Source: Tubiluchus corallicola (lineage: Eukaryota; Animalia; Priapulida). From it: a stretch of 47,750 nt of DNA. The position numbers and the translations under genes are program-made. Position 1 is the first letter of the stretch; each line of letters begins with the position of its first letter. The notes beneath the pieces were generated by a model. That model was not told the DNA's origin, searched no databases, and saw only the letters and a program-made list of their open reading frames with translations. The stretch covers positions 1 to 47,750 of the forward strand of contig JAQGDQ010001315.1 in the NCBI GenBank assembly GCA_030141605.1. The letters run 5' to 3'. Below are positions 1 to 47,750 of the stretch, piece by piece.

Positions 1-1240
1 TTAATTAATGGATTTAGAAAAAAAAATTTTAATGTTAGTTTCGAATTTATCTCTTAGTTATCTTTCGGTTCGACATTTATTTCACTGAATATTCACATAG
101 TCTAGGAAAAAAGATTCAGCATTATCCTTATTGTTTATCGCTGACCCACTTTCATTATTTTTACTGAAGTTATAATTTGTTCAATGTATCTGTAATCGAC
201 GTAACTTCGATATTGCTTTAGTTTTTTTATATTGTTTCTTATGTTGGGTTGAGTTTTGATTTATATGTAATTATTAGTTTTGTTTTTGATGAGTTTAAAT
301 TTTCTGTTTTGTTTGCTAATTTAAATCTTGTCTCTTCTCATAGCTAAACTTATTTACTGTTTCTAAATTTAAACTTATTTGAACTTGTTGCCTCATTTAT
401 TTTTATTTTATTTATTTTTTATTTATTTTGTTAAGTTGCTGATTATTTTCATTTGTACATACCTTACTTGACAGGTCACTTAATTTTCTTCAGTTTGGAT
501 AGGGGTGGTTGACTTGGTGACCCTTGGTCTTTTCGCCACCCCGTCTCTTTTCCGTCTTTATTTTAGTTTTTACCTTTTGTTTATGTTTATTTCGTAAAAT
601 TCTGAGACTAATAAATTTTTTACTTACTTACTTCATCACATATGATGGTACATGGTTTTTAAGTACAACACACGCAGAGTCAAAAAGAAACACTACTAGC
701 ACAACAGGGTCGCCCGTGTGTGAGCGAGAGTCCTCTCTCTACCTAGCGTGCGCAGCTTCTTATCTCAGACAACAACTAAATACTGAAAGGGCGGAAACTT
801 TGAAGCTCACTGGTCCGTCACAGGCTCTGGTTCCATACAGGGATTCACGAGTATGTACAAATATAAAGGAGGAATTAAAGAAAAAACTCTTTAAACAGAA
901 CGTTTTCGATGATGTCAAGCAAAAATAGGGGGCGCCGCAGTTTCACAGTGCCCATACACGAGCCGCCACTACAAGATTATGTTTCCACAAGCATGAAATA
1001 TGCACAATTATGCACCATTATTTGCATTTTGTGCATCGCACAGACATTATGGTCAACAAAGACAAGACACAAAATGTAAATAAGACAAGACTCATTTGGG
1101 ACTTAAAGAAGAAATCAAAAACACCCCAAGGCCACACAGTGTCCATATCAAACATTACAGCATTTGTGAATGGTACACCAGTCAAAAAAATCACTCCTCA
1201 AATTAGCTAAGTTTAAAGAAGCAAACGGCCCTGAACTTAC

Positions 1241-1420
1241 ATATTTATCGAAGTCTAAAAACAAGGCAAGATGGCGGGGTATCACAGGTATGTTACGCAT
1301 GACAATCTGCAGGTAGATTTCCAACTCTCCCAGCCGGCGGCGCACGAACGATTCGGACTGCTTTCCAAACAGCTTCTTAGGTGGCAGCAGCGTCTTTTCC
1401 AATTTGTATTCAGAGACGAG
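1241..1420 (-). CDS. NISCH: Nischarin-like gene, coding exon 3 (LVSEYKLEKTLLPPKKLFGKQSESFVRRRLGELEIYLQ...FLDFDKY); gene continues beyond the left edge of the window
   Basis: tctttcag acceptor, 180 nt, TAT|gtaagt donor. PX motifs LPPKK and R..LE.YLQ; matches NISCH LVAERKIDKNLLPPKKIIGK. Confidence 0.92.
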
Positions 1421-1671
1421 CTGAAAGAAAGTGATTAGGAGATGTCATGAGTAAAACATTGATTCTCTGAACGTTTTAGCTGCACGGCAGCTGAACAATC
1501 AACTATGCCAATATGAACTCATGATTCAGTGTCATTGCAAAAATAAATTGATTTTTTACTTTTTAACTGCAAAATCCAGTCACTAAGAAAATTTTATTTA
1601 AAGTATGTTAGAAAAACAGAACCAAAAAGTAGTGTAATGTGTAATGAAGAGCAAATTCACATTTATCTATC

Positions 1672-1674
<3 letters not shown>

Positions 1675-1730
<56 letters not shown>
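1675..1730. repeat. (TAA)n microsatellite
   Basis: About 18 perfect TAA units. Confidence 0.95.
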
Positions 1731-1731
<1 letters not shown>

Positions 1732-1740
1732 ATAAAATTT

Positions 1741-2312
1741 ACATGTGTGCCTGCAAATCAATATTGTCCACAAGCTGGCATAGTTAAAACTACGTTATGA
1801 TGTTTCAAAGTAGAATTTATAAAAACAAATGCTAAATATATTAAGCTTTCCTATTCTAACACCAAATTATCAAGAAAAAACACAAATCTAACTTTCTAAA
1901 TATAAAGCTGCACCCATTTTTCATGCTAGAAACTACTACTGCAATTCCAAAAAACTGGTTATTTCAAACTGAGATATTAGCTGGTGGAAGCAATCATTTT
2001 ACTGAATTTAAGCATAACTTCAATTTGCTCTTGCAAAATCTGTAGCAACAACATTTGTACGGTTGCTAAGTGTTTTCTAGAAATGCGACAAAAAACAATG
2101 GCTAATTTTAACAGCAATTTTCTCAAGATTAAGTTTTTCAGTGCGCAGCCTGCACCTCGACTTCAACGTGGATTATCTCAGCTTAGAAATAACGTAGAGC
2201 GATGAACTTGGTATCAAAATGATCCTCATGAAATGGAGATTCAGCATACGTGAATAACTAAAAAACCTTGATTGCTGACTTATGGACGATTTTGCTGTGC
2301 AAACACACATAT
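1741..2312. mobile_element. Non-autonomous DNA transposon (MITE) with ~40-bp imperfect TIRs, superfamily unassigned
   Basis: Left end ACATGTGTGCCTGCAAATCAATATTGTCCACAAGCTGGCA; reverse complement of right end ATATGTGTGTTTGCACAGCAAAATCGTCCATAAGTCAGCA. A second diverged copy lies at ~16490-16748. Confidence 0.7.
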
Positions 2313-2857
2313 AGAGCCCCAAGTATACAAAAATACTCAGTTGCACTTTACAATCAAGGATTTTACAAAACTTAAAATAAATCATGAAACTGTTTATACC
2401 GCTTATAAAGAAGCCTTAAAAAATTTAGATTAAGAAATTAATACAAAATCTAGTTAGCAGAATAAAAATGCAATTCAATTCCCACATTGTAATATAAAAA
2501 GGTATGTCTTGAACAATTTTTCAAACATAATTAAATTATAATTCTAAGTATCACAGCTTCTAATGTTCAATGGAAGTTTGTTCCAAAACAGCTGGAGAGG
2601 CAATAGAAAAGGCACATAAAGGTTTTGGTTGTGTCTGCCCATAAGAATGACAGTAACGCATATATTATGTCCAAAAAAGGCACAATGACCATTTTTTACT
2701 ATAATTGAAATTAATAAATACACCTTTGCACAGCAAAATAATTTGAAATTAGTACGAATTTTAGTATTTTGGCAATTTCACAAATTATAAAAAACACATC
2801 AAAGCCCGAATGGCTTTCCTGTCACAAAATGGCAAGTAAAAATTTTACTTTGAACAA

Positions 2858-2936
2858 AAAATTCACATAATATATACACCAAAAATGTACATAGGAAAAT
2901 TTACATAATATATACACCAAAAATGTACATAGGAAA
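2858..2936. repeat. 38-bp tandem duplication
   Basis: acataatatatacaccaaaaatgtacatagga occurs at 2865 and 2903. Confidence 0.85.
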
Positions 2937-3428
2937 AAATTTACCTACATAATAAAATATAAGTATTAGTGATAAAGGTTGTTAGCAAATATTCATGGAT
3001 TGTAAGTATTTGAACTAAGAGAATTTGCTTCTATTTATTATATACTACACTTATATTAAAAAAAGAGATTCAAATTCCATTACATATAAAATTGTTGTTA
3101 CAGTTTTTAACGCTCGCCATAAAAGAATACGCAGCTTCCTTTATTAAAACATCAAATTGCATAATTGTCTAGCACTGTAGTCATAATGTAGCAAAAATAA
3201 CGCTCTTTTGTATTTATTGTAAGTCACTTTAAAATCATTTTAAACGCACGAATGAAAATTTCTGCAAAGAGTGGCACCATATATACAAGTACAAAAGCTT
3301 CTGAGCAAATGTTTTTTAACTTCCTCGCTACAATTGCTAAAAATTCCGAATAAAAATATTTGCTCTAGCTGTCGAAAACACTTTTGTAAAGTAAATACTT
3401 TAGTACTAAAAGTGAATGATTGTTAAAC

Positions 3429-3512
3429 CTTTTCATGTAGCTCATAAAATTCGCTGTATCTTCTGCGTACAGTCCACGTTGCTGCCCCTACTGTTACTTG
3501 AATGTTGTAAAC
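3429..3512 (-). CDS. NISCH: Nischarin-like gene, coding exon 2 ([28 protein letters not shown])
   Basis: tctttcag acceptor, 84 nt, AAG|gtttaa donor. Contains the PX-domain RRYSEF motif; human NISCH has [28 protein letters not shown]. Confidence 0.92.
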
Positions 3513-3847
3513 CTGAAAGAAAGAATACACGCTTGATTAGTAAATAAATTACATTAAGACTTACAGGTGACTGGAAAATATTCTACTACATCTAACTAAG
3601 CTTCGTCTTTGAACAATTTCTAAGGCTCAATCACAAATAAGAAATAAGTCCAGGCTATTTCCAGGCTCAGATAAACCATGCGACTGCGAACTGTTGCAAT
3701 TACAAATGCCAGGTCTCAACACAACATATCTGGTATCATTCTAGCTGCGTAACGTTTATAATGCTTTCAATCTCACGAATCATGTCATGTTTAGATGGGT
3801 TCCAAATCACATCAGCATAATCTCAGACATGCCTTATCATAGACTTG

Positions 3848-4614
3848 TAAAGATTGATTAACATACTAGTGTCTAAAGTTAAAGATTGATTAACCTACTA
3901 GTGTCCAAGTATCTAAAGTCAAAGACTGATTAACCTACTAGTGTCCAAGTGTCTAAAGTTAAAGATTGATTAACCTACTAGTGTCCAAGTATCTAAAGTC
4001 AAAGATTGATTAACCTACTAGTGTCCAAGTATCTAAAGTCAAAGATTGATTAACCTACTAGTGTCCAAGTATCTAAAGTCAAAGATTGATTAACCTACTA
4101 GTGTCCAAGTATCTAAAGTCAAAGATTGATTAACCTACTAGTGTCCAAGTATCTAAAGTCAAAGATTGATTAACCTACTAGTGTCCAAGTGTCTAAAGTT
4201 AAAGATTGATTAACCTACTAGTGTCCAAGTGTCTAAAGTTAAAGATTGATTAACCTACTAGTGTCCAAGTGTCTAAAGTTAAAGATTGATTAACCTACTA
4301 GTGTCCAAGTGTCTAAAGTTAAAGATTGATTAACCTACTAGTGTCCAAGTGTCTAAAGTCAAAGACTGATTAACCTACTAGTGTCCAAGTGTCTAAAGTT
4401 AAAGATTGATTAACCTACTAGTGTCCAAGTATCTAAAGTCAAAGATTGATTAACCTACTAGTGTCCAAGTGTCTAAAGTTAAAGATTGATTAACCTACTA
4501 GTGTCCAAGTGTCTAAAGTTAAAGATTTATTAACCTACTAGTGTCCAAGTGTCTAAAGTTAAAGATTTATTAACCTACTAGTGTCCAAGTGTCTAAAGTT
4601 AAAGATTGATTAAC
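3848..4614. repeat. 40-bp minisatellite, ~19 copies, in NISCH intron 1
   Basis: Unit (A/G)TCTAAAGT(C/T)AAAGATTGATTAACCTACTAGTGTCCAAGT repeated head-to-tail with few variant positions. Confidence 0.97.
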
Positions 4615-4639
4615 GTTAATCTTCTGTGTGCTTCTTCTG

Positions 4640-5345
4640 CGAGCATCAGTGAATGTGATTTGTAAGTTTTACTGAGCTTGTTGTCCACAGTAATACCAAC
4701 ATGTTTTTCCTCAGATGCGTGATGGTCTGAGATTACTATTATGTGTGTTGAAATATGGTGATTCACTGGATATTTAGTGGTTACCTATTTTCATGAGTTT
4801 ACAATTATCAAGGTTGACATTCATCTGCCAAGTATTGCTCCACTAGTCTGGAAGATCTACATATTTTGCGCATGATATTGATCCTCAATGATGGACATTT
4901 ATTTTGGTGTCATCTGCCGACAGCTTGTATCCACAAGTGAATATGCTCGGTAAATCGTTAATGAACATTGTGACTAAAACTGAATTTAGAACACTTCCCC
5001 TTGGAATACCACTATCTCCATTCTGATTTACCATCAACATTTACTTTGCAATCTTACATACAGGAAACTGCGAATCAATATTAGTAAAAGCCTCTCACGC
5101 GGGACACGATCAAACACAGTCATAGTATATCACATCCATCATTCCATCTGTATCCAAGATTTCCAGCCAATCTTCTATGGCTTCTAAGAGATTAGTGACA
5201 CACGGATTTCTTGTTCTGAAGCCATGTTGGTTGTCAGACATTAAATTATAATTTACATCCAGGTGATTGACAATTTTGTCTCGTAGAATAGCCTCTAAGA
5301 TTTTGCAAACAACTGAAGTTAAATTAATTGGTCTATAGTTTTTTT
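4640..5345 (-). mobile_element. Degenerate CR1-group LINE reverse transcriptase fragment
   Basis: KNYRPINLTSVVCKILE...NQHGFR...CVTNLLE...DVIYYD, followed in broken frames by GIPRGSVL and SADDTK. Confidence 0.85.
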
Positions 5346-5512
5346 GCCATGCTGCCATTCCCTGCTGTGACATACGCAGCTCTGCAGCTCATTGTAATGC
5401 TTCCTTCTCCTAAACTTTTATTCAAGACATACGGAAGAGGTTCCATTAGGCCATCTTAGTATAATACATATAGTATATATAATTATGTACATTTAGTACA
5501 TTTTGTTGTCTA

Positions 5513-6013
5513 ACCTAGCCGCTGGGGTGGGGGCAAGCCAGCCCAACTCAGTGCCGGTCCCATTCCCAGACAAATAGGGATGGTTATGGTCAGGAAGGGC
5601 ATCCACCTGTAAAAACTGCGCCAAAACCTTCGATGAATGAGTCGGTGAGACTTAAAGGTAAAGTCCACAAAGAAGTGGTCAGACCCGCTCTAATCTATGG
5701 GCTGGAAGCAGCTTCTCTAAAGAAGACCGAAGAGAAGAGAATGGGTGTGGTGGAGATGAGGATGTTGAGATGGATGGTGGGAATAACAAGAAGAGATAAA
5801 ATTAGAAATAATAATATCAGAGGAACAGTAAAAGTAGTGGAAGCCTCGCAAGATCGCGATGGTATGGACACCTGAAAAGAAGAGTGGGTGAAGATCATGT
5901 GGGAGGGGAAGACATAAATGAAGAGATGGTCAACAACAGGAATGTGTGGAGAAGACTCATTCACAATGGCGACCCCACATAGGGAAAAGCTGGGAAGAAG
6001 AAGAAGAAGAAGG
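5513..6013 (+). mobile_element. Internally deleted RTE-clade retroposon with (GAA)n tail and 15-bp TSD
   Basis: TSD ACATTTTGTTGTCTA at 5498-5512 and 6014-6028. RTE-type 5' motif GGTCAGGAAGGGCATCC..TAAAAAC, RTE C-terminal peptide LKGKV..VVRPALIYG..EMRMLRWMVG.TRRDKIRN, and GAAGAAGAAG tail. Confidence 0.88.
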
Positions 6014-6028
6014 ACATTTTGTTGTCTA

Positions 6029-6300
6029 CTAAAACACTTGCATGGATCTCATCAGGACCTATAGATTTATTAGTTTGTAAGGATATAATTTTCTTAAATA
6101 GACAGATGAGGTATGTCATCTGTCTTACATCAAGCTTGACATCAGTTCACTGTGGAAAGATCAGAATGTGTGTTAAGTCTCTACTAGCGTAAGCAGAGCT
6201 GAAACAGTTTCACAGAATATTTGCTTTGTTGCTATCAGTGGAAGCAAAACTACCATCCTTGCATTTTAGTAGGTGAACATGTTCTTTCTTCACCACATTA
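6029..6300 (-). mobile_element. Upstream continuation of the CR1-type LINE at 4640-5345
   Basis: Minus strand reads LQTNKSIGPDEIHA, the K(S/A)xGPD motif that precedes NYRPI in LINE ORF2. Confidence 0.6.
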
Positions 6301-6429
6301 GAGTTAATATATGACCAAAAAGCTTTTGATTGGTCGAACTTTCTCTAGAAAGCTTTTGTTCATAATTTTTTGTGAATAAGTCAAGCAAGTCCGGCGAAAT
6401 GTAGCACGACTTGTACGAAATGAATATAT

Positions 6430-6780
6430 CAGAAATGCTGAAGTATCTAAGATGATCTCCGAACTCGGGCGGGAAACACTAGAAATTAGAAGCCGACAAA
6501 CGATACTAAACATCTTTCATGATAATAGTACATCACCGGATATAAATTTACCAACTTACATCACCCTGTCTCTCAAGGATACCAACTTACATCACCCTGT
6601 CTCTCAAGGATACCAACTTACATCACCCTGTCTCTCAAGGATACCAACAAATTTGTTCAGCGAGCAGCAAAAGTCAATATTTATATATACTCCTTCTACC
6701 CCAGAACAACACCCTTGTGGAACAAACTTCCACCGGATATCTGAGAAATCACTTCTAGAGATCACTTCTGAGCACTAGCT
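6430..6780 (+). mobile_element. LINE (CR1/L2-type) ORF2 C-terminal remnant containing a 31-bp triplication (6550-6648)
   Basis: MISELG.ETLE.R, then YSFYPRT..LWNKLP in a shifted frame. ACCAACTTACATCACCCTGTCTCTCAAGGAT is repeated three times. Confidence 0.7.
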
Positions 6781-7373
6781 GTTTCTACCATTAGGGTGCC
6801 ATCCCATCCACCTGTCTGTAAATCTAACTGTGTTTTAGCCCGCACCCACCATGTTTGCTTTACCTGTTTCACCTCTTTTAATAACCTCTAACGCCATCAC
6901 CAGTTAGCGCGTTGCTTTTCTCACCATGCATATTAACCGTGCGCACCCCCAAACTTCTACTATGTCGTCAAAGACTTTCAGAAGTACATTTTTCAAGACT
7001 TTTGTTGCATTGCATATTCCAGCAGTTGCATTATTCCTAGCTACAGTATATGCAGCATAGTTGTTCACTGAGTTTGCTGTCGTATCCTCTCTATGCGCTC
7101 TTCTTTTCTTTTACTTTACGACGCACTTCTTCGTTGAACCCTCTAAGTTTAACTACTTTCACTTTTTGGTTAGGTATAAGACAAGATCAGGAAAAAAATC
7201 GGGAATTTTCTAAATTATGCTCAAAAATCAGTACATGATAAGTTATTGTTTATTATATTATTTACAACAACGGTAGTAGCGCACTGGTTTTATTTTAAGT
7301 TACTAGTTTATTTATTTAAAAATTATTATTATTGAATATACGAACAATTCAGTTAAACATGCATAAAATTTAC

Positions 7374-7460
7374 CGTGTAGTTATTGACATGCTCAGTTCC
7401 AATAATTTTCACTGTTTGCCCAATATCAACTCCTTGCGGTGCTGGAACAAAGCTTGCCAT
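7374..7460 (-). CDS. NISCH: Nischarin-like PX-domain gene, coding exon 1 (MASFVPAPQGVDIGQTVKIIGTEHVNNYT)
   Basis: ATG at 7460, 87 nt (29 codons), ends at phase-0 donor ACG|gtaaat. KIIGTEHVNNYT resembles the human NISCH N-terminus as I recall it (RVVGSELVDTYT) and joins in frame to the next exon. Confidence 0.85.
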
Positions 7461-7989
7461 TATTCATAAAGTTTCGTTATTTTGTACAAAAAACTGTCTG
7501 TTATTTTCAGGAAGTTTCAACTACGATCCGCCATGACAGTTTACAAATGAAGAGTTTCGTGCTTCGTTGGCGCACTCAGTTGATTCAATTTTTATTGCGT
7601 TTTATTAACAAAAAGGTCGTACCTAGCTCAGTACCTCAAACATTAATTATTTTTATATTAGATCTAGAGTGTTTATTCCTGTCCCGTTTATCACATTGGA
7701 CGCAAAATTAACACCGTCTTCTCCGATTACCTATGATTCTTTAAGCATTTTGTCATAACTCACCTTTCACCTTTAACTCGTCTTTGCTGCTACCCCCATT
7801 ACTTTGGCTAATTTTGAGACTTTAATTTTGGTGGCAATTGTTAATGATTTGGCACATTATAATAATTATACACTATTACACGCATACATAGAGCAAAAAC
7901 TTGACAACAATAACTAAGGATTCAAGTACCATGCTGTAGGTAGATATTTGCAGACATGTTTGCACTCATTGATCCAATCTATATTTCGT

Positions 7990-8720
7990 TTTTAATGGCA
8001 TTAACATACTTTTCAGTGGTCCCTTTAGACTGATTAACTGCAAATGCTCTGACAACCTTTTGAGGTAAACCATTCCATTATCTTATAGTTGAAAAATATT
8101 TTGTTAATCTTGCTTTGCTCTTTTATTGTACAGTTGTAACTGATATCCTCATATCATCCTCTCATGATTCTTGAAAGTGAGGAAGTTTCCAACATCTACA
8201 TCATCAATTCCTTTGATGATATTGAACCTTCTATTAAATAAGCACACGTTCTTCTAGTTAATGCGGGCCTAGACGCTTAAGTCGGTGACAATATGGAACA
8301 TTCTTCAGCCCTTCAAACATTTTTGTAGCCCTTCTTTGGACACCCTCGATCAAATATAATTATTATATATATCCGTCTTTAATAAAGTACGAATTCTAAA
8401 CAGGCCTGGCATATTCCACAATTGGACATACTTTGGAATTATATAACTTGACGAGTATGCTTGCATTTTTATGAATGAATGTTCTGTTTATCATGCCGAG
8501 TATCATGTTTGCTTTTTTGACTTTAATGGAGATGTGCTTTCCAGGTTTTACATCAAATGATATTATGACGCCTAAGTCAGTTTCTTCCTGGACATTAAAT
8601 TTTAATGATGTGTTATTAACCAAAATTATTATGACCTTGGCGTGGAGTTCAAAACCCCATATGCATTAATTTACATTTCCTTTCATTGAATAACATTTGC
8701 CATTCTTGTGCCCAATTAAA
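7990..8720 (-). mobile_element. Degenerate CR1 LINE 3' fragment
   Basis: EETDLGVII...KKANMILGMINRTF...LYNS.V.P.VEYA, IEGVQRRATK, WNGLPQ. Confidence 0.85.
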
Positions 8721-10619
8721 AAGCACTGGTAGATAGTTTCTTAGGAGCAGAATTTTATTATGTGCCTATTCTACTGCTGTGTCATCAACGATACTAATTT
8801 GCTTCAGGTTTTCTTCAAATGCCCTTGACCAGAAATGTTCTGGAAGGTCTGTGCCAGGCAATTATTGGCCTTAATATCGCTTCTGCTCTTCTTACAATAA
8901 AACCATTCGTTTTTCCCTGACCCTTTTTGAGTGGCAGTGTTCACGAAAATAAAGTTATAGCCAATCAGCTTCATTTACCCATAACCATCACTGGATCCAG
9001 ATAATGGATGCACTTTTGCCCTTCTGAAAACTTCTTCATTGATTTTAATCTCTGAGCATTGGGGATTTTAAAAAACTCATAATGCAGGTTCTTTTCCCTC
9101 ATCTTAAGGCTTTGCATTAAATTAAATTTTTTAAGTAAAATTTAATGTTTATGAATTGTGGGGTATCCATAGATGTATACCAAGACTTTCAAGAAAATGG
9201 GATTCTTTAAAAGCCCGAGATGGGAATTAAAATTAAGGCGTTCACTTTTAATTCATGTTAACGCACAAATGCAGAAGTCTATAGTCATGAAACTGACACA
9301 GTCAACATCTGTGGCAAAGACCTCAGAAATAGTAAGATATGTGAACAGTGACCTCAATCAAAGAGTTAACGAAATTTAATCGACATCAGATGTTTATTTG
9401 CATTCAAGTTTCTTAGGGTTTCGAGTTAAATCCACATATTTCGGTTTTGAGGCTTAATACTCTACAATTTTTTATAAATGTAAATAAATCACATGTATTG
9501 GACCAGGCACAGGCATATGATAAATGCAGTTAATCGTTCTCATAGATTTGGATGTGTATTCATTCAGTGGTGTTAACGTTTTAATAATAATGACTTCGTC
9601 TACCTTTCATCAGGATCCCGTTCATGGGAAACGTTTAATTTCTTTGTAATCCTAACTGTTTATCCACTAAAAACAAACTTTAAAGCACTTGGCAAATAGT
9701 GTTACGTGTTTATATTTAAACAGTAGTTGCCATTGGCAAAATTGAGCAATATTCTTGATTATTTAACGATTTTGATAAGAAGTATTCTGTTAATCAAATA
9801 TTTAGCCATATTAATTTCAGCATGTGCATCAATTCTATATCACAGTAAAATACAGCTGGTCGTATTCTTACAAATTTTCTCATGTTAATATTATCACAAT
9901 TTGTGCTAATGAGTAACAATTTGTTAAAACTCATTCGTGTGTGTAAATACATGATACAGCAGGACTCCTCTAATCACACAGCAGGAAATGGGTTTGTGTA
10001 CGAACAGAATTATATCATTTAATTAACTTCAATAAGTTAATAATCAACTAAAAAATTTAAACTTACGACAACATGCGGAGAGCCTACAGGTAGCTGATCT
10101 TCAACTAAGTATCTGTGGCCCTGAGAAGCATGGTTGACGTAGATACACAGCAGTTTGATTTGTCAAAAGTGATATCACTTCTTTTTGATTTGTTAACTGT
10201 ACGTTATTTGAAAGTTGTGCTTACTGTGTTTTTTACGATAATGTAGAAAGGTGGAGCAAAAATAGAATAGACAAATAGAAAATTGCAAACATTGAAAGCG
10301 GCATAAAAATGATGGCGCCTGCCGTAAGTAATTGTGTGCTGAAGTACCGCTACTTTTGGTCTACTTTTGCAAATGAAAAGGGTATGGCATCGAGGTGAGG
10401 CTCACAAAAACGTTTTTAAAACTTTCGTTGTCACTTTACAGTTAATTTTTACTACGCATACGGAACTTTCGGCCATCTTACATGCAATTTATACCAAAAT
10501 CAAAATTTGGCTGAAAAATGACTTTTTTCGAAAATCAGCTGTAACTCTATAACTAACAAGCTGCAAGACAGTCGATTTTGAATAAAAACCCTTTATACCA
10601 GTACTTATTCATTTTGCCA

Positions 10620-12098
10620 TCACTGCTTATTATTATCCAGATCATTAGGCTCTGTTTTTATAACTGTAGCATTTGTGTTGTGATTTGCATTACTAATGCA
10701 GCTTTCTAAATCGTCCTCAAACGCAACTGTTTCGGTTTTGATAGGTGCATTATCAGTTTCTATGCCATGATCATCACCAGTCTTAAAATGTTCAAAGTGT
10801 TTGGATGAAGTGTCTGTCAGAGCACAATTAAATGGTTTTTCTCTACTTGAAGTTCTTAAATGCTTTGTTCTTTGATGTTTATTCAAACTGCCTAGTTGAG
10901 TGAAAGCGGCATCACACTTGTCACACTTGTATGGTCGTTCACCAGTATGAATTCTTAAATGTTGCTTCAGATTGCTTAACTGGGTAAATGCACTTTCACA
11001 CTCATTGCATTTAAATGGTCGCTCTCCCGTATGAGTTCTCGAATGAGATTTCAGATTTCCAGCATCAGCAAAGGCTCTATTACAAAAATTGCAATTAAAA
11101 GGCTTTTCGCCAGAGTGAGTTCTTAAATGTCGTTTTAACTCACTTGACTGGACAAAGTCAGCATCACAGTGAGTACACTGAAAAGGTTTCTTTTCTAAGT
11201 GCCTTCTCATATGCCTCGTTAACTCTCCAATTTGAAAAAAACCGGTATCACAATGATCACATTTAAAAGGCTTTTCTCCTAAATGGCTAATGAGGTGCCT
11301 TTTCAAAAGATACGGCCACGCAAATGCTATGTCACACTCGTCACAGTAAAAAGGCTTTTCTCCCGTATGATTCCTCACATGTACTTTTAGATTACCAAAC
11401 TGAGCAAAAGCAGCATCACAGTACTCACATTTGAATGGTTTTTCTCCAGAATGAATGCTCAAATGCCTTTTTAAATGATACGATTCAGCAAATTTGGCGT
11501 CACATGCTTCACACTTGAAAGGCTTTTCTTTTGTGTGCGTTCTCAAATGTCGTTTGAGAGCTCCTGACTGGCTAAACGAAGCATCACAGTGACTACACTT
11601 AAAAGGCCTTTCGCCTGTGTGAATTCTTAGGTGCCTCTTCAAGTGAAATGATTTAGCAAATGCAGCATCACACTGAAAGCATTGATGTTTTCTTTCTGAA
11701 TTTGTACGGCTGTCACAGTTCAAAGTATTGGAATAATCTAACATTTTTGTTACATCAGATGAAGCATTATGTTCTGTGTTTTTAGGTATGTCTTCACTTT
11801 GCGTGTCCTCATCGTCTGAAACATCATGTTCTAGTTTCACTGATGTTTTGCCAGCTTCCTCTGAAACATCATGTTCTAGTTTCACTAATGTTTTGCCAGC
11901 TTTCTCCGAAATATCGTGTTCCGTGTTCACTGATGCTCTTCTGGAATTCAACAAAGATTTTCTTGCGCAATCATCATTCGAATGACTCATGTCATCTTCT
12001 GCTGTAAGATTACCTTCACTATCTAGTGTTTTGTCACTGAAAGTATCATCTACTAGTTCAGTTTTTATAGGAAAGAAACCAGACTGTTCGACTTCCAT
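10620..12098 (-). CDS. Tandem C2H2 zinc-finger protein (10 fingers, ~492 aa), single coding exon
   Basis: Ten CxxC..HxxxH fingers with TGE(K/R)P linkers. Acceptor tcattttacag ends at 12125; an in-frame ATG-TAA upstream makes MEVEQ (ATG at 12098) the likely start. Confidence 0.93.
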   Translation of the reverse strand: MEVEQSGFFPIKTELVDDTFSDKTLDSEGNLTAEDDMSHSNDDCARKSLLNSRRASVNTEHDISEKAGKTLVKLEHDVSEEAGKTSVKLEHDVSDDEDTQSEDIPKNTEHNASSDVTKMLDYSNTLNCDSRTNSERKHQCFQCDAAFAKSFHLKRHLRIHTGERPFKCSHCDASFSQSGALKRHLRTHTKEKPFKCEACDAKFAESYHLKRHLSIHSGEKPFKCEYCDAAFAQFGNLKVHVRNHTGEKPFYCDECDIAFAWPYLLKRHLISHLGEKPFKCDHCDTGFFQIGELTRHMRRHLEKKPFQCTHCDADFVQSSELKRHLRTHSGEKPFNCNFCNRAFADAGNLKSHSRTHTGERPFKCNECESAFTQLSNLKQHLRIHTGERPYKCDKCDAAFTQLGSLNKHQRTKHLRTSSREKPFNCALTDTSSKHFEHFKTGDDHGIETDNAPIKTETVAFEDDLESCISNANHNTNATVIKTEPNDLDNNKQ

Positions 12099-14185
12099 TT
12101 GAAAACACAGGAGCAATTACATATCTGTAAAATGAGTAAATGAAATATAAACTGTAGTGACAACTTTGTTTTATTAAAATAATTACATACTGTGAATGTA
12201 GGGCATATTGACTTTCATGCACTGACTTTAGTATTTCCATTATTCTAGTATTAACTACTTCAGGACCATAGGCATTTGCTGCATTTTGCATAGGTTCATT
12301 ACGATGGATTTTCATGCAAAATTATACATGAAATGCACTTTCTTGCCTAAACAAATTGAAAATCGACTTTTGAGGAAAAAATTGGTAAAAAGCTTTCAGT
12401 TACTGCAATGTGCAGTATCACTTTGTTGGAAATCGGGTAATGCAGAAAATTTCACTTATCCGGAAACAGAACACTCTGATACACTTCGGCCTCAAGTCTA
12501 CTCTACGTTTAAGGAGAAATTTCTGATAAAAGATAAAATTTTGTCTTTAGCTAATCGGTTGGTTTTTCAGCTTGAACTCTGTACAGCTGATAGTTCTCTA
12601 GGGCTGTAGTAAGCAGGCGATCAACAAAACAGTGTGTTCAATCGATCATGCAAGTGTACACCAGCCTAAATAGCTACTGAATAGGTAACTTTGAGTGCTT
12701 GAAAAGGGTGCATTTTCTTAATTGTATCACTTGTTTTTCTTAATTTTATCCAATTAAATCACTTATAAATGTTTAAACAAATAGCATGATTGGATAGCCG
12801 AGCTTCTCTTGAATAGCACAGTACCAAATTTGTAATCATTAAGTTATTTTCGTGCTCGCACAGTAGCAGAAAAGTCATAGGTCTTACAAGACCTATTCTG
12901 AATGGTGTGATCCTGCTTTAGTTTTGAACGGGTTATTTTTTATTTTTGTTTAGCTCCGATAAACTAATATTAATGAAGATATGTCTTGAGTATACAAGTC
13001 AAAGTCTTATTTTTGGTACTTTGATTAATCTCCCACATGTTTTGGTTTTTTGGCTACAAATTTGGTTGTTACCAATAGCTTATTTTAAACCTCAACTGTG
13101 CTAACACGATCATGCACTGTGTGTTTGTATTGTTCTTCTTGTTGTATGGTCATATGTCTAATTATGAGTGCTAGAATATTCATTCATGTTGTTCTGAATA
13201 ATTAGCAATTCTTTTAACAGCAGGTATCTATCAGGCGAAACAATCACAAATCAGTTTGCAAATGACACCTCATCATAAGAGCAATTTATCAGACCTTCCT
13301 CCTAATATCTTTGTTGAGCTAAATAAAAAAGCTTAACTCCTGGTTTTTTCCGGAATCAACACCTAACCACCTGAATTTTGTATTTTGCAGAATAAAAATA
13401 ATTTATTTGTTTGCCTTGCAAACAAATACAAAAAACTATAATTATAGCAATATTCAACAATATTTAAAGAAGAACAGGAGGGTAAAAGACCAAAATGGTT
13501 ATATGGTCTGCCATCCCTAAGGGGACCATCCTTAAGAAGAAGGCAGTTTTCCACAAGGCAGTTTAACTAATGGTCCCTCGTAATTTTTTAACTATACCCT
13601 ATGCTTAGTCTATATACTAATGCACACTATTCCTAATAATTATTAAATAAAATCCTCACTTAAAATTACACACTAATCATAAATGAACAAATTATCATCA
13701 TCATCATTATCATCATCATAATTTGCCATGCCTATTAGGATATACAGAATTCTAAAATGAAAGAAATTTGCAATACATGTAACCGCAGCAGTTAATCCAA
13801 CAAATTCAACTAGATACTATTATGCCAGTGGCTTATCAGCACCACATCCGAGCGATTACCGAAATATTACTTCAATTCTTCATTTCTGTAGTCACATATC
13901 CTCTGACATGATTCTTGCAATCACTTTAAGCAATGTCTAATGGTGTGTTGATAAGATCTTTTTGAATGAAATTAATGTAAGTCAGCAACTGTCTTTCTTG
14001 CGGTTTCTTTTCCTACTTCAGTGTTTCCTTGAAAACTAATTATATCAACCTGTCGTCTGGTAGTCGTATAACAAGACACGTCCTTCCTAATTTTGTCTTT
14101 TACCAGATTGGCGTCTATTTCTTATTGCGTTATTTTTTCTTCTATTTAAATATTTACATGAGCTACACACATCAACATCATAGCG

Positions 14186-14920
14186 CCGTTGGGCGCCCAG
14201 TAATCCACTAGCCGAAGTAGGACAATTGGCGTACATGGACAAGCGCAAGTAGGATGCGTCGTACATGGGCTAGACCAAGTAAGACACATCCTAAGGACCC
14301 TTGACAGTCGTTAAGCGTACTGGCACGTCCATTTATGTAACAATAATAATTAAACACGTCATTACACGTTGAATAATTTATTATACATCTGATAAAATAA
14401 AAGGATTTTATTCTGAGCTAGAAGAATTAATATTTGCCAATATTAATCTTCTTTGAAGTAAAATAAGCGCACTTTTTAGGCGATTCCAACATTGTTCAAG
14501 GTATATCATTTTTTTATTTTGTCTTGCTTCAAAGACAGGAAACCCTTTTCACTCCCTCTTGAACAAATAATTGTTTTCTACTAAGTAAATGGGTTAACGA
14601 CTTATGTGCTTTACATAGTTTCTCTCTTTAAAATCATTAGATTCTTAGTTTAATGTTATGATGATATTAATGGAGCTAATAATAATGATGATATTGTTGT
14701 GAAAAGTAAATTGTCAAGGACTATCCATCATTATTATAAAGTTACTTTTTTCTAAAACAAATTTAGTTTTACGTTTTATTATGTCATAGATCTCGATTCT
14801 TGACAGAAATCGCTAGTGCCCTACTTGGGCTACCCATGTGCGACACTGCTTTTCCGCAAATTTAGCACTTGTTCTACAGGAAGCCCTATTTCGGCTAGTG
14901 GATCACTCGGCGCCCTACAG
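14186..14920. mobile_element. MITE with long imperfect TIRs
   Basis: Left GGGCGCCCAGTAATCCACTAGCCGAAGTAGG; reverse complement of right GGGCGCCGAGTGATCCACTAGCCGAAATAGG. Weaker similarity extends about 100 bp. No clear TSD. Confidence 0.75.
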
Positions 14921-16489
14921 CAATCATCATCCAAACGTTCCAATGTGGGAAATCAACATAAATTTGCCAGAATTCAACGCCGTGGATAGATTTAGCTGAA
15001 GCGCATACAGACGCACCGGAAGCAACGAAACTTACACTAAATGAAACAATGGAGTAGATATTGAAATAGCTATAATATTTTATCAACTAAATAAATATTA
15101 AACTGATAAAAACTTTTTTCATTAATTAGATAGGTTTAGTCTGTACAGACTAGTTGCGCATGGTGTGCACAACTGTTGAATAGGGCTAAGCATTCTCTAC
15201 CAGAACGCGAATTCGAATTTGTGGCTTTCGAATTGAGATTGAAAAACTTTCGAGTCACCAGTAAAAATTAATTTTGCAGAGATCATGCATATTACTCTGC
15301 TCTAAAAACGCTTGAAATTGTTTACAGAACTCGCAGCAAAATTAGTTGCATGATGTTTCAATCATTTTAATGATAAAGAATTGTTGTGACTGAAGTGCTA
15401 AATTATTCGAATCTATAGTTATAAGATCTATAGTGCTAAAAACCTGCAGAAGGAGAAATGTCAGCACACTTAGATTTTGCACAGAAAGATTTAAACACTT
15501 CAGCAATGATCCTGAGAAATAAATGCACTTTATGAGCCCTGGCATAGGGAGGTGAACAGAATCATGTCCCTGGACGTATGATTCATTAGATGATGATGAT
15601 TCTGATTCCTGAAAATAAGTTAGGTTATGGCTGTCTATGCTAAGGGCCCCGCCATTAAGGGCTAGCTGGTGCCAATGCAACTGTGATGTTGGTTAGTTTT
15701 TTATTGTTCAGTAAAAATCAAAGACAATACCAAACATTTGTCTACTTTCCTACAAATCTTTTTGTAGCTAAACAAACATCATTACACTGCAGGTGATTGC
15801 AACACATGATTATTATTACAACTGTTACAAGATTATATTACTCAGATGTACTGTAAATGTGTGTTATTACAGAGTCAGTCAAAGAGAACAATGATCTTTT
15901 ATTGACCTCACATTTAGTACACACACGATGATTGTTATAAAACAAAGTAATAATAAATAGTAACAAAAGCTTTGAAAAGGACAATAACAATAAATACCTG
16001 CTTTATAACTAATGTTTTCAGAAGAAAAATAGTAGCAACAATCTGATTTGAAAAGAAAACAATGTTTTTTTGCTATTAGCTGTCCTTTTTGCTGTTTTAT
16101 TTCTTCTGAGATTAAGATATTCTAGACACTTATCTCAAAAATTTCATTTTGCTCAACATCTGCCGTAAAAATATACGTAACTTATAATAATAATACTTTG
16201 TTCATAAAAAAAAATTGTAGCCGGCAACTCACTTAAAAAAGTTTATTAGAAGATTTCTATTTAAAAAGATATTTTTCATACTGCTGTACATTTGCGAAAC
16301 ACAAAAAGTAGAGAATTTACTTACAAAAATATAGTTTTTCAACATTTGTGCAGTTTTCATTCATGTGAAGCTTTGAAAAATGGCTCTTGCTGACGAAGAT
16401 GTGGACTTGGAAACAGACAAAAAAACCAAGCAAAATGGTAGCTTCCAGAAGCTACTATCAGAATAGTATAAGAATTAAGAATAGGAGCT

Positions 16490-16748
16490 TTTTACAATTG
16501 CTGTACTCGTTTCTAGACAGAAAAGGGTGTAATGAGTTGTAAAATTAGATTTTTGGTGTTTTTTTAACATTTTCTTGATAATTTGATGCTAGAATATAAA
16601 AGTCCAATATATTTAGCGTTGATTTTTATAAAATGCAAGAAATTGACATTTGACCAAATTCTTGGGTCATTCCACTTTGAAGCATCACAACATAGTTTTA
16701 ACTATGCTGACTTATGGACGATTTTCGTATGCAAGCAAAAGTACATAT
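16490..16748 (-). mobile_element. Partial inverted copy of the 1741-2312 MITE family, just downstream of the 16-finger ZNF stop codon
   Basis: Matches the reverse complement of ~1741-1950 (ttttcttgataattt..aatatatttagc..ctttgaa.catca.aac.tagttttaactatgc). Confidence 0.7.
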
Positions 16749-16907
16749 CTCAATAATACAAACATTGACAATGTGCAGTCATCCATTTGTTAATTACTTA
16801 AACAACAGAGTCAATACACATGATAACAACAGAAAATAACTGTGTAAGGTCTGTCACATGGATGAGAAGATAGCACTGAGTTGTTAAGATTAAATAGTAT
16901 AGTTTTC

Positions 16908-18692
16908 TTATTTGTGAGTCTTCAGGTGACGCTTTAAACCAGTAGATCGGACAAAAGCCGCACTGCACAGATCACACTTAAATGGCTTTGATCCAGTGTG
17001 AACTAGTAAATGTTGCTTCAAATGGCTTAAGCAAGTATATCCAGCATCACACTTCGTACACTTAATGAGTTCACCAGTGTGAAGTCGCAGATGACGTTTC
17101 AAATGATTAGATCTAGAAAAAGCCATATTACACTGAATACATTTAAATGGCTTTTCTCCTGTATGAATTACAAGATGGCGTCTCAGGTCAGCTGCTCGAT
17201 AACAGGCGAATTTACATTGAGTACAGTTAAATGACTTTTCTCCCGTGTGAGTTTTTAAATGATGTTTAAATGAACCTGAAAATGTAAAAGCTGCACCACA
17301 CTGAAAACATTTGAAAGGCTTCTCTCCTGTATGAATTCTAAGGTGCCTCTTCAAATGACCTGAATTAGCAAAAGCAGCAGCGCAGTAACTACACATGAAA
17401 GGTTTTTCTCCTGTGTGAGTTCTTAGATGTACTGCTAATGACCCTGACTGTGTGAAAGTTGCTTCACACCTGTCACATTTATAAGGCTTTTCTCCAGTGT
17501 GAATTCTTACATGTCGTTCCAAACGGCTTAAATAAGTAAAGGATGCACCACACTGGTCACACTTTAGAGATTTTTCTTTATGACTTTTTTGATGTTTCCT
17601 CAAATAGCCTGGCTGACTAAACTCCGCATCACACTGACCGCATTTAAAGGATTTCTCAGCTGTGTGAGTACTTCGGTGACACTTCAAATCATATAAACGA
17701 GTGAAAGCAGAATCACAGTGGTTACATCTGAATAGTTTTTCTCCAGTATGAGCTTTTATGTGTCGCTTCAGATTACATGACCATGTAAAAGCAGCATCAC
17801 ACAAACTGCACTTAAATGGCTTTTCAGCCGTGTGGATTCTTAGGTGTGCCTTCAGGGTAGCCTGTTGAGTAAAAGAGCCATCACATTGGTTACATTTAAA
17901 AGGCTTCTCCCCTGTGTGAGTTCTCAAATGACGCTTCAAATGGCTAGACCTGGCAAAGGCAGTACCACATTCACTGCACTTAAATGGTTTTTCTTGTGTG
18001 TGAGTTGATAAGTGTTGTTTCAAAACACTCGCATATGTAAAAGCAGAATCGCATTGACTGCATTTAAATGGTTTCTCTCCTGTATGAATTCTCAAATGTC
18101 GTTTCAAGTCACTTGACCAACTAAAAGCAGCTTCACAATGGTCACACTTAAAAAGCTTTTCCCCAGTGTGGTAGCTTGTGTGGCGCTTCAAAGAGCCAGG
18201 GTGAGAGAACTGAGCATGGCACCACTCACACTCGAAACATTTTTCAGCTGTACAAGTTTTTAGACTTTGACTTAAATTGTCACCGCCGTTTCCGGCCGAA
18301 GCATCGGGCTGTGTCAAAGGCTTAGTCTTGGCGCCTGTAACTTTATCACAGTCAGTGGAAATATTGCAATCATTTTCGATAGACAGAAAGGCAGCTTGAA
18401 TACCATGATACATTGCTTCGTCATTCCTAGTGTTTTCTATGTTAGCCAATGAAACACTGAGTTCACTTTTCATAGGTATAAAATTAACTTGGGAATCCAG
18501 ATCACATGATTTGCCGCTTTTGAAATCTTCAACATCATCTTCTGAATCACAAGGTTGAGATTTTACTCGTGCAAAATCAGTTTTTGTGTCCTGGACTTTT
18601 GACTTATCATTATCACAATCTTCGTCGTTGTTCGTCACATGATTAGGTTCAGTTTTAACAATTGCAGGATCTGATAGCTTGGCCTGTTCCAT
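16908..18692 (-). CDS. Tandem C2H2 zinc-finger protein (16 fingers, ~594 aa), single coding exon
   Basis: Sixteen C2H2 fingers with TGEKP-type linkers. Acceptor gtttgttttacag ends at 18717; first ATG (MEQAK) at 18692. The frame is open to the acceptor, so an upstream coding exon is possible. Confidence 0.93.
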   Translation of the reverse strand: MEQAKLSDPAIVKTEPNHVTNNDEDCDNDKSKVQDTKTDFARVKSQPCDSEDDVEDFKSGKSCDLDSQVNFIPMKSELSVSLANIENTRNDEAMYHGIQAAFLSIENDCNISTDCDKVTGAKTKPLTQPDASAGNGGDNLSQSLKTCTAEKCFECEWCHAQFSHPGSLKRHTSYHTGEKLFKCDHCEAAFSWSSDLKRHLRIHTGEKPFKCSQCDSAFTYASVLKQHLSTHTQEKPFKCSECGTAFARSSHLKRHLRTHTGEKPFKCNQCDGSFTQQATLKAHLRIHTAEKPFKCSLCDAAFTWSCNLKRHIKAHTGEKLFRCNHCDSAFTRLYDLKCHRSTHTAEKSFKCGQCDAEFSQPGYLRKHQKSHKEKSLKCDQCGASFTYLSRLERHVRIHTGEKPYKCDRCEATFTQSGSLAVHLRTHTGEKPFMCSYCAAAFANSGHLKRHLRIHTGEKPFKCFQCGAAFTFSGSFKHHLKTHTGEKSFNCTQCKFACYRAADLRRHLVIHTGEKPFKCIQCNMAFSRSNHLKRHLRLHTGELIKCTKCDAGYTCLSHLKQHLLVHTGSKPFKCDLCSAAFVRSTGLKRHLKTHK

Positions 18693-19685
18693 CTTTGCCA
18701 CCAAGATGTGTGAAATCTGTAAAACAAACTAATAATGATCACTGATTCTCTTGCAAAAAGATGTCACGAACTTAAATTTCGTTTTCAGTTGATTCTGTTT
18801 TCCAACAATGGATGTATGTTAAGAATAAAAGCAATTGATGTAATGTGGTCTTACAAGTAGACAGCAGCCTCATGGTACTTTAAGAATAGGGGTGTAGCCG
18901 TTTCTAAAGCTCGGGGGAGCAAGTGCAAAAAAGGCATGAAGACACATGAAGCAATTATTTTTTAATTTTCTATACCACAACAGACAGTATCTGTGTGAGA
19001 AGAAGATATAATAGTAATTAGATGTGGAACAATTTGATAGTTGGTTCAATTAAACAACCTTGACAAATGAGTAGCATAAATGCATGGCCATTTTAGAAAT
19101 ACGGAGGCAGGTTGGTTGAATGAAGTAACAATTCAATTCTTCCAAGACCGAGGCGAATAATAAAGGGTTCACTTTTATCGCACAAATAAGCTAAAGAGTA
19201 AAAAAAATTGTTAAAAGTTGCCATTTTTGAAAAATGTGCTCAAGGGAGGGACTGTTCTCTTTGCTATCCTAACTAAAAAGGTTAACTGGCGTAGAAAAAT
19301 TGTATGATAACAACGATGACATATTTGCTGTGTAACAAATATGTAACCTGCCAAAGTTTCAGTTTTCTTAACAAATAAAATGATGCCAGCCACTGTAGCC
19401 ACATGACTACTTAAGTGTAACTTATGACTAAAAAACTTACTTTTCACATTTTTTAACAATATTCTTAAATAGTGAATTTTAATTAAGTTCTTATTTACCG
19501 TTCTATGGTACTTTTATGTACTAAAATAAATGTGATATAAAGTGGATAAAAATAATAGCTTTTAGTGATTCTGACGTTCATATCGTCTTATTTCATTAAG
19601 TCAGTAATTTCTCCGACGATTCTAGATCAAAGTTTAAATGATTCTTGGGCCAGTCTCTGCTCCTTCCTGGTCAGTACATGCATAA

Positions 19686-20101
19686 CGGGGGCGGAACTTG
19701 GAGGGGGCGAAGGGGGGCGGGCGTCCCCCCGTCAAAATTTGCGCCCGCCCTGCCAAATCGGACAAACAATTTTTTTTGCAGTAGCCCAATAATATTTTTA
19801 ATCATTAAAGTTTGTCACCGAGTTAAATTATTCTGACTCGGTTTGGGAGATACAAATTGATGAGCCACCTCCTGATTGGACATTACCGACTCTTTGCTAC
19901 TCCTTAGCGACTCTTTCCCACGAGTTTGCTGCATAAAAGGGCGTGATTTTTGAGCACATTTCATCATTTTAATGCAGTATTTCAATTATTTCATCATTTT
20001 TATAATTTCCAGTATAAAAGGGGTTAAAAATTGGCTTAACCACTATTTAACCACTTCGGATACCTCCCCCCTCCTGCTTGCCACATCTAGTTCCGCCCCT
20101 G
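19686..20101. mobile_element. hAT-superfamily MITE (416 bp)
   Basis: TIRs C(G)GGGGCGGAACT / AGTTCCGCCCCTG and a perfect 8-bp TSD ATGCATAA at 19678-19685 and 20102-20109. Confidence 0.92.
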
Positions 20102-22454
20102 ATGCATAATATCTATACCTGTCAACTGAAAGTTTCATGGATTTTGCTTGCGACATCCAGCATTCCCAAATGTAGAGTCCATGACTGTCAACAACCCAAT
20201 GATGTCAAAAAGACGAGCTTCTTACTAAAATGGAAATGGTGTTTAATAGAATTATTTTAAATTGCACAAATTCCGGGTTGAAGTTAAGGGGACTAATCAT
20301 TAATGCAGAAGCAAAAGCGCAAAAGCAGAAAAATTAAAAAATAATCCAACGAAATGAGACACCAGGCAGCTAGTGCAGCCGGATTTGCAGACTTTTGACT
20401 TTTGCAATAAACAAACAAATTACTGTTTCTGTTAATGAGCAAAATTAAATACGACCGTAGCAGTTTTTAACGTCTTTATCTACAGTAATAGACAAGGCAA
20501 CAAAGTCTATAGTAATAGGCAAAGCAATGCATTTAGCAATAAAATTTTGCCAAAAGTATTGATAGTAAAATAAAAAAAGTTCTATTACGAGATAAGGAAA
20601 GAAGTATGTAATACAAAACTTTCTAAACAGTTATGTTATATCGCATTACACTTACCTGTTTGAATGACTTTCATATTTGGAAAAAAAGTTGTTCACGCAA
20701 GTTAGTAAACATCACTGACTCACCTTCCCAGTGTGCATCACTGATTCACCAAATACATATATATATTAGTCTTATTCAGCTGTGTATATAAATCTCAATT
20801 CAAAGAAATCTAAAAATATTGAAAAGTAGTGTAGCTACTACTAAATGCATTGTTTGAAACTGGAACAAATGAATACTTTGTGTGGAAATTTCTTCACATA
20901 GAAGATGAAAACTGTCTGCTATGACAGACAGACAGTTTATCATATCCATTTGTATCATAAAACCAAATTGAAATCTTCCATGACAAAAAAAAATGGATTA
21001 ATTAAACATTATGCATTTTCTAGCAATGTGGGAAATCTTGGGGACGATGCTGAGAGTCACGAGCAGCTTTCACTGTGAGCGCCATCACCTACTGTTGTAT
21101 CGCCAAACAGATACGTTCTTAACATGATGTCGCATCCAGTTATATGTAAGCAGTTATCTAAACATGTTGATGCTAGTTTAATTGGTGTTGATTGTTTTGT
21201 TGTTTTTCCATTAATTACTTGCATCCCTCTCCAATGAAGGGGGAAAATGATTTACAACCATTTACAAACAGCATTTATAAACACTATGTTGAACGTTCAC
21301 ACTTGTTTGAAATACGATGCACCGCAAGTGGTACATCTAAAGGTATACACAGTGAGGCAACACAATATGCTGAGGTACTTCGCGAAATGGAAGGCCTACA
21401 GCCCTACAAGGTGAGGCGGCAGCAAGATGTCGAGCAAGCATGAACGTCTCACATAGTGCAAAAGAAAGGTAAACAGTTCAAAATAGTGAGTTATCAACAT
21501 AAGAAGCTATGCCTAATTATAGCCCCCGCTATGCCCGACAGACCTACCACTATATATATTACTGTTTATTCGCTAAGAACCGGAATTGTTTGTAGCCATG
21601 GTTTTACTAGGTGGTTTAGTCTAGTGGTAACGTGCTATTTGTAGCTACTATTTAGGGTAACAGTCGGGTAATAATTTTGTGTGTGCATGTATATGTGCTT
21701 GTGTGTACATATATAATTTATATACACTACATCTGCAGTAGTGATATTAGTTAACATAAAAAGACTAAATACTCCCTTTTCATAAATATTATCATTAGTA
21801 TACCCTTCCTGTTCTGATTTGTGTAAATTGACATTACAAGTTTTAAACTGATTCAGTTTTACCAACCGTTGCCTACTGGTAATCATTATGTTTTGATGTA
21901 ATAGTTATATAACAGCTGTATTTTTCCACAGCCAAACATGTGCTAATAATACCTTGTAGTTGTACTGCTGTAGTATGTAACCAGAGCGTGTAAATGAACA
22001 TGTAAATAACAACATAGAATTTGTTATGGTTGATAATATGATATAACTTTTCTATTTTTGTATGAAATAAATTTCCTAGTTATAGTCCCCGTTGTGTAGT
22101 TGCAGTTTGTTATCTCTCTGGAGCTAATGTTAATTGTTCTTACAAAAAGCCGAATTTATATAAAGATTATTATTATGACAAGTAGAATCAATGCATTACG
22201 GTGAATCACTTATTCACTTAAGCTGCAAACATGCCTCAGTTTATCATATAGCGGTTGAACAAAATGCAGATCTTCAGGAAATGAACCACAAGGAAAAATT
22301 TATAAAATTAAATAAATTACGCTTTCAGGCTTTTTGGTTCCAGCAACATGGAAAATCATCATAACCAGTTAAGCCCTGACGCTCAGACGTTAACAACTTT
22401 TTCCCCGACTGATTTCATGTATTACCCATGTGCCATGAAATCTGTACTTTTAAT

Positions 22455-22556
22455 TGATTGGCTAATGTTTCATCCAGGCAGGTTTGAAATTAGTCGCAAC
22501 GCGCATGCGCTGCTTTAAAAGCAACATCGTCGCTGTATCTCTCCGGAAAACTACAA
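22455..22556. promoter_or_regulatory. Possible promoter-like motif cluster
   Basis: Inverted CCAAT (GATTGGC), NRF1-type palindrome GCGCATGCGC at 22501-22510 and ETS-like CCGGAA. Further GCATGCGC/GCGCAT motifs at ~22690 and ~22886. Confidence 0.35.
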
Positions 22557-24188
22557 CAGTGCTCTCTCTCTCTCTCTCTCTTTCTGTCTCGCAACAACTG
22601 CTACACTGCTACAAGAATTACCCCCTCTTTCTCACACACACTCTCATTTTCTCTCTTAACCACTGCTACGGTGCTACAAGAATTACCAAGCATGCGCAAA
22701 ATCTCTCCCTATATCTATCCTTTACACCTCCATCCCTCTCTCTAATGCTGCTACAAATGCAACACTGTAAGTTTCTCACGAACAGCTGAGATGTGAAGAG
22801 TTACAATAGCGAAGTTATGAACGTAGTTTATATGCTGTACCTGTGGTCTCTCTCCCCCTGTCTTCCTTGTAACTTTTATAAGTTCTGCGCATGTGCATAT
22901 GCGTGCGCGTGTTTCTCTTACTTCATCTCTCCCTTTTCTTTTTACTTATAAAACAAAGCACGAGTAAATGAATAAAAAACTCATTCTCTAATCGTTCACC
23001 TTACAAACATCATAAGACTTCGACATTTTTCTCTCATGTTTACACTTAACTGTATTAAAGTAGAGTTTAAAAGAATCCAGGTAATAAAGTCACAGGTAAC
23101 CCTGCGAATTCAAGTAAATCAGTTGCTTTGTTTAAGAAAGGTATATTAAGAAAGGTATAAATGTAAAATTGAAGTTATTTCAAAGCAATCATTGAATGAT
23201 ATGTAGTTCTAAAGGCTAGGTTCAGAAACGACAGTCTAAAAGGCTATGTACACTGAATTTATTTCTTTGAAGATTGTTTGAAACCTTCGTATGTGACAAG
23301 TGTGCATCTTCCTTGCTCTTTTTATTTCATATTAAAATACAACAACCACTGTAATATCATATTAAATACATTTGAGTTTAAGTTAAAGGAACAATTTTCT
23401 GTCTGGTTGCTAGGTTTTTTGTTTCGTTTTTAAAAAAATGTTACCTTAGAAATAAGCTGAAACGGTTTTAATTGTGGCCAATACCTTGCTATATTACGGC
23501 ACTTAGGGTTTTGTATTTAATTATACTTAAGCGAATTTTGATGAATGTAAAATTGTATAGGTTAAGTGAGTTTCCACACTTGCGACAAACAACAAACTTA
23601 TTACACAAGTGAAACCATTATGCACTGAGAATGAGAAGAAAAAGCAAACGTATTCTGCTTGTCAAGAAGATTACTAATAAATTTGATTTATTATTATACA
23701 TGAATAAAAATCCAAAATAATAATATCGCAAAAAATGCATTACATATGTTGTAAGTCTACTCCGTGAAGGTAATCACAGTAATGTATAGACGATTAGATT
23801 ATTATGTATACCTTTATTACATCAACTTTATATAATATATAAAAGATTAAAATTCACTGAAAACACAATGACAGAAGAAGAGACACTTAAATGATCAATG
23901 TTGTAATAACAGTTTTGTATAATAATTATTAACAGTGGTAATATCGATATTGGTTAATGAATATATTACTAAGCAGAGTAAATATGTACATGAATATTGT
24001 TTGCATTTCTAGGCAGAAAAATGATAAATTTCCACTCTATTTCCACTATGGGCTACCTAGCAAAAAACCTTGGCTGGTATGAACGAAGTAATATTAAAGC
24101 AATGGATTGTTAGACGTATCTCCTATGACACTATAATAATAAGGAAAAAATGAAGGAAGACTTTTAATATTGTATTTTGTTCCCTATT

Positions 24189-25382
24189 TTAGATGTTGTG
24201 TTTCGCGTCCCAGTGGAGAATTTGTTTGTGAAAATGTTGTCTGTAGTAAGTGTGGTATTCAGTTTGGTCCAATTCCAATTTGACGCATGCATCTTGCGCC
24301 AAATCTGCTGGTGACGTCTTGGATAAGGTTTTCGTTGAACTATTAAATTGCCAAATCCAAGGTTTTGCAGATCCGAGAACTTCGCTTCAATTTAATGGGA
24401 CGTGAGCCTTCTGAGAGTTGGATGCCCGTACTACTTTATTACGCGAGCTTTAATTCTAGCACCTGGAAACACAAGTATTAGTCGTAAGATTTCCACATTA
24501 CTAGGTGCATCGACAGTTTTCGTAGCTAAGACCTGGCTTCTTTTCTCATCTATTAACTCAAAGAAAACTGATGATACAGTTTGTGCGTATGTTATTAGGT
24601 GTTCCGCTTGTTTGACAAAACATTCTGTGACAATCCTGTCGACGTCTGCGTCTTCTTTAAATATTGCATCATGCAATATCTTGTTCAAGACAGCTACTCG
24701 AATGATGAGTTCAGTGCTTTTAAGATCTTTCAGTTTTTCCCCTGCTTTCAACTCTTTGTTGTATTCAGTGTGGCTTTCTCTTATCAATTTATTTAACCGC
24801 TGATTTATCATCAAACTCCTAAGTGATACCTTCAGCTTGGTGATGTCGAAATAGAGCGTCCTCAACGAACTTCTCTTCTCTGTAGTTTTTCTCTTCAAAT
24901 TTTTTGGCCGCTTGTTCTGACTCTTCTGGCATCGGCAATACCGCCAAAGGATTAAGAAAATGAATCCGTCAATAAAACCGTCACCTCGGCAGGTTGTTTG
25001 GAGACGTTCGCAGTACAAATCTGTTTGTATAGCCCCAGCTATTGAGATGTTGCATGAGATCAGCGATATTCGCTTGCCAACTGGAGACGGACTGGTTCAC
25101 TGCTCTAAGCGCTAGCAAACAACTGCACCTCCCCAGAACCATCTCATTGCTCTCTAAGGTACATCCATACTTCGTCGCTACTAATAAGCACGTTTCAATG
25201 TTCGTTCTTTGGCTACTTGCTTCAGTAGTCCCTCTTTGGTACCACTTTTGAACAATATGTTTACCTCTCAGGTTTTCTTTGTATGAGCCAGCGGCTTTGT
25301 AATCACTGTACTCTCAGCTCTCGTTTTCCCGCATGATGGTGGCCCAGCATCGATAATGAAAACAGAAAGTAGTTGGGTTTGT
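24189..25382 (-). pseudogene. Decayed DUF3987/YfjI-like P-loop ATPase gene
   Basis: Across stops and frameshifts: Walker A VFIIDAGPPSCGKT (25322-25345), GTKEGL, Walker B VLISSDE (DE at 25171-25176), ISIAGAIQTD, GDGFIDGFIF, KSTELIIRVA and C-terminal FSDLQNLGFG. Preceded by the acceptor-like ttttttgtttcag. Confidence 0.7.
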
Positions 25383-25406
25383 CTGAAACAAAAAATAGTA
25401 CAATAA

Positions 25407-25580
25407 TGTTAGCAAAGAGAATCATTGCTTTGTTAGTTAGCAGTAAATCAGATAGCCAGACATGGGCCAAACATTCAAATCTACGTTAAGTAGTGTTAGC
25501 AAAGAGAATCATTGCTTTGTTAGTTAGCAGTAAATCAGATAGCCAGACATGGGCCAAACATTCAAATCTACGTTAAGTAG
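25407..25580 (+). repeat. Perfect 87-bp tandem duplication at the 5' end of the ORF1 fragment
   Basis: TGTTAGCAAAGAGAATC...CTACGTTAAGTAG at 25407 and 25494. Confidence 0.92.
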
Positions 25581-26277
25581 CAAAGTCTCGAAAATTGACC
25601 AGGAATTGGATGCCATATCAAAATCACAGGAAGTTATTTCAGACATGTTTGATGGTTTTAAATCTGAGCTTGATGCAGCCAATCAAGACATTGCCAGACT
25701 TAAAACAGAAAACAACTCGCTTAAAGCAACAGTTAGCAAGCTACAAAAACAGGCACAGACAAATGCAATTGAGATCGACAAACTTGATCAGTACAGTCGT
25801 CGAGACTGCCTTGAAATATCAGGAATTCCGGTAATTGAACATGAAAATACAAATGCAATAGTTCTTAGTGTTGCCCGCAATATGGGAACTGCATTATCAC
25901 CAGAAGAAATTAGTATCTCCCACAGGCTCCCTAAGCCAAGAAAGGGTTACCCTAAAATTATTGCGAAATTTACCCAACGTGACAAACATGATGCAATGTT
26001 CAGAGAGAGAAAGAAAGCAGGGAACACATCGACCTTGGATTATTCTCGCTATACAGACAGTAAAATCTACATTAGTGAATCACTGACACAGAGACGACGT
26101 GAACTCTTTCGGATAGCGCTCAACTACAAAAAGCAACACAACTTTGCACACATTTGGACTGTCAACGGCAGGATTTTTCTGCGAGCCCATGATAATAGCC
26201 AGAAACTTACGATAGATTGTGTGTTAATGACCGTATGGTACACGAAAACACGTGGAAATGAAAGAATTGCAGGTTAG
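25549..26277 (+). mobile_element. LINE ORF1p fragment (CR1/L2/Crack type; coiled coil, RRM and FP25K-like C-terminal domain), with no ORF2 following
   Basis: Coiled coil, then LDQYSRRDCLEISGIP, ISISHRL, PKIIAKF, IYISESLT..RRELF, IWTVNGRIFLR. The last ~20 codons look unrelated. Confidence 0.85.
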
Positions 26278-26421
26278 AGAAGGAAGAGTTAAAAAGAAGA
26301 TGTGATCAAGAGGAAAATGATAAAAAAGGTAAAAATAAAACAAACTTTTGAGAAAGACGCTAGGCCAGCAAGATGGAAAAATGCATGGGAAAGTGGGAGA
26401 GATAAAAGCAAAGGTGCAATG

Positions 26422-26637
<216 letters not shown>

Positions 26638-27740
26638 TTTAAAATCTTTATTAATAAAACCTCTATTTGCAGGTACAAAATTAGCATAAGTATAAATTTT
26701 ACAAATTTTCTAATAAAATAATAAAGTAAGGTAATTCTAGGCACAGTGTAAATTACTAATTAAAATTACAAAGATAGCAATAGTACAACCGCTAGTTTAG
26801 TAACACGTAGCATAATTCTCCTGACATTTGCTGTCTAATGAAGTCATCCTTAATTACTTCAACAAATGATCTCAAAGTGCTGCTATCATTTTGCTTTTGA
26901 ATTAACACAGGAATATTAGTGGTGTTAATGTTATTCTTAAAAAAACATGCGCTTTTGTGAGCCTACGAAAGGGCAGTCGAAAAGTAGATGTTCGCAAGTT
27001 TGAGAAAGACCACATAAACAAGAATTGTCAGGTATGAGTCCTAATCGGAATAAAAAATGTTTAAAAAATCCTTGTCCATGAATAATACTTAGAGCAATGG
27101 ATTCAAACTCTCTATATGTAGGTGAAATTGGTAAATTAAAGGGCTTGAGCTGTGGGATTATGCCAAACCATTCATTTCTGTTTTCTAACAAAGTATAAGT
27201 ATTGAATTGTCTGTGCCAAAGAGTTTGCTTGAATTTATCCAGATCAGATTTTGTTACAGACTAATTATCTACAGAAAGTTCTTCGTTGTTAATTCGCCCT
27301 GCATCTCTAGTAGTAGCTAATAATTGCCTTAAATCTCTAGCATAATATTTTACAAAGTGGTTATATGACAGATAAAAGTTAGTATTAAATACATACAAAA
27401 GTTCTTTCTTAACCAGATCACCATCACCACTCTGCAATATTTTACTTAGGAATCTTACATTATGAGCTTTCATTTCGATTTCTAAAGGAGGCAAACCACA
27501 TAAAATTTCTAACAATACCCTGCAAGGTTTAAAGGATGAACCCGTTGCAGTTCTGAGGACATCATAATGCAAGTCATCAAATAATGAATGTTTTTAGCTA
27601 ACCAAACACTGGCACTGTATAGTATAACAGGTAGTACAAATGTTTTAAACAGTTGTATAATAGTTGCCATTCTCATTCCTCTGTATTTAAAACACAGTTG
27701 TTTAATTTGTGTCCATTTGTACCATGCATTTTTGTAACTC
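26638..27740 (-). mobile_element. 5'-truncated LINE 3' end with a C-terminal CCHC zinc knuckle (I/R1/Ingi-like group)
   Basis: FKTFVLPVILYSASVW, VLRTATG..LEILCGLPPLEI, HGQGFFKHFLFRLGL...CLCG..QTCEHLLFDCP, then a 3' UTR ending AATAAAGATTTTAAA directly into (TC)n. Confidence 0.8.
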
Positions 27741-28368
27741 GCCGCATTATAAGAGTAAAATAATTGGTATAGTGGTGGCGTTAAAGTCTGTTTATTATAG
27801 TGGTTAAAGCTGCTTGCTGATTATTGTTGTTTATTGTGTGGCGTGTGAGGTAGCCACGATGGGCATGGCGAACTATCAAGACTTTATTTAAGAAACTACA
27901 CATTTATTAAATATCAAACACAACACGGTAAATATAAGAGGATAGTGATGTCAGCCCTCCGTGTTGAAGTCGTAATAAGATAAAAATGCTAAACTGCCAG
28001 GTGCCAGGTTGAGGTCACTGAAAAACTGTTTAGTTTTGAACAAGGTGAGTTACCGAACTCAAGTCAGTGTAAACAATCATGTTTGATTCAGCAAAAACAA
28101 TGACTGTTTACAATATGAATAGCAATTAGCTGATTAAATTTTCTCAGCAGACAATAAAAACTTAAACACCTATAAAAACGTCACCGAAAATTGTTGTTTT
28201 TCACACACAGGAAATTGTTGAAATTCAAAATCAGACAGGATGTGTAAACATTCTCAGAGTTATTTATGCCAGTTTACAACAAATTTGCTGACATTGCTTC
28301 TAACACTAAATACCAGACATTTCAAAAAACTGCGATATAGAATTAATTTGGGTCGAACCTGTTATTAA

Positions 28369-28825
28369 CCCTTTCATACCCGTTGTATCCCATGTGATAC
28401 GAGAATATTTTCTGGCTTTTAAAATTCATATAATTTTAAAACTGACATTTATTTGATCTAATAGTTATTTTGATTTAAGTCAATAATAATAGACTAAAAT
28501 GGTGATAAAATGGCAAACTAGAAAATCTACATAGCATAAAAAAACGGCGCAATGTACGGTACTTTAGAGATGACTTTGTACAGATCAGCATAGCGTGCAT
28601 ACTAAATGTCTTAAATACTTTAAAAAATTATCAGCAGTTGCAAAATGAAGCACATTTTATGCTTCCATTGAATCCCAATGTATCCCGTGGGATACAGGCT
28701 ATATTTAGCACGCGGGCACAGGTAGAAAAAATAATTATTATGTGTAAACAAGATGGACATACTGAACAGAAGTACCAAGCCAAAAAATTTTTTCTTATTA
28801 AAAAAATAATTTGGGACTGAAAGGG
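28369..28825. mobile_element. piggyBac-like MITE (457 bp)
   Basis: TTAA on both sides (28365-28368, 28826-28829). TIRs CCCTTTCATACCC / GGGACTGAAAGGG and internal GTATCCC.TG.GATAC palindromes. Confidence 0.85.
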
Positions 28826-29790
28826 TTAATGTAACCTTTAGTAAGGAAGACAACTCACACCGGAGTTTTTCTATGCAACGTCTGTGTTTGAAAGTAGCAG
28901 AATTCAAGTCCAATGGCCGAATAAAGACGCCAAACTTCTGTACAATAACCATTAGTGTGCAGACAGACAGAAGTCATTAGTAAAACACTTGGGTAAACAA
29001 AGAAGGCTTTATTCTGTGAAGTATGTGATCAGCAAGAAAGGGGAGTCATTACAGCAGATTAGCTGATTAGCTGATTAGCAGATTAGCTGACCGTATAGTA
29101 AGTTTTTATCCTCTTTGGCTGTTTAGTTTGGCACCATTACTGACCGGCTGTTTGCAAAGAGGGCCTTGTCTACTTTTCTCAATGACTGGCATGCTGATCA
29201 GATTTAGACTAATTCAACGTGTGTCAATGCACAAGTAGGTTGTGTTTAGTAAAAATCTCTGTTGCTCGCTCTAGTTATGAATTTCCACAAGATACGTTTC
29301 TGGTCATGTGTAATTGAAGGCGCAGGTAACGAAATGTATTAATATGTCAGCATCAGAAACTAGACTTACTTATGCATTGTTATTTAGTCGTCAGTACAGC
29401 TCAATAGCCAATGGAAATGCGGACCCTGCCAATACAGGGAAGTACCGGTACCTATTTCTCTATAATTATACTCTTGTTAAGTTATGCGAGTTGCCAAAGA
29501 CCTAATAATTTCACAAAATAGAAATTCTGAGCAATTATCCGCAGACTCTGCCATGACAGTAGATTAGTGTTAAATGCGCGCGCATATTCAAAATGTTATT
29601 CAACGGTTACTCTGAATGACATTTTGTAGGGAAGTCTGTTCGCTAGTCAGTGTTGAATTATTTTCACTGACATTTTATACAGGATACTGATTATGTCATC
29701 TAATGTACTGCAACTGTTTTCTAATCAAATATTTCTCCACCGCAACGCAACAGCGGAAAGACCGAAATGCTAAAAAACTAATTAAATTAA

Positions 29791-30399
29791 CCCTTATAGG
29801 CTCACCAGGGGGTAAACAATTCCCCCCAGACCGGTTTTTTGCATTTTACCCTTTTACCATATGCATCCCAGTAAACCTTTTCTATGACTTTTTCTAAATA
29901 TGTTTTGTGCACAAAATACTTTCAGTTATTTACTTTAGGTGCATTGTCTCACCACGAAATAAAAGTGAAAATGCAATATGTAGATTTTTTTAAATTGCCG
30001 AAACTTTACTTCGCTTGTCTACCTCATCATCTTCAGATGTGGCAAACGGGCAAGCAATGCAAGAATATGTGAATAAGAAGAAAGTAGTAGACAATAAATT
30101 CAAAATAACAATGATTTTTGCACACGCGCTAGCAATGTCCCTGTCTACAGTTATTCCAGCATAGACAAGGGAACGTAACTAAGTGAATTTAAATTTCGTA
30201 TTACTAGTAAGTCACATGTCTTTAAGCAGAGGTATAATGTATCCTATGGTGGTCAGCATAAGCACAAATTATGCTATTGCTGTTTACTAATGAAACACGG
30301 CAGTTTAGCAAAAGTAATTTACGAATTATGGTGGGGGTAATTTTTTACCCCTCCCCCGGTACCAAAATCGGTTGTAAAAAATCGTCACGCTCTAAGGAG
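29791..30399. mobile_element. TTAA-flanked MITE, piggyBac-like, degenerate
   Basis: TTAA|CCCTTATAG ... CTCTAAGGAG|TTAA, with subterminal GGGGGTAA...CCCC hairpins near both ends. Confidence 0.5.
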
Positions 30400-30748
30400 T
30401 TAAGGAAAAGGCTACAGCATAGCCAGTCTCTAAATTTAGGCGCAAATTTAGGTGCAAGCGCACAAAAAAGCTATGTGATTAACGCACTGATTATACATTT
30501 TAGTTGTGTGTTTAGAATGAAAACACGAGAAAGATGCAATTTCATCTGTACATGCAAATAACAGGCATATTCATTACTTTTATATAATTGACAGCAGGCC
30601 TACTACTGGACCAATCGTGTGACAACAGTGCAATTATATTATTAGATTTTGTGCAATTTGATCTTTGGTTCAATCCAACGCCATACCATTAAAAAAATAT
30701 TCACAAGTGAACTAAAGACTAAAGTTAATGGAAGTGGTGCTGACAAGT

Positions 30749-30978
30749 CACTGGCGTAGCAGTGTCTAGTTTTTTGCTGGATTACTGCTGCGTTTACCTG
30801 TCTGAAGGCAGATTTCTTTTATTTTAAAATTCTGCCTGCCCAATGTCTACAATAGACGTGACGGGCGTATGATGATGATAAAGACTAAAAATATTGTTGA
30901 AAAGCCGTCAGTTTGGAAAAAAATCTGCTAGGGGGAGCGGCTTGCTCTCCCTGTTACCCCCTAATAGCTACGCCACTG
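30749..30978. mobile_element. hAT-like MITE remnant
   Basis: CA(C)TGGCGTAGC ... GCTACGCCACTG termini. TSD not recognisable. Confidence 0.55.
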
Positions 30979-31420
30979 GCTACCATGAGCATAAGTTCCA
31001 AAGCGACATGAACTAAAAAGTATTTACAAAAAAAAAGGAGACAGACAGTTAAAACTGCTGGTTTTCAAAGTGTTAAATTTGATAGAGAATCATTAAATTG
31101 ACAGATAAAGTGATCTGCGGCCAATTTGTAGAAGTTTATGATAGCTGTCAGTTGCAGCTGCCAAATGAGTGATACATCAGGCTTCCCATCTGAAAGCTCT
31201 CCAGCTTGCGCCTCCGCTTGCCTTCCAGTAAGACGTCTTGCGCAAAACCATGAGAAAGAATGATAAGAGATGAACTAGTTAAGTTAAGTTAAATTTATTT
31301 ATTTCTACTCTGCATCTGACAATTATAATAAAAATACAGATAATTTCACTGAAGCAAATATAAATATATATGCAATATTATCCTGAAATTACAACATTTT
31401 TAATTCTCCCTTCTTTTGTA

Positions 31421-31464
31421 GAGAGAGAGAGAGAGAGTGAAAGAGAGAGAGAGAGAGAGAGAGT

Positions 31465-31513
<49 letters not shown>

Positions 31514-31587
31514 CAAGAGAGTCAGTGAGGAAGAGAGAAAGAGAGAGGGAGAGAGTAAGAGAGAGAGAAAGACATAGAGAAACAGAA

Positions 31588-31630
<43 letters not shown>

Positions 31631-31631
31631 A

Positions 31632-31669
<38 letters not shown>

Positions 31670-31716
31670 CGAGGGAGAGAAAAAGAGGGAGAGAGAGAGA
31701 GAGAAAGAGAGAGAGA
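31421..31716. repeat. Degenerate (GA)n purine-rich microsatellite
   Basis: GA repeat with GAAA and GGGA interruptions. Confidence 0.95.
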
Positions 31717-33010
31717 TCGTATCGAAGACTGATACATACATGTCTCACATTACTGTACACGAAGATTTAGTGAAAACACTATTAAATAACGTCAATACGA
31801 GCAAATCTGTAGGTCCTGATGGAATAAGCAACAAAGTACTTAAGCTTTGTGCAGATTCATTATCAAGCCCATTAACCCGATTGTTTAACTTCTCATTACA
31901 GTCAGGTCATTTTCCTAGCTTGTTGCAAATGTCTGCCCCATACACAAAGGGGGAGATAGACAGCTTGTTTCGAACTACAGACCCGTGGCGCTACTTTCAT
32001 GTATGTCCAAGATTCTAGAACGCGTTGTCTTTAATCAGATGTATAACTACTTTGCTATTGATAATAACTTTTTGACGGAAAAGAACTCGGGGTTCAAATC
32101 AAACGATAGCACCATCAACCAGCTAGTTTCAATCGTTCACAATTTGTATACAAGTTTAGACGACGGTGCTGAAATCTGTAGCGTTTTTCTGGACATCAGT
32201 AAAGCTTTTGATAAGGTGTGGCATGTAGGCTTGATATTCAAATGAAAGCAGTATGGAGTAGGTGGCCAAGTTCTGTCTTGGCTATCATCTTACCTTCGAA
32301 ACCGAACACAAAGAGTAACGAACACAAAGGCAGATCTCAGAATAATTGAAAACTAGGCCAAACGTTGGATGGTTAAATTTAATCCTAATAAGACCGAAGT
32401 CATGCTTTTCTCCCGTAAATCCAATGCTCCTCAATATCCTACTCTGTATTTATCTAATACTCCACTGAAAACTGTAAATGTTCACAAACATTTAGGTATT
32501 GATCTTACATCTGACCTGAACTGGAACTATCACGTCTCAAAAATGGTAGACAAAGCAAATCTAAAGCTAAACAACTTTCGACGTGTGTCAGTTAATAGTT
32601 AATCCCAGAGCTACGCGGGAACGATTATTCATTACGGCTATTCTCCCTGCCATCGAATATGGTAACGTAGTATGGTCAGGATGCAGTGAATACAGTATAC
32701 GTTTGTTAGAAAATATTCAGCTAACTGCTGCTAGAATCTGTTCTGGCGCTATGTTTCGATCTTCCCCTGCAAGTATCTTGTCTGACAGCGGCTTCACTAA
32801 ATTAGTGACACGCTTTCATTATCATCGCCTATGTCTTTTTTACAAAATAATCAATGACTTAGTGCCCCACTATTTAAGTGCAATTCTGCCGCCAAAGGTT
32901 AACGAAGTTACCCCCTATTATATACGCAGTGGTACTAAATACAGAAATTTTAATTGCCGTTCTGTTAGCTGTGAAAAATCGTTTTTCATATCGACCATTA
33001 ACATTCTCGT
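31717..33010 (+). mobile_element. Degenerate CR1/L2-type LINE ORF2 with frameshifts and an internal deletion
   Basis: KSVGPDGI, NYRPVALLS, FLDISKAFDKVWH, VKFNPNKTE, HKHLGI, LENIQL.AARI. The PQGS/ADD core appears deleted near 32330. Confidence 0.85.
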
Positions 33011-35250
33011 GTGATTATTCTGATCATGATTTTATAATAATAGTAGACAAAACAAAACCAACCAAAAACAATACAGGCACAGTCTGGAAAACAGTCAGAG
33101 ATTATTCTACATATAATAAAGATATATTTCAAGATACTTTAACCAAATTGGACTGGAGTAATATTTACACAATGACTGACATTGACATGCAAATAAACAC
33201 ATTAATAAATAATATGGAATACTGCCTGGATATCTATGCACCGTATAAAAAAATTAAAATACATCAGCAGCAATTTAATGCAAAATCTGCCTGCCCTTGG
33301 GCGGATACAGAATTCGCAAAACTAAGACACAATAAAAATGAATTATATAGAACATATTTACATTTAAAAGGTAAAATCAATTACAATAATTACAAAAAGG
33401 CACGAAATAAATTTAATAGCTACAACAGGAAACTCAAAAATAAATATTATATTAATAAATGCAATGATGCAACTACACCTAAACAAAAATGGCATTTAAT
33501 TAATGACGTACTTAACAGATACAGAAACGATCAATTACAAATAAATAGTTTACGAGAAAATGACAGTATAATATCTGATCCAGTTGACATTGCTAACAAA
33601 TTAAATTCCACATTTATCAATCTTGGAAAATTTGACAACTTGCCACACCAACATAATGCAAATATACACAATATATACAAAAACCAATCAGTAATACAAT
33701 CCACTTTCTCATTTACTAGCGTCACAGAATACGACATCTTTAGAATATTAAACAGTTTAAATATAAATAAAGGAAGTGGACCCTCAGACATGCCAATAAA
33801 GATCTTAAAAGACTGTGCCAGCATCATTACTCCTCATCTAACATATATCACAAACCAAGTCTTAATGCGCTCAGAATTTCCAGCAGTGTGTAAACAAGCA
33901 AACATAACTCCAATATACAAGAAAGATGCTAAAGATGATGCTAAAAACTACAGACCAATCTCAGTAGTGCACGTACTAGCCAAAGTATTTGAAAGAGTTA
34001 TCTACAACCAAATAAACCATTACATTGAAAATAATAAGTTACTGTCAAATCATCAATTTGGTTTTAGAAAACTACATTCTACAATAGACGCGATAATTGA
34101 TGCCACTGAAAAGTGGCGTTACAACTTAAATAAAAATAAATATATAACAGCAGCATTTTTAGATCTAAGTAAAGCTTTTGACAGCCTCGATCACAATTTA
34201 CTACTAGACAACTTACGCCAACTAGGATTCGATTATACTTCTCTCAAACTAATTAATAATTACCTACACAATAGAAAACAAAGAGTCAAACTGAACAAAC
34301 ACACTTTTTCAGCATGGGACACACCACAGAGAGGCATCCCACAAGGTACGATATTAGGTCCATTACTCTTTTGTTTATACGTTAATAAAATTCATTTAGT
34401 TTTACATAATTCAGACTTAACACAATATGCCGATGATACAACACTCTATACAGCACACGCAGACTTTCTAACATCAAAAAATAATCTAGAAAAAGACATA
34501 ACAAATATAAATGCAGCATTTAACTATTTTGGTTTAAAAATGAATGATGATAAGACAGAATTTATGGTAATATCACCCAAATCCAATGACATTACTTCTA
34601 ATGCAACACTAAAAGTAGGTGACTGTTCCATAGAACAAGCAAAAACTGTAAAATTTTTAGGCATTACTGTCGACAATAAACTCACTTGGGATGAACAGTT
34701 TCATCAAATACACAACAAGATGGCATTAAGCACGACATTCTTACGCCAAACCAGAGGCCATCTAACCAAGAAAACAAAAATTCTCATCTACAAAAGTCTA
34801 ATATTACCACATTATCTATATGGTTGCACTTTACTTCAAAACGTTAAATATGAAAACTTTAGAAAACTAAATACAATGCAAAACTACGCACTTAGATTAA
34901 TTCATGGCTACTCTAACAAAACTGCTAAACAACATGCTGCTTCTGCAACAAGCTTAAGAACGTCCACAAAAATACCAATATTAGAAGCCTATCGAGATTA
35001 CAAAACACTGATATTTCTTTATAAATATATAAATAAACTGAGCATTCCATTTATAAACAATCCCTTAGCATTTATTCCTGATACCACATTGAACACTAGA
35101 ACATACAATTTAAAGCAAATTACAGTAAACAATAAATTTGGAAATAACTCTATATATCAAAACAGGCCATACATTTATGGAACTTACTACCCAGTGAAAT
35201 AAAACAAATAGAATCTCTCCACCACTTTAAAAAGAAATTAAAAGAATATC
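33011..35250 (+). mobile_element. Young 5'-truncated L2/Crack/Daphne-type LINE ORF2 (endonuclease C-terminus plus near-intact RT)
   Basis: DYSDHDFI (end of APE domain), NYRPIS, NHQFGFRK, FLDLSKAFDSLDH, GIPQGTILGPLLF, QYADDTT, KFLGI. A frameshift near 35160 continues as LWNLLP.EIK...FKKKLKEY. Confidence 0.92.
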
Positions 35251-35295
35251 AATATAACAGGTTTCAACTTCCACATTGTGCATCTGATACTAATT

Positions 35296-35900
35296 ACACC
35301 ACACCATACCACTGCAGCACACCACACCACCCACACCATACGACTCCACCACATCACACCACACTGCACCACACCATACCACTGCACCACACCGCACCAC
35401 CCACACACCACACCACACCATACCACTCCACCAGACTGCACCACACAATACCACTGCACCACCCACACACCACACCACCCACACCATAATACTCCACCAC
35501 ATCACACCGCACAGCACCACACCATAACACCACACTGCACCACACCACCCACCCCATACCACTCCACCACATCACACCACACCATACCACTGCAGCACAC
35601 CGCACCACCCACACACACACCACCCACACCATGCGACTCCACCACATCACACCACACTGCACCACACCATACCACTGCACCACACCGCACCACCCACACA
35701 CCACACCACCCACACCATAATACTCCACCACATCACACCGCACTGCACCACACCATAACACCACACTGCACCACAACACCCACCCACACACCACGCCACC
35801 CACTCCATACCACACTACCCACACCACAACCCACACACCCTATCACCCCACCACACCATCCATAGCACAACACACAAAGCACACCACCACCACACCACAT
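35296..35900. repeat. Complex (CACCA)n microsatellite block 1
   Basis: CACCA-based, with recurring ACCATACCACTCCACCACATCACACC and CACTGCACC variants. Confidence 0.95.
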
Positions 35901-36865
35901 CAAATCCACCACCTCACGTGGTGATCATGATGTTGATGATGATGATGATGATGGTGGTGGCAACGATGACGACACCTATAGCACAAGCACCAACAGCACA
36001 GCATTACAACAAAACCATTCCAAACATTTTTCACAAAGTTGAAACTATGTGCTATAATATAATAAATAGCAAAGGCCCCGCAAAAGATTTTGCGTAAAAA
36101 ACCACGTATAATCAATAATACGCGAACATCCTACCTAGTCCACATTTATAACGCAAAGCCCGTAACATCATGCCTACTGTTTGTTTAACTAACGCAAACC
36201 CGTAGCAGGCAGCTTTTTGCTGAATTAAAGTTATAAGATTACAGCAGAGTACAATGGATGACGTCACAACAATGCCTTTGCGTCAACAGTTTTCTAAGCG
36301 AAAATTGCCGAAAATAGAACATCTAATTAACTCGCCAATACTCCTCTCGGTGGACTTGCCCTAAAATATAACCCACACCATCGTGTAGCCCTGTCCTTCC
36401 TCTTTGTAAAGAGCCCCATATCTCCTTCCTAGAGTGCCACCGGGAGACGCTAGAACGTTTTTTCCAAAGGCTATTTAGTCAAAATTTCGAAAAAAATCGC
36501 GAGTTGGGTCCGGGAAAACGCCCGTTACGGGACGCCGTGGCCCTCTCGCGAATTCTAAATAGGCCTATGACACCCATCGCTGAACCCGTTCCCGTTCTCT
36601 ACATCTCAGCCGTATAACTTTTGCAAAAAAACAGCCGAAAAATGGCCATTTTTGGAGGTTTTTTGCCGCCCGTTCCTCCCGGTGGGCCCGATTCGAAAAA
36701 TAAACCATCAATGAGATGACACTAGATCGAGACCTTTCGTTTGATATATAGATCGCCGCAAATGGTGCCCTCGTCTGGGCTGTAGCCTCGAATCTTATAT
36801 ATATACCAAGAATATTAATATAATAGACTAGCCAAACCCCACAAAAAGAATTTTGTGCACAAATC

Positions 36866-37692
36866 AACACACAACCCACACCACACCACTCCACCTCATC
36901 ACACCACACTGCACCACACCATACCACTCCACCTCATTGCACCACACAATACCACCACACCGCACCACACCATACCACCTACACACCACACCACCCACAC
37001 CATACCACTCCACCACATCACACCACACTGCACCACACCATACCACTGCACCACCCACACACCACACCACACCACCGACACCATAATACTCCACCACATC
37101 ACACCGCACAGCACCACACCATAACACCACACTGCACCACACCACCCACCCACCTACACACCACACCATACCACTCCACCACATCACACCGCACCGCACC
37201 ATACCACTGCAGCACACCGCACCACCCACACACCACACCACACCACCCACACCATACGACTCCACCACATCACACCACACCGCACCACACCGTACCACTG
37301 CACCACACCACACCGCACCACCCACGCACCACACCACACCACCCACACCATAATACTCCGCACTGGACCACACCATAACACCACACTGCACCACACCACA
37401 CCACCCACACCATACCACTCCACCACATCACACCGCACCACACCATACCACTCCACCTCATCGCACTACACTGCACCACACAATGCCACCACACCGCACC
37501 ACCCACACACCACACCACACCACCCACACCACCCACACCATAATACTCCACCACATCACACCGCACTGCACCACAACAGCCACCCACACACCACGCCACC
37601 CACTCCATACCACACTACTCACACCACACCCTATTACCCCACCACACCATCCATAGCACAACACACAAAGCACAGCACCACCACACCACATC
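36866..37692. repeat. Complex (CACCA)n microsatellite block 2
   Basis: Same motifs as block 1, longer. Confidence 0.95.
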
Positions 37693-38989
37693 AAATCCAC
37701 CACCTCACGTGGTGATCATGTTGATGATGATGATGATGGTGGCAACGATGACGACACCTATAGCACAAGCACCAACAGCACAGCATTACAACAAAACCAT
37801 TCCAAACATTTTTCACAAAGTTGAAACTATGTGCTATAATATAATAAATAGCAAAGGCCCCGCAAAAGATTTTGCGTAAAAAACCACGTATAATCAATAA
37901 CACGCGAACATTCTACCTAGTCCTCATTTTTAATACAAAGCCCGTGCAGCTTTTACTGAATTACAGCAGCGTAGCAGCTTTTTGCTGAATTAAAGCTATA
38001 AGATTATAGACAGAATACAATGGATGACGTCAGAACAATGGTTTTGCGTGAGCAGTTTTCTAAGTGAAAATTGCGAAAAATAGAACCTCTAATTAACTCG
38101 TCGGTGCTCCTCTTGGTGGACCTGCCCTAACATATAGCCCACATCATCGTGTAGCCCTGTCCTTCCTCTTTGTAAAAAGCTATATATCTCCTTCCGAGAA
38201 TCCCACCAGGCGCCGCTAGAACGTTTTTTCCGCAGGCCGTTTGGTCAAAATTTCGAAAAAATCGCGAGTTGGGTCCGGGAAAACGCCCGTTGCGGGGCGC
38301 CCTGGCCCTCTCGCGAATTCTAAATATGCCTACTACACCCACCGCTGAACGGGCTATCTATCCATACCCAGCACCCCCCTCGGCCTGTTCCCGTTCTCTA
38401 CATCTCAGCCGTATAACTTTTGCAAAAAACGGCCGAAAAAGGGCCATTTTTGGAGGTTTTTCGCCTCCCGTTCCTCCCGGTGGGCCCGATTCGAAAAATA
38501 AACCATCAATGAGAAGACACTAGATCGAGACCTTTCGTTTGATATATAGATCGCCGCAAATGGTGCCGTCGTCGAAGCTGTAGCCTCAAATCTTATATAT
38601 ATATAAAGCCCATACCAAGAATATTAATATAAGAGTATAGATATAGATATATATTAAGATACCAAGAATATTAGTATAAGAGATATTAATATTGAAAAGT
38701 CAGAAGAATTCTGTTTTAATTTGGTTAATTTAATTTAATGATAATACTAATAATAGTAATATAAATTGCAAATCAGAATTTTCTTTCGGATAAATTTTGT
38801 GGCCCTGAAAAGGGCCGGTTGGTTATATTTAAGGGCCTGTAGCACCGTTCTTCCTCTTTCTGATGAGCCATATATCTCCTTCCGAGAGTCCCACCAGGCG
38901 CCGCTAGAACATTTTTCCGCAGGCTGTTTGGTCAAAATTTCGAAAAAATGTTCGTAAGCAGTGGTGGTTCTCGATGATTCATATGAAGT

Positions 38990-39597
38990 TCAGTTGAAGA
39001 AATTGTACACGCAGTTGGATCCACGTCGTCTGTTTTGAATAGGATGTATATTTTGCTGTTGTGGTAATTGTTGCTGTTGTTGTAATAGTTGTTGCTGTTG
39101 TTGTAATTGTTGTTGTTACTGTTGTTGTATGCGTGAAATGCTTTCAAGTTGTGTTTGCACATGTGCCATGAAATGTCCAAGAATTTGTTGTTGTTGTTGT
39201 TGATGTTCCTGTTCCTGTCCTTGTTCCTGTCCTTGTTCTTGTCCTTGTTCCTGTCCTTGTTCCTGTCCTTGTTCCTGTCCTTGTTCCTTGTCAATTGGAT
39301 TCAACTGCAATTTTTCCATTTTCTGTAACATAGACATATTTTGTTAAAAAAACAAAGATTTTTCAAACAATATGGAAAATTATTCTTCATTTCATTTTAT
39401 GCATAACATAACATGTATGAAACCAAACATGTTATTCAGAAAACTTTAGACTTAAATAGTTTTAGATATTTTGATAATAAATGCTAATGTAAATTAATAT
39501 AAGAGAAATTTATTACCTTCGAAATACTGTTTTTTCCTCCGAAGACAAGACAAAGATAAAGAATGCCAAAAAATAATAATGTCAATGTGAAACGCAT
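38990..39597 (-). pseudogene. Secreted polyQ gene copy A1 (exons 39597-39517 and 39322-38990) with a premature stop
   Basis: Same structure as A2, but CAA>TAA at 39116-39118, an expanded (GQEQ)n tract, and an in-frame 33-nt shorter NRRR region. Confidence 0.7.
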
Positions 39598-40181
39598 CTT
39601 GTGATTGTTTATTAGACTTGTGAAGCAAAAATTGCCAAAAATAGAACATCTAATTAACATTTACAGTCTGTGCGTTAGGTAAGTGCTGAAAGTTTGGCGG
39701 CTACAGATTTTTATAGCTCGCCAGGGATTAAAGACGAGTGAATTGTTACATTGCGGACGTTAGAGTACACGTCTTAATTGTTCTTGTTACGCGGAAGTTA
39801 GAGTATTTTTTTTTGAAATTTTGACCGAAATTGAACGATATTATTTGATTGAATATTAACCACTAAACGGTTAAAACTGAGTTTTATTTGACATATGCAA
39901 TGTGTATATTATTGTTATGAAGGAAACAAAAATAAAAAATATTGTGTTTGAATTAATGTTTAAAATTAAATTTTAATAATTAGGAGACAGTTGAATTTGC
40001 AAAATCAGAATTTTTGTTCGGATAAATTTTGTGGCCCTGAAAAGGACCGGTTGGTTATTTTATGCAGATCTCTATGCAGAAGTGGTGTATTTCCTGTTGG
40101 TTATTTTATGCAGATCTCTATGCAGAAGTGGTGTATTTCGTCGTGGTGCTCTCACTGACAGCGTACTGGTGTTTGGATTCC

Positions 40182-40394
40182 TCATTGTGAGTTATAGAAA
40201 TTGTAAATTATACAATTGTTCCCTCTGGTTGGGCGCCGTCTTTGTGGAAAGTATGGCCGTTGTCTGTATTGTCTGTTTCTGCGATTTATTTTTTGCTGTT
40301 GTTGTAATTGTTGCCGTTGCTGTTGCTGTATGTGTAAAATTCGTTCAAGTTGTGTTTGCACGTGTGCCATGAATTGTCCAAGAATTTGTTGTTG
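40182..40394 (-). pseudogene. Diverged paralog B1 of the polyQ gene, probably a pseudogene
   Basis: QQQILGQFMAHVQTQLERILHIQQ...YRQRPY...GNNCIIYNFYNSQ*. Two in-frame TAA codons lie upstream and no signal exon was found. Confidence 0.6.
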
Positions 40395-41133
40395 GTGTTA
40401 TTGTTGTTAATTATTATCATTTTTCGCAGTTACTATTTTCTTGTTTTTCGCGCCAAATCAAAGCCGTACTGCATTTTGGCTATATATAACTTGTGTATGA
40501 GTTCTCAGCTTACAGTATATAGAGGCAAATAATGGCCAATACGTTCAAAACGATATTATTTGATTGAATATTAACCACTAAACGGTTAAAACTAAGTTTT
40601 ATTTGACATATGCAATGTGTATATTATTGTTATGAAGGAAAGAAAAATAAAAAATATTGTTTGAATTTTAAATTTTAATAATTAGGGGAGAGTTGTTCAA
40701 TGGCACGACACTAGATCGAGACCTTTCGTTTGATGTATAGATCGCCGCAAATGGTGCCCTCGTCGGGGCTGTAGCCTCGAATCTTATATATAAATATATA
40801 TATTAAGATACCAGCGAAATTAATATAAGAGATATTAATATTGAAAAGTCAGAAGAATTCTGTTTTAATTTTGTTTTTTAAATTTAATTTAAATTAATTT
40901 AATAAATTGCAAATCAGAATTTTCTTTCGGATAAATTTTGTGGCCCTGAAAAGGGCCGGTTGGTTATATTTAAGGGCATGTAGCCCCGTTCTTCCTCTTT
41001 CTGATGAGCCATATATCTCCTTCCGAGAGTCCCACCAGGCACCGCTAGAAGGTTTTTTCCGCAGGCTGTTTGGTCAAAATTTCGAAAAAATGTTCGGAAG
41101 CAGAAGTGGTTCCATCATATCATCATGATATCA

Positions 41134-41737
41134 TCAGTTGAAGAAATTGTACACGCAGTTGGATCCGCGTCGTCTGTTGTTGTATGGGCGTTGTCTATAT
41201 CGTCGTCTGTTTTGTCTGGGATGTATATTTTGCTGTTGTGGTAATTGTTGCTGTTGTTGTAATAGTTGTTGCTGTTGTTGTAATTGTTGTTGTTGCTGTT
41301 GTTGTATGCGTGAAATGCGTTCAAGTTGTGTTTGCATATGTGCCATGAATTGTCCAAGAATTTGTTGTTGGTGTTGTTGTTGTTGATGTTGTTCCTGTTC
41401 CTGTCCTTGTTCGTGTCCTTGTTGCTGTTCAATTGGATTCAACTGCAATTTTTCCATTTTCTGTAACATAGACACATTTTTGTTAAAAAAACAAAGATTT
41501 TTCAAACAATATGGAAAAATTATTCTTCATTTCATTTTATGCATAACATAACATGTATGAAACCAAACATGTTATTCAGAAAACTTTAGACTTAAATAGT
41601 TTTAGATATTTTGATAATAAATGCTAATGTAAATTAATATAAGAGAAATTTATTACCTTCGAAATACTGTTTTTTCCTCCGAAGACAAGACAAAGATAAA
41701 GAATGCCAAAAAATAATAATGTCAATGTGAAACGCAT
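41134..41737 (-). CDS. Putative secreted polyQ/Arg-rich protein, copy A2 (135 aa; exons 41737-41657 and 41460-41134)
   Basis: Exon 1 MRFTLTLLFFGILYLCLVFGGKNSISK is signal-peptide-like. AAG|gtaata donor, 196-nt intron, tatgttacag acceptor, phase-0 join to KMEKLQLNPIEQQQ...NRRRGSNCVYNFFN*. Confidence 0.72.
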
Positions 41738-41821
41738 CTTGTGATTGTTTATTAGACTTGTGAAGCAAAAATTGCCAAAAATAGAACATCTAATTAACAT
41801 CTACAGTCTGTGCGTTAGGTA

Positions 41822-41855
41822 AGTGCTGAAAGTTTGGCGGCTACAGATTTTTATA
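41822..41855 (-). promoter_or_regulatory. TATA box plus Inr-like element upstream of gene A (TATA also at 39708-39715, 43987-43994, 46126-46133)
   Basis: Minus strand TATAAAAATCTGTAGCCGCCAAACTTTCAGCAC. The TATA begins 28 nt before the A of TCAGC (41827). Confidence 0.55.
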
Positions 41856-42321
41856 GCTCGCCAGGGATTAAAGACGAGTGAATTGTTACATTGCGGACGT
41901 TAGAGTACACGTCTTAATTGTTCTTGTTACGCGGAAGTTAGAGTATTTTTTTTTGAAATTTTGACCGAAATTGAACGATATTATTTGATTGAATATTAAC
42001 CACTAAACGGTTAAAACTGAGTTTTATTTGACATATGCAATGTGTATATTATTGTTATGAAGGAAACAAAAATAAAAAATATTGTGTTTGAATTAATGTT
42101 TAAAATTAAATTTTAATAATTAGGAGACAGTTGAATTTGCAAAATCAGAATTTTTGTTCGGATAAATTTTGTGGCCCTGAAAAGGACCGGTTGGTTATTT
42201 TATGCAGATCTCTATGCAGAAGTGGTGTATTTCCTGTTGGTTATTTTATGCAGATCTCTATGCAGAAGTGGTGTATTTCGTCGTGGTGCTCTCACTGACA
42301 GCGTACTGGTGTTTGGATTCC

Positions 42322-42534
42322 TCATTGTGAGTTATAGAAATTGTAAATTATACAATTGTTCCCTCTGGTTGGGCGCCGTCTTTGTGGAAAGTATGGCCGT
42401 TGTCTGTATTGTCTGTTTCTGCGATTTATTTTTTGCTGTTGTTGTAATTGTTGCCGTTGCTGTTGCTGTATGTGTAAAATTCGTTCAAGTTGTGTTTGCA
42501 CGTGTGCCATGAATTGTCCAAGAATTTGTTGTTG
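42322..42534 (-). pseudogene. Paralog B2
   Basis: Same as B1. Confidence 0.6.
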
Positions 42535-43273
42535 GTGTTATTGTTGTTAATTATTATCATTTTTCGCAGTTACTATTTTCTTGTTTTTCGCACCAAATCA
42601 AAGCCGTACTGCATTTTGGCTATATATAACTTGTGTATGAGTTCTCAGCTTACAGTATATAGAGGCAAATAATGGCCAATACGTTCAAAACGATATTATT
42701 TGATTGAATATTAACCACTAAACGGTTAAAACTAAGTTTTATTTGACATATGCAATGTGTATATTATTGTTATGAAGGAAAGAAAAATAAAAAATATTGT
42801 TTGAATTTTAAATTTTAATAATTAGGGGAGAGTTGTTCAATGGCACGACACTAGATCGAGACCTTTCGTTTGATGTATAGATCGCCGCAAATGGTGCCCT
42901 CGTCGGGGCTGTAGCCTCGAATCTTATATATAAATATATATATTAAGATACCAGCGAAATTAATATAAGAGATATTAATATTGAAAAGTCAGAAGAATTC
43001 TGTTTTAATTTTGTTTTTTAAATTTAATTTAAATTAATTTAATAAATTGCAAATCAGAATTTTCTTTCGGATAAATTTTGTGGCCCTGAAAAGGGCCGGT
43101 TGGTTATATTTAAGGGCATGTAGCCCCGTTCTTCCTCTTTCTGATGAGCCATATATCTCCTTCCGAGAGTCCCACCAGGCACCGCTAGAAGGTTTTTTCC
43201 GCAGGCTGTTTGGTCAAAATTTCGAAAAAATGTTCGGAAGCAGAAGTGGTTCCATCATATCATCATGATATCA

Positions 43274-43876
43274 TCAGTTGAAGAAATTGTACACGCAGTT
43301 GGATCCGCGTCGTCTGTTGTTGTATGGGCGTTGTCTATATCGTCGTCTGTTTTGTCTGGGATGTATATTTTGCTGTTGTGGTAATTGTTGCTGTTGTTGT
43401 AATAGTTGTTGCTGTTGTTGTAATTGTTGTTGTTGCTGTTGTTGTATGCGTGAAATGCGTTCAAGTTGTGTTTGCATATGTGCCATGAATTGTCCAAGAA
43501 TTTGTTGTTGGTGTTGTTGTTGTTGATGTTGTTCCTGTTCCTGTCCTTGTTCGTGTCCTTGTTGCTGTTCAATTGGATTCAACTGCAATTTTTCCATTTT
43601 CTGTAACATAGACACATTTTTGTTAAAAAAATAAAGATTTTTCAAACAATATGGAAAATTATTCTTCATTTCATTTTATGCATAACATAACATGTATGAA
43701 ACCAAACATGTTATTCAGAAAACTTTAGACTTAAATAGTTTTAGATATTTTGATAATAAATGCTAATGTAAATTAATATAAGAGAAATTTATTACCTTCG
43801 AAATACTGTTTTTTCCTCCGAAGACAAGACAAAGATAAAGAATGCCAAAAAATAATAATGTCAATGTGAAACGCAT
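43274..43876 (-). CDS. Putative secreted polyQ/Arg-rich protein, copy A3 (135 aa; exons 43876-43796 and 43600-43274)
   Basis: Same exons, splice sites and open frame as A2. Confidence 0.72.
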
Positions 43877-44454
43877 CTTGTGATTGTTTATTATACTTGT
43901 GAAGCAAAAATTGCCAAAAATAGAACATCTAATTAACATCTACAGTCTGTGCGTTAGGTAAGTGCTGAAAGTTTGGCGGCTACAGATTTTTATAGCTCGC
44001 CAGGGATTAAAGACGAGTGAATTGTTACATTGCGGACGTTAGCGTCTTAATTGTTCTTGTTACGCGGAAGTTAGAGTATTTTCTTTTGAAATTTTGACCG
44101 AAATTGAACGATATTATTTGATTGAATATTAACCACTAAACGGTTAAAACTGAGTTTTATTTGACATATGCAATGTGTATATTATTGTTATGAAGGAAAC
44201 AAAAATAAAAAATATTGTGTTTGAATTAATGTTTAAAATTAAATTTTAATAATTAGGAGACAGTTGAATTTGCAAAATCAGAATTTTCTTTCGGATAAAT
44301 TTTGTGGCCCTGAAAAGGGCCGGTTGGTTATTTTATGCAGATCTCTATGCAGAAGTGGTGTATTTCCGGTTGGTTATTTTATGCAGATCTCTATGCAGAA
44401 GTGGTGTATTTCGTCGTGGTGCTCTCACTGACAGCGTACTGGTGTTTGGATTCC

Positions 44455-44667
44455 TCATTGTGAGTTATAGAAATTGTAAATTATACAATTGTTCCCTCTG
44501 GTTGGGCGCCGTCTTTGTGGAAAGTATGGCCGTTGTCTGTATTGTCTGTTTCTGCGATTTATTTTTTGCTGTTGTTGTAATTGTTGCCGTTGCTGTTGCT
44601 GTATGTGTAAAATTCGTTCAAGTTGTGTTTGCACGTGTGCCATGAATTGTCCAAGAATTTGTTGTTG
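44455..44667 (-). pseudogene. Paralog B3
   Basis: Same as B1. Confidence 0.6.
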
Positions 44668-45400
44668 GTGTTATTGTTGTTAATTATTATCATTTTTCGC
44701 AGTTACTATTTTCTTGTTTTTCGCACCAAATCAAAGCCGTACTGCATTTTGGCTATATATAACTTGTGTATGAGTTCTCAGCTTACAGTATATAGAGGCA
44801 AATAATGGCCAATACGTTCAAAACGATATTATTTGATTGAATATTAACCACTAAACGGTTAAAGTTTTATTTGACATATGCAATGTGTATATTATTGTTA
44901 TGAAGGAAAGAAAAATAAAAAATATTGTTTGAATTTTAAATTTTAATAATTAGGGAGAGTTGTTCAATGGCACGACACTAGATCGAGACCTTTCGTTTGA
45001 TGTATAGATCGCCGCAAATGGTGCCCTCGTCGGGGCTGTAGCCTCGAATCTTATATATAAATATATATATTAAGATACCAGCGAAATTAATATAAGAGAT
45101 ATTAATATTGAAAAGTCAGAAGAATTCTGTTTTAATTTTGTTTTTTAAATTTAATTTAATTTAATTTAATAAATTGCAAATCAGAATTTTCTTTCGGATA
45201 AATTTTGTGGCCCTGAAAAGGGCCGGTTGGTTATATTTAAGGGCATGTAGCCCCGTTCTTCCTCTTTCTGATGAGCCATATATCTCCTTCCGAGAGTCCC
45301 ACCAGGCACCGCTAGAAGGTTTTTTCCGCAGGCTGTTTGGTCAAAATTTCGAAAAAATGTTCGGAAGCAGAAGTGGTTCCATCATATCATCATGATATCA

Positions 45401-46015
45401 TCAGTTGAAGAAATTGTACACGCAGTTGGATCCGCGTCGTCTGTTGTTGTATGGGCGTTGTATATATCGTCGTCTGTTTTGTCTGGGATGTATATTTTGC
45501 TGTTGTGGTAATTGTTGCTGTTGTTGTAATAGTTGTTGCTGTTGTTGTAATTGTTGTTGTTGCTGTTGTTGTATGCGTGAAATGCGTTCAAGTTGTGTTT
45601 GCATATGTGCCATGAATTGTCCAAGAATTTGTTGTTGGTGTTGTTGTTGTTGATGTTGTTCCTGTTCCTGTCCTTGTTCCTGTCCTTGTTCGTGTCCTTG
45701 TTGCTGTTCAATTGGATTCAACTGCAATTTTTCCATTTTCTGTAACATAGACACATTTTTGTTAAAAAAATAAAGATTTTTCAAACAATATGGAAAATTA
45801 TTCTTCATTTCATTTTATGCATAACATAACATGTATGAAACCAAACATGTTATTCAGAAAACTTTAGACTTAAATAGTTTTAGATATTTTGATAATAAAT
45901 GCTAATGTAAATTAATATAAGAGAAATTTATTACCTTCGAAATACTGTTTTTTCCTCCGAAGACAAGACAAAGATAAAGAATGCCAAAAAATAATAATGT
46001 CAATGTGAAACGCAT
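45401..46015 (-). CDS. Putative secreted polyQ/Arg-rich protein, copy A4 (139 aa; exons 46015-45935 and 45739-45401)
   Basis: Same structure, with an in-frame 12-nt insertion (extra GQEQ) and an R>I change (RYIQRPY). Confidence 0.72.
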
Positions 46016-46553
46016 CTTGTGATTGTTTATTATACTTGTGAAGCAAAAATTGCCAAAAATAGAACATCTAATTAACATCTACAGTCTGTGCGTTAGGTAA
46101 GTGCTGAAAGTTTGGCGGCTACAGATTTTTATAGCTCGCCAGGGATTAAAGACGAGTGAATTGTTACATTGCGGACGTTAGAGTACACGTCTTAATTGTT
46201 CTTGTTACGCGGAAGTTAGAGTATTTTCTTTTGAAATTTTGACCGAAATTGAACGATATTATTTGATTGAATATTAACCACTAAACGGTTAAAACTGAGT
46301 TTTATTTGACATATGCAATGTGTATATTATTGTTATGAAGGAAACAAAAATAAAAAATATTGTGTTTGAATTAATGTTTAAAATTAAATTTTAATAATTA
46401 GGAGACAGTTGAATTTGCAAAATCAGAATTTTCTTTCGGATAAATTTTGTGGCCCTGAAAAGGGCCGGTTGGTTATTTTATGCAGATCTCTATGCAGAAG
46501 TGGTGTATTTCGTCGTGGTGCTCTCACTGACAGCGTACTGGTGTTTGGATTCC

Positions 46554-46765
46554 TCATTGTGAGTTATAGAAATTGTAAATTATACAATTGTTCCCTCTGG
46601 TTGGGCGCCGTCTTTGTGGAAAGTATGGCCGTTGTCTGTATTGTCTGTTTCTGCGATTTATATTTTGCTGTTGTTGTAATTGTTGCCGTTGCTGTTGCTG
46701 TATGTGTAAATTCGTTCAAGTTGTGTTTGCACGTGTGCCATGAATTGTCCAAGAATTTGTTGTTG
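46554..46765 (-). pseudogene. Paralog B4 with an additional 1-nt frameshift
   Basis: gtgtaaattcg here versus gtgtaaaattcg in B1-B3 (near 46708). Confidence 0.6.
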
Positions 46766-47497
46766 GTGTGTTGTTAATTATTATCATTTTTCGCAGTTAC
46801 TATTTTCTTGTTTTTCACCAAATCAAAGCCGTACTGCATTTTGGCTATATATAACTTTTGTATGAGTTCTCAGCTTACAGTATATAGAGGCAAATAATGG
46901 CCAATACGTTCAAAACGATATTATTTGATTGAATATTAACCACTAAACGGTTAAAACTAAGTTTTATTTGACATATGCAATGTGTATATTATTGTTATGA
47001 AGGAAAGAAAAATAAAAAATATTGTTTGAATTTTAAATTTTAATAATTAGGGGAGAGTTGTTCAATGGCACGACACTAGATCGAGACCTTTCGTCTGATG
47101 TATAGATCGCTGCAAATGGTTCCCTCGTCGGAGCTGTAGCCTCGAATCTTATATATAAATAATATATATTAAGATACCAGCGAAATTAATATAAAGATAT
47201 TAATATTGAAAAGTCAGAAGAATTCTGTTTTAATTTTGTTTTTTAAATTTAATTTAAATTAATTTAATAATTGCAAATCAGAATTTTCTTTCGGATAAAT
47301 TTTGTGGCCCTGAAAAGGGCCGGTTGGTTATATTTAAGGGCATGTAGCCCCGTTCTTCCTCTTTCTGATGAGCCATATATCTCCTTCCGAGAGTCCCACC
47401 AGGCACCGCTAGAAGGTTTTTTCCGCAGGCTGTTTGGTCAAAATTTCGAAAAAATGTTCGGAAGCAGAAGTGGTTCCATCATATCATCATGATATCA

Positions 47498-47750
47498 TCA
47501 GTTGAAGAAATTGTACACGCAGTTGGATCCGCGTCGTCTGTTGTTGTATGGGCGTTGTATATATCGTCGTCTGTTTTGTCTGGGATGTATATTTTGCTGT
47601 TGTGGTAATTGTTGCTGTTGTTGTAATAGTTGTTGCTGTTGTTGTAATTGTTGTTGTTGCTGTTGTTGTATGCGTGAAATGCGTTCAAGTTGTGTTTGCA
47701 TATGTGCCATGAATTGTCCAAGAATTTGTTGTTGGTGTTGTTGTTGTTGA
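47498..47750 (-). CDS. Copy A5, 3' part of exon 2 (cut by the window edge)
   Basis: ...ILGQFMAHMQTQLERISRIQQ...GSNCVYNFFN*, matching A4. Confidence 0.65.
   Translation of the reverse strand, partial: QQQQHQQQILGQFMAHMQTQLERISRIQQQQQQQLQQQQQLLQQQQQLPQQQNIHPRQNRRRYIQRPYNNRRRGSNCVYNFFN

Follow-up and report, generated by a model that had tools for sequence, protein, structure and literature searches.

A canonical non-autonomous Helitron beside a tandem gene array with histone-type stem-loops in Tubiluchus corallicola

Introduction

Helitrons of the Helitron1 type are recognized by their ends, a 5' TC and a 3' hairpin followed by CTAG. According to its description, Helraiser needs its left end, and the determinants of cleavage lie within the terminal 40 bp (PMC4778049). 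At the poplar KCS locus, a tandem array of genes has been described for which Helitron action was proposed (PMC13253262). The stem-loop that ends replication-dependent histone messages belongs to a quite different field; it is described as unique to histone mRNAs, which are intronless and are the only known non-polyadenylated cellular mRNAs (PMC2781718, PMC4604434, PMC13525598).

Here we consider a stretch of 47,750 nucleotides of T. corallicola DNA (GCA_030141605.1 JAQGDQ010001315.1:1-47750, referred to as the window), where positions 35296 to 47750 hold type-I units with CACCA repeats and type-II units with a gene. A preliminary description had read both as cargo forms of one Helitron-like vehicle with a variant terminus, which captured and amplified the gene. 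The repeats proved real and the Helitron identity stands, but the strand, the boundary, the absence of a CTRR end and the common frame of the two unit types do not; the histone-type 3' signal behind the gene was absent from that description. Our best explanation for the whole, to which we assign a probability of about 0.6, combines a canonical Helitron, a gene array amplified by recombination, and an SLBP-bound mRNA end signal.

Results

The type-I units contain an element of ~790 bp, E1, with the structure 5'-TC ... hairpin-CTAG-3'; each unit consists of E1 and a CACCA-repeat extension, joined exactly head to tail at CTAG|TC, an arrangement of which we are highly confident.

36066..36827, minus strand: Helitron core, E1 copy I-1, 762 bp; 5' TC at 36827, hairpin and CTAT (decayed CTAG) at 36066
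37848..38683, minus strand: Helitron core, E1 copy I-2; hairpin and CTAT at 37848, where genomic copies have CTAG
~38634 and 38683, minus strand: 5' ends of I-2, the inner one and a stacked second one with A|TC
36822..36857, minus strand: head-to-tail junction; hairpin 36857-36840, 8 nt, CTAG 36831-36828, abutting the TC of I-1 at 36827
36828..37847, minus strand: E2, a segment of CACCA/TGGTG repeats, ~1 kb, whose 3' end is a related hairpin-CTAG of its own
35296..36065, minus strand: truncated E2 copy (TGGTG/CACCA-repeat extension) of unit I-1, its outer hairpin-CTAG end missing

The CTRR end reported as absent is found in canonical form, as hairpin, 8 nt and CTAG at 36857-36828 on the minus strand, the sole such site on either strand from 35296 to 47750 in a strict scan that required a perfect stem of at least 6 pairs. 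Its hairpin of 18 nt lies 12 nt from the 3' end and folds with z -2.66 (1 of 200 shuffles as good). The inner E1 3' ends have a 16-nt hairpin 13 nt from the end (fold z -2.03) and read CTAT in both window copies and CTAG in genomic copies (contig joints at 37848), whereas the plus-strand sequence previously taken for an end folds no better than shuffles (z -0.32, 67/200). The junction said to recur at 36793, 38591, 40782, 42922, 45049 and 47147 does so, all six positions being the T of the TCTTATAT motif (with CTCAAA, not CTCGAA, at 38591), but the boundary lies elsewhere and on the other strand: the 5' TC is found 34-92 bp further right, on the minus strand; it lies at 36827 and 38683 in E1, and the scraps described below have it at 40832, 42972, 45099 and 47197. 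All five non-tandem 5' ends read A|TC, and all five share one flank.

There is no terminal inverted repeat of E1, the best match between the terminal 60 nt being 3-7 bp and not terminal; no frame of RepHel size occurs among the 55 ORFs of at least 100 aa in the window, and the body of E1 had no match in the sequence collections searched. Since the TC/CTAG ends, the hairpin and the lack of terminal inverted repeats match published descriptions (PMC4778049, PMC5148889), we take the element as a canonical Helitron1. An identity as Helentron, Helitron2 or HINE was rejected, E1 having TC/CTAG ends and no asymmetric terminal inverted repeats. The first 10 nt of E2 match the E1 5' motif, and a query with the E2 3' end gave a full-length match at 36828 only; E2 may be a second Helitron, or else E1 may have been extended by read-through. 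A LINE ORF ends ~90 bp to the left of the truncated E2 copy.

The distribution of the element was followed in three public contig sets, X1 and X3 from one sample, which may be the source of the window, and X4 from another study. With 24,778 X1 contigs placed, the summed depth, which does not equal copy number, was 0.64-2.44 million in 8/8 Helitron core bins and 2,950-8,700 in 10 of the 13 cargo bins of 39260-40611, the other three being the A-scrap bin, a TTG-repeat bin and a single bin with a depth of 207. The Helitron is thus hundreds of times deeper than the gene, a contrast seen in X1, X3 and X4. The E2 bin 37700-37803, partly skipped as repeat, is also of high depth; the comparison left out the outer E2 end at 36828. 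Several X1 joints from 38631-38635 to 37849 recreate CTAG|TC and represent head-to-tail Helitron copies elsewhere, and mixed AT-rich loose ends occur at 37849. The termini shared by the two unit types belong to a canonical non-autonomous Helitron that lies on the minus strand here and is present in very high copy, dispersed well beyond this locus.

To the right of the type-I units, the type-II units carry pieces of the same Helitron, which we refer to as scraps.

38684..40832, minus strand: type-II unit 1, 2149 bp, with 91.5% identity to the other units in the left third
40833..42972, minus strand: type-II unit 2, 2140 bp
42973..45099, minus strand: type-II unit 3, 2127 bp
45100..47197, minus strand: type-II unit 4, 2098 bp
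47198..47750, minus strand: type-II unit 5, incomplete, cut by the window end
40697..40832 (A|TC at 40832), 42837-42972, 44964-45099, 47062-47197, minus strand: Helitron 5'-end scrap, 136 bp
40979..41091, 38838-38949, 43119-43231, 45246-45358, 47343-47455, minus strand: B scrap, a 112-113-bp internal Helitron piece in the gene A 3' UTR
41763..41798, 39623-39658, 43902-43937, 46041-46076, minus strand: A scrap, a 36-bp internal Helitron piece

The sharing of an end and two internal blocks between unit types, as reported before, is borne out: the end block common to I-1 and type II covers 96 bp at 95% identity (E ~1e-38), the 112-bp block is 83-90% and the 31-36-bp block 94% identical, far beyond chance. 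These blocks do not form a common frame, however, their minus-strand order being 5'-end, B, A in type I and 5'-end, A, B in type II. The 136-bp 5' scrap is present in 4/4 complete type-II units, and the scan found no hairpin-CTRR 3' end in them; the units end in ...TTAATA|TC, with fold z -0.62. The A scrap is part of a ~80-bp insert in what is predicted as the gene A 5' UTR, and gene B is without the B scrap. Contig loose ends at all four edges of the A and B scraps continue into the Helitron body, and at three sites the B scrap matches the Helitron family majority, not the neighbouring I-2. The presence of three scraps of one Helitron family within one 2-kb unit is an unexplained coincidence.

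The A and B scraps are absent from the commonest paralogs, and in one sample (X1/X3) so is most of the 5' scrap. Three paralog forms skip the A scrap, with X1 depths of 2040, 279 and 192 vs ~430-470 for the window form, and the depth-2040 form also occurs in X3 and X4. A joint from 38832 to 38966 (depth 2039 in X1, 85.5 in X3) skips the B scrap, although it may conceal other letters. A tandem joint from 42851 to 40821 (depth 2008 in X1, 70 in X3) leaves 12 bp of the Helitron 5' end; it is not among the X4 joints listed, where one record extends 9 nt beyond it, too short for bridging. Judged solely from their near-equal depths, these three joints may lie on the same molecules.

Each complete type-II unit carries two related predicted genes.

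41134..41737, minus strand: gene A (predicted), 135 aa; exon 1 41737-41657, 27 codons, hydrophobic and signal-like; exon 2 41460-41134
43876-43274, 46015-45401 (139 aa), 39597-38990 (broken), minus strand: other gene A copies
42322..42537, 40397-40182 and copies ending at 44455 and 46554, minus strand: gene B, a 5'-truncated paralog of exon 2 with no signal exon

The gene A product is a Q-rich orphan predicted to be secreted from its signal-peptide-like N-terminus; homology searches returned no homologs, and exon 2 had no Pfam match. A GT-AG intron of 194-196 nt is predicted in 4/4 copies (41656-41461, 80% A+T, in the copy listed first). The unit-1 copy has a premature stop at 39118-39116, while indels among paralog contigs keep the frame. 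A codon-position test, which is small and weak, found 3 of 7 changed codons silent.

Behind both genes lies a histone-type stem-loop.

40916..40962 (stem 40957-40942), 38775-38821, 43056-43102, 45183-45229, 47280-47326, minus strand: stem-loop and purine-rich downstream element behind gene A
44280..44326, 46425-46471, minus strand: stem-loop behind gene B, above the gathering threshold
40007-40053, 42147-42193, minus strand: stem-loop behind gene B, below it (32.4 bits), with a G-U stem change and one downstream-element change

The copy at 40916..40962 scores 39.7 bits against Rfam RF00032 (Histone3; gathering 34, E 2.7e-8), and the model is above gathering in 7/9 copies and below in 2/9. The stem-loop pattern matched nine times, always on the sense strand, and never in 100 shuffles. 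In 7/9 copies a purine-rich GAAAGAAAA follows the stem by ~12-20 nt, a candidate U7 snRNA-pairing element. A 68-nt island, 88-93% identical between the paralogs and located behind the stop in both, takes in the purine-rich element, the stem-loop and the sequence flanking the latter on its 5' side, and nothing else; over the following 70 nt, identity is no higher than shuffles give (55.7%; null mean 53%, 95th percentile 58.7%). The stem lies 173-176 nt from the stop with the B insert and ~40 nt without this 133-bp insert, and ATTAAA follows 37-61 nt behind the stem at 9/9 stem-loops. At 42155-42156 the intact purine-rich form is the only form listed in X1 (1658/1658) and X4 (52.8/52.8). In another paralog contig (joint 42202 to 42284; X1, X3, X4), the stem-loop is retained at ~70 nt from the stop. 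Nine X1 contigs share the island and differ downstream of it (loose end 40911), and the island therefore occurs in other contexts. No histone frame was recognized by eye among the 84 frames of at least 30 aa over 38600-42930. We note that conservation of the island is highest behind the 5'-truncated paralog, a pattern that could stem from gene conversion and not from selection.

Discussion

We propose that the gene array probably grew by ordinary tandem duplication and by unequal crossing-over, the Helitron scraps being passengers. In this scenario, a small secreted-type gene would have received a Helitron at an A|T site immediately behind it. Duplication of a segment with the gene pair and the initial 136 bp of the Helitron would have produced a ~2.1-kb unit, and stepwise growth would have followed; two further scraps would later have been patched into the 5' and 3' UTR in one sub-lineage, probably when a break was repaired with Helitron sequence as templated filler. 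Stepwise duplication predicts variants shared by neighbouring units, and from column 782 on, 6 of 25 variant events separate units 1+2 from 3+4. The type-II unit was rejected as a second cargo of one Helitron vehicle, and capture and amplification of the gene by such a vehicle, as proposed earlier, is not upheld, because a 5' scrap and two internal scraps in scrambled order come without a hairpin-CTRR 3' end, A and B are missing from the commoner paralogs, and neighbouring units share variants. Rolling-circle amplification, which we consider unlikely, would have RepHel start at the Helitron 5' end, copy the gene pair and release at the next direct-repeat 5' end, the circle then being re-inserted as a concatemer. 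Geminiviruses are released between tandem origins in this manner. An A|TC Helitron 5' end does open every type-II unit, units 2-4 are 99.2-99.6% alike beyond column 800, and recombination and a release from one direct 5' end to another would leave identical A|TC junctions; moreover, Helraiser strictly requires the left end only, bypasses its 3' end and forms circles, and a Helitron role has been proposed for the poplar array. However, the type-II junctions are without hairpin-CTRR, while the circle junctions described are CTAG|TC; the variants shared by neighbours, and the commonest X1/X3 tandem form with 12 bp of the 5' end only, also argue against it, and had copying run on as far as the I-2 end, every unit should hold a further E1 and E2, but none does. 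Among the matches listed, which are short contigs only, no flank indicated type-II copies dispersed to new A|T sites. Unequal crossing-over is thus the likelier amplifier. That most of the array is an artefact of assembly, expanded from one or two real units, is very improbable. The units are >99% alike, unit 4 carries 10 private changes, and the X1 depth of the window form exceeds that of the longest Helitron-copy contigs (137-237) only 2-3 times, but the variants splitting units 1+2 from 3+4 (e.g. 42155-42156) and the unit tandem joint occur in reads, and the left third of unit 1 is 8.5% divergent.

The stem-loop may well serve as the SLBP-bound mRNA end signal of the gene, a reading of its sequence that we regard as evenly balanced; cleavage of the message would then take place behind the stem-loop, or two forms would be made, one with the stem-loop end and one polyadenylated. 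It is quite possible, if somewhat short of an even chance, that the stem-loop is instead an inert relic of a histone gene 3' end or of a low-copy mobile element, kept alike by array conversion, the gene being spliced and polyadenylated at ATTAAA. Gene A has an intron and animal stem-loop mRNAs are intronless, ATTAAA follows all nine stem-loops, the B insert moves the stem away from the stop, two gene-B stem-loops have decayed below threshold, non-histone stem-loop matches in human cells were not expressed SLBP targets, and nine X1 contigs carry the island in other contexts. An inert relic would not be expected, on the other hand, to leave an island limited exactly to stem-loop, 5' flank and purine-rich element, on the sense strand of both paralogs and with unrelated sequence beyond, nor the intact purine-rich form as the sole one listed at 42155-42156, nor a stem-loop retained ~70 nt from the stop in another paralog contig. 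A more far-reaching version of the end-signal reading, offered tentatively, is that an intron-containing animal family of secreted Q-rich genes took over the histone 3'-end pathway, with messages spliced, cut through U7/SLBP behind a canonical stem-loop and poly(A)-less, and with the genes amplified in tandem arrays like those of histones, and that Helitron scraps between stop and stem-loop retune control in one sub-lineage.

If the end-signal reading is true, a spliced, ER-bound, non-histone message with a histone end signal would be a natural exception, and U7-type processing would become testable alongside splicing and outside histone loci; poly(A)-selected RNA-seq would miss such a transcript. 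The array offers natural variants with the stem-loop ~40, 70, 87, 133 or 175 nt from the stop. The question of a variant terminus and rolling circle has mostly an ordinary answer, a canonical Helitron beside a tandem gene array, and the gene 3' end matters more.

Lastly, we consider the locus in relation to described systems. According to the reports, E1 shares with non-autonomous Helitron1 elements (Helibat/Helraiser, insect Hel1, Xenopus Heli1Xen1) the 5' TC, TA-rich start, A|TC site and lack of TIRs, a hairpin of 16-20 nt ~12 nt from the CTAG end, and head-to-tail CTAG|TC junctions in short tandem arrays, with a decayed inner end and extension to a new end (PMC4778049, PMC5876387, PMC12001565, PMC6544945); it differs in its body, which has no match in the collections searched, and the type-II unit is not such an element. 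Helentron, Helitron2 and HINE elements likewise have internal simple repeats and tandem arrays, but their asymmetric terminal inverted repeats and T-rich insertion sites (PMC5148889) contrast with the TC/CTAG ends of E1. At the poplar KCS locus (PMC13253262), as here, minus-strand Helitron sequence goes with each tandem gene copy; there, a Helitron with a CTAG end accompanies each gene, whereas here it is a 5' scrap and two internal scraps, and copies without scraps are seen among the read variants. With replication-dependent histone genes, the type-II units share the canonical 16-nt stem-loop and flanks, the purine-rich element ~15 nt further on, the sense strand and the tandem array and, in the insert-free form, the position close behind the stop; in contrast to those genes, they carry an orphan Q-rich frame with a signal-like N-terminus and a predicted intron in place of a histone frame.

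Results

E1, a canonical minus-strand Helitron

The preliminary description had considered the CTRR end of canonical Helitrons to be absent from the array. That end is nevertheless there on the minus strand, as CTAG behind a hairpin, and it directly abuts the TC at 36827, which is the true 5' start and lies 34 bp to the right of the junction position proposed before. The elements concerned are as follows.

36066..36827, minus strand: Helitron core E1, copy I-1 (762 bp)
36828..37847: CACCA/TGGTG-repeat segment E2
36857-36840, minus strand: hairpin (fold z -2.66), followed by an 8-nt spacer
36831-36828, minus strand: CTAG end
37848..38683, minus strand: Helitron core E1, copy I-2
from 38684: type-II units 1-5, with gene A, gene B and Helitron scraps

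A perfect-hairpin scan of both strands gave the site at 36857-36828 as the single hairpin-CTRR site between 35296 and 47750; at 37848 and 36066 stand related hairpins whose end has decayed to CTAT (z -2.03). Genome-wide questions were addressed through Logan contigs of public sequencing runs, X1 and X3 coming from one sample, possibly the window's source, and X4 and X5 from other studies. Summed contig depth, used as a contrast only and not as a copy number, was 0.64-2.44 million in X1 in all eight bins over the E1 core (37804-38635), with 10 of 13 cargo bins far below at 2,950-8,700, and the contrast was repeated in X3 and X4. Several contig joints lead from 38631-38635 to 37849 and their letters restore CTAG|TC, from which it follows that head-to-tail copies of the ~790-bp core, lacking the CACCA part, exist elsewhere; loose ends at 37849 are mixed and AT-rich. 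Read along the minus strand, E1 is a canonical Helitron, and its ends and joints match Helitron1 hallmarks set out in passages of PMC4778049, PMC5148889, PMC12001565 and PMC6544945. Since its two copies in the window are identical at only 671 of 740 aligned sites (90.7%), the head-to-tail pair is not a fresh concatemer. The first 10 nt of E2 match the E1 5' motif and the segment finishes in its own related hairpin-CTAG, and it is thus a second Helitron or else an extension by read-through.

We rejected a plus-strand reading in which the start would be A|TCTTAT and the CTAG would lie near 36139, as the scan has no hairpin there and the read joints put the ends elsewhere. In run X5, from a third study, the Helitron body at 38116-38635 has a diverged counterpart (504 of 625 contigs less than 95% alike), so that the family extends beyond this genome. 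Scans of viral sequences and of prokaryote genomes gave no match, and we regard as chance a lone metagenome match to the terminus motif, 26 nt in unrelated prokaryote-like DNA, where similarity stops at the motif.

Make-up of the type-II units

Part of the earlier account holds well. The shared junction motif TCTTATAT is present at all six junctions claimed, and an end block and two internal blocks are common to both unit types, well above chance. They do not form one common frame, however, because the scraps follow each other in type II in the order opposite to that in E1. Measured from the true 5' TC, the type-II lengths are 2149, 2140, 2127 and 2098 bp; a unit carries the Helitron's first 136 bp, then gene B and gene A, plus two internal scraps.

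Internal Helitron scraps in the type-II unit
A scrap, 36 bp: predicted 5' UTR of gene A
B scrap, 112 bp: 3' UTR of gene A

The units end in ...TTAATA|TC, where a both-strand scan and a fold test found no hairpin-CTRR, and the same flank is found where the array adjoins the complete Helitron I-2. At 38635-38683 a second 5' end is stacked on I-2, its A|TC flank the same as at every type-II junction. In the contigs, both A and B have loose ends at either edge that run into Helitron body. Three paralog forms lack A (X1 depth 2040, 279 and 192, the window's form having ~430-470), the commonest also reaching 89 in X3 and 98 in X4; a joint lacking B has a depth of 2039 in X1 and 85.5 in X3, and the B scrap is absent from gene B. 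With its scraps reordered and missing in paralogs, and the hairpin-CTRR lacking, type II is no second cargo of a shared vehicle, contrary to the earlier account.

A tandem joint 42851 -> 40821, which retains 12 bp of the Helitron 5' end, has a depth of 2008 in X1 and 70 in X3 and is not among the joints listed for X4; this 5'-deleted form appears to be the commonest in the X1/X3 sample. Helraiser, according to part of PMC4778049, is immobile without its left end. From their near-equal depths we infer that the same molecules carry the no-A, no-B and 5'-deleted joints. At three sites the B scrap matches the family majority and not its neighbour I-2, and three scraps from one Helitron family coincide in one unit. 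Most cargo bins are without cover in X5, which says nothing on absence.

Two smaller features were also seen. A fourth, inverted match to the Helitron B block (19-22 bp; 39807-39829, 41947-41969) sits in a stretch seemingly specific to the window's form (X1 depth 223-289 vs ~3,000 around it), and a TATA-like motif lies at the gene B cut-off (40470-40510, plus strand, and copies), facing a 160-bp duplicated block.

Gene A and gene B

Gene A is predicted to have a first exon of 27 codons that includes a hydrophobic segment (mean over 11 residues up to 2.75), a GT-AG intron of 194-196 nt and a Q-rich second exon, for a product of 135-139 aa; in unit 1 the gene is broken by a premature stop. Exon 1 varies among paralogs by +3 and -3 nt, both derived by hand, and by a 6-nt deletion, and each variant preserves the ATG and the frame. 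Between gene A and gene B, a 5'-truncated paralog of exon 2, three of seven changed codons are silent, a small sample. Exon 2 had no relative among 986 candidates restricted to 59-189 aa, none in 1.84 billion representatives and no match in Pfam, and an Atlas search returned no usable match. We discarded another possible frame of exon 2, rich in N: it begins after a stop just past the splice acceptor, and none of its six changed codons is silent between paralogs. Run X6, guessed to be RNA, touches the B scrap alone and is not evidence on expression.

A histone-type stem-loop behind the genes

The preliminary description missed a 3' signal behind the gene. On the minus strand, Rfam RF00032, the histone 3' UTR stem-loop, scores above its curated threshold at seven places (39.7 vs 34 bits, E 2.7e-8), with two further copies at 32.4 bits; the Rfam scan of the window gave no other match at this level. 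A degenerate pattern of our own design matched nine times, each time on the sense strand of the genes, and 100 shuffles gave no match. The stem-loop follows each gene A at 173-176 nt from the stop, of which the B insert makes up 133 nt, and each gene B at 133 nt except in unit 4, where the distance is 87 nt; the increase from 87 to 133 nt is due to a stretch of 46 bp in the 3' UTR of gene B (40050-40139 and copies) that is duplicated in units 1-3 and single in unit 4. Histone stem-loops usually lie within ~80 nt of the stop. A purine-rich stretch follows ~12-20 nt past the stem-loop and ATTAAA 37-61 nt past it. A 68-nt island is 88-93% identical between paralogs, while the adjoining 70 nt are no more alike than shuffled sequence and the coding tail has 56.5% aligned identity. 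No histone-like frame was found among 84 frames of at least 30 aa, judged by eye.

The GGCCCT hairpin was at first considered as a Helentron end, a reading that we dropped: Rfam names it Histone3, no partner forming a terminal inverted repeat turned up, and its X1 depth of 12,235 is nearer that of the gene (~3,000) than that of the Helitron (>1 million).

Genomic setting

The window comes from an animal-type genome: its upstream part has zinc-finger genes of the C2H2 class and the reverse transcriptase of a LINE. The zinc-finger frames are on the minus strand at 10620-12116 (498 aa) and 16908-18728 (606 aa; Pfam-checked). The LINE frame (32878-35202, plus strand, 774 aa, Pfam RVT_1) stops ~90 bp short of the truncated CACCA array and has its closest relatives at just 29-39% identity; broken, older LINE pieces lie at 31641-33014 and 26937-27820. 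A 244-aa frame at 25543-26277 (plus strand) resembles a retrotransposon ORF1; it contains a coiled coil, matches Baculo_FP_2nd (E 2e-6) and is followed by (GA)108. A 40-bp minisatellite of 18.7 copies at 97% lies at 3868-4614, and long GA repeats lie at 26422-26637 and 31420-31716.

Discussion

The preliminary description proposed that a rolling-circle process had amplified the gene, which our results do not support and which we now consider improbable. From alignment column 782 onward, 25 variant events were counted, of which 6 part units 1 and 2 from units 3 and 4, 1 does so partly and 18 are private, and the left third of unit 1 is just 91.5% like the other units. This variant pattern and the divergence of unit 1 fit stepwise duplication together with unequal crossing-over, by which the array would have grown. 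Rep-driven release between two Helitron 5' ends, the less likely route, would leave an identical junction, and a Helitron role is proposed for a poplar array in part of PMC13253262.

A histone-type 3' end on an array of spliced, secreted-type orphan genes is real as sequence, while its function is putative. The predicted intron (introns favour polyadenylation), the poly(A)-like signal, two decayed gene-B copies and possible conversion between copies would each speak against function. Passages of PMC2781718 call the stem-loop unique to histone mRNAs, and those of PMC4604434 report that an expressed non-histone SLBP target was not found in human cells and that H2AX yields both a stem-loop form and a polyadenylated form. 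Passages of PMC6210712 place the stem-loop 'close to the stop codon', and those of PMC12441778 and bioRxiv 10.64898/2026.06.11.731563 add no exception. In a collection of mainly open-access literature, no title or abstract opening that our searches listed mentions a natural non-histone gene with this signal; an earlier precedent may be in print.

Head-to-tail junctions and tandem arrays are already known from Helitrons elsewhere, as part of PMC5876387 describes, and E1 likewise stands head to tail. Gene A departs from the histone genes whose type of 3' signal it carries: it has a predicted intron and a Q-rich orphan frame, whereas animal histone mRNAs are described as intronless in the part of PMC13525598 that treats them.

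Follow-up and report, generated by a model that had tools for sequence, protein, structure and literature searches.

The stem-loop RNA hairpin has been regarded as exclusive to histone messages. The secreted low-complexity matrix, shell, cement and egg-coat proteins of invertebrates include the shematrins, KRMPs and Gln-rich shell proteins, and linear cationic antimicrobial peptide precursors include the myticalins and arminins. Here we analyze a tandem array that occupies the end of a 47,750-nucleotide stretch of DNA from the priapulid Tubiluchus corallicola (contig JAQGDQ010001315.1), which we refer to as the window. The most unusual property of the gene repeated in this array, judged from its sequence, appears to be that an H2B gene supplied its histone-type 3′ end. 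We found no report of a non-histone gene with such an end in the literature covered, outside subscription journals.

The array consists of tandem units on the minus strand, each with one full gene (A) and one 5′-truncated paralogue (B), and the window holds nine gene-like copies (five A and four truncated B paralogues). Units are 96–99.8% identical to each other and carry diagnostic indels, and because they differ in this way, we rejected a simple assembly duplication. The description of the array in the original prediction, as tandem two-exon genes, stands, but it overlooked the stem-loops, a relic of histone H2B, repeat fragments within the untranslated regions (UTRs) and the B paralogue present in each unit. 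The genes, paralogues and repeat pieces are as follows.

38990–47750, minus strand: array of ~2.14-kb tandem units, running past the window end
47498–47750, minus strand: A5, exon 2 alone, cut off at the window end
45401–46133, minus strand: A4 gene; TATA 46133–46126, exon 1 coding sequence 46015–45935, intron 45934–45740, exon 2 coding sequence 45739–45401; 139 aa
43274–43994, minus strand: A3 gene; TATA 43994–43987, exon 1 43876–43796, intron 43795–43601, exon 2 43600–43274; 135 aa
41848–41855, minus strand: A2 TATA box, with an Inr-like A at 41827
41657–41737, minus strand: A2 exon 1, whose 27 codons resemble a signal peptide with cleavage predicted after G20
41461–41656, minus strand: A2 intron, GT-AG, phase 0
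41134–41460, minus strand: A2 exon 2, encoding an acidic Gln/Glu stretch, an amphipathic helix, polyQ and a basic Arg/Tyr tail
38990–39715, minus strand: A1; TATA 39715–39708, exon 1 39597–39517, intron 39516–39323, exon 2 39322–38990, premature TAA 39118–39116
46554–46768, minus strand: B4 open reading frame (ORF), a truncated exon 2 paralogue with a 1-nt frameshift and without the signal exon
46490–46540, minus strand: B4 3′ UTR, decayed remnant of a histone H2B C-terminus, whose stop precedes the hairpin by 23 nt
44284–44670, minus strand: B3; ORF remnant 44670–44455, H2B relic 44441–44391, 46-nt duplication, stem-loop 44321–44306, histone downstream element (HDE) 44292–44284
42151–42537, minus strand: B2; ORF remnant 42537–42322, H2B relic 42308–42258, stem-loop with a G-U pair 42188–42173, altered HDE
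40011–40397, minus strand: B1; ORF remnant 40397–40182, H2B relic 40168–40118, stem-loop with a G-U pair 40048–40033, altered HDE
41763–41798, minus strand: 36-nt interspersed-repeat piece in the 5′ UTR, containing an out-of-frame upstream ATG
40979–41091, minus strand: 113-nt piece of the same repeat, inserted in the A 3′ UTR
40697–40792, minus strand: 96-nt piece of the same repeat, downstream of the A cassette

The two-exon model of the original prediction holds. Upstream of A2 lies the predicted TATA box (41855–41848), and the A of the Inr-like TCAGC falls 28 nt after its start, at 41827; a CCAAT box is absent from the 270 nt upstream of the A gene. Four copies have an 81-nt ATG exon (at 46015, 43876, 41737 and 39597) that ends in the donor AAG|GTAAT and would be joined in phase 0 across a predicted GT-AG intron of 195, 195, 196 or 194 nt, respectively, with the 3′ end TTACAG. 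The acceptor AG is the sole AG within the final 60 nt of the intron, and a TTAAC lies 21 nt upstream of it. As had been claimed, the spliced frames of A2, A3 and A4 are open and predict products of 135, 135 and 139 aa. A1 would yield 95 aa; its premature TAA is codon 69 of exon 2, and the frame otherwise runs on to the old stop. Length variants of exon 2 also keep the frame, changing in 12-nt steps, and exon 2 of A1 is likewise a multiple of 3. Two upstream ATGs of A2, at 41800 (in frame, adding 21 aa) and 41789 (out of frame), both have T at −3, in line with the weak context proposed, and the main ATG has A at −3. Contigs of run X1 span the intron without an exon–exon joint, as expected of DNA, but the window itself may derive from X1, and we do not count this run as independent support. 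Run X2, which we take by guess to be RNA, covers the interspersed-repeat pieces alone (6 of 30 bins) and was not used as evidence.

The product of exon 1 shows the pattern of a secretory precursor, with a basic n-region, a hydrophobic h-region of 19 uncharged residues (max KD12 2.84) and small residues at −3 and −1 (V18-x-G20), in agreement with the cleavage pattern first proposed. Of 300 open ATG frames of 27 codons taken from the rest of the window, 4 are as hydrophobic as exon 1, 3 of which also have a basic N-terminus, and a GTR donor is present at +81 in 5 of the 300. Within a 35-codon core compared between A and B, pS is 0.22 and pN is 0.046 (Fisher p 0.028). A paralogue contig of X1 carries, by eye and among the matches listed, 4 synonymous and 3 replacement changes in exon 1 together with an in-frame codon insertion. 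Taken together, the anatomy and these signs of purifying selection support a two-exon signal-peptide gene whose product is predicted to be secreted. The earlier reading of a secreted two-exon gene is supported in part; the cross-linked structural protein and the cationic peptide precursor that it put forward are candidate functions, and it overlooked the histone-type 3′ end, probably from H2B.

The exon 2 product of A2 is 37% Gln, and its final 28 aa have a net charge of +9. Both a KK at the exon junction and RRR runs are present, and no clear KR site directly precedes the basic tail. An AlphaFold model contains one helix (residues 18–71, pTM 0.35). All protein searches used exon 2 or its alignment as query rather than the spliced protein. 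With these queries, a word search confirmed none of 986 candidates as relatives, an HMM search of 1.84 billion representatives gave 0 matches, an Atlas search gave no match, and none of 46 pattern matches in viral contigs was confirmed. The Pfam search with exon 2 returned nothing above cut-off and no histone match; DUF745 alone appeared, far below cut-off. This result agrees with the original prediction, which recognised no family for the protein, and no homology to known cationic antimicrobial peptide or matrix-protein families was found. Given this absence of relatives, homology supports no particular function. An origin of exon 2 itself from H2B was rejected, as exon 2 aligned to five H2B sequences scores at the level of shuffles. 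The product would most likely serve outside the cell as a coat or structural protein rich in Gln, its basic tail being used for binding, which is the weakest step of our explanation.

Behind all nine gene-like copies (five A, four B) lies a match to the histone mRNA stem-loop (Rfam RF00032), compared with 0.00 expected from 100 shuffles. Seven copies score 39.7 bits, above the gathering score of 34, and the other two score 32.4 bits; hairpins behind real histone genes at fetched loci score 28.3–37.6 bits, which the array's 39.7 exceeds. When the whole A 3′ UTR is folded, the hairpin is present in both the MFE and centroid structures. An HDE follows about 13–14 nt past the stem, intact in seven of the nine copies (GAAAGAAAA, 13 nt past the stem) and altered in B1 and B2 (GAACAAAAA). 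Its core, AAAGA, which starts 14 nt past the stem, is complementary to the UCUUU box of U7, described as universal in U7 (PMC5054213). The cassettes not listed above are these.

47284–47321, minus strand: A5 stem-loop (47306–47321) and HDE (47284–47292)
46429–46466, minus strand: B4 stem-loop and HDE
45187–45224, minus strand: A4 stem-loop and HDE
43060–43097, minus strand: A3 stem-loop and HDE
40920–40957, minus strand: A2 stem-loop 40957–40942, ACAAA, and HDE GAAAGAAAA 40928–40920
38779–38816, minus strand: A1 stem-loop and HDE, the same as A2, though the rest of the 3′ half is 5.5% diverged

The stop codon lies 173–176 nt before the hairpin in A and 87–133 nt before it in B, compared with 23–73 nt in 11 histone hairpins; subtracting the repeat insert brings the A distance to 64 nt. 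Copies of the interspersed repeat at 36.4 and 38.2 kb run on without a hairpin, which indicates that the hairpin is not part of the repeat. A Penelope-like element as the source of the hairpin was not supported: Rfam scans revealed no ribozyme such as a hammerhead, and the unit shows no element ORF. The word "histone" has 0 occurrences in PMC8557442. A scan for viral hairpins gave seven loci, none with notable histone-like context, and a strict hairpin-plus-HDE pattern had 0 matches in metagenomes.

In the B copies, the 3′ UTR ahead of the hairpin is a decayed H2B C-terminus, out of frame and after the gene's own stop. The alignment score of this relic, 49, was reached by none of 1500 shuffles and none of 894 control tiles, among which the maximum was 39. 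When an H2B end stripped of its hairpin was used in blastn, the UTRs of the four B copies were the only matches, at 75.5% over 49 nt and E 2.6e-4; one of the five H2B loci yielded a match. The relic's stop stands 23 nt from the stem, compared with the 23–73 nt of the 11 histone hairpins. Contigs of X1 contain, by eye and among the matches listed, less decayed H2B pieces (LLLPGEL, SKHAV and KAVTKY), and one of them has an A-type stop fused directly to ELSKHAV. Because phmmer of the 23-aa relic against the PDB gave 0 matches at E 10, the relic claim draws on the alignment, blastn and X1 evidence. The identity of the B 3′ UTR as a decayed H2B C-terminus points to an H2B gene as the source of the end cassette.

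Based on these observations, we propose that the array is a tandem family encoding a small, likely secreted Gln-rich protein, that the last codons, stop, stem-loop and downstream element of an H2B gene were captured to form the 3′ end of this family's genes, and that the spliced mRNA would end at the hairpin through U7 and SLBP rather than by poly(A), a combination to which we give an even chance. An ancestral gene would have fused, immediately past its own stop, with an H2B tail; A/B duplication, insertion of repeat pieces, loss of the B 5′ half and amplification of the unit via unequal crossing-over may have followed. Transcription by Pol II would start near 41827, with scanning past the two weak ATGs and a single splice. 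U7 would pair with GAAAGA, and the RNA would be cut ~5 nt past the stem. SLBP could then take over export, translation and decay of the mRNA, so that output would track SLBP supply in dividing cells, oocytes and cleavage embryos, while the protein would enter the ER for its putative coat or structural role. We hold more tentatively, at somewhat below an even chance, that a spliced secreted-protein mRNA is a natural U7/SLBP client, that its end was gained from a still-readable H2B tail, and that selection kept only the hairpin and HDE of that tail.

The gene may instead be a real secreted-protein gene fused to an H2B tail whose mRNA is nevertheless polyadenylated. The hairpin would then be carried along passively or serve SLBP, at most, as a site inside the message, and its likeness among copies would be due to gene conversion; we regard this account as rather unlikely. 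The predicted intron does count against a histone-type end, because, according to PMC3661734, an intron in a mammalian histone gene blocks its stem-loop 3′ processing, the two being mutually exclusive in mammalian cells. Polyadenylation of A transcripts is possible, since ATTAAA lies 39–73 nt and AATAAA 339 nt past the A stem, and some histone mRNAs with a stem-loop and HDE are still polyadenylated (PMC9756948). The conservation of the cassette, with 57 nt unchanged in the comparison of A with B and 56 nt in that of A1 with A2, is statistically modest (P 0.06 and P 0.04, respectively), and the same could arise through gene conversion within the array. Presence of the cassette alone is no proof of use, because the promoterless B copies have it too. 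The long stop-to-hairpin distance in A, the lack of a CCAAT box and the lack of related proteins also weigh against our proposal. On the other side, the relic decayed strongly between A and B, whereas the adjoining hairpin, spacer and HDE did not change, and changes to the cassette are seen only in the promoterless B1 and B2.

Two further explanations question the gene itself. The array could be defunct, a gene that once worked and was then multiplied as satellite DNA, its copies being homogenised without expression. The nonsense stop of A1, the truncation of the B copies (with B4 frameshifted as well) and the repeat pieces in both UTRs, which introduce upstream ATGs, are as expected from such decay, but all three complete internal copies (A2–A4) are open, exon 2 changes length in frame, and the cassettes are intact in every A copy, and we consider this account improbable. 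We find it still harder to credit an intronless histone-style transcript that arises inside the "intron", starts at MEKLQ and encodes a 107-aa intracellular basic protein, with the signal exon a chance T-rich frame. Such a transcript would match the intronless build of histone genes, the Arg-rich tail resembles those of nuclear proteins, and 147 of 3505 open shuffles of exon 1 (4%) are equally hydrophobic; yet exon 1 has the sole clear TATA/Inr ahead of it, the splice signals keep the frame, and exon 1 stays open in the X1 paralogue contig, whose changes include synonymous ones and an insertion that preserves the frame.

If our proposal of a captured and functional H2B end is correct, it would break the rule that histone mRNAs alone end in this way, as well as the rule that introns exclude such ends, and it would show a route by which the non-histone hairpin genes of invertebrates arise. 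In the array gene, the full end signal occurs together with an intron and a signal peptide, both predicted, and the donor H2B sequence is still visible. On one short RNA, the array makes it possible to ask whether U7 can process a natural mRNA that is spliced, bound for the ER and encoded outside a histone cluster, and whether the capture of a tail lets new genes adopt the timing of the cell cycle or the oocyte. If such messages do not carry poly(A), they would be under-represented in standard poly(A) transcriptomes, and annotation could lack entire gene families. Even with an unused hairpin, the H2B relic would document cleanly how chimeras of this kind arise.

Compared with known systems, the array gene shares features with three classes. 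Like the matrix, shell, cement and egg-coat proteins, it has a signal exon, a low-complexity body, a basic Tyr/Arg tail and lineage-specific tandem expansion, but it differs from that class in having no sequence match and in its end, as poly(A)-type ends are assumed there. The signal, acidic stretch and cationic Arg/Pro/Tyr part resemble those of cationic antimicrobial peptide precursors, whereas the long polyQ spacer, single Cys, absence of a homology match and absence of a clear KR site directly before the tail set it apart. Unlike replication-dependent histone genes, the array encodes a product that lacks any Pfam histone match, includes a signal exon and a predicted GT-AG intron of 194–196 nt, and places the A stop 173–176 nt before the hairpin. 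Like metazoan genes of that class, it has a 16-nt hairpin of the GGCCC-TTTTC-AGGGCC type with A/C-rich flanks, an AAAGA-type HDE 13–14 nt downstream, a tandem array and a TATA promoter, and its UTR is homologous to the C-terminus of histone H2B.

On the minus strand, each 2139-2140-nt unit of the tandem array (38990 to the window end; 96-99.8% identity between units) carries a TATA box, followed after 28 nt by an Inr-like A, and then an 81-nt ATG exon that a phase-0 GT-AG intron of 194-196 nt separates from a second exon. This arrangement bears out the two-exon gene model of the original prediction. Among the full-type copies (A1-A5), A2, A3 and A4 are intact, as had been claimed, with predicted products of 135, 135 and 139 aa. 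A premature TAA interrupts A1, and the window end cuts A5 short. The signal-like anatomy ascribed to exon 1 also held, with 19 uncharged residues and a V-x-G site at 18-20. In a comparison set of 300 open ATG frames, each 27 codons long and taken from the rest of the window, four were as hydrophobic and five had a donor at the same place, and 147 of 3505 open shuffles of exon 1 equalled its hydrophobicity. Exon 2 is 37% Gln and runs from an acidic start through an amphipathic stretch (hydrophobic moment 0.52) and polyQ to a tail of net charge +9; AlphaFold gave one long helix, the remainder being disorder. No family had been recognised for this protein, and word, Pfam, Atlas, HMM and viral-contig searches likewise found no protein relatives.

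A feature overlooked in that prediction, the Rfam histone 3' UTR stem-loop, stands behind all five A copies and all four 5'-truncated paralogues (B1-B4, each unit holding one B beside its A), scoring 39.7 bits in seven copies and 32.4 in two (gathering score 34). The 16-nt hairpin occurs nine times in the window versus 0.00 expected (100 shuffles), with no further occurrence in the window outside the array, and when the whole A 3' UTR was folded it was present in both MFE and centroid structures. The stem is followed by ACAAA and then, starting 13 nt past the stem in 7/9 copies, by a downstream element (HDE), GAAAGAAAA, whose core, AAAGA, complements the UCUUU box described as universal in U7 in an excerpt of PMC5054213. 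Two cassettes (hairpin, spacer and HDE) carry the same two alterations, C to T in the stem, which makes a G-U pair, and AG to CA in the HDE:

40011-40048: cassette of B1
42151-42188: cassette of B2

Between neighbouring units, 3 of about 10 substitutions sit in the 57-nt cassette of a promoterless B copy (B1, B2).

Scanning metagenomes for the same hairpin core yielded 11 loci, seven behind histone genes (H2B-type ORFs in L001 and L008 were identified by eye, not by script label), one unassignable and three behind ORFs without a Pfam hit, each with a stem-loop above the Rfam gathering score and an AAGAG-type downstream element:

L005:457-1064: non-histone ORF of 175 aa, stem-loop 39 nt after it
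L009:1266-1837: non-histone ORF of 168 aa, stem-loop 24 nt after it
L010:911-1269: non-histone ORF of 99 aa, stem-loop 18 nt after it

L009 has a TATA box; its neighbour on the opposite strand is an exon from a gene for a Syf1-like splicing factor. In the histone locus L002, a 5S rRNA gene (827-949) lies between convergent H4 and H2B genes.

The donor of the cassette was a histone H2B gene, whose decayed C-terminus remains as a relic ahead of the hairpin in the B copies. Compared with the H2B C-terminus where a match was expected, the B UTR scored 49, a value reached by 0/894 control tiles (maximum 39) and 0/1500 shuffles; the A UTRs scored 28-29, inside the control range. As DNA, the end of the L002 H2B gene, its hairpin removed, matched the UTRs of all four B copies and nothing else in the window (75.5% over 49 nt, E 2.6e-4), and the other four H2B loci had no match in the window at E 0.1. 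Tblastn with 11 histone ORFs from the metagenome loci gave weak matches in the 3' UTRs of the four B copies (E 0.79); a further weak match near 1050 (E 0.051) was unrelated, and phmmer of the 23-aa relic reading found no match in PDB. The relic follows the B ORF stop, out of frame with that ORF, and its own stop lies 23 nt ahead of the stem (23-73 nt for 11 histone hairpins). A 46-nt tandem duplication in B1-B3 (40050-40139, 42190-42279, 44320-44412), absent from B4, comprises the end of the relic and flank ahead of the hairpin. Derivation of exon 2 from H2B was rejected, comparison with H2B sequences finding the two unrelated.

DNA contigs of sequencing run X1 covered 29/30 bins of a unit; X1 is possibly the window's own source, so they indicate family variation, not independent occurrence. 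By eye, some contain less decayed pieces (LLLPGEL, SKHAV, KAVTKY) and could in part be true H2B genes; one joins an A-type stop at 41134 to ELSKHAV (by eye) and cannot be a true H2B gene. One contig, read by eye, has four synonymous changes, three replacements and one extra in-frame codon in exon 1, with a short 5' UTR that lacks the two upstream ATGs; it is 6 nt shorter somewhere within 41598-41715.

The window, which is animal DNA, also holds C2H2 zinc-finger genes, LINE reverse-transcriptase remnants, a PX-domain exon and an unclassified interspersed repeat:

about 1241-1420, minus: PX-domain exon (three hits; the sole named one, a gastropod protein at 64% identity with a PX plus leucine-rich-repeat layout, we take to be nischarin-like; it hints loosely at a lophotrochozoan)
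10620-12116 and 16908-18728, minus: long single coding exons of two genes encoding C2H2 zinc-finger arrays
24431-25096, minus: 221-codon open frame, no Pfam match
25543-26277, plus: ORF with a coiled coil and a Baculo_FP_2nd hit, presumably LINE ORF1-like
31641-35202, plus: LINE reverse-transcriptase remnants, a 774-codon frame among them
35297-36826 and 37031-38635: tandem copies of the repeat, 82% alike, with a long CACAC-type microsatellite

Within every A gene, three modules of this repeat recur with unchanged orientation but reversed order, and in A1 the repeat runs on intact downstream of the cassette. We rejected the hairpin as part of the repeat, fragments of which lie in the A UTRs, because the repeat's fuller copies (36.4 and 38.2 kb) run on with no hairpin.

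Several comparisons argue that the histone end is used: A and B are identical over the 57 nt of the cassette while the adjacent relic has decayed in A, A1 and A2 agree at 56/56 cassette nt though 36 changes separate their 3' halves over 652 nt, and cassette changes in the window occur only in promoterless B1 and B2. Judged from sequence, there is about an even chance that the A-gene mRNA ends at the hairpin. However, the conservation reaches P of only 0.04 and 0.06, gene conversion can mimic it, and the A stop lies 173-176 nt from the hairpin. Also against use, an ATTAAA sits 39-73 nt past the stem, and an excerpt of PMC9756948 describes histone mRNAs that kept both signals yet were polyadenylated; a polyadenylated mRNA with the hairpin as passenger is a lesser, though serious, possibility.

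It is improbable that the unit is a dead relic. The coding sequence shows signs of selection: across 35 codons that could be aligned, four synonymous and four replacement changes separate A from B (pS 0.22, pN 0.046; Fisher p 0.028, on small numbers). In experiments, an intron-containing globin gene is reported to have been processed at a histone 3' end. According to an excerpt of PMC3661734, stem-loop processing is prevented by an intron, which counts against use of the end here. An intronless transcript is the least probable reading, and quite unlikely.

We propose that an ancestral secreted-protein gene was fused to an H2B tail directly past its own stop, and that A/B duplication, repeat insertions and loss of the B 5' half would have followed. 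Amplification may have proceeded through unequal crossing-over, proposed because A1 combines a recent 5' half with an older 3' half. The mRNA would be spliced once, cleaved through U7 and bound by SLBP, its expression would track SLBP supply, and the protein would enter the ER. As a candidate role, the protein most likely contributes to an extracellular structure or coat, its Gln-rich make-up combined with a basic tail for binding; the next best guess is a cationic defence-peptide precursor. In full-text literature largely outside the subscription journals, and covering the classic papers in part, we found no natural non-histone gene with a histone end. What sets this case apart is its intron, its signal exon and a donor that can still be recognised. 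At the 3' end the gene resembles, and may also work like, a histone gene, but it is not one itself.

Follow-up and report, generated by a model that had tools for sequence, protein, structure and literature searches.

Our analysis of the window, i.e., the whole 47,750-nt stretch of DNA examined here, points to a tandemly repeated gene for a secreted, glutamine-rich protein. The full reading that we favour, at a probability of about 50%, is that of a spliced gene with a truncated second copy (A), whose message ends at a histone-type stem-loop and not at a poly(A) site. One repeat unit contains both A (40182-40409) and B (41134-41460) as sub-units on the minus strand. The initial annotation compared them codon by codon and inferred protein-level selection; it missed the likely place of B as the second exon of a larger gene, the truncation and decay of A, and the histone-type stem-loop that lies behind both.

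The seven silent codon pairs listed in that comparison are all found on the minus strand as written. Given as B/A, they are H CAT/CAC (41338/40362) and R CGC/CGA (41317/40341) in the core, and Y TAT/TAC, R CGC/CGG, G GGA/GGG, N AAC/AAT, and C TGC/TGT in the tail. The three motifs described as preserved, ILGQFMAH.QTQLERI, YRQRPY, and G.NC..YNF.N, are likewise present in A (40182-40397) and in B. Not mentioned were four core replacements (M/V, S/L, R/H, and Q/R) and a pair of nonsense differences in A (CAA/TAA, at 40409 and 40400); nor was it noted that 4 of the 10 differences within the core fall in CpG context. When the core is aligned frame-blind and ungapped over 105 nt, four silent changes stand against four replacements, which is not significant (permutation p = 0.20), and extension to 117 nt gives p = 0.26. 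Within these 117 nt the antisense Leu frame even has a lower omega than the Gln frame (0.20 versus 0.28 at kappa 1), because the two nonsense changes of A are silent in the Leu frame; two codon pairs of that antisense frame contain stops. YRQRPY falls into register in only one of six frame-blind DNA alignments, so the alignment of the tail depends on the protein. With the tail register taken from the protein, the figure for the hand-picked motifs (11 silent, 8 replacement, p = 2e-4) is therefore circular.

This bias was removed by aligning the whole of A and B as protein in all six frames and counting every paired codon. As a neutral null, simulations with transition and CpG bias and with in-frame indels were passed through the same aligner (1000 runs). 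In the Gln frame 64 codon pairs contain 17 silent and 19 replacement differences, and pN/pS is 0.32 compared to null medians of 0.81-0.84 (P<=0.001). The tail taken separately gives 0.34 (P = 0.004-0.009), and the coding pS between A and B is approximately 0.4. The claim of past purifying selection on the Gln-frame protein thus holds once motif picking is eliminated. With all 64 pairs this frame has the lowest ratio of the six and lies well below the neutral null; the other frames are higher (Asn 1.59, Thr 0.61, antisense Leu 1.01, Cys 0.43, Val 1.05). The initial annotation had favoured the Gln frame over two competitors. One of them, the open Asn-rich frame, is rejected as the coding frame by its pN/pS of 1.59. 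The other, the antisense Cys-rich frame, is also low because it has its third positions in common with the Gln frame. Simulated selection on Gln gave median Gln/Cys ratios of 0.28/0.41 and selection on Cys gave 0.43/0.29, compared to the observed 0.32/0.43, and the observed gap between the two frames was reached in 57% of runs with selection on Gln versus 1% of 1000 runs with selection on Cys. The low Cys value fits a shadow effect of selection in the Gln frame, and the preference for Gln over Cys stands as well.

The same frame-specific constraint bears on the idea that these repeats are non-coding satellite DNA, in which CAA repeats mimic a Gln frame and the silent changes stem from alignment bias and CpG decay. 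This idea could draw on the insignificant result for the core taken by itself, the CpG context of part of the core differences, the protein-guided alignment of the tail, and the failure to find a homologue. However, when transition and CpG bias were built into the null and the identical aligner was used, no more than 1 of 1000 runs attained the observed value, and a full gene anatomy surrounds B. The aligner-matched null has already largely refuted the satellite explanation, to which we assign only a minute probability, and the original statement that this is not drifting satellite DNA is borne out. Real coding in the Gln frame is very likely.

Beyond the aligned region, the DNA around B predicts a larger gene, and B is probably exon 2 of a tandemly repeated two-exon gene for a secreted Gln-rich protein. 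All of the following elements lie on the minus strand. TATA boxes and initiators keep a characteristic spacing, and by this rule a core promoter is predicted at 41823-41855, with a TATA box (41855-41849) and, at a spacing of 28 nt, an initiator-like motif whose A lies at 41827; the flanks of this promoter are kept in paralog contigs. The predicted exon 1 coding sequence (41657-41737) comprises 27 codons from the ATG at 41737. Signal peptides combine a basic N-region, a hydrophobic core, and small residues at positions -3 and -1. The exon 1 peptide has a basic N-terminal end, a hydrophobic core (best 12-residue hydropathy 2.84), and small residues ahead of the predicted cut, and both hydropathy and a chance test agree with a signal peptide: none of 2000 resamples of the DNA upstream yielded an exon-1-like ORF ending at a phase-0 donor, and at a looser threshold 1 of 2000 did. 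Based on consensus motifs for splice sites and branch points, a phase-0 GT-AG intron of 196 nt and 80% AT is predicted at 41461-41656, with a T-run and a branch-point-like motif before the acceptor. It is predicted in all four complete B copies, in each of which exon 1 is in phase with exon 2. The predicted exon 2 coding sequence (P0001, 41134-41460) would add 108 amino acids, 40 of them Gln, with a predicted long helix and a basic Arg/Tyr tail containing one Cys.

An in-frame ATG occurs at 41475 in most contigs and at 41469 in the window, and judged by the sequence an unspliced start of B at such a codon is possible. B might then be an intronless, histone-style gene starting at ATG 41475 or 41469 and encoding an intracellular Gln-rich protein, with the signal exon serving as an alternative or unused start. 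In most contigs three in-frame ATGs fall within seven codons (41475 being the variant site), TATA-like and initiator-like motifs occur 29 nt apart within the predicted intron, and this intron is unusually conserved. However, these internal promoter-like motifs are degenerate and lie in 80% AT DNA, whereas the signal exon is far beyond chance expectation and in phase, and its ATG, hydrophobicity, and frame are kept across paralogs. We therefore regard an intronless gene as improbable and retain the two-exon model.

Paralogous copies outside the window were studied in contigs from four DNA runs of two studies that contain the stretch. Three runs (X1, X2, and X4) represent one sample, which may be the source of the window, and the fourth (X3) belongs to the second study. 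In the coverage listed, neither run X5, labelled as the same species, nor run X6, presumably RNA, reached the exons, which speaks neither for nor against expression. Variants were read from the best-supported 40 of 85 and 40 of 72 substitutions, together with the best-supported 12 of 48 and 12 of 87 for indels. Coding frames contained 25 of these substitutions, and 21 remained after four duplicate A sites were dropped. Two contig types keep the ATG and an M-R-F-T start, hydrophobic as far as displayed, behind a different and shorter 5' UTR, and one of the two occurs in both studies. One X1 contig joins an exon-1-like start to a Gln core (joints 41716 and 41688-40329, equal depth). Read by eye among the best-supported indels, those in exon 1 of the paralog contigs are +3, -6, and -3 and lie outside any triplet repeat, and none of the eight non-coding events is a multiple of three. 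Among the window copies, all five indels in exon 2 are multiples of three, as compared to 3 of 18 non-coding events, although the exon 2 indels sit in repeats of 3 and 12 nt, where such lengths are favoured in any case. Of the 21 best-supported coding changes, 7 are silent and 14 change a residue, 10 of the latter in A; by gene, the silent fraction is 4 of 8 in the B exons and 3 of 13 in A, whose changes include one nonsense mutation. When the window copy is compared with the main paralog contig, exon 1 has diverged more than the intron (there at most two substitutions plus one gap among the differences listed). This is the reverse of the usual pattern and counts against the gene model.

The genes are arranged in a head-to-tail tandem array of units of about 2.14 kb each, which according to self-BLAST begins at 38506 and runs to the end of the window (38506-47750) and beyond. 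Each unit pairs a single B gene with a single A fragment. Identity to unit 1 amounts to 99.5% for unit 2, 98.7% for unit 3, and 88% for the initial, B-only part. Further B copies, all on the minus strand, include a second intact gene (43274-43876; stem-loop 43082-43097), a third intact gene with a 12-nt in-frame expansion (45401-46015; stem-loop 45209-45224), a divergent copy on the edge of the array, in which a premature stop ends at 39116 (38990-39597; stem-loop 38801-38816), and a fifth copy cut by the window end (47306-47750; stem-loop 47306-47321). Hence, three of the four complete B copies are intact and one has a premature stop. A is a 5'-truncated, decaying paralog of B. The fragment at 40182-40409 retains 71 open codons of the Gln frame behind two in-frame stops at its 5' end, a second A fragment was located by self-BLAST at 42322-42549, and others lie at 44455-44682 and at approximately 46590-46790, again on the minus strand. 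None of the four has exon 1 or the intron, and the last is frameshifted. A and B each have, upstream, a copy of a spacer segment of 150-160 nt (40549-40695 and 41974-42133), the two being 89% identical. That it is common to both suggests that the unit arose from an older duplication accompanied by loss of the 5' part of A.

A dispersed repeat, which we take to recall non-autonomous Helitron-like elements, occupies 35297-38635 as a tandem pair of copies that are 82% identical; inside it lies a long minisatellite of the CACAC type. The 25 longest out of 92 pairs revealed no clear terminal inverted repeats in it. The gene array starts at the right end of its second copy (38506-38635), and three pieces of the repeat recur in every array unit, their original order lost. 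The right-end piece (40697-40792, plus strand) opens each B-containing segment. Another piece (41768-41798) lies within an 80-nt stretch of the predicted 5' UTR (41742-41821, minus strand) that is missing or replaced in three paralog contig types, with joints at 41741-41822, 41715-41821, and 41716-41825. The third piece (40979-41091, plus strand; 90% identical to 38150-38262) accounts for a 113-nt addition to the 3' UTR of B, and loose contig ends run on from it into the repeat. The 19 nt directly before the stem-loop of B (40958-40978) look like a stretch of the repeat in inverted orientation (36358-36376) and may be the microhomology by which the repeat piece entered this UTR.

This association might indicate that a once-coding gene was captured and tandemly amplified by a mobile repeat and is now a dead relic, the signal of selection being purely historical. 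The start of the array at the right end of the repeat and the repeat pieces in each unit would agree with such an origin, as would the breakage of A in 4/4 copies and the premature stop in one of the complete B copies. Yet promoter, splice sites, frame, and 3' signals are kept in 3/4 complete B copies, and exon 1 is in frame in the paralog contigs. The young, near-identical array copies are uninformative on selection in either direction. On balance we consider a dead relic quite improbable, less so than satellite DNA.

The window is AT-rich animal DNA and also contains LINE remnants and two C2H2 zinc-finger ORFs. The latter are long single-ORF genes on the minus strand (10620-12116 and 16908-18728; 498 and 606 codons) whose N-terminal regions are acidic, and a homologue search with the first 135 residues of the former found none. 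A LINE-type reverse transcriptase ORF (32878-35202, plus strand; Pfam RVT_1, E 4e-36) abuts a broken reverse transcriptase remnant (31919-33014, plus strand). A 244-codon ORF (25543-26277, plus strand) with a coiled-coil start matches Pfam Baculo_FP_2nd above the cut-off and is probably a LINE ORF1-type remnant, and a stop-free frame of 221 codons (24431-25096, minus strand) has no Pfam match at cut-off. Simple repeats include a minisatellite at 3868-4614 (40-nt unit, 18.7 copies, 97% matches) and two long GA microsatellites (26422-26637 and 31420-31716).

Behind the stop codons of both A and B lies a stem-loop of the histone type. A pattern search retrieved nine such structures, one behind each of the nine Gln cores and all on the strand of the gene, where 0.01 are expected by chance; elsewhere in the 47.7-kb window the pattern does not occur. 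The Rfam model Histone3 (RF00032) recognizes seven of the nine above its gathering score of 34, B's with 39.7 bits. The element of B (40916-40962, minus strand) consists of the 16-mer 40957-40942 within A/C-rich flanks and a purine-rich motif at approximately 40928-40923 that resembles a histone downstream element (HDE), and the hairpin is present in both the MFE and the centroid fold. In 7/9 copies this HDE-like motif lies 13 nt past the hairpin. The two A stem-loops at 40033-40048 and 42173-42188 (minus strand) contain a single G-U pair each, show changes in the HDE-like motif, and fall below the gathering score. Changes of hairpin and HDE thus affect two of the four A copies and none of the five B copies. 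The distance from the stop codon is 133 nt in A, whose UTR has a 46-nt duplication, and 176 nt in B. A close match of the 3' regions of A and B is limited to an island of about 60 nt that takes in the flank, the hairpin, and the HDE-like motif; directly upstream of the hairpins, the UTRs can no longer be aligned. A third paralog contig, found in both studies, has a stop, a different short UTR, and again the stem-loop (joints 40164-41134 and 40967-40144). A histone gene within the array unit was rejected as a candidate, as no unit ORF matches a histone family.

Judging from these features of the DNA, the odds that the stem-loop is used to form message 3' ends appear to be even or marginally better. 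Its conservation has other conceivable causes. In units 3 and 4 the hairpin of A is exactly that of B, so that gene conversion could explain part of the shared island. Moreover, ATTAAA hexamers occur 38-73 nt past the hairpin of B and AATAAA occurs 144 nt past that of A, which would make a poly(A) end available downstream, though in AT-rich DNA. The same spliced, secreted gene may therefore produce a polyadenylated message, with the stem-loop as a mere passenger that derives from a histone gene end and was spread by conversion. The A(A/T)TAAA hexamers downstream of the hairpins, the conversion visible between the ends of A and B, and the mosaic structure of the array unit with its three dispersed-repeat pieces are compatible with this scenario, and introns are reported, in PMC3661734, to be incompatible with stem-loop processing. 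However, hairpin, flanks, and HDE-like spacing remain at consensus despite the synonymous divergence of A and B and next to upstream UTRs that have become unalignable, a third paralog with another UTR retains the hairpin, and hairpin changes are confined to A copies. We regard a passenger stem-loop as rather unlikely, though as the strongest competitor of a functional one.

If the stem-loop is functional, transcription would start at the TATA/initiator of B, the intron (41656-41461) would be spliced out, the product would enter the ER and lose its signal peptide, and the 3' end would be formed by SLBP/U7-directed cleavage a few bases past the hairpin. The outcome would be a long Gln-rich helix followed by a disordered, strongly basic tail with RRR sites and one Cys. 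We tentatively propose, at slightly less than even odds, that a spliced mRNA for a secreted non-histone protein goes through the SLBP/U7 histone 3' pathway, with a multi-copy gene family and ER-translated messages that lack a poly(A) tail.

The exon 2 product is 37% Gln and 4% Gly (40 Gln, 4 Gly, and 5 His in 108 aa) and lacks an RGD motif. Its first 33 residues have a net charge of -3 and its last 29, which contain the RRR runs and the Cys, one of +9. AlphaFold, run with a three-row alignment, placed residues 14-70 in one helix and predicted a disordered tail at low overall confidence (mean pLDDT 70, pTM 0.38). Searches for relatives of P0001 retrieved no homologue at E<=1 among 986 candidates, and an alignment (A2) matched none of 7963 longer candidates. 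Atlas searches with B and with A gave no usable match, none were detected in metagenome contigs, viral contigs, and a sequence index, and in Pfam P0001 had nothing at the curated cut-off, only matches below it. A Pfam search at E<=0.01 with 31 ORFs (24 of at least 40 aa in one unit and 7 from the upstream repeat) was equally negative. The C-terminal motif presumably recalls a Crypton- or Polinton-type protein; a fragment of such a protein was dropped as a candidate after no match appeared in Pfam, the longer candidates, or viral contigs. As to its role, we can only guess from composition and anatomy that the product is a bulk-made extracellular defence or structural protein with the cationic tail as its working end. 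Defence and a structural or adhesive function seem equally plausible guesses, any other role less so, and a peptide precursor least.

If the SLBP/U7 reading is true, two rules would be broken, namely that this type of 3' end is confined to histone messages and that splicing excludes stem-loop processing. Such messages would be invisible to poly(A)-selected transcriptomes and would point to a gene class that is missed by poly(A)-based annotation. A spliced, secreted, non-histone family with the full signal offers a direct and cheap test of both rules, and even with the hairpin unused there remains an undescribed, presumably secreted orphan family in a tandem array. Both rules are found in the literature. 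Passages of PMC4604434 describe histone mRNAs as the only known non-polyadenylated cellular mRNAs and report no true non-histone target of human SLBP by CLIP. Metazoan histone mRNAs are stated to be intronless in an excerpt of PMC13525598, and parts of PMC3661734 report that in mammalian cells an intron prevents stem-loop processing. A literature search of titles and abstract openings found no published non-histone animal gene that ends in a histone stem-loop.

In its 3' end the gene described here resembles metazoan replication-dependent histone genes, with a 16-nt hairpin, a 4-nt loop, A/C-rich flanks, a purine-rich motif approximately 13 nt downstream, a position soon after the stop codon, and a multi-copy tandem layout. 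Unlike those genes, B has a predicted intron and signal peptide and its product is not a histone; thus, it is not a histone gene by the criteria of protein and intron absence. An intron and a stem-loop coexist, however, in bdelloid rotifer histone genes, which according to sections of PMC2642717 combine an intron, a 16-nt stem-loop, and a putative HDE in one gene. In contrast to the present family these genes encode histones, and their hairpins lie 40-80 nt past the stop, whereas the distance here is 133-176 nt and the UTR contains insertions or duplications. In anatomy only, there is a likeness to the SpTransformer (Sp185/333) genes of sea urchins, which are described in parts of PMC5491942 as small, clustered two-exon genes with a hydrophobic leader in exon 1 and a repeat-rich exon 2 of variable length. 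The B genes share the two exons, the leader in exon 1, the repeat-rich exon 2, and the clustering. The proteins differ, as SpTransformer proteins are, in the same source, Gly-rich and His-rich and contain RGD, whereas the product predicted here is dominated by Gln.
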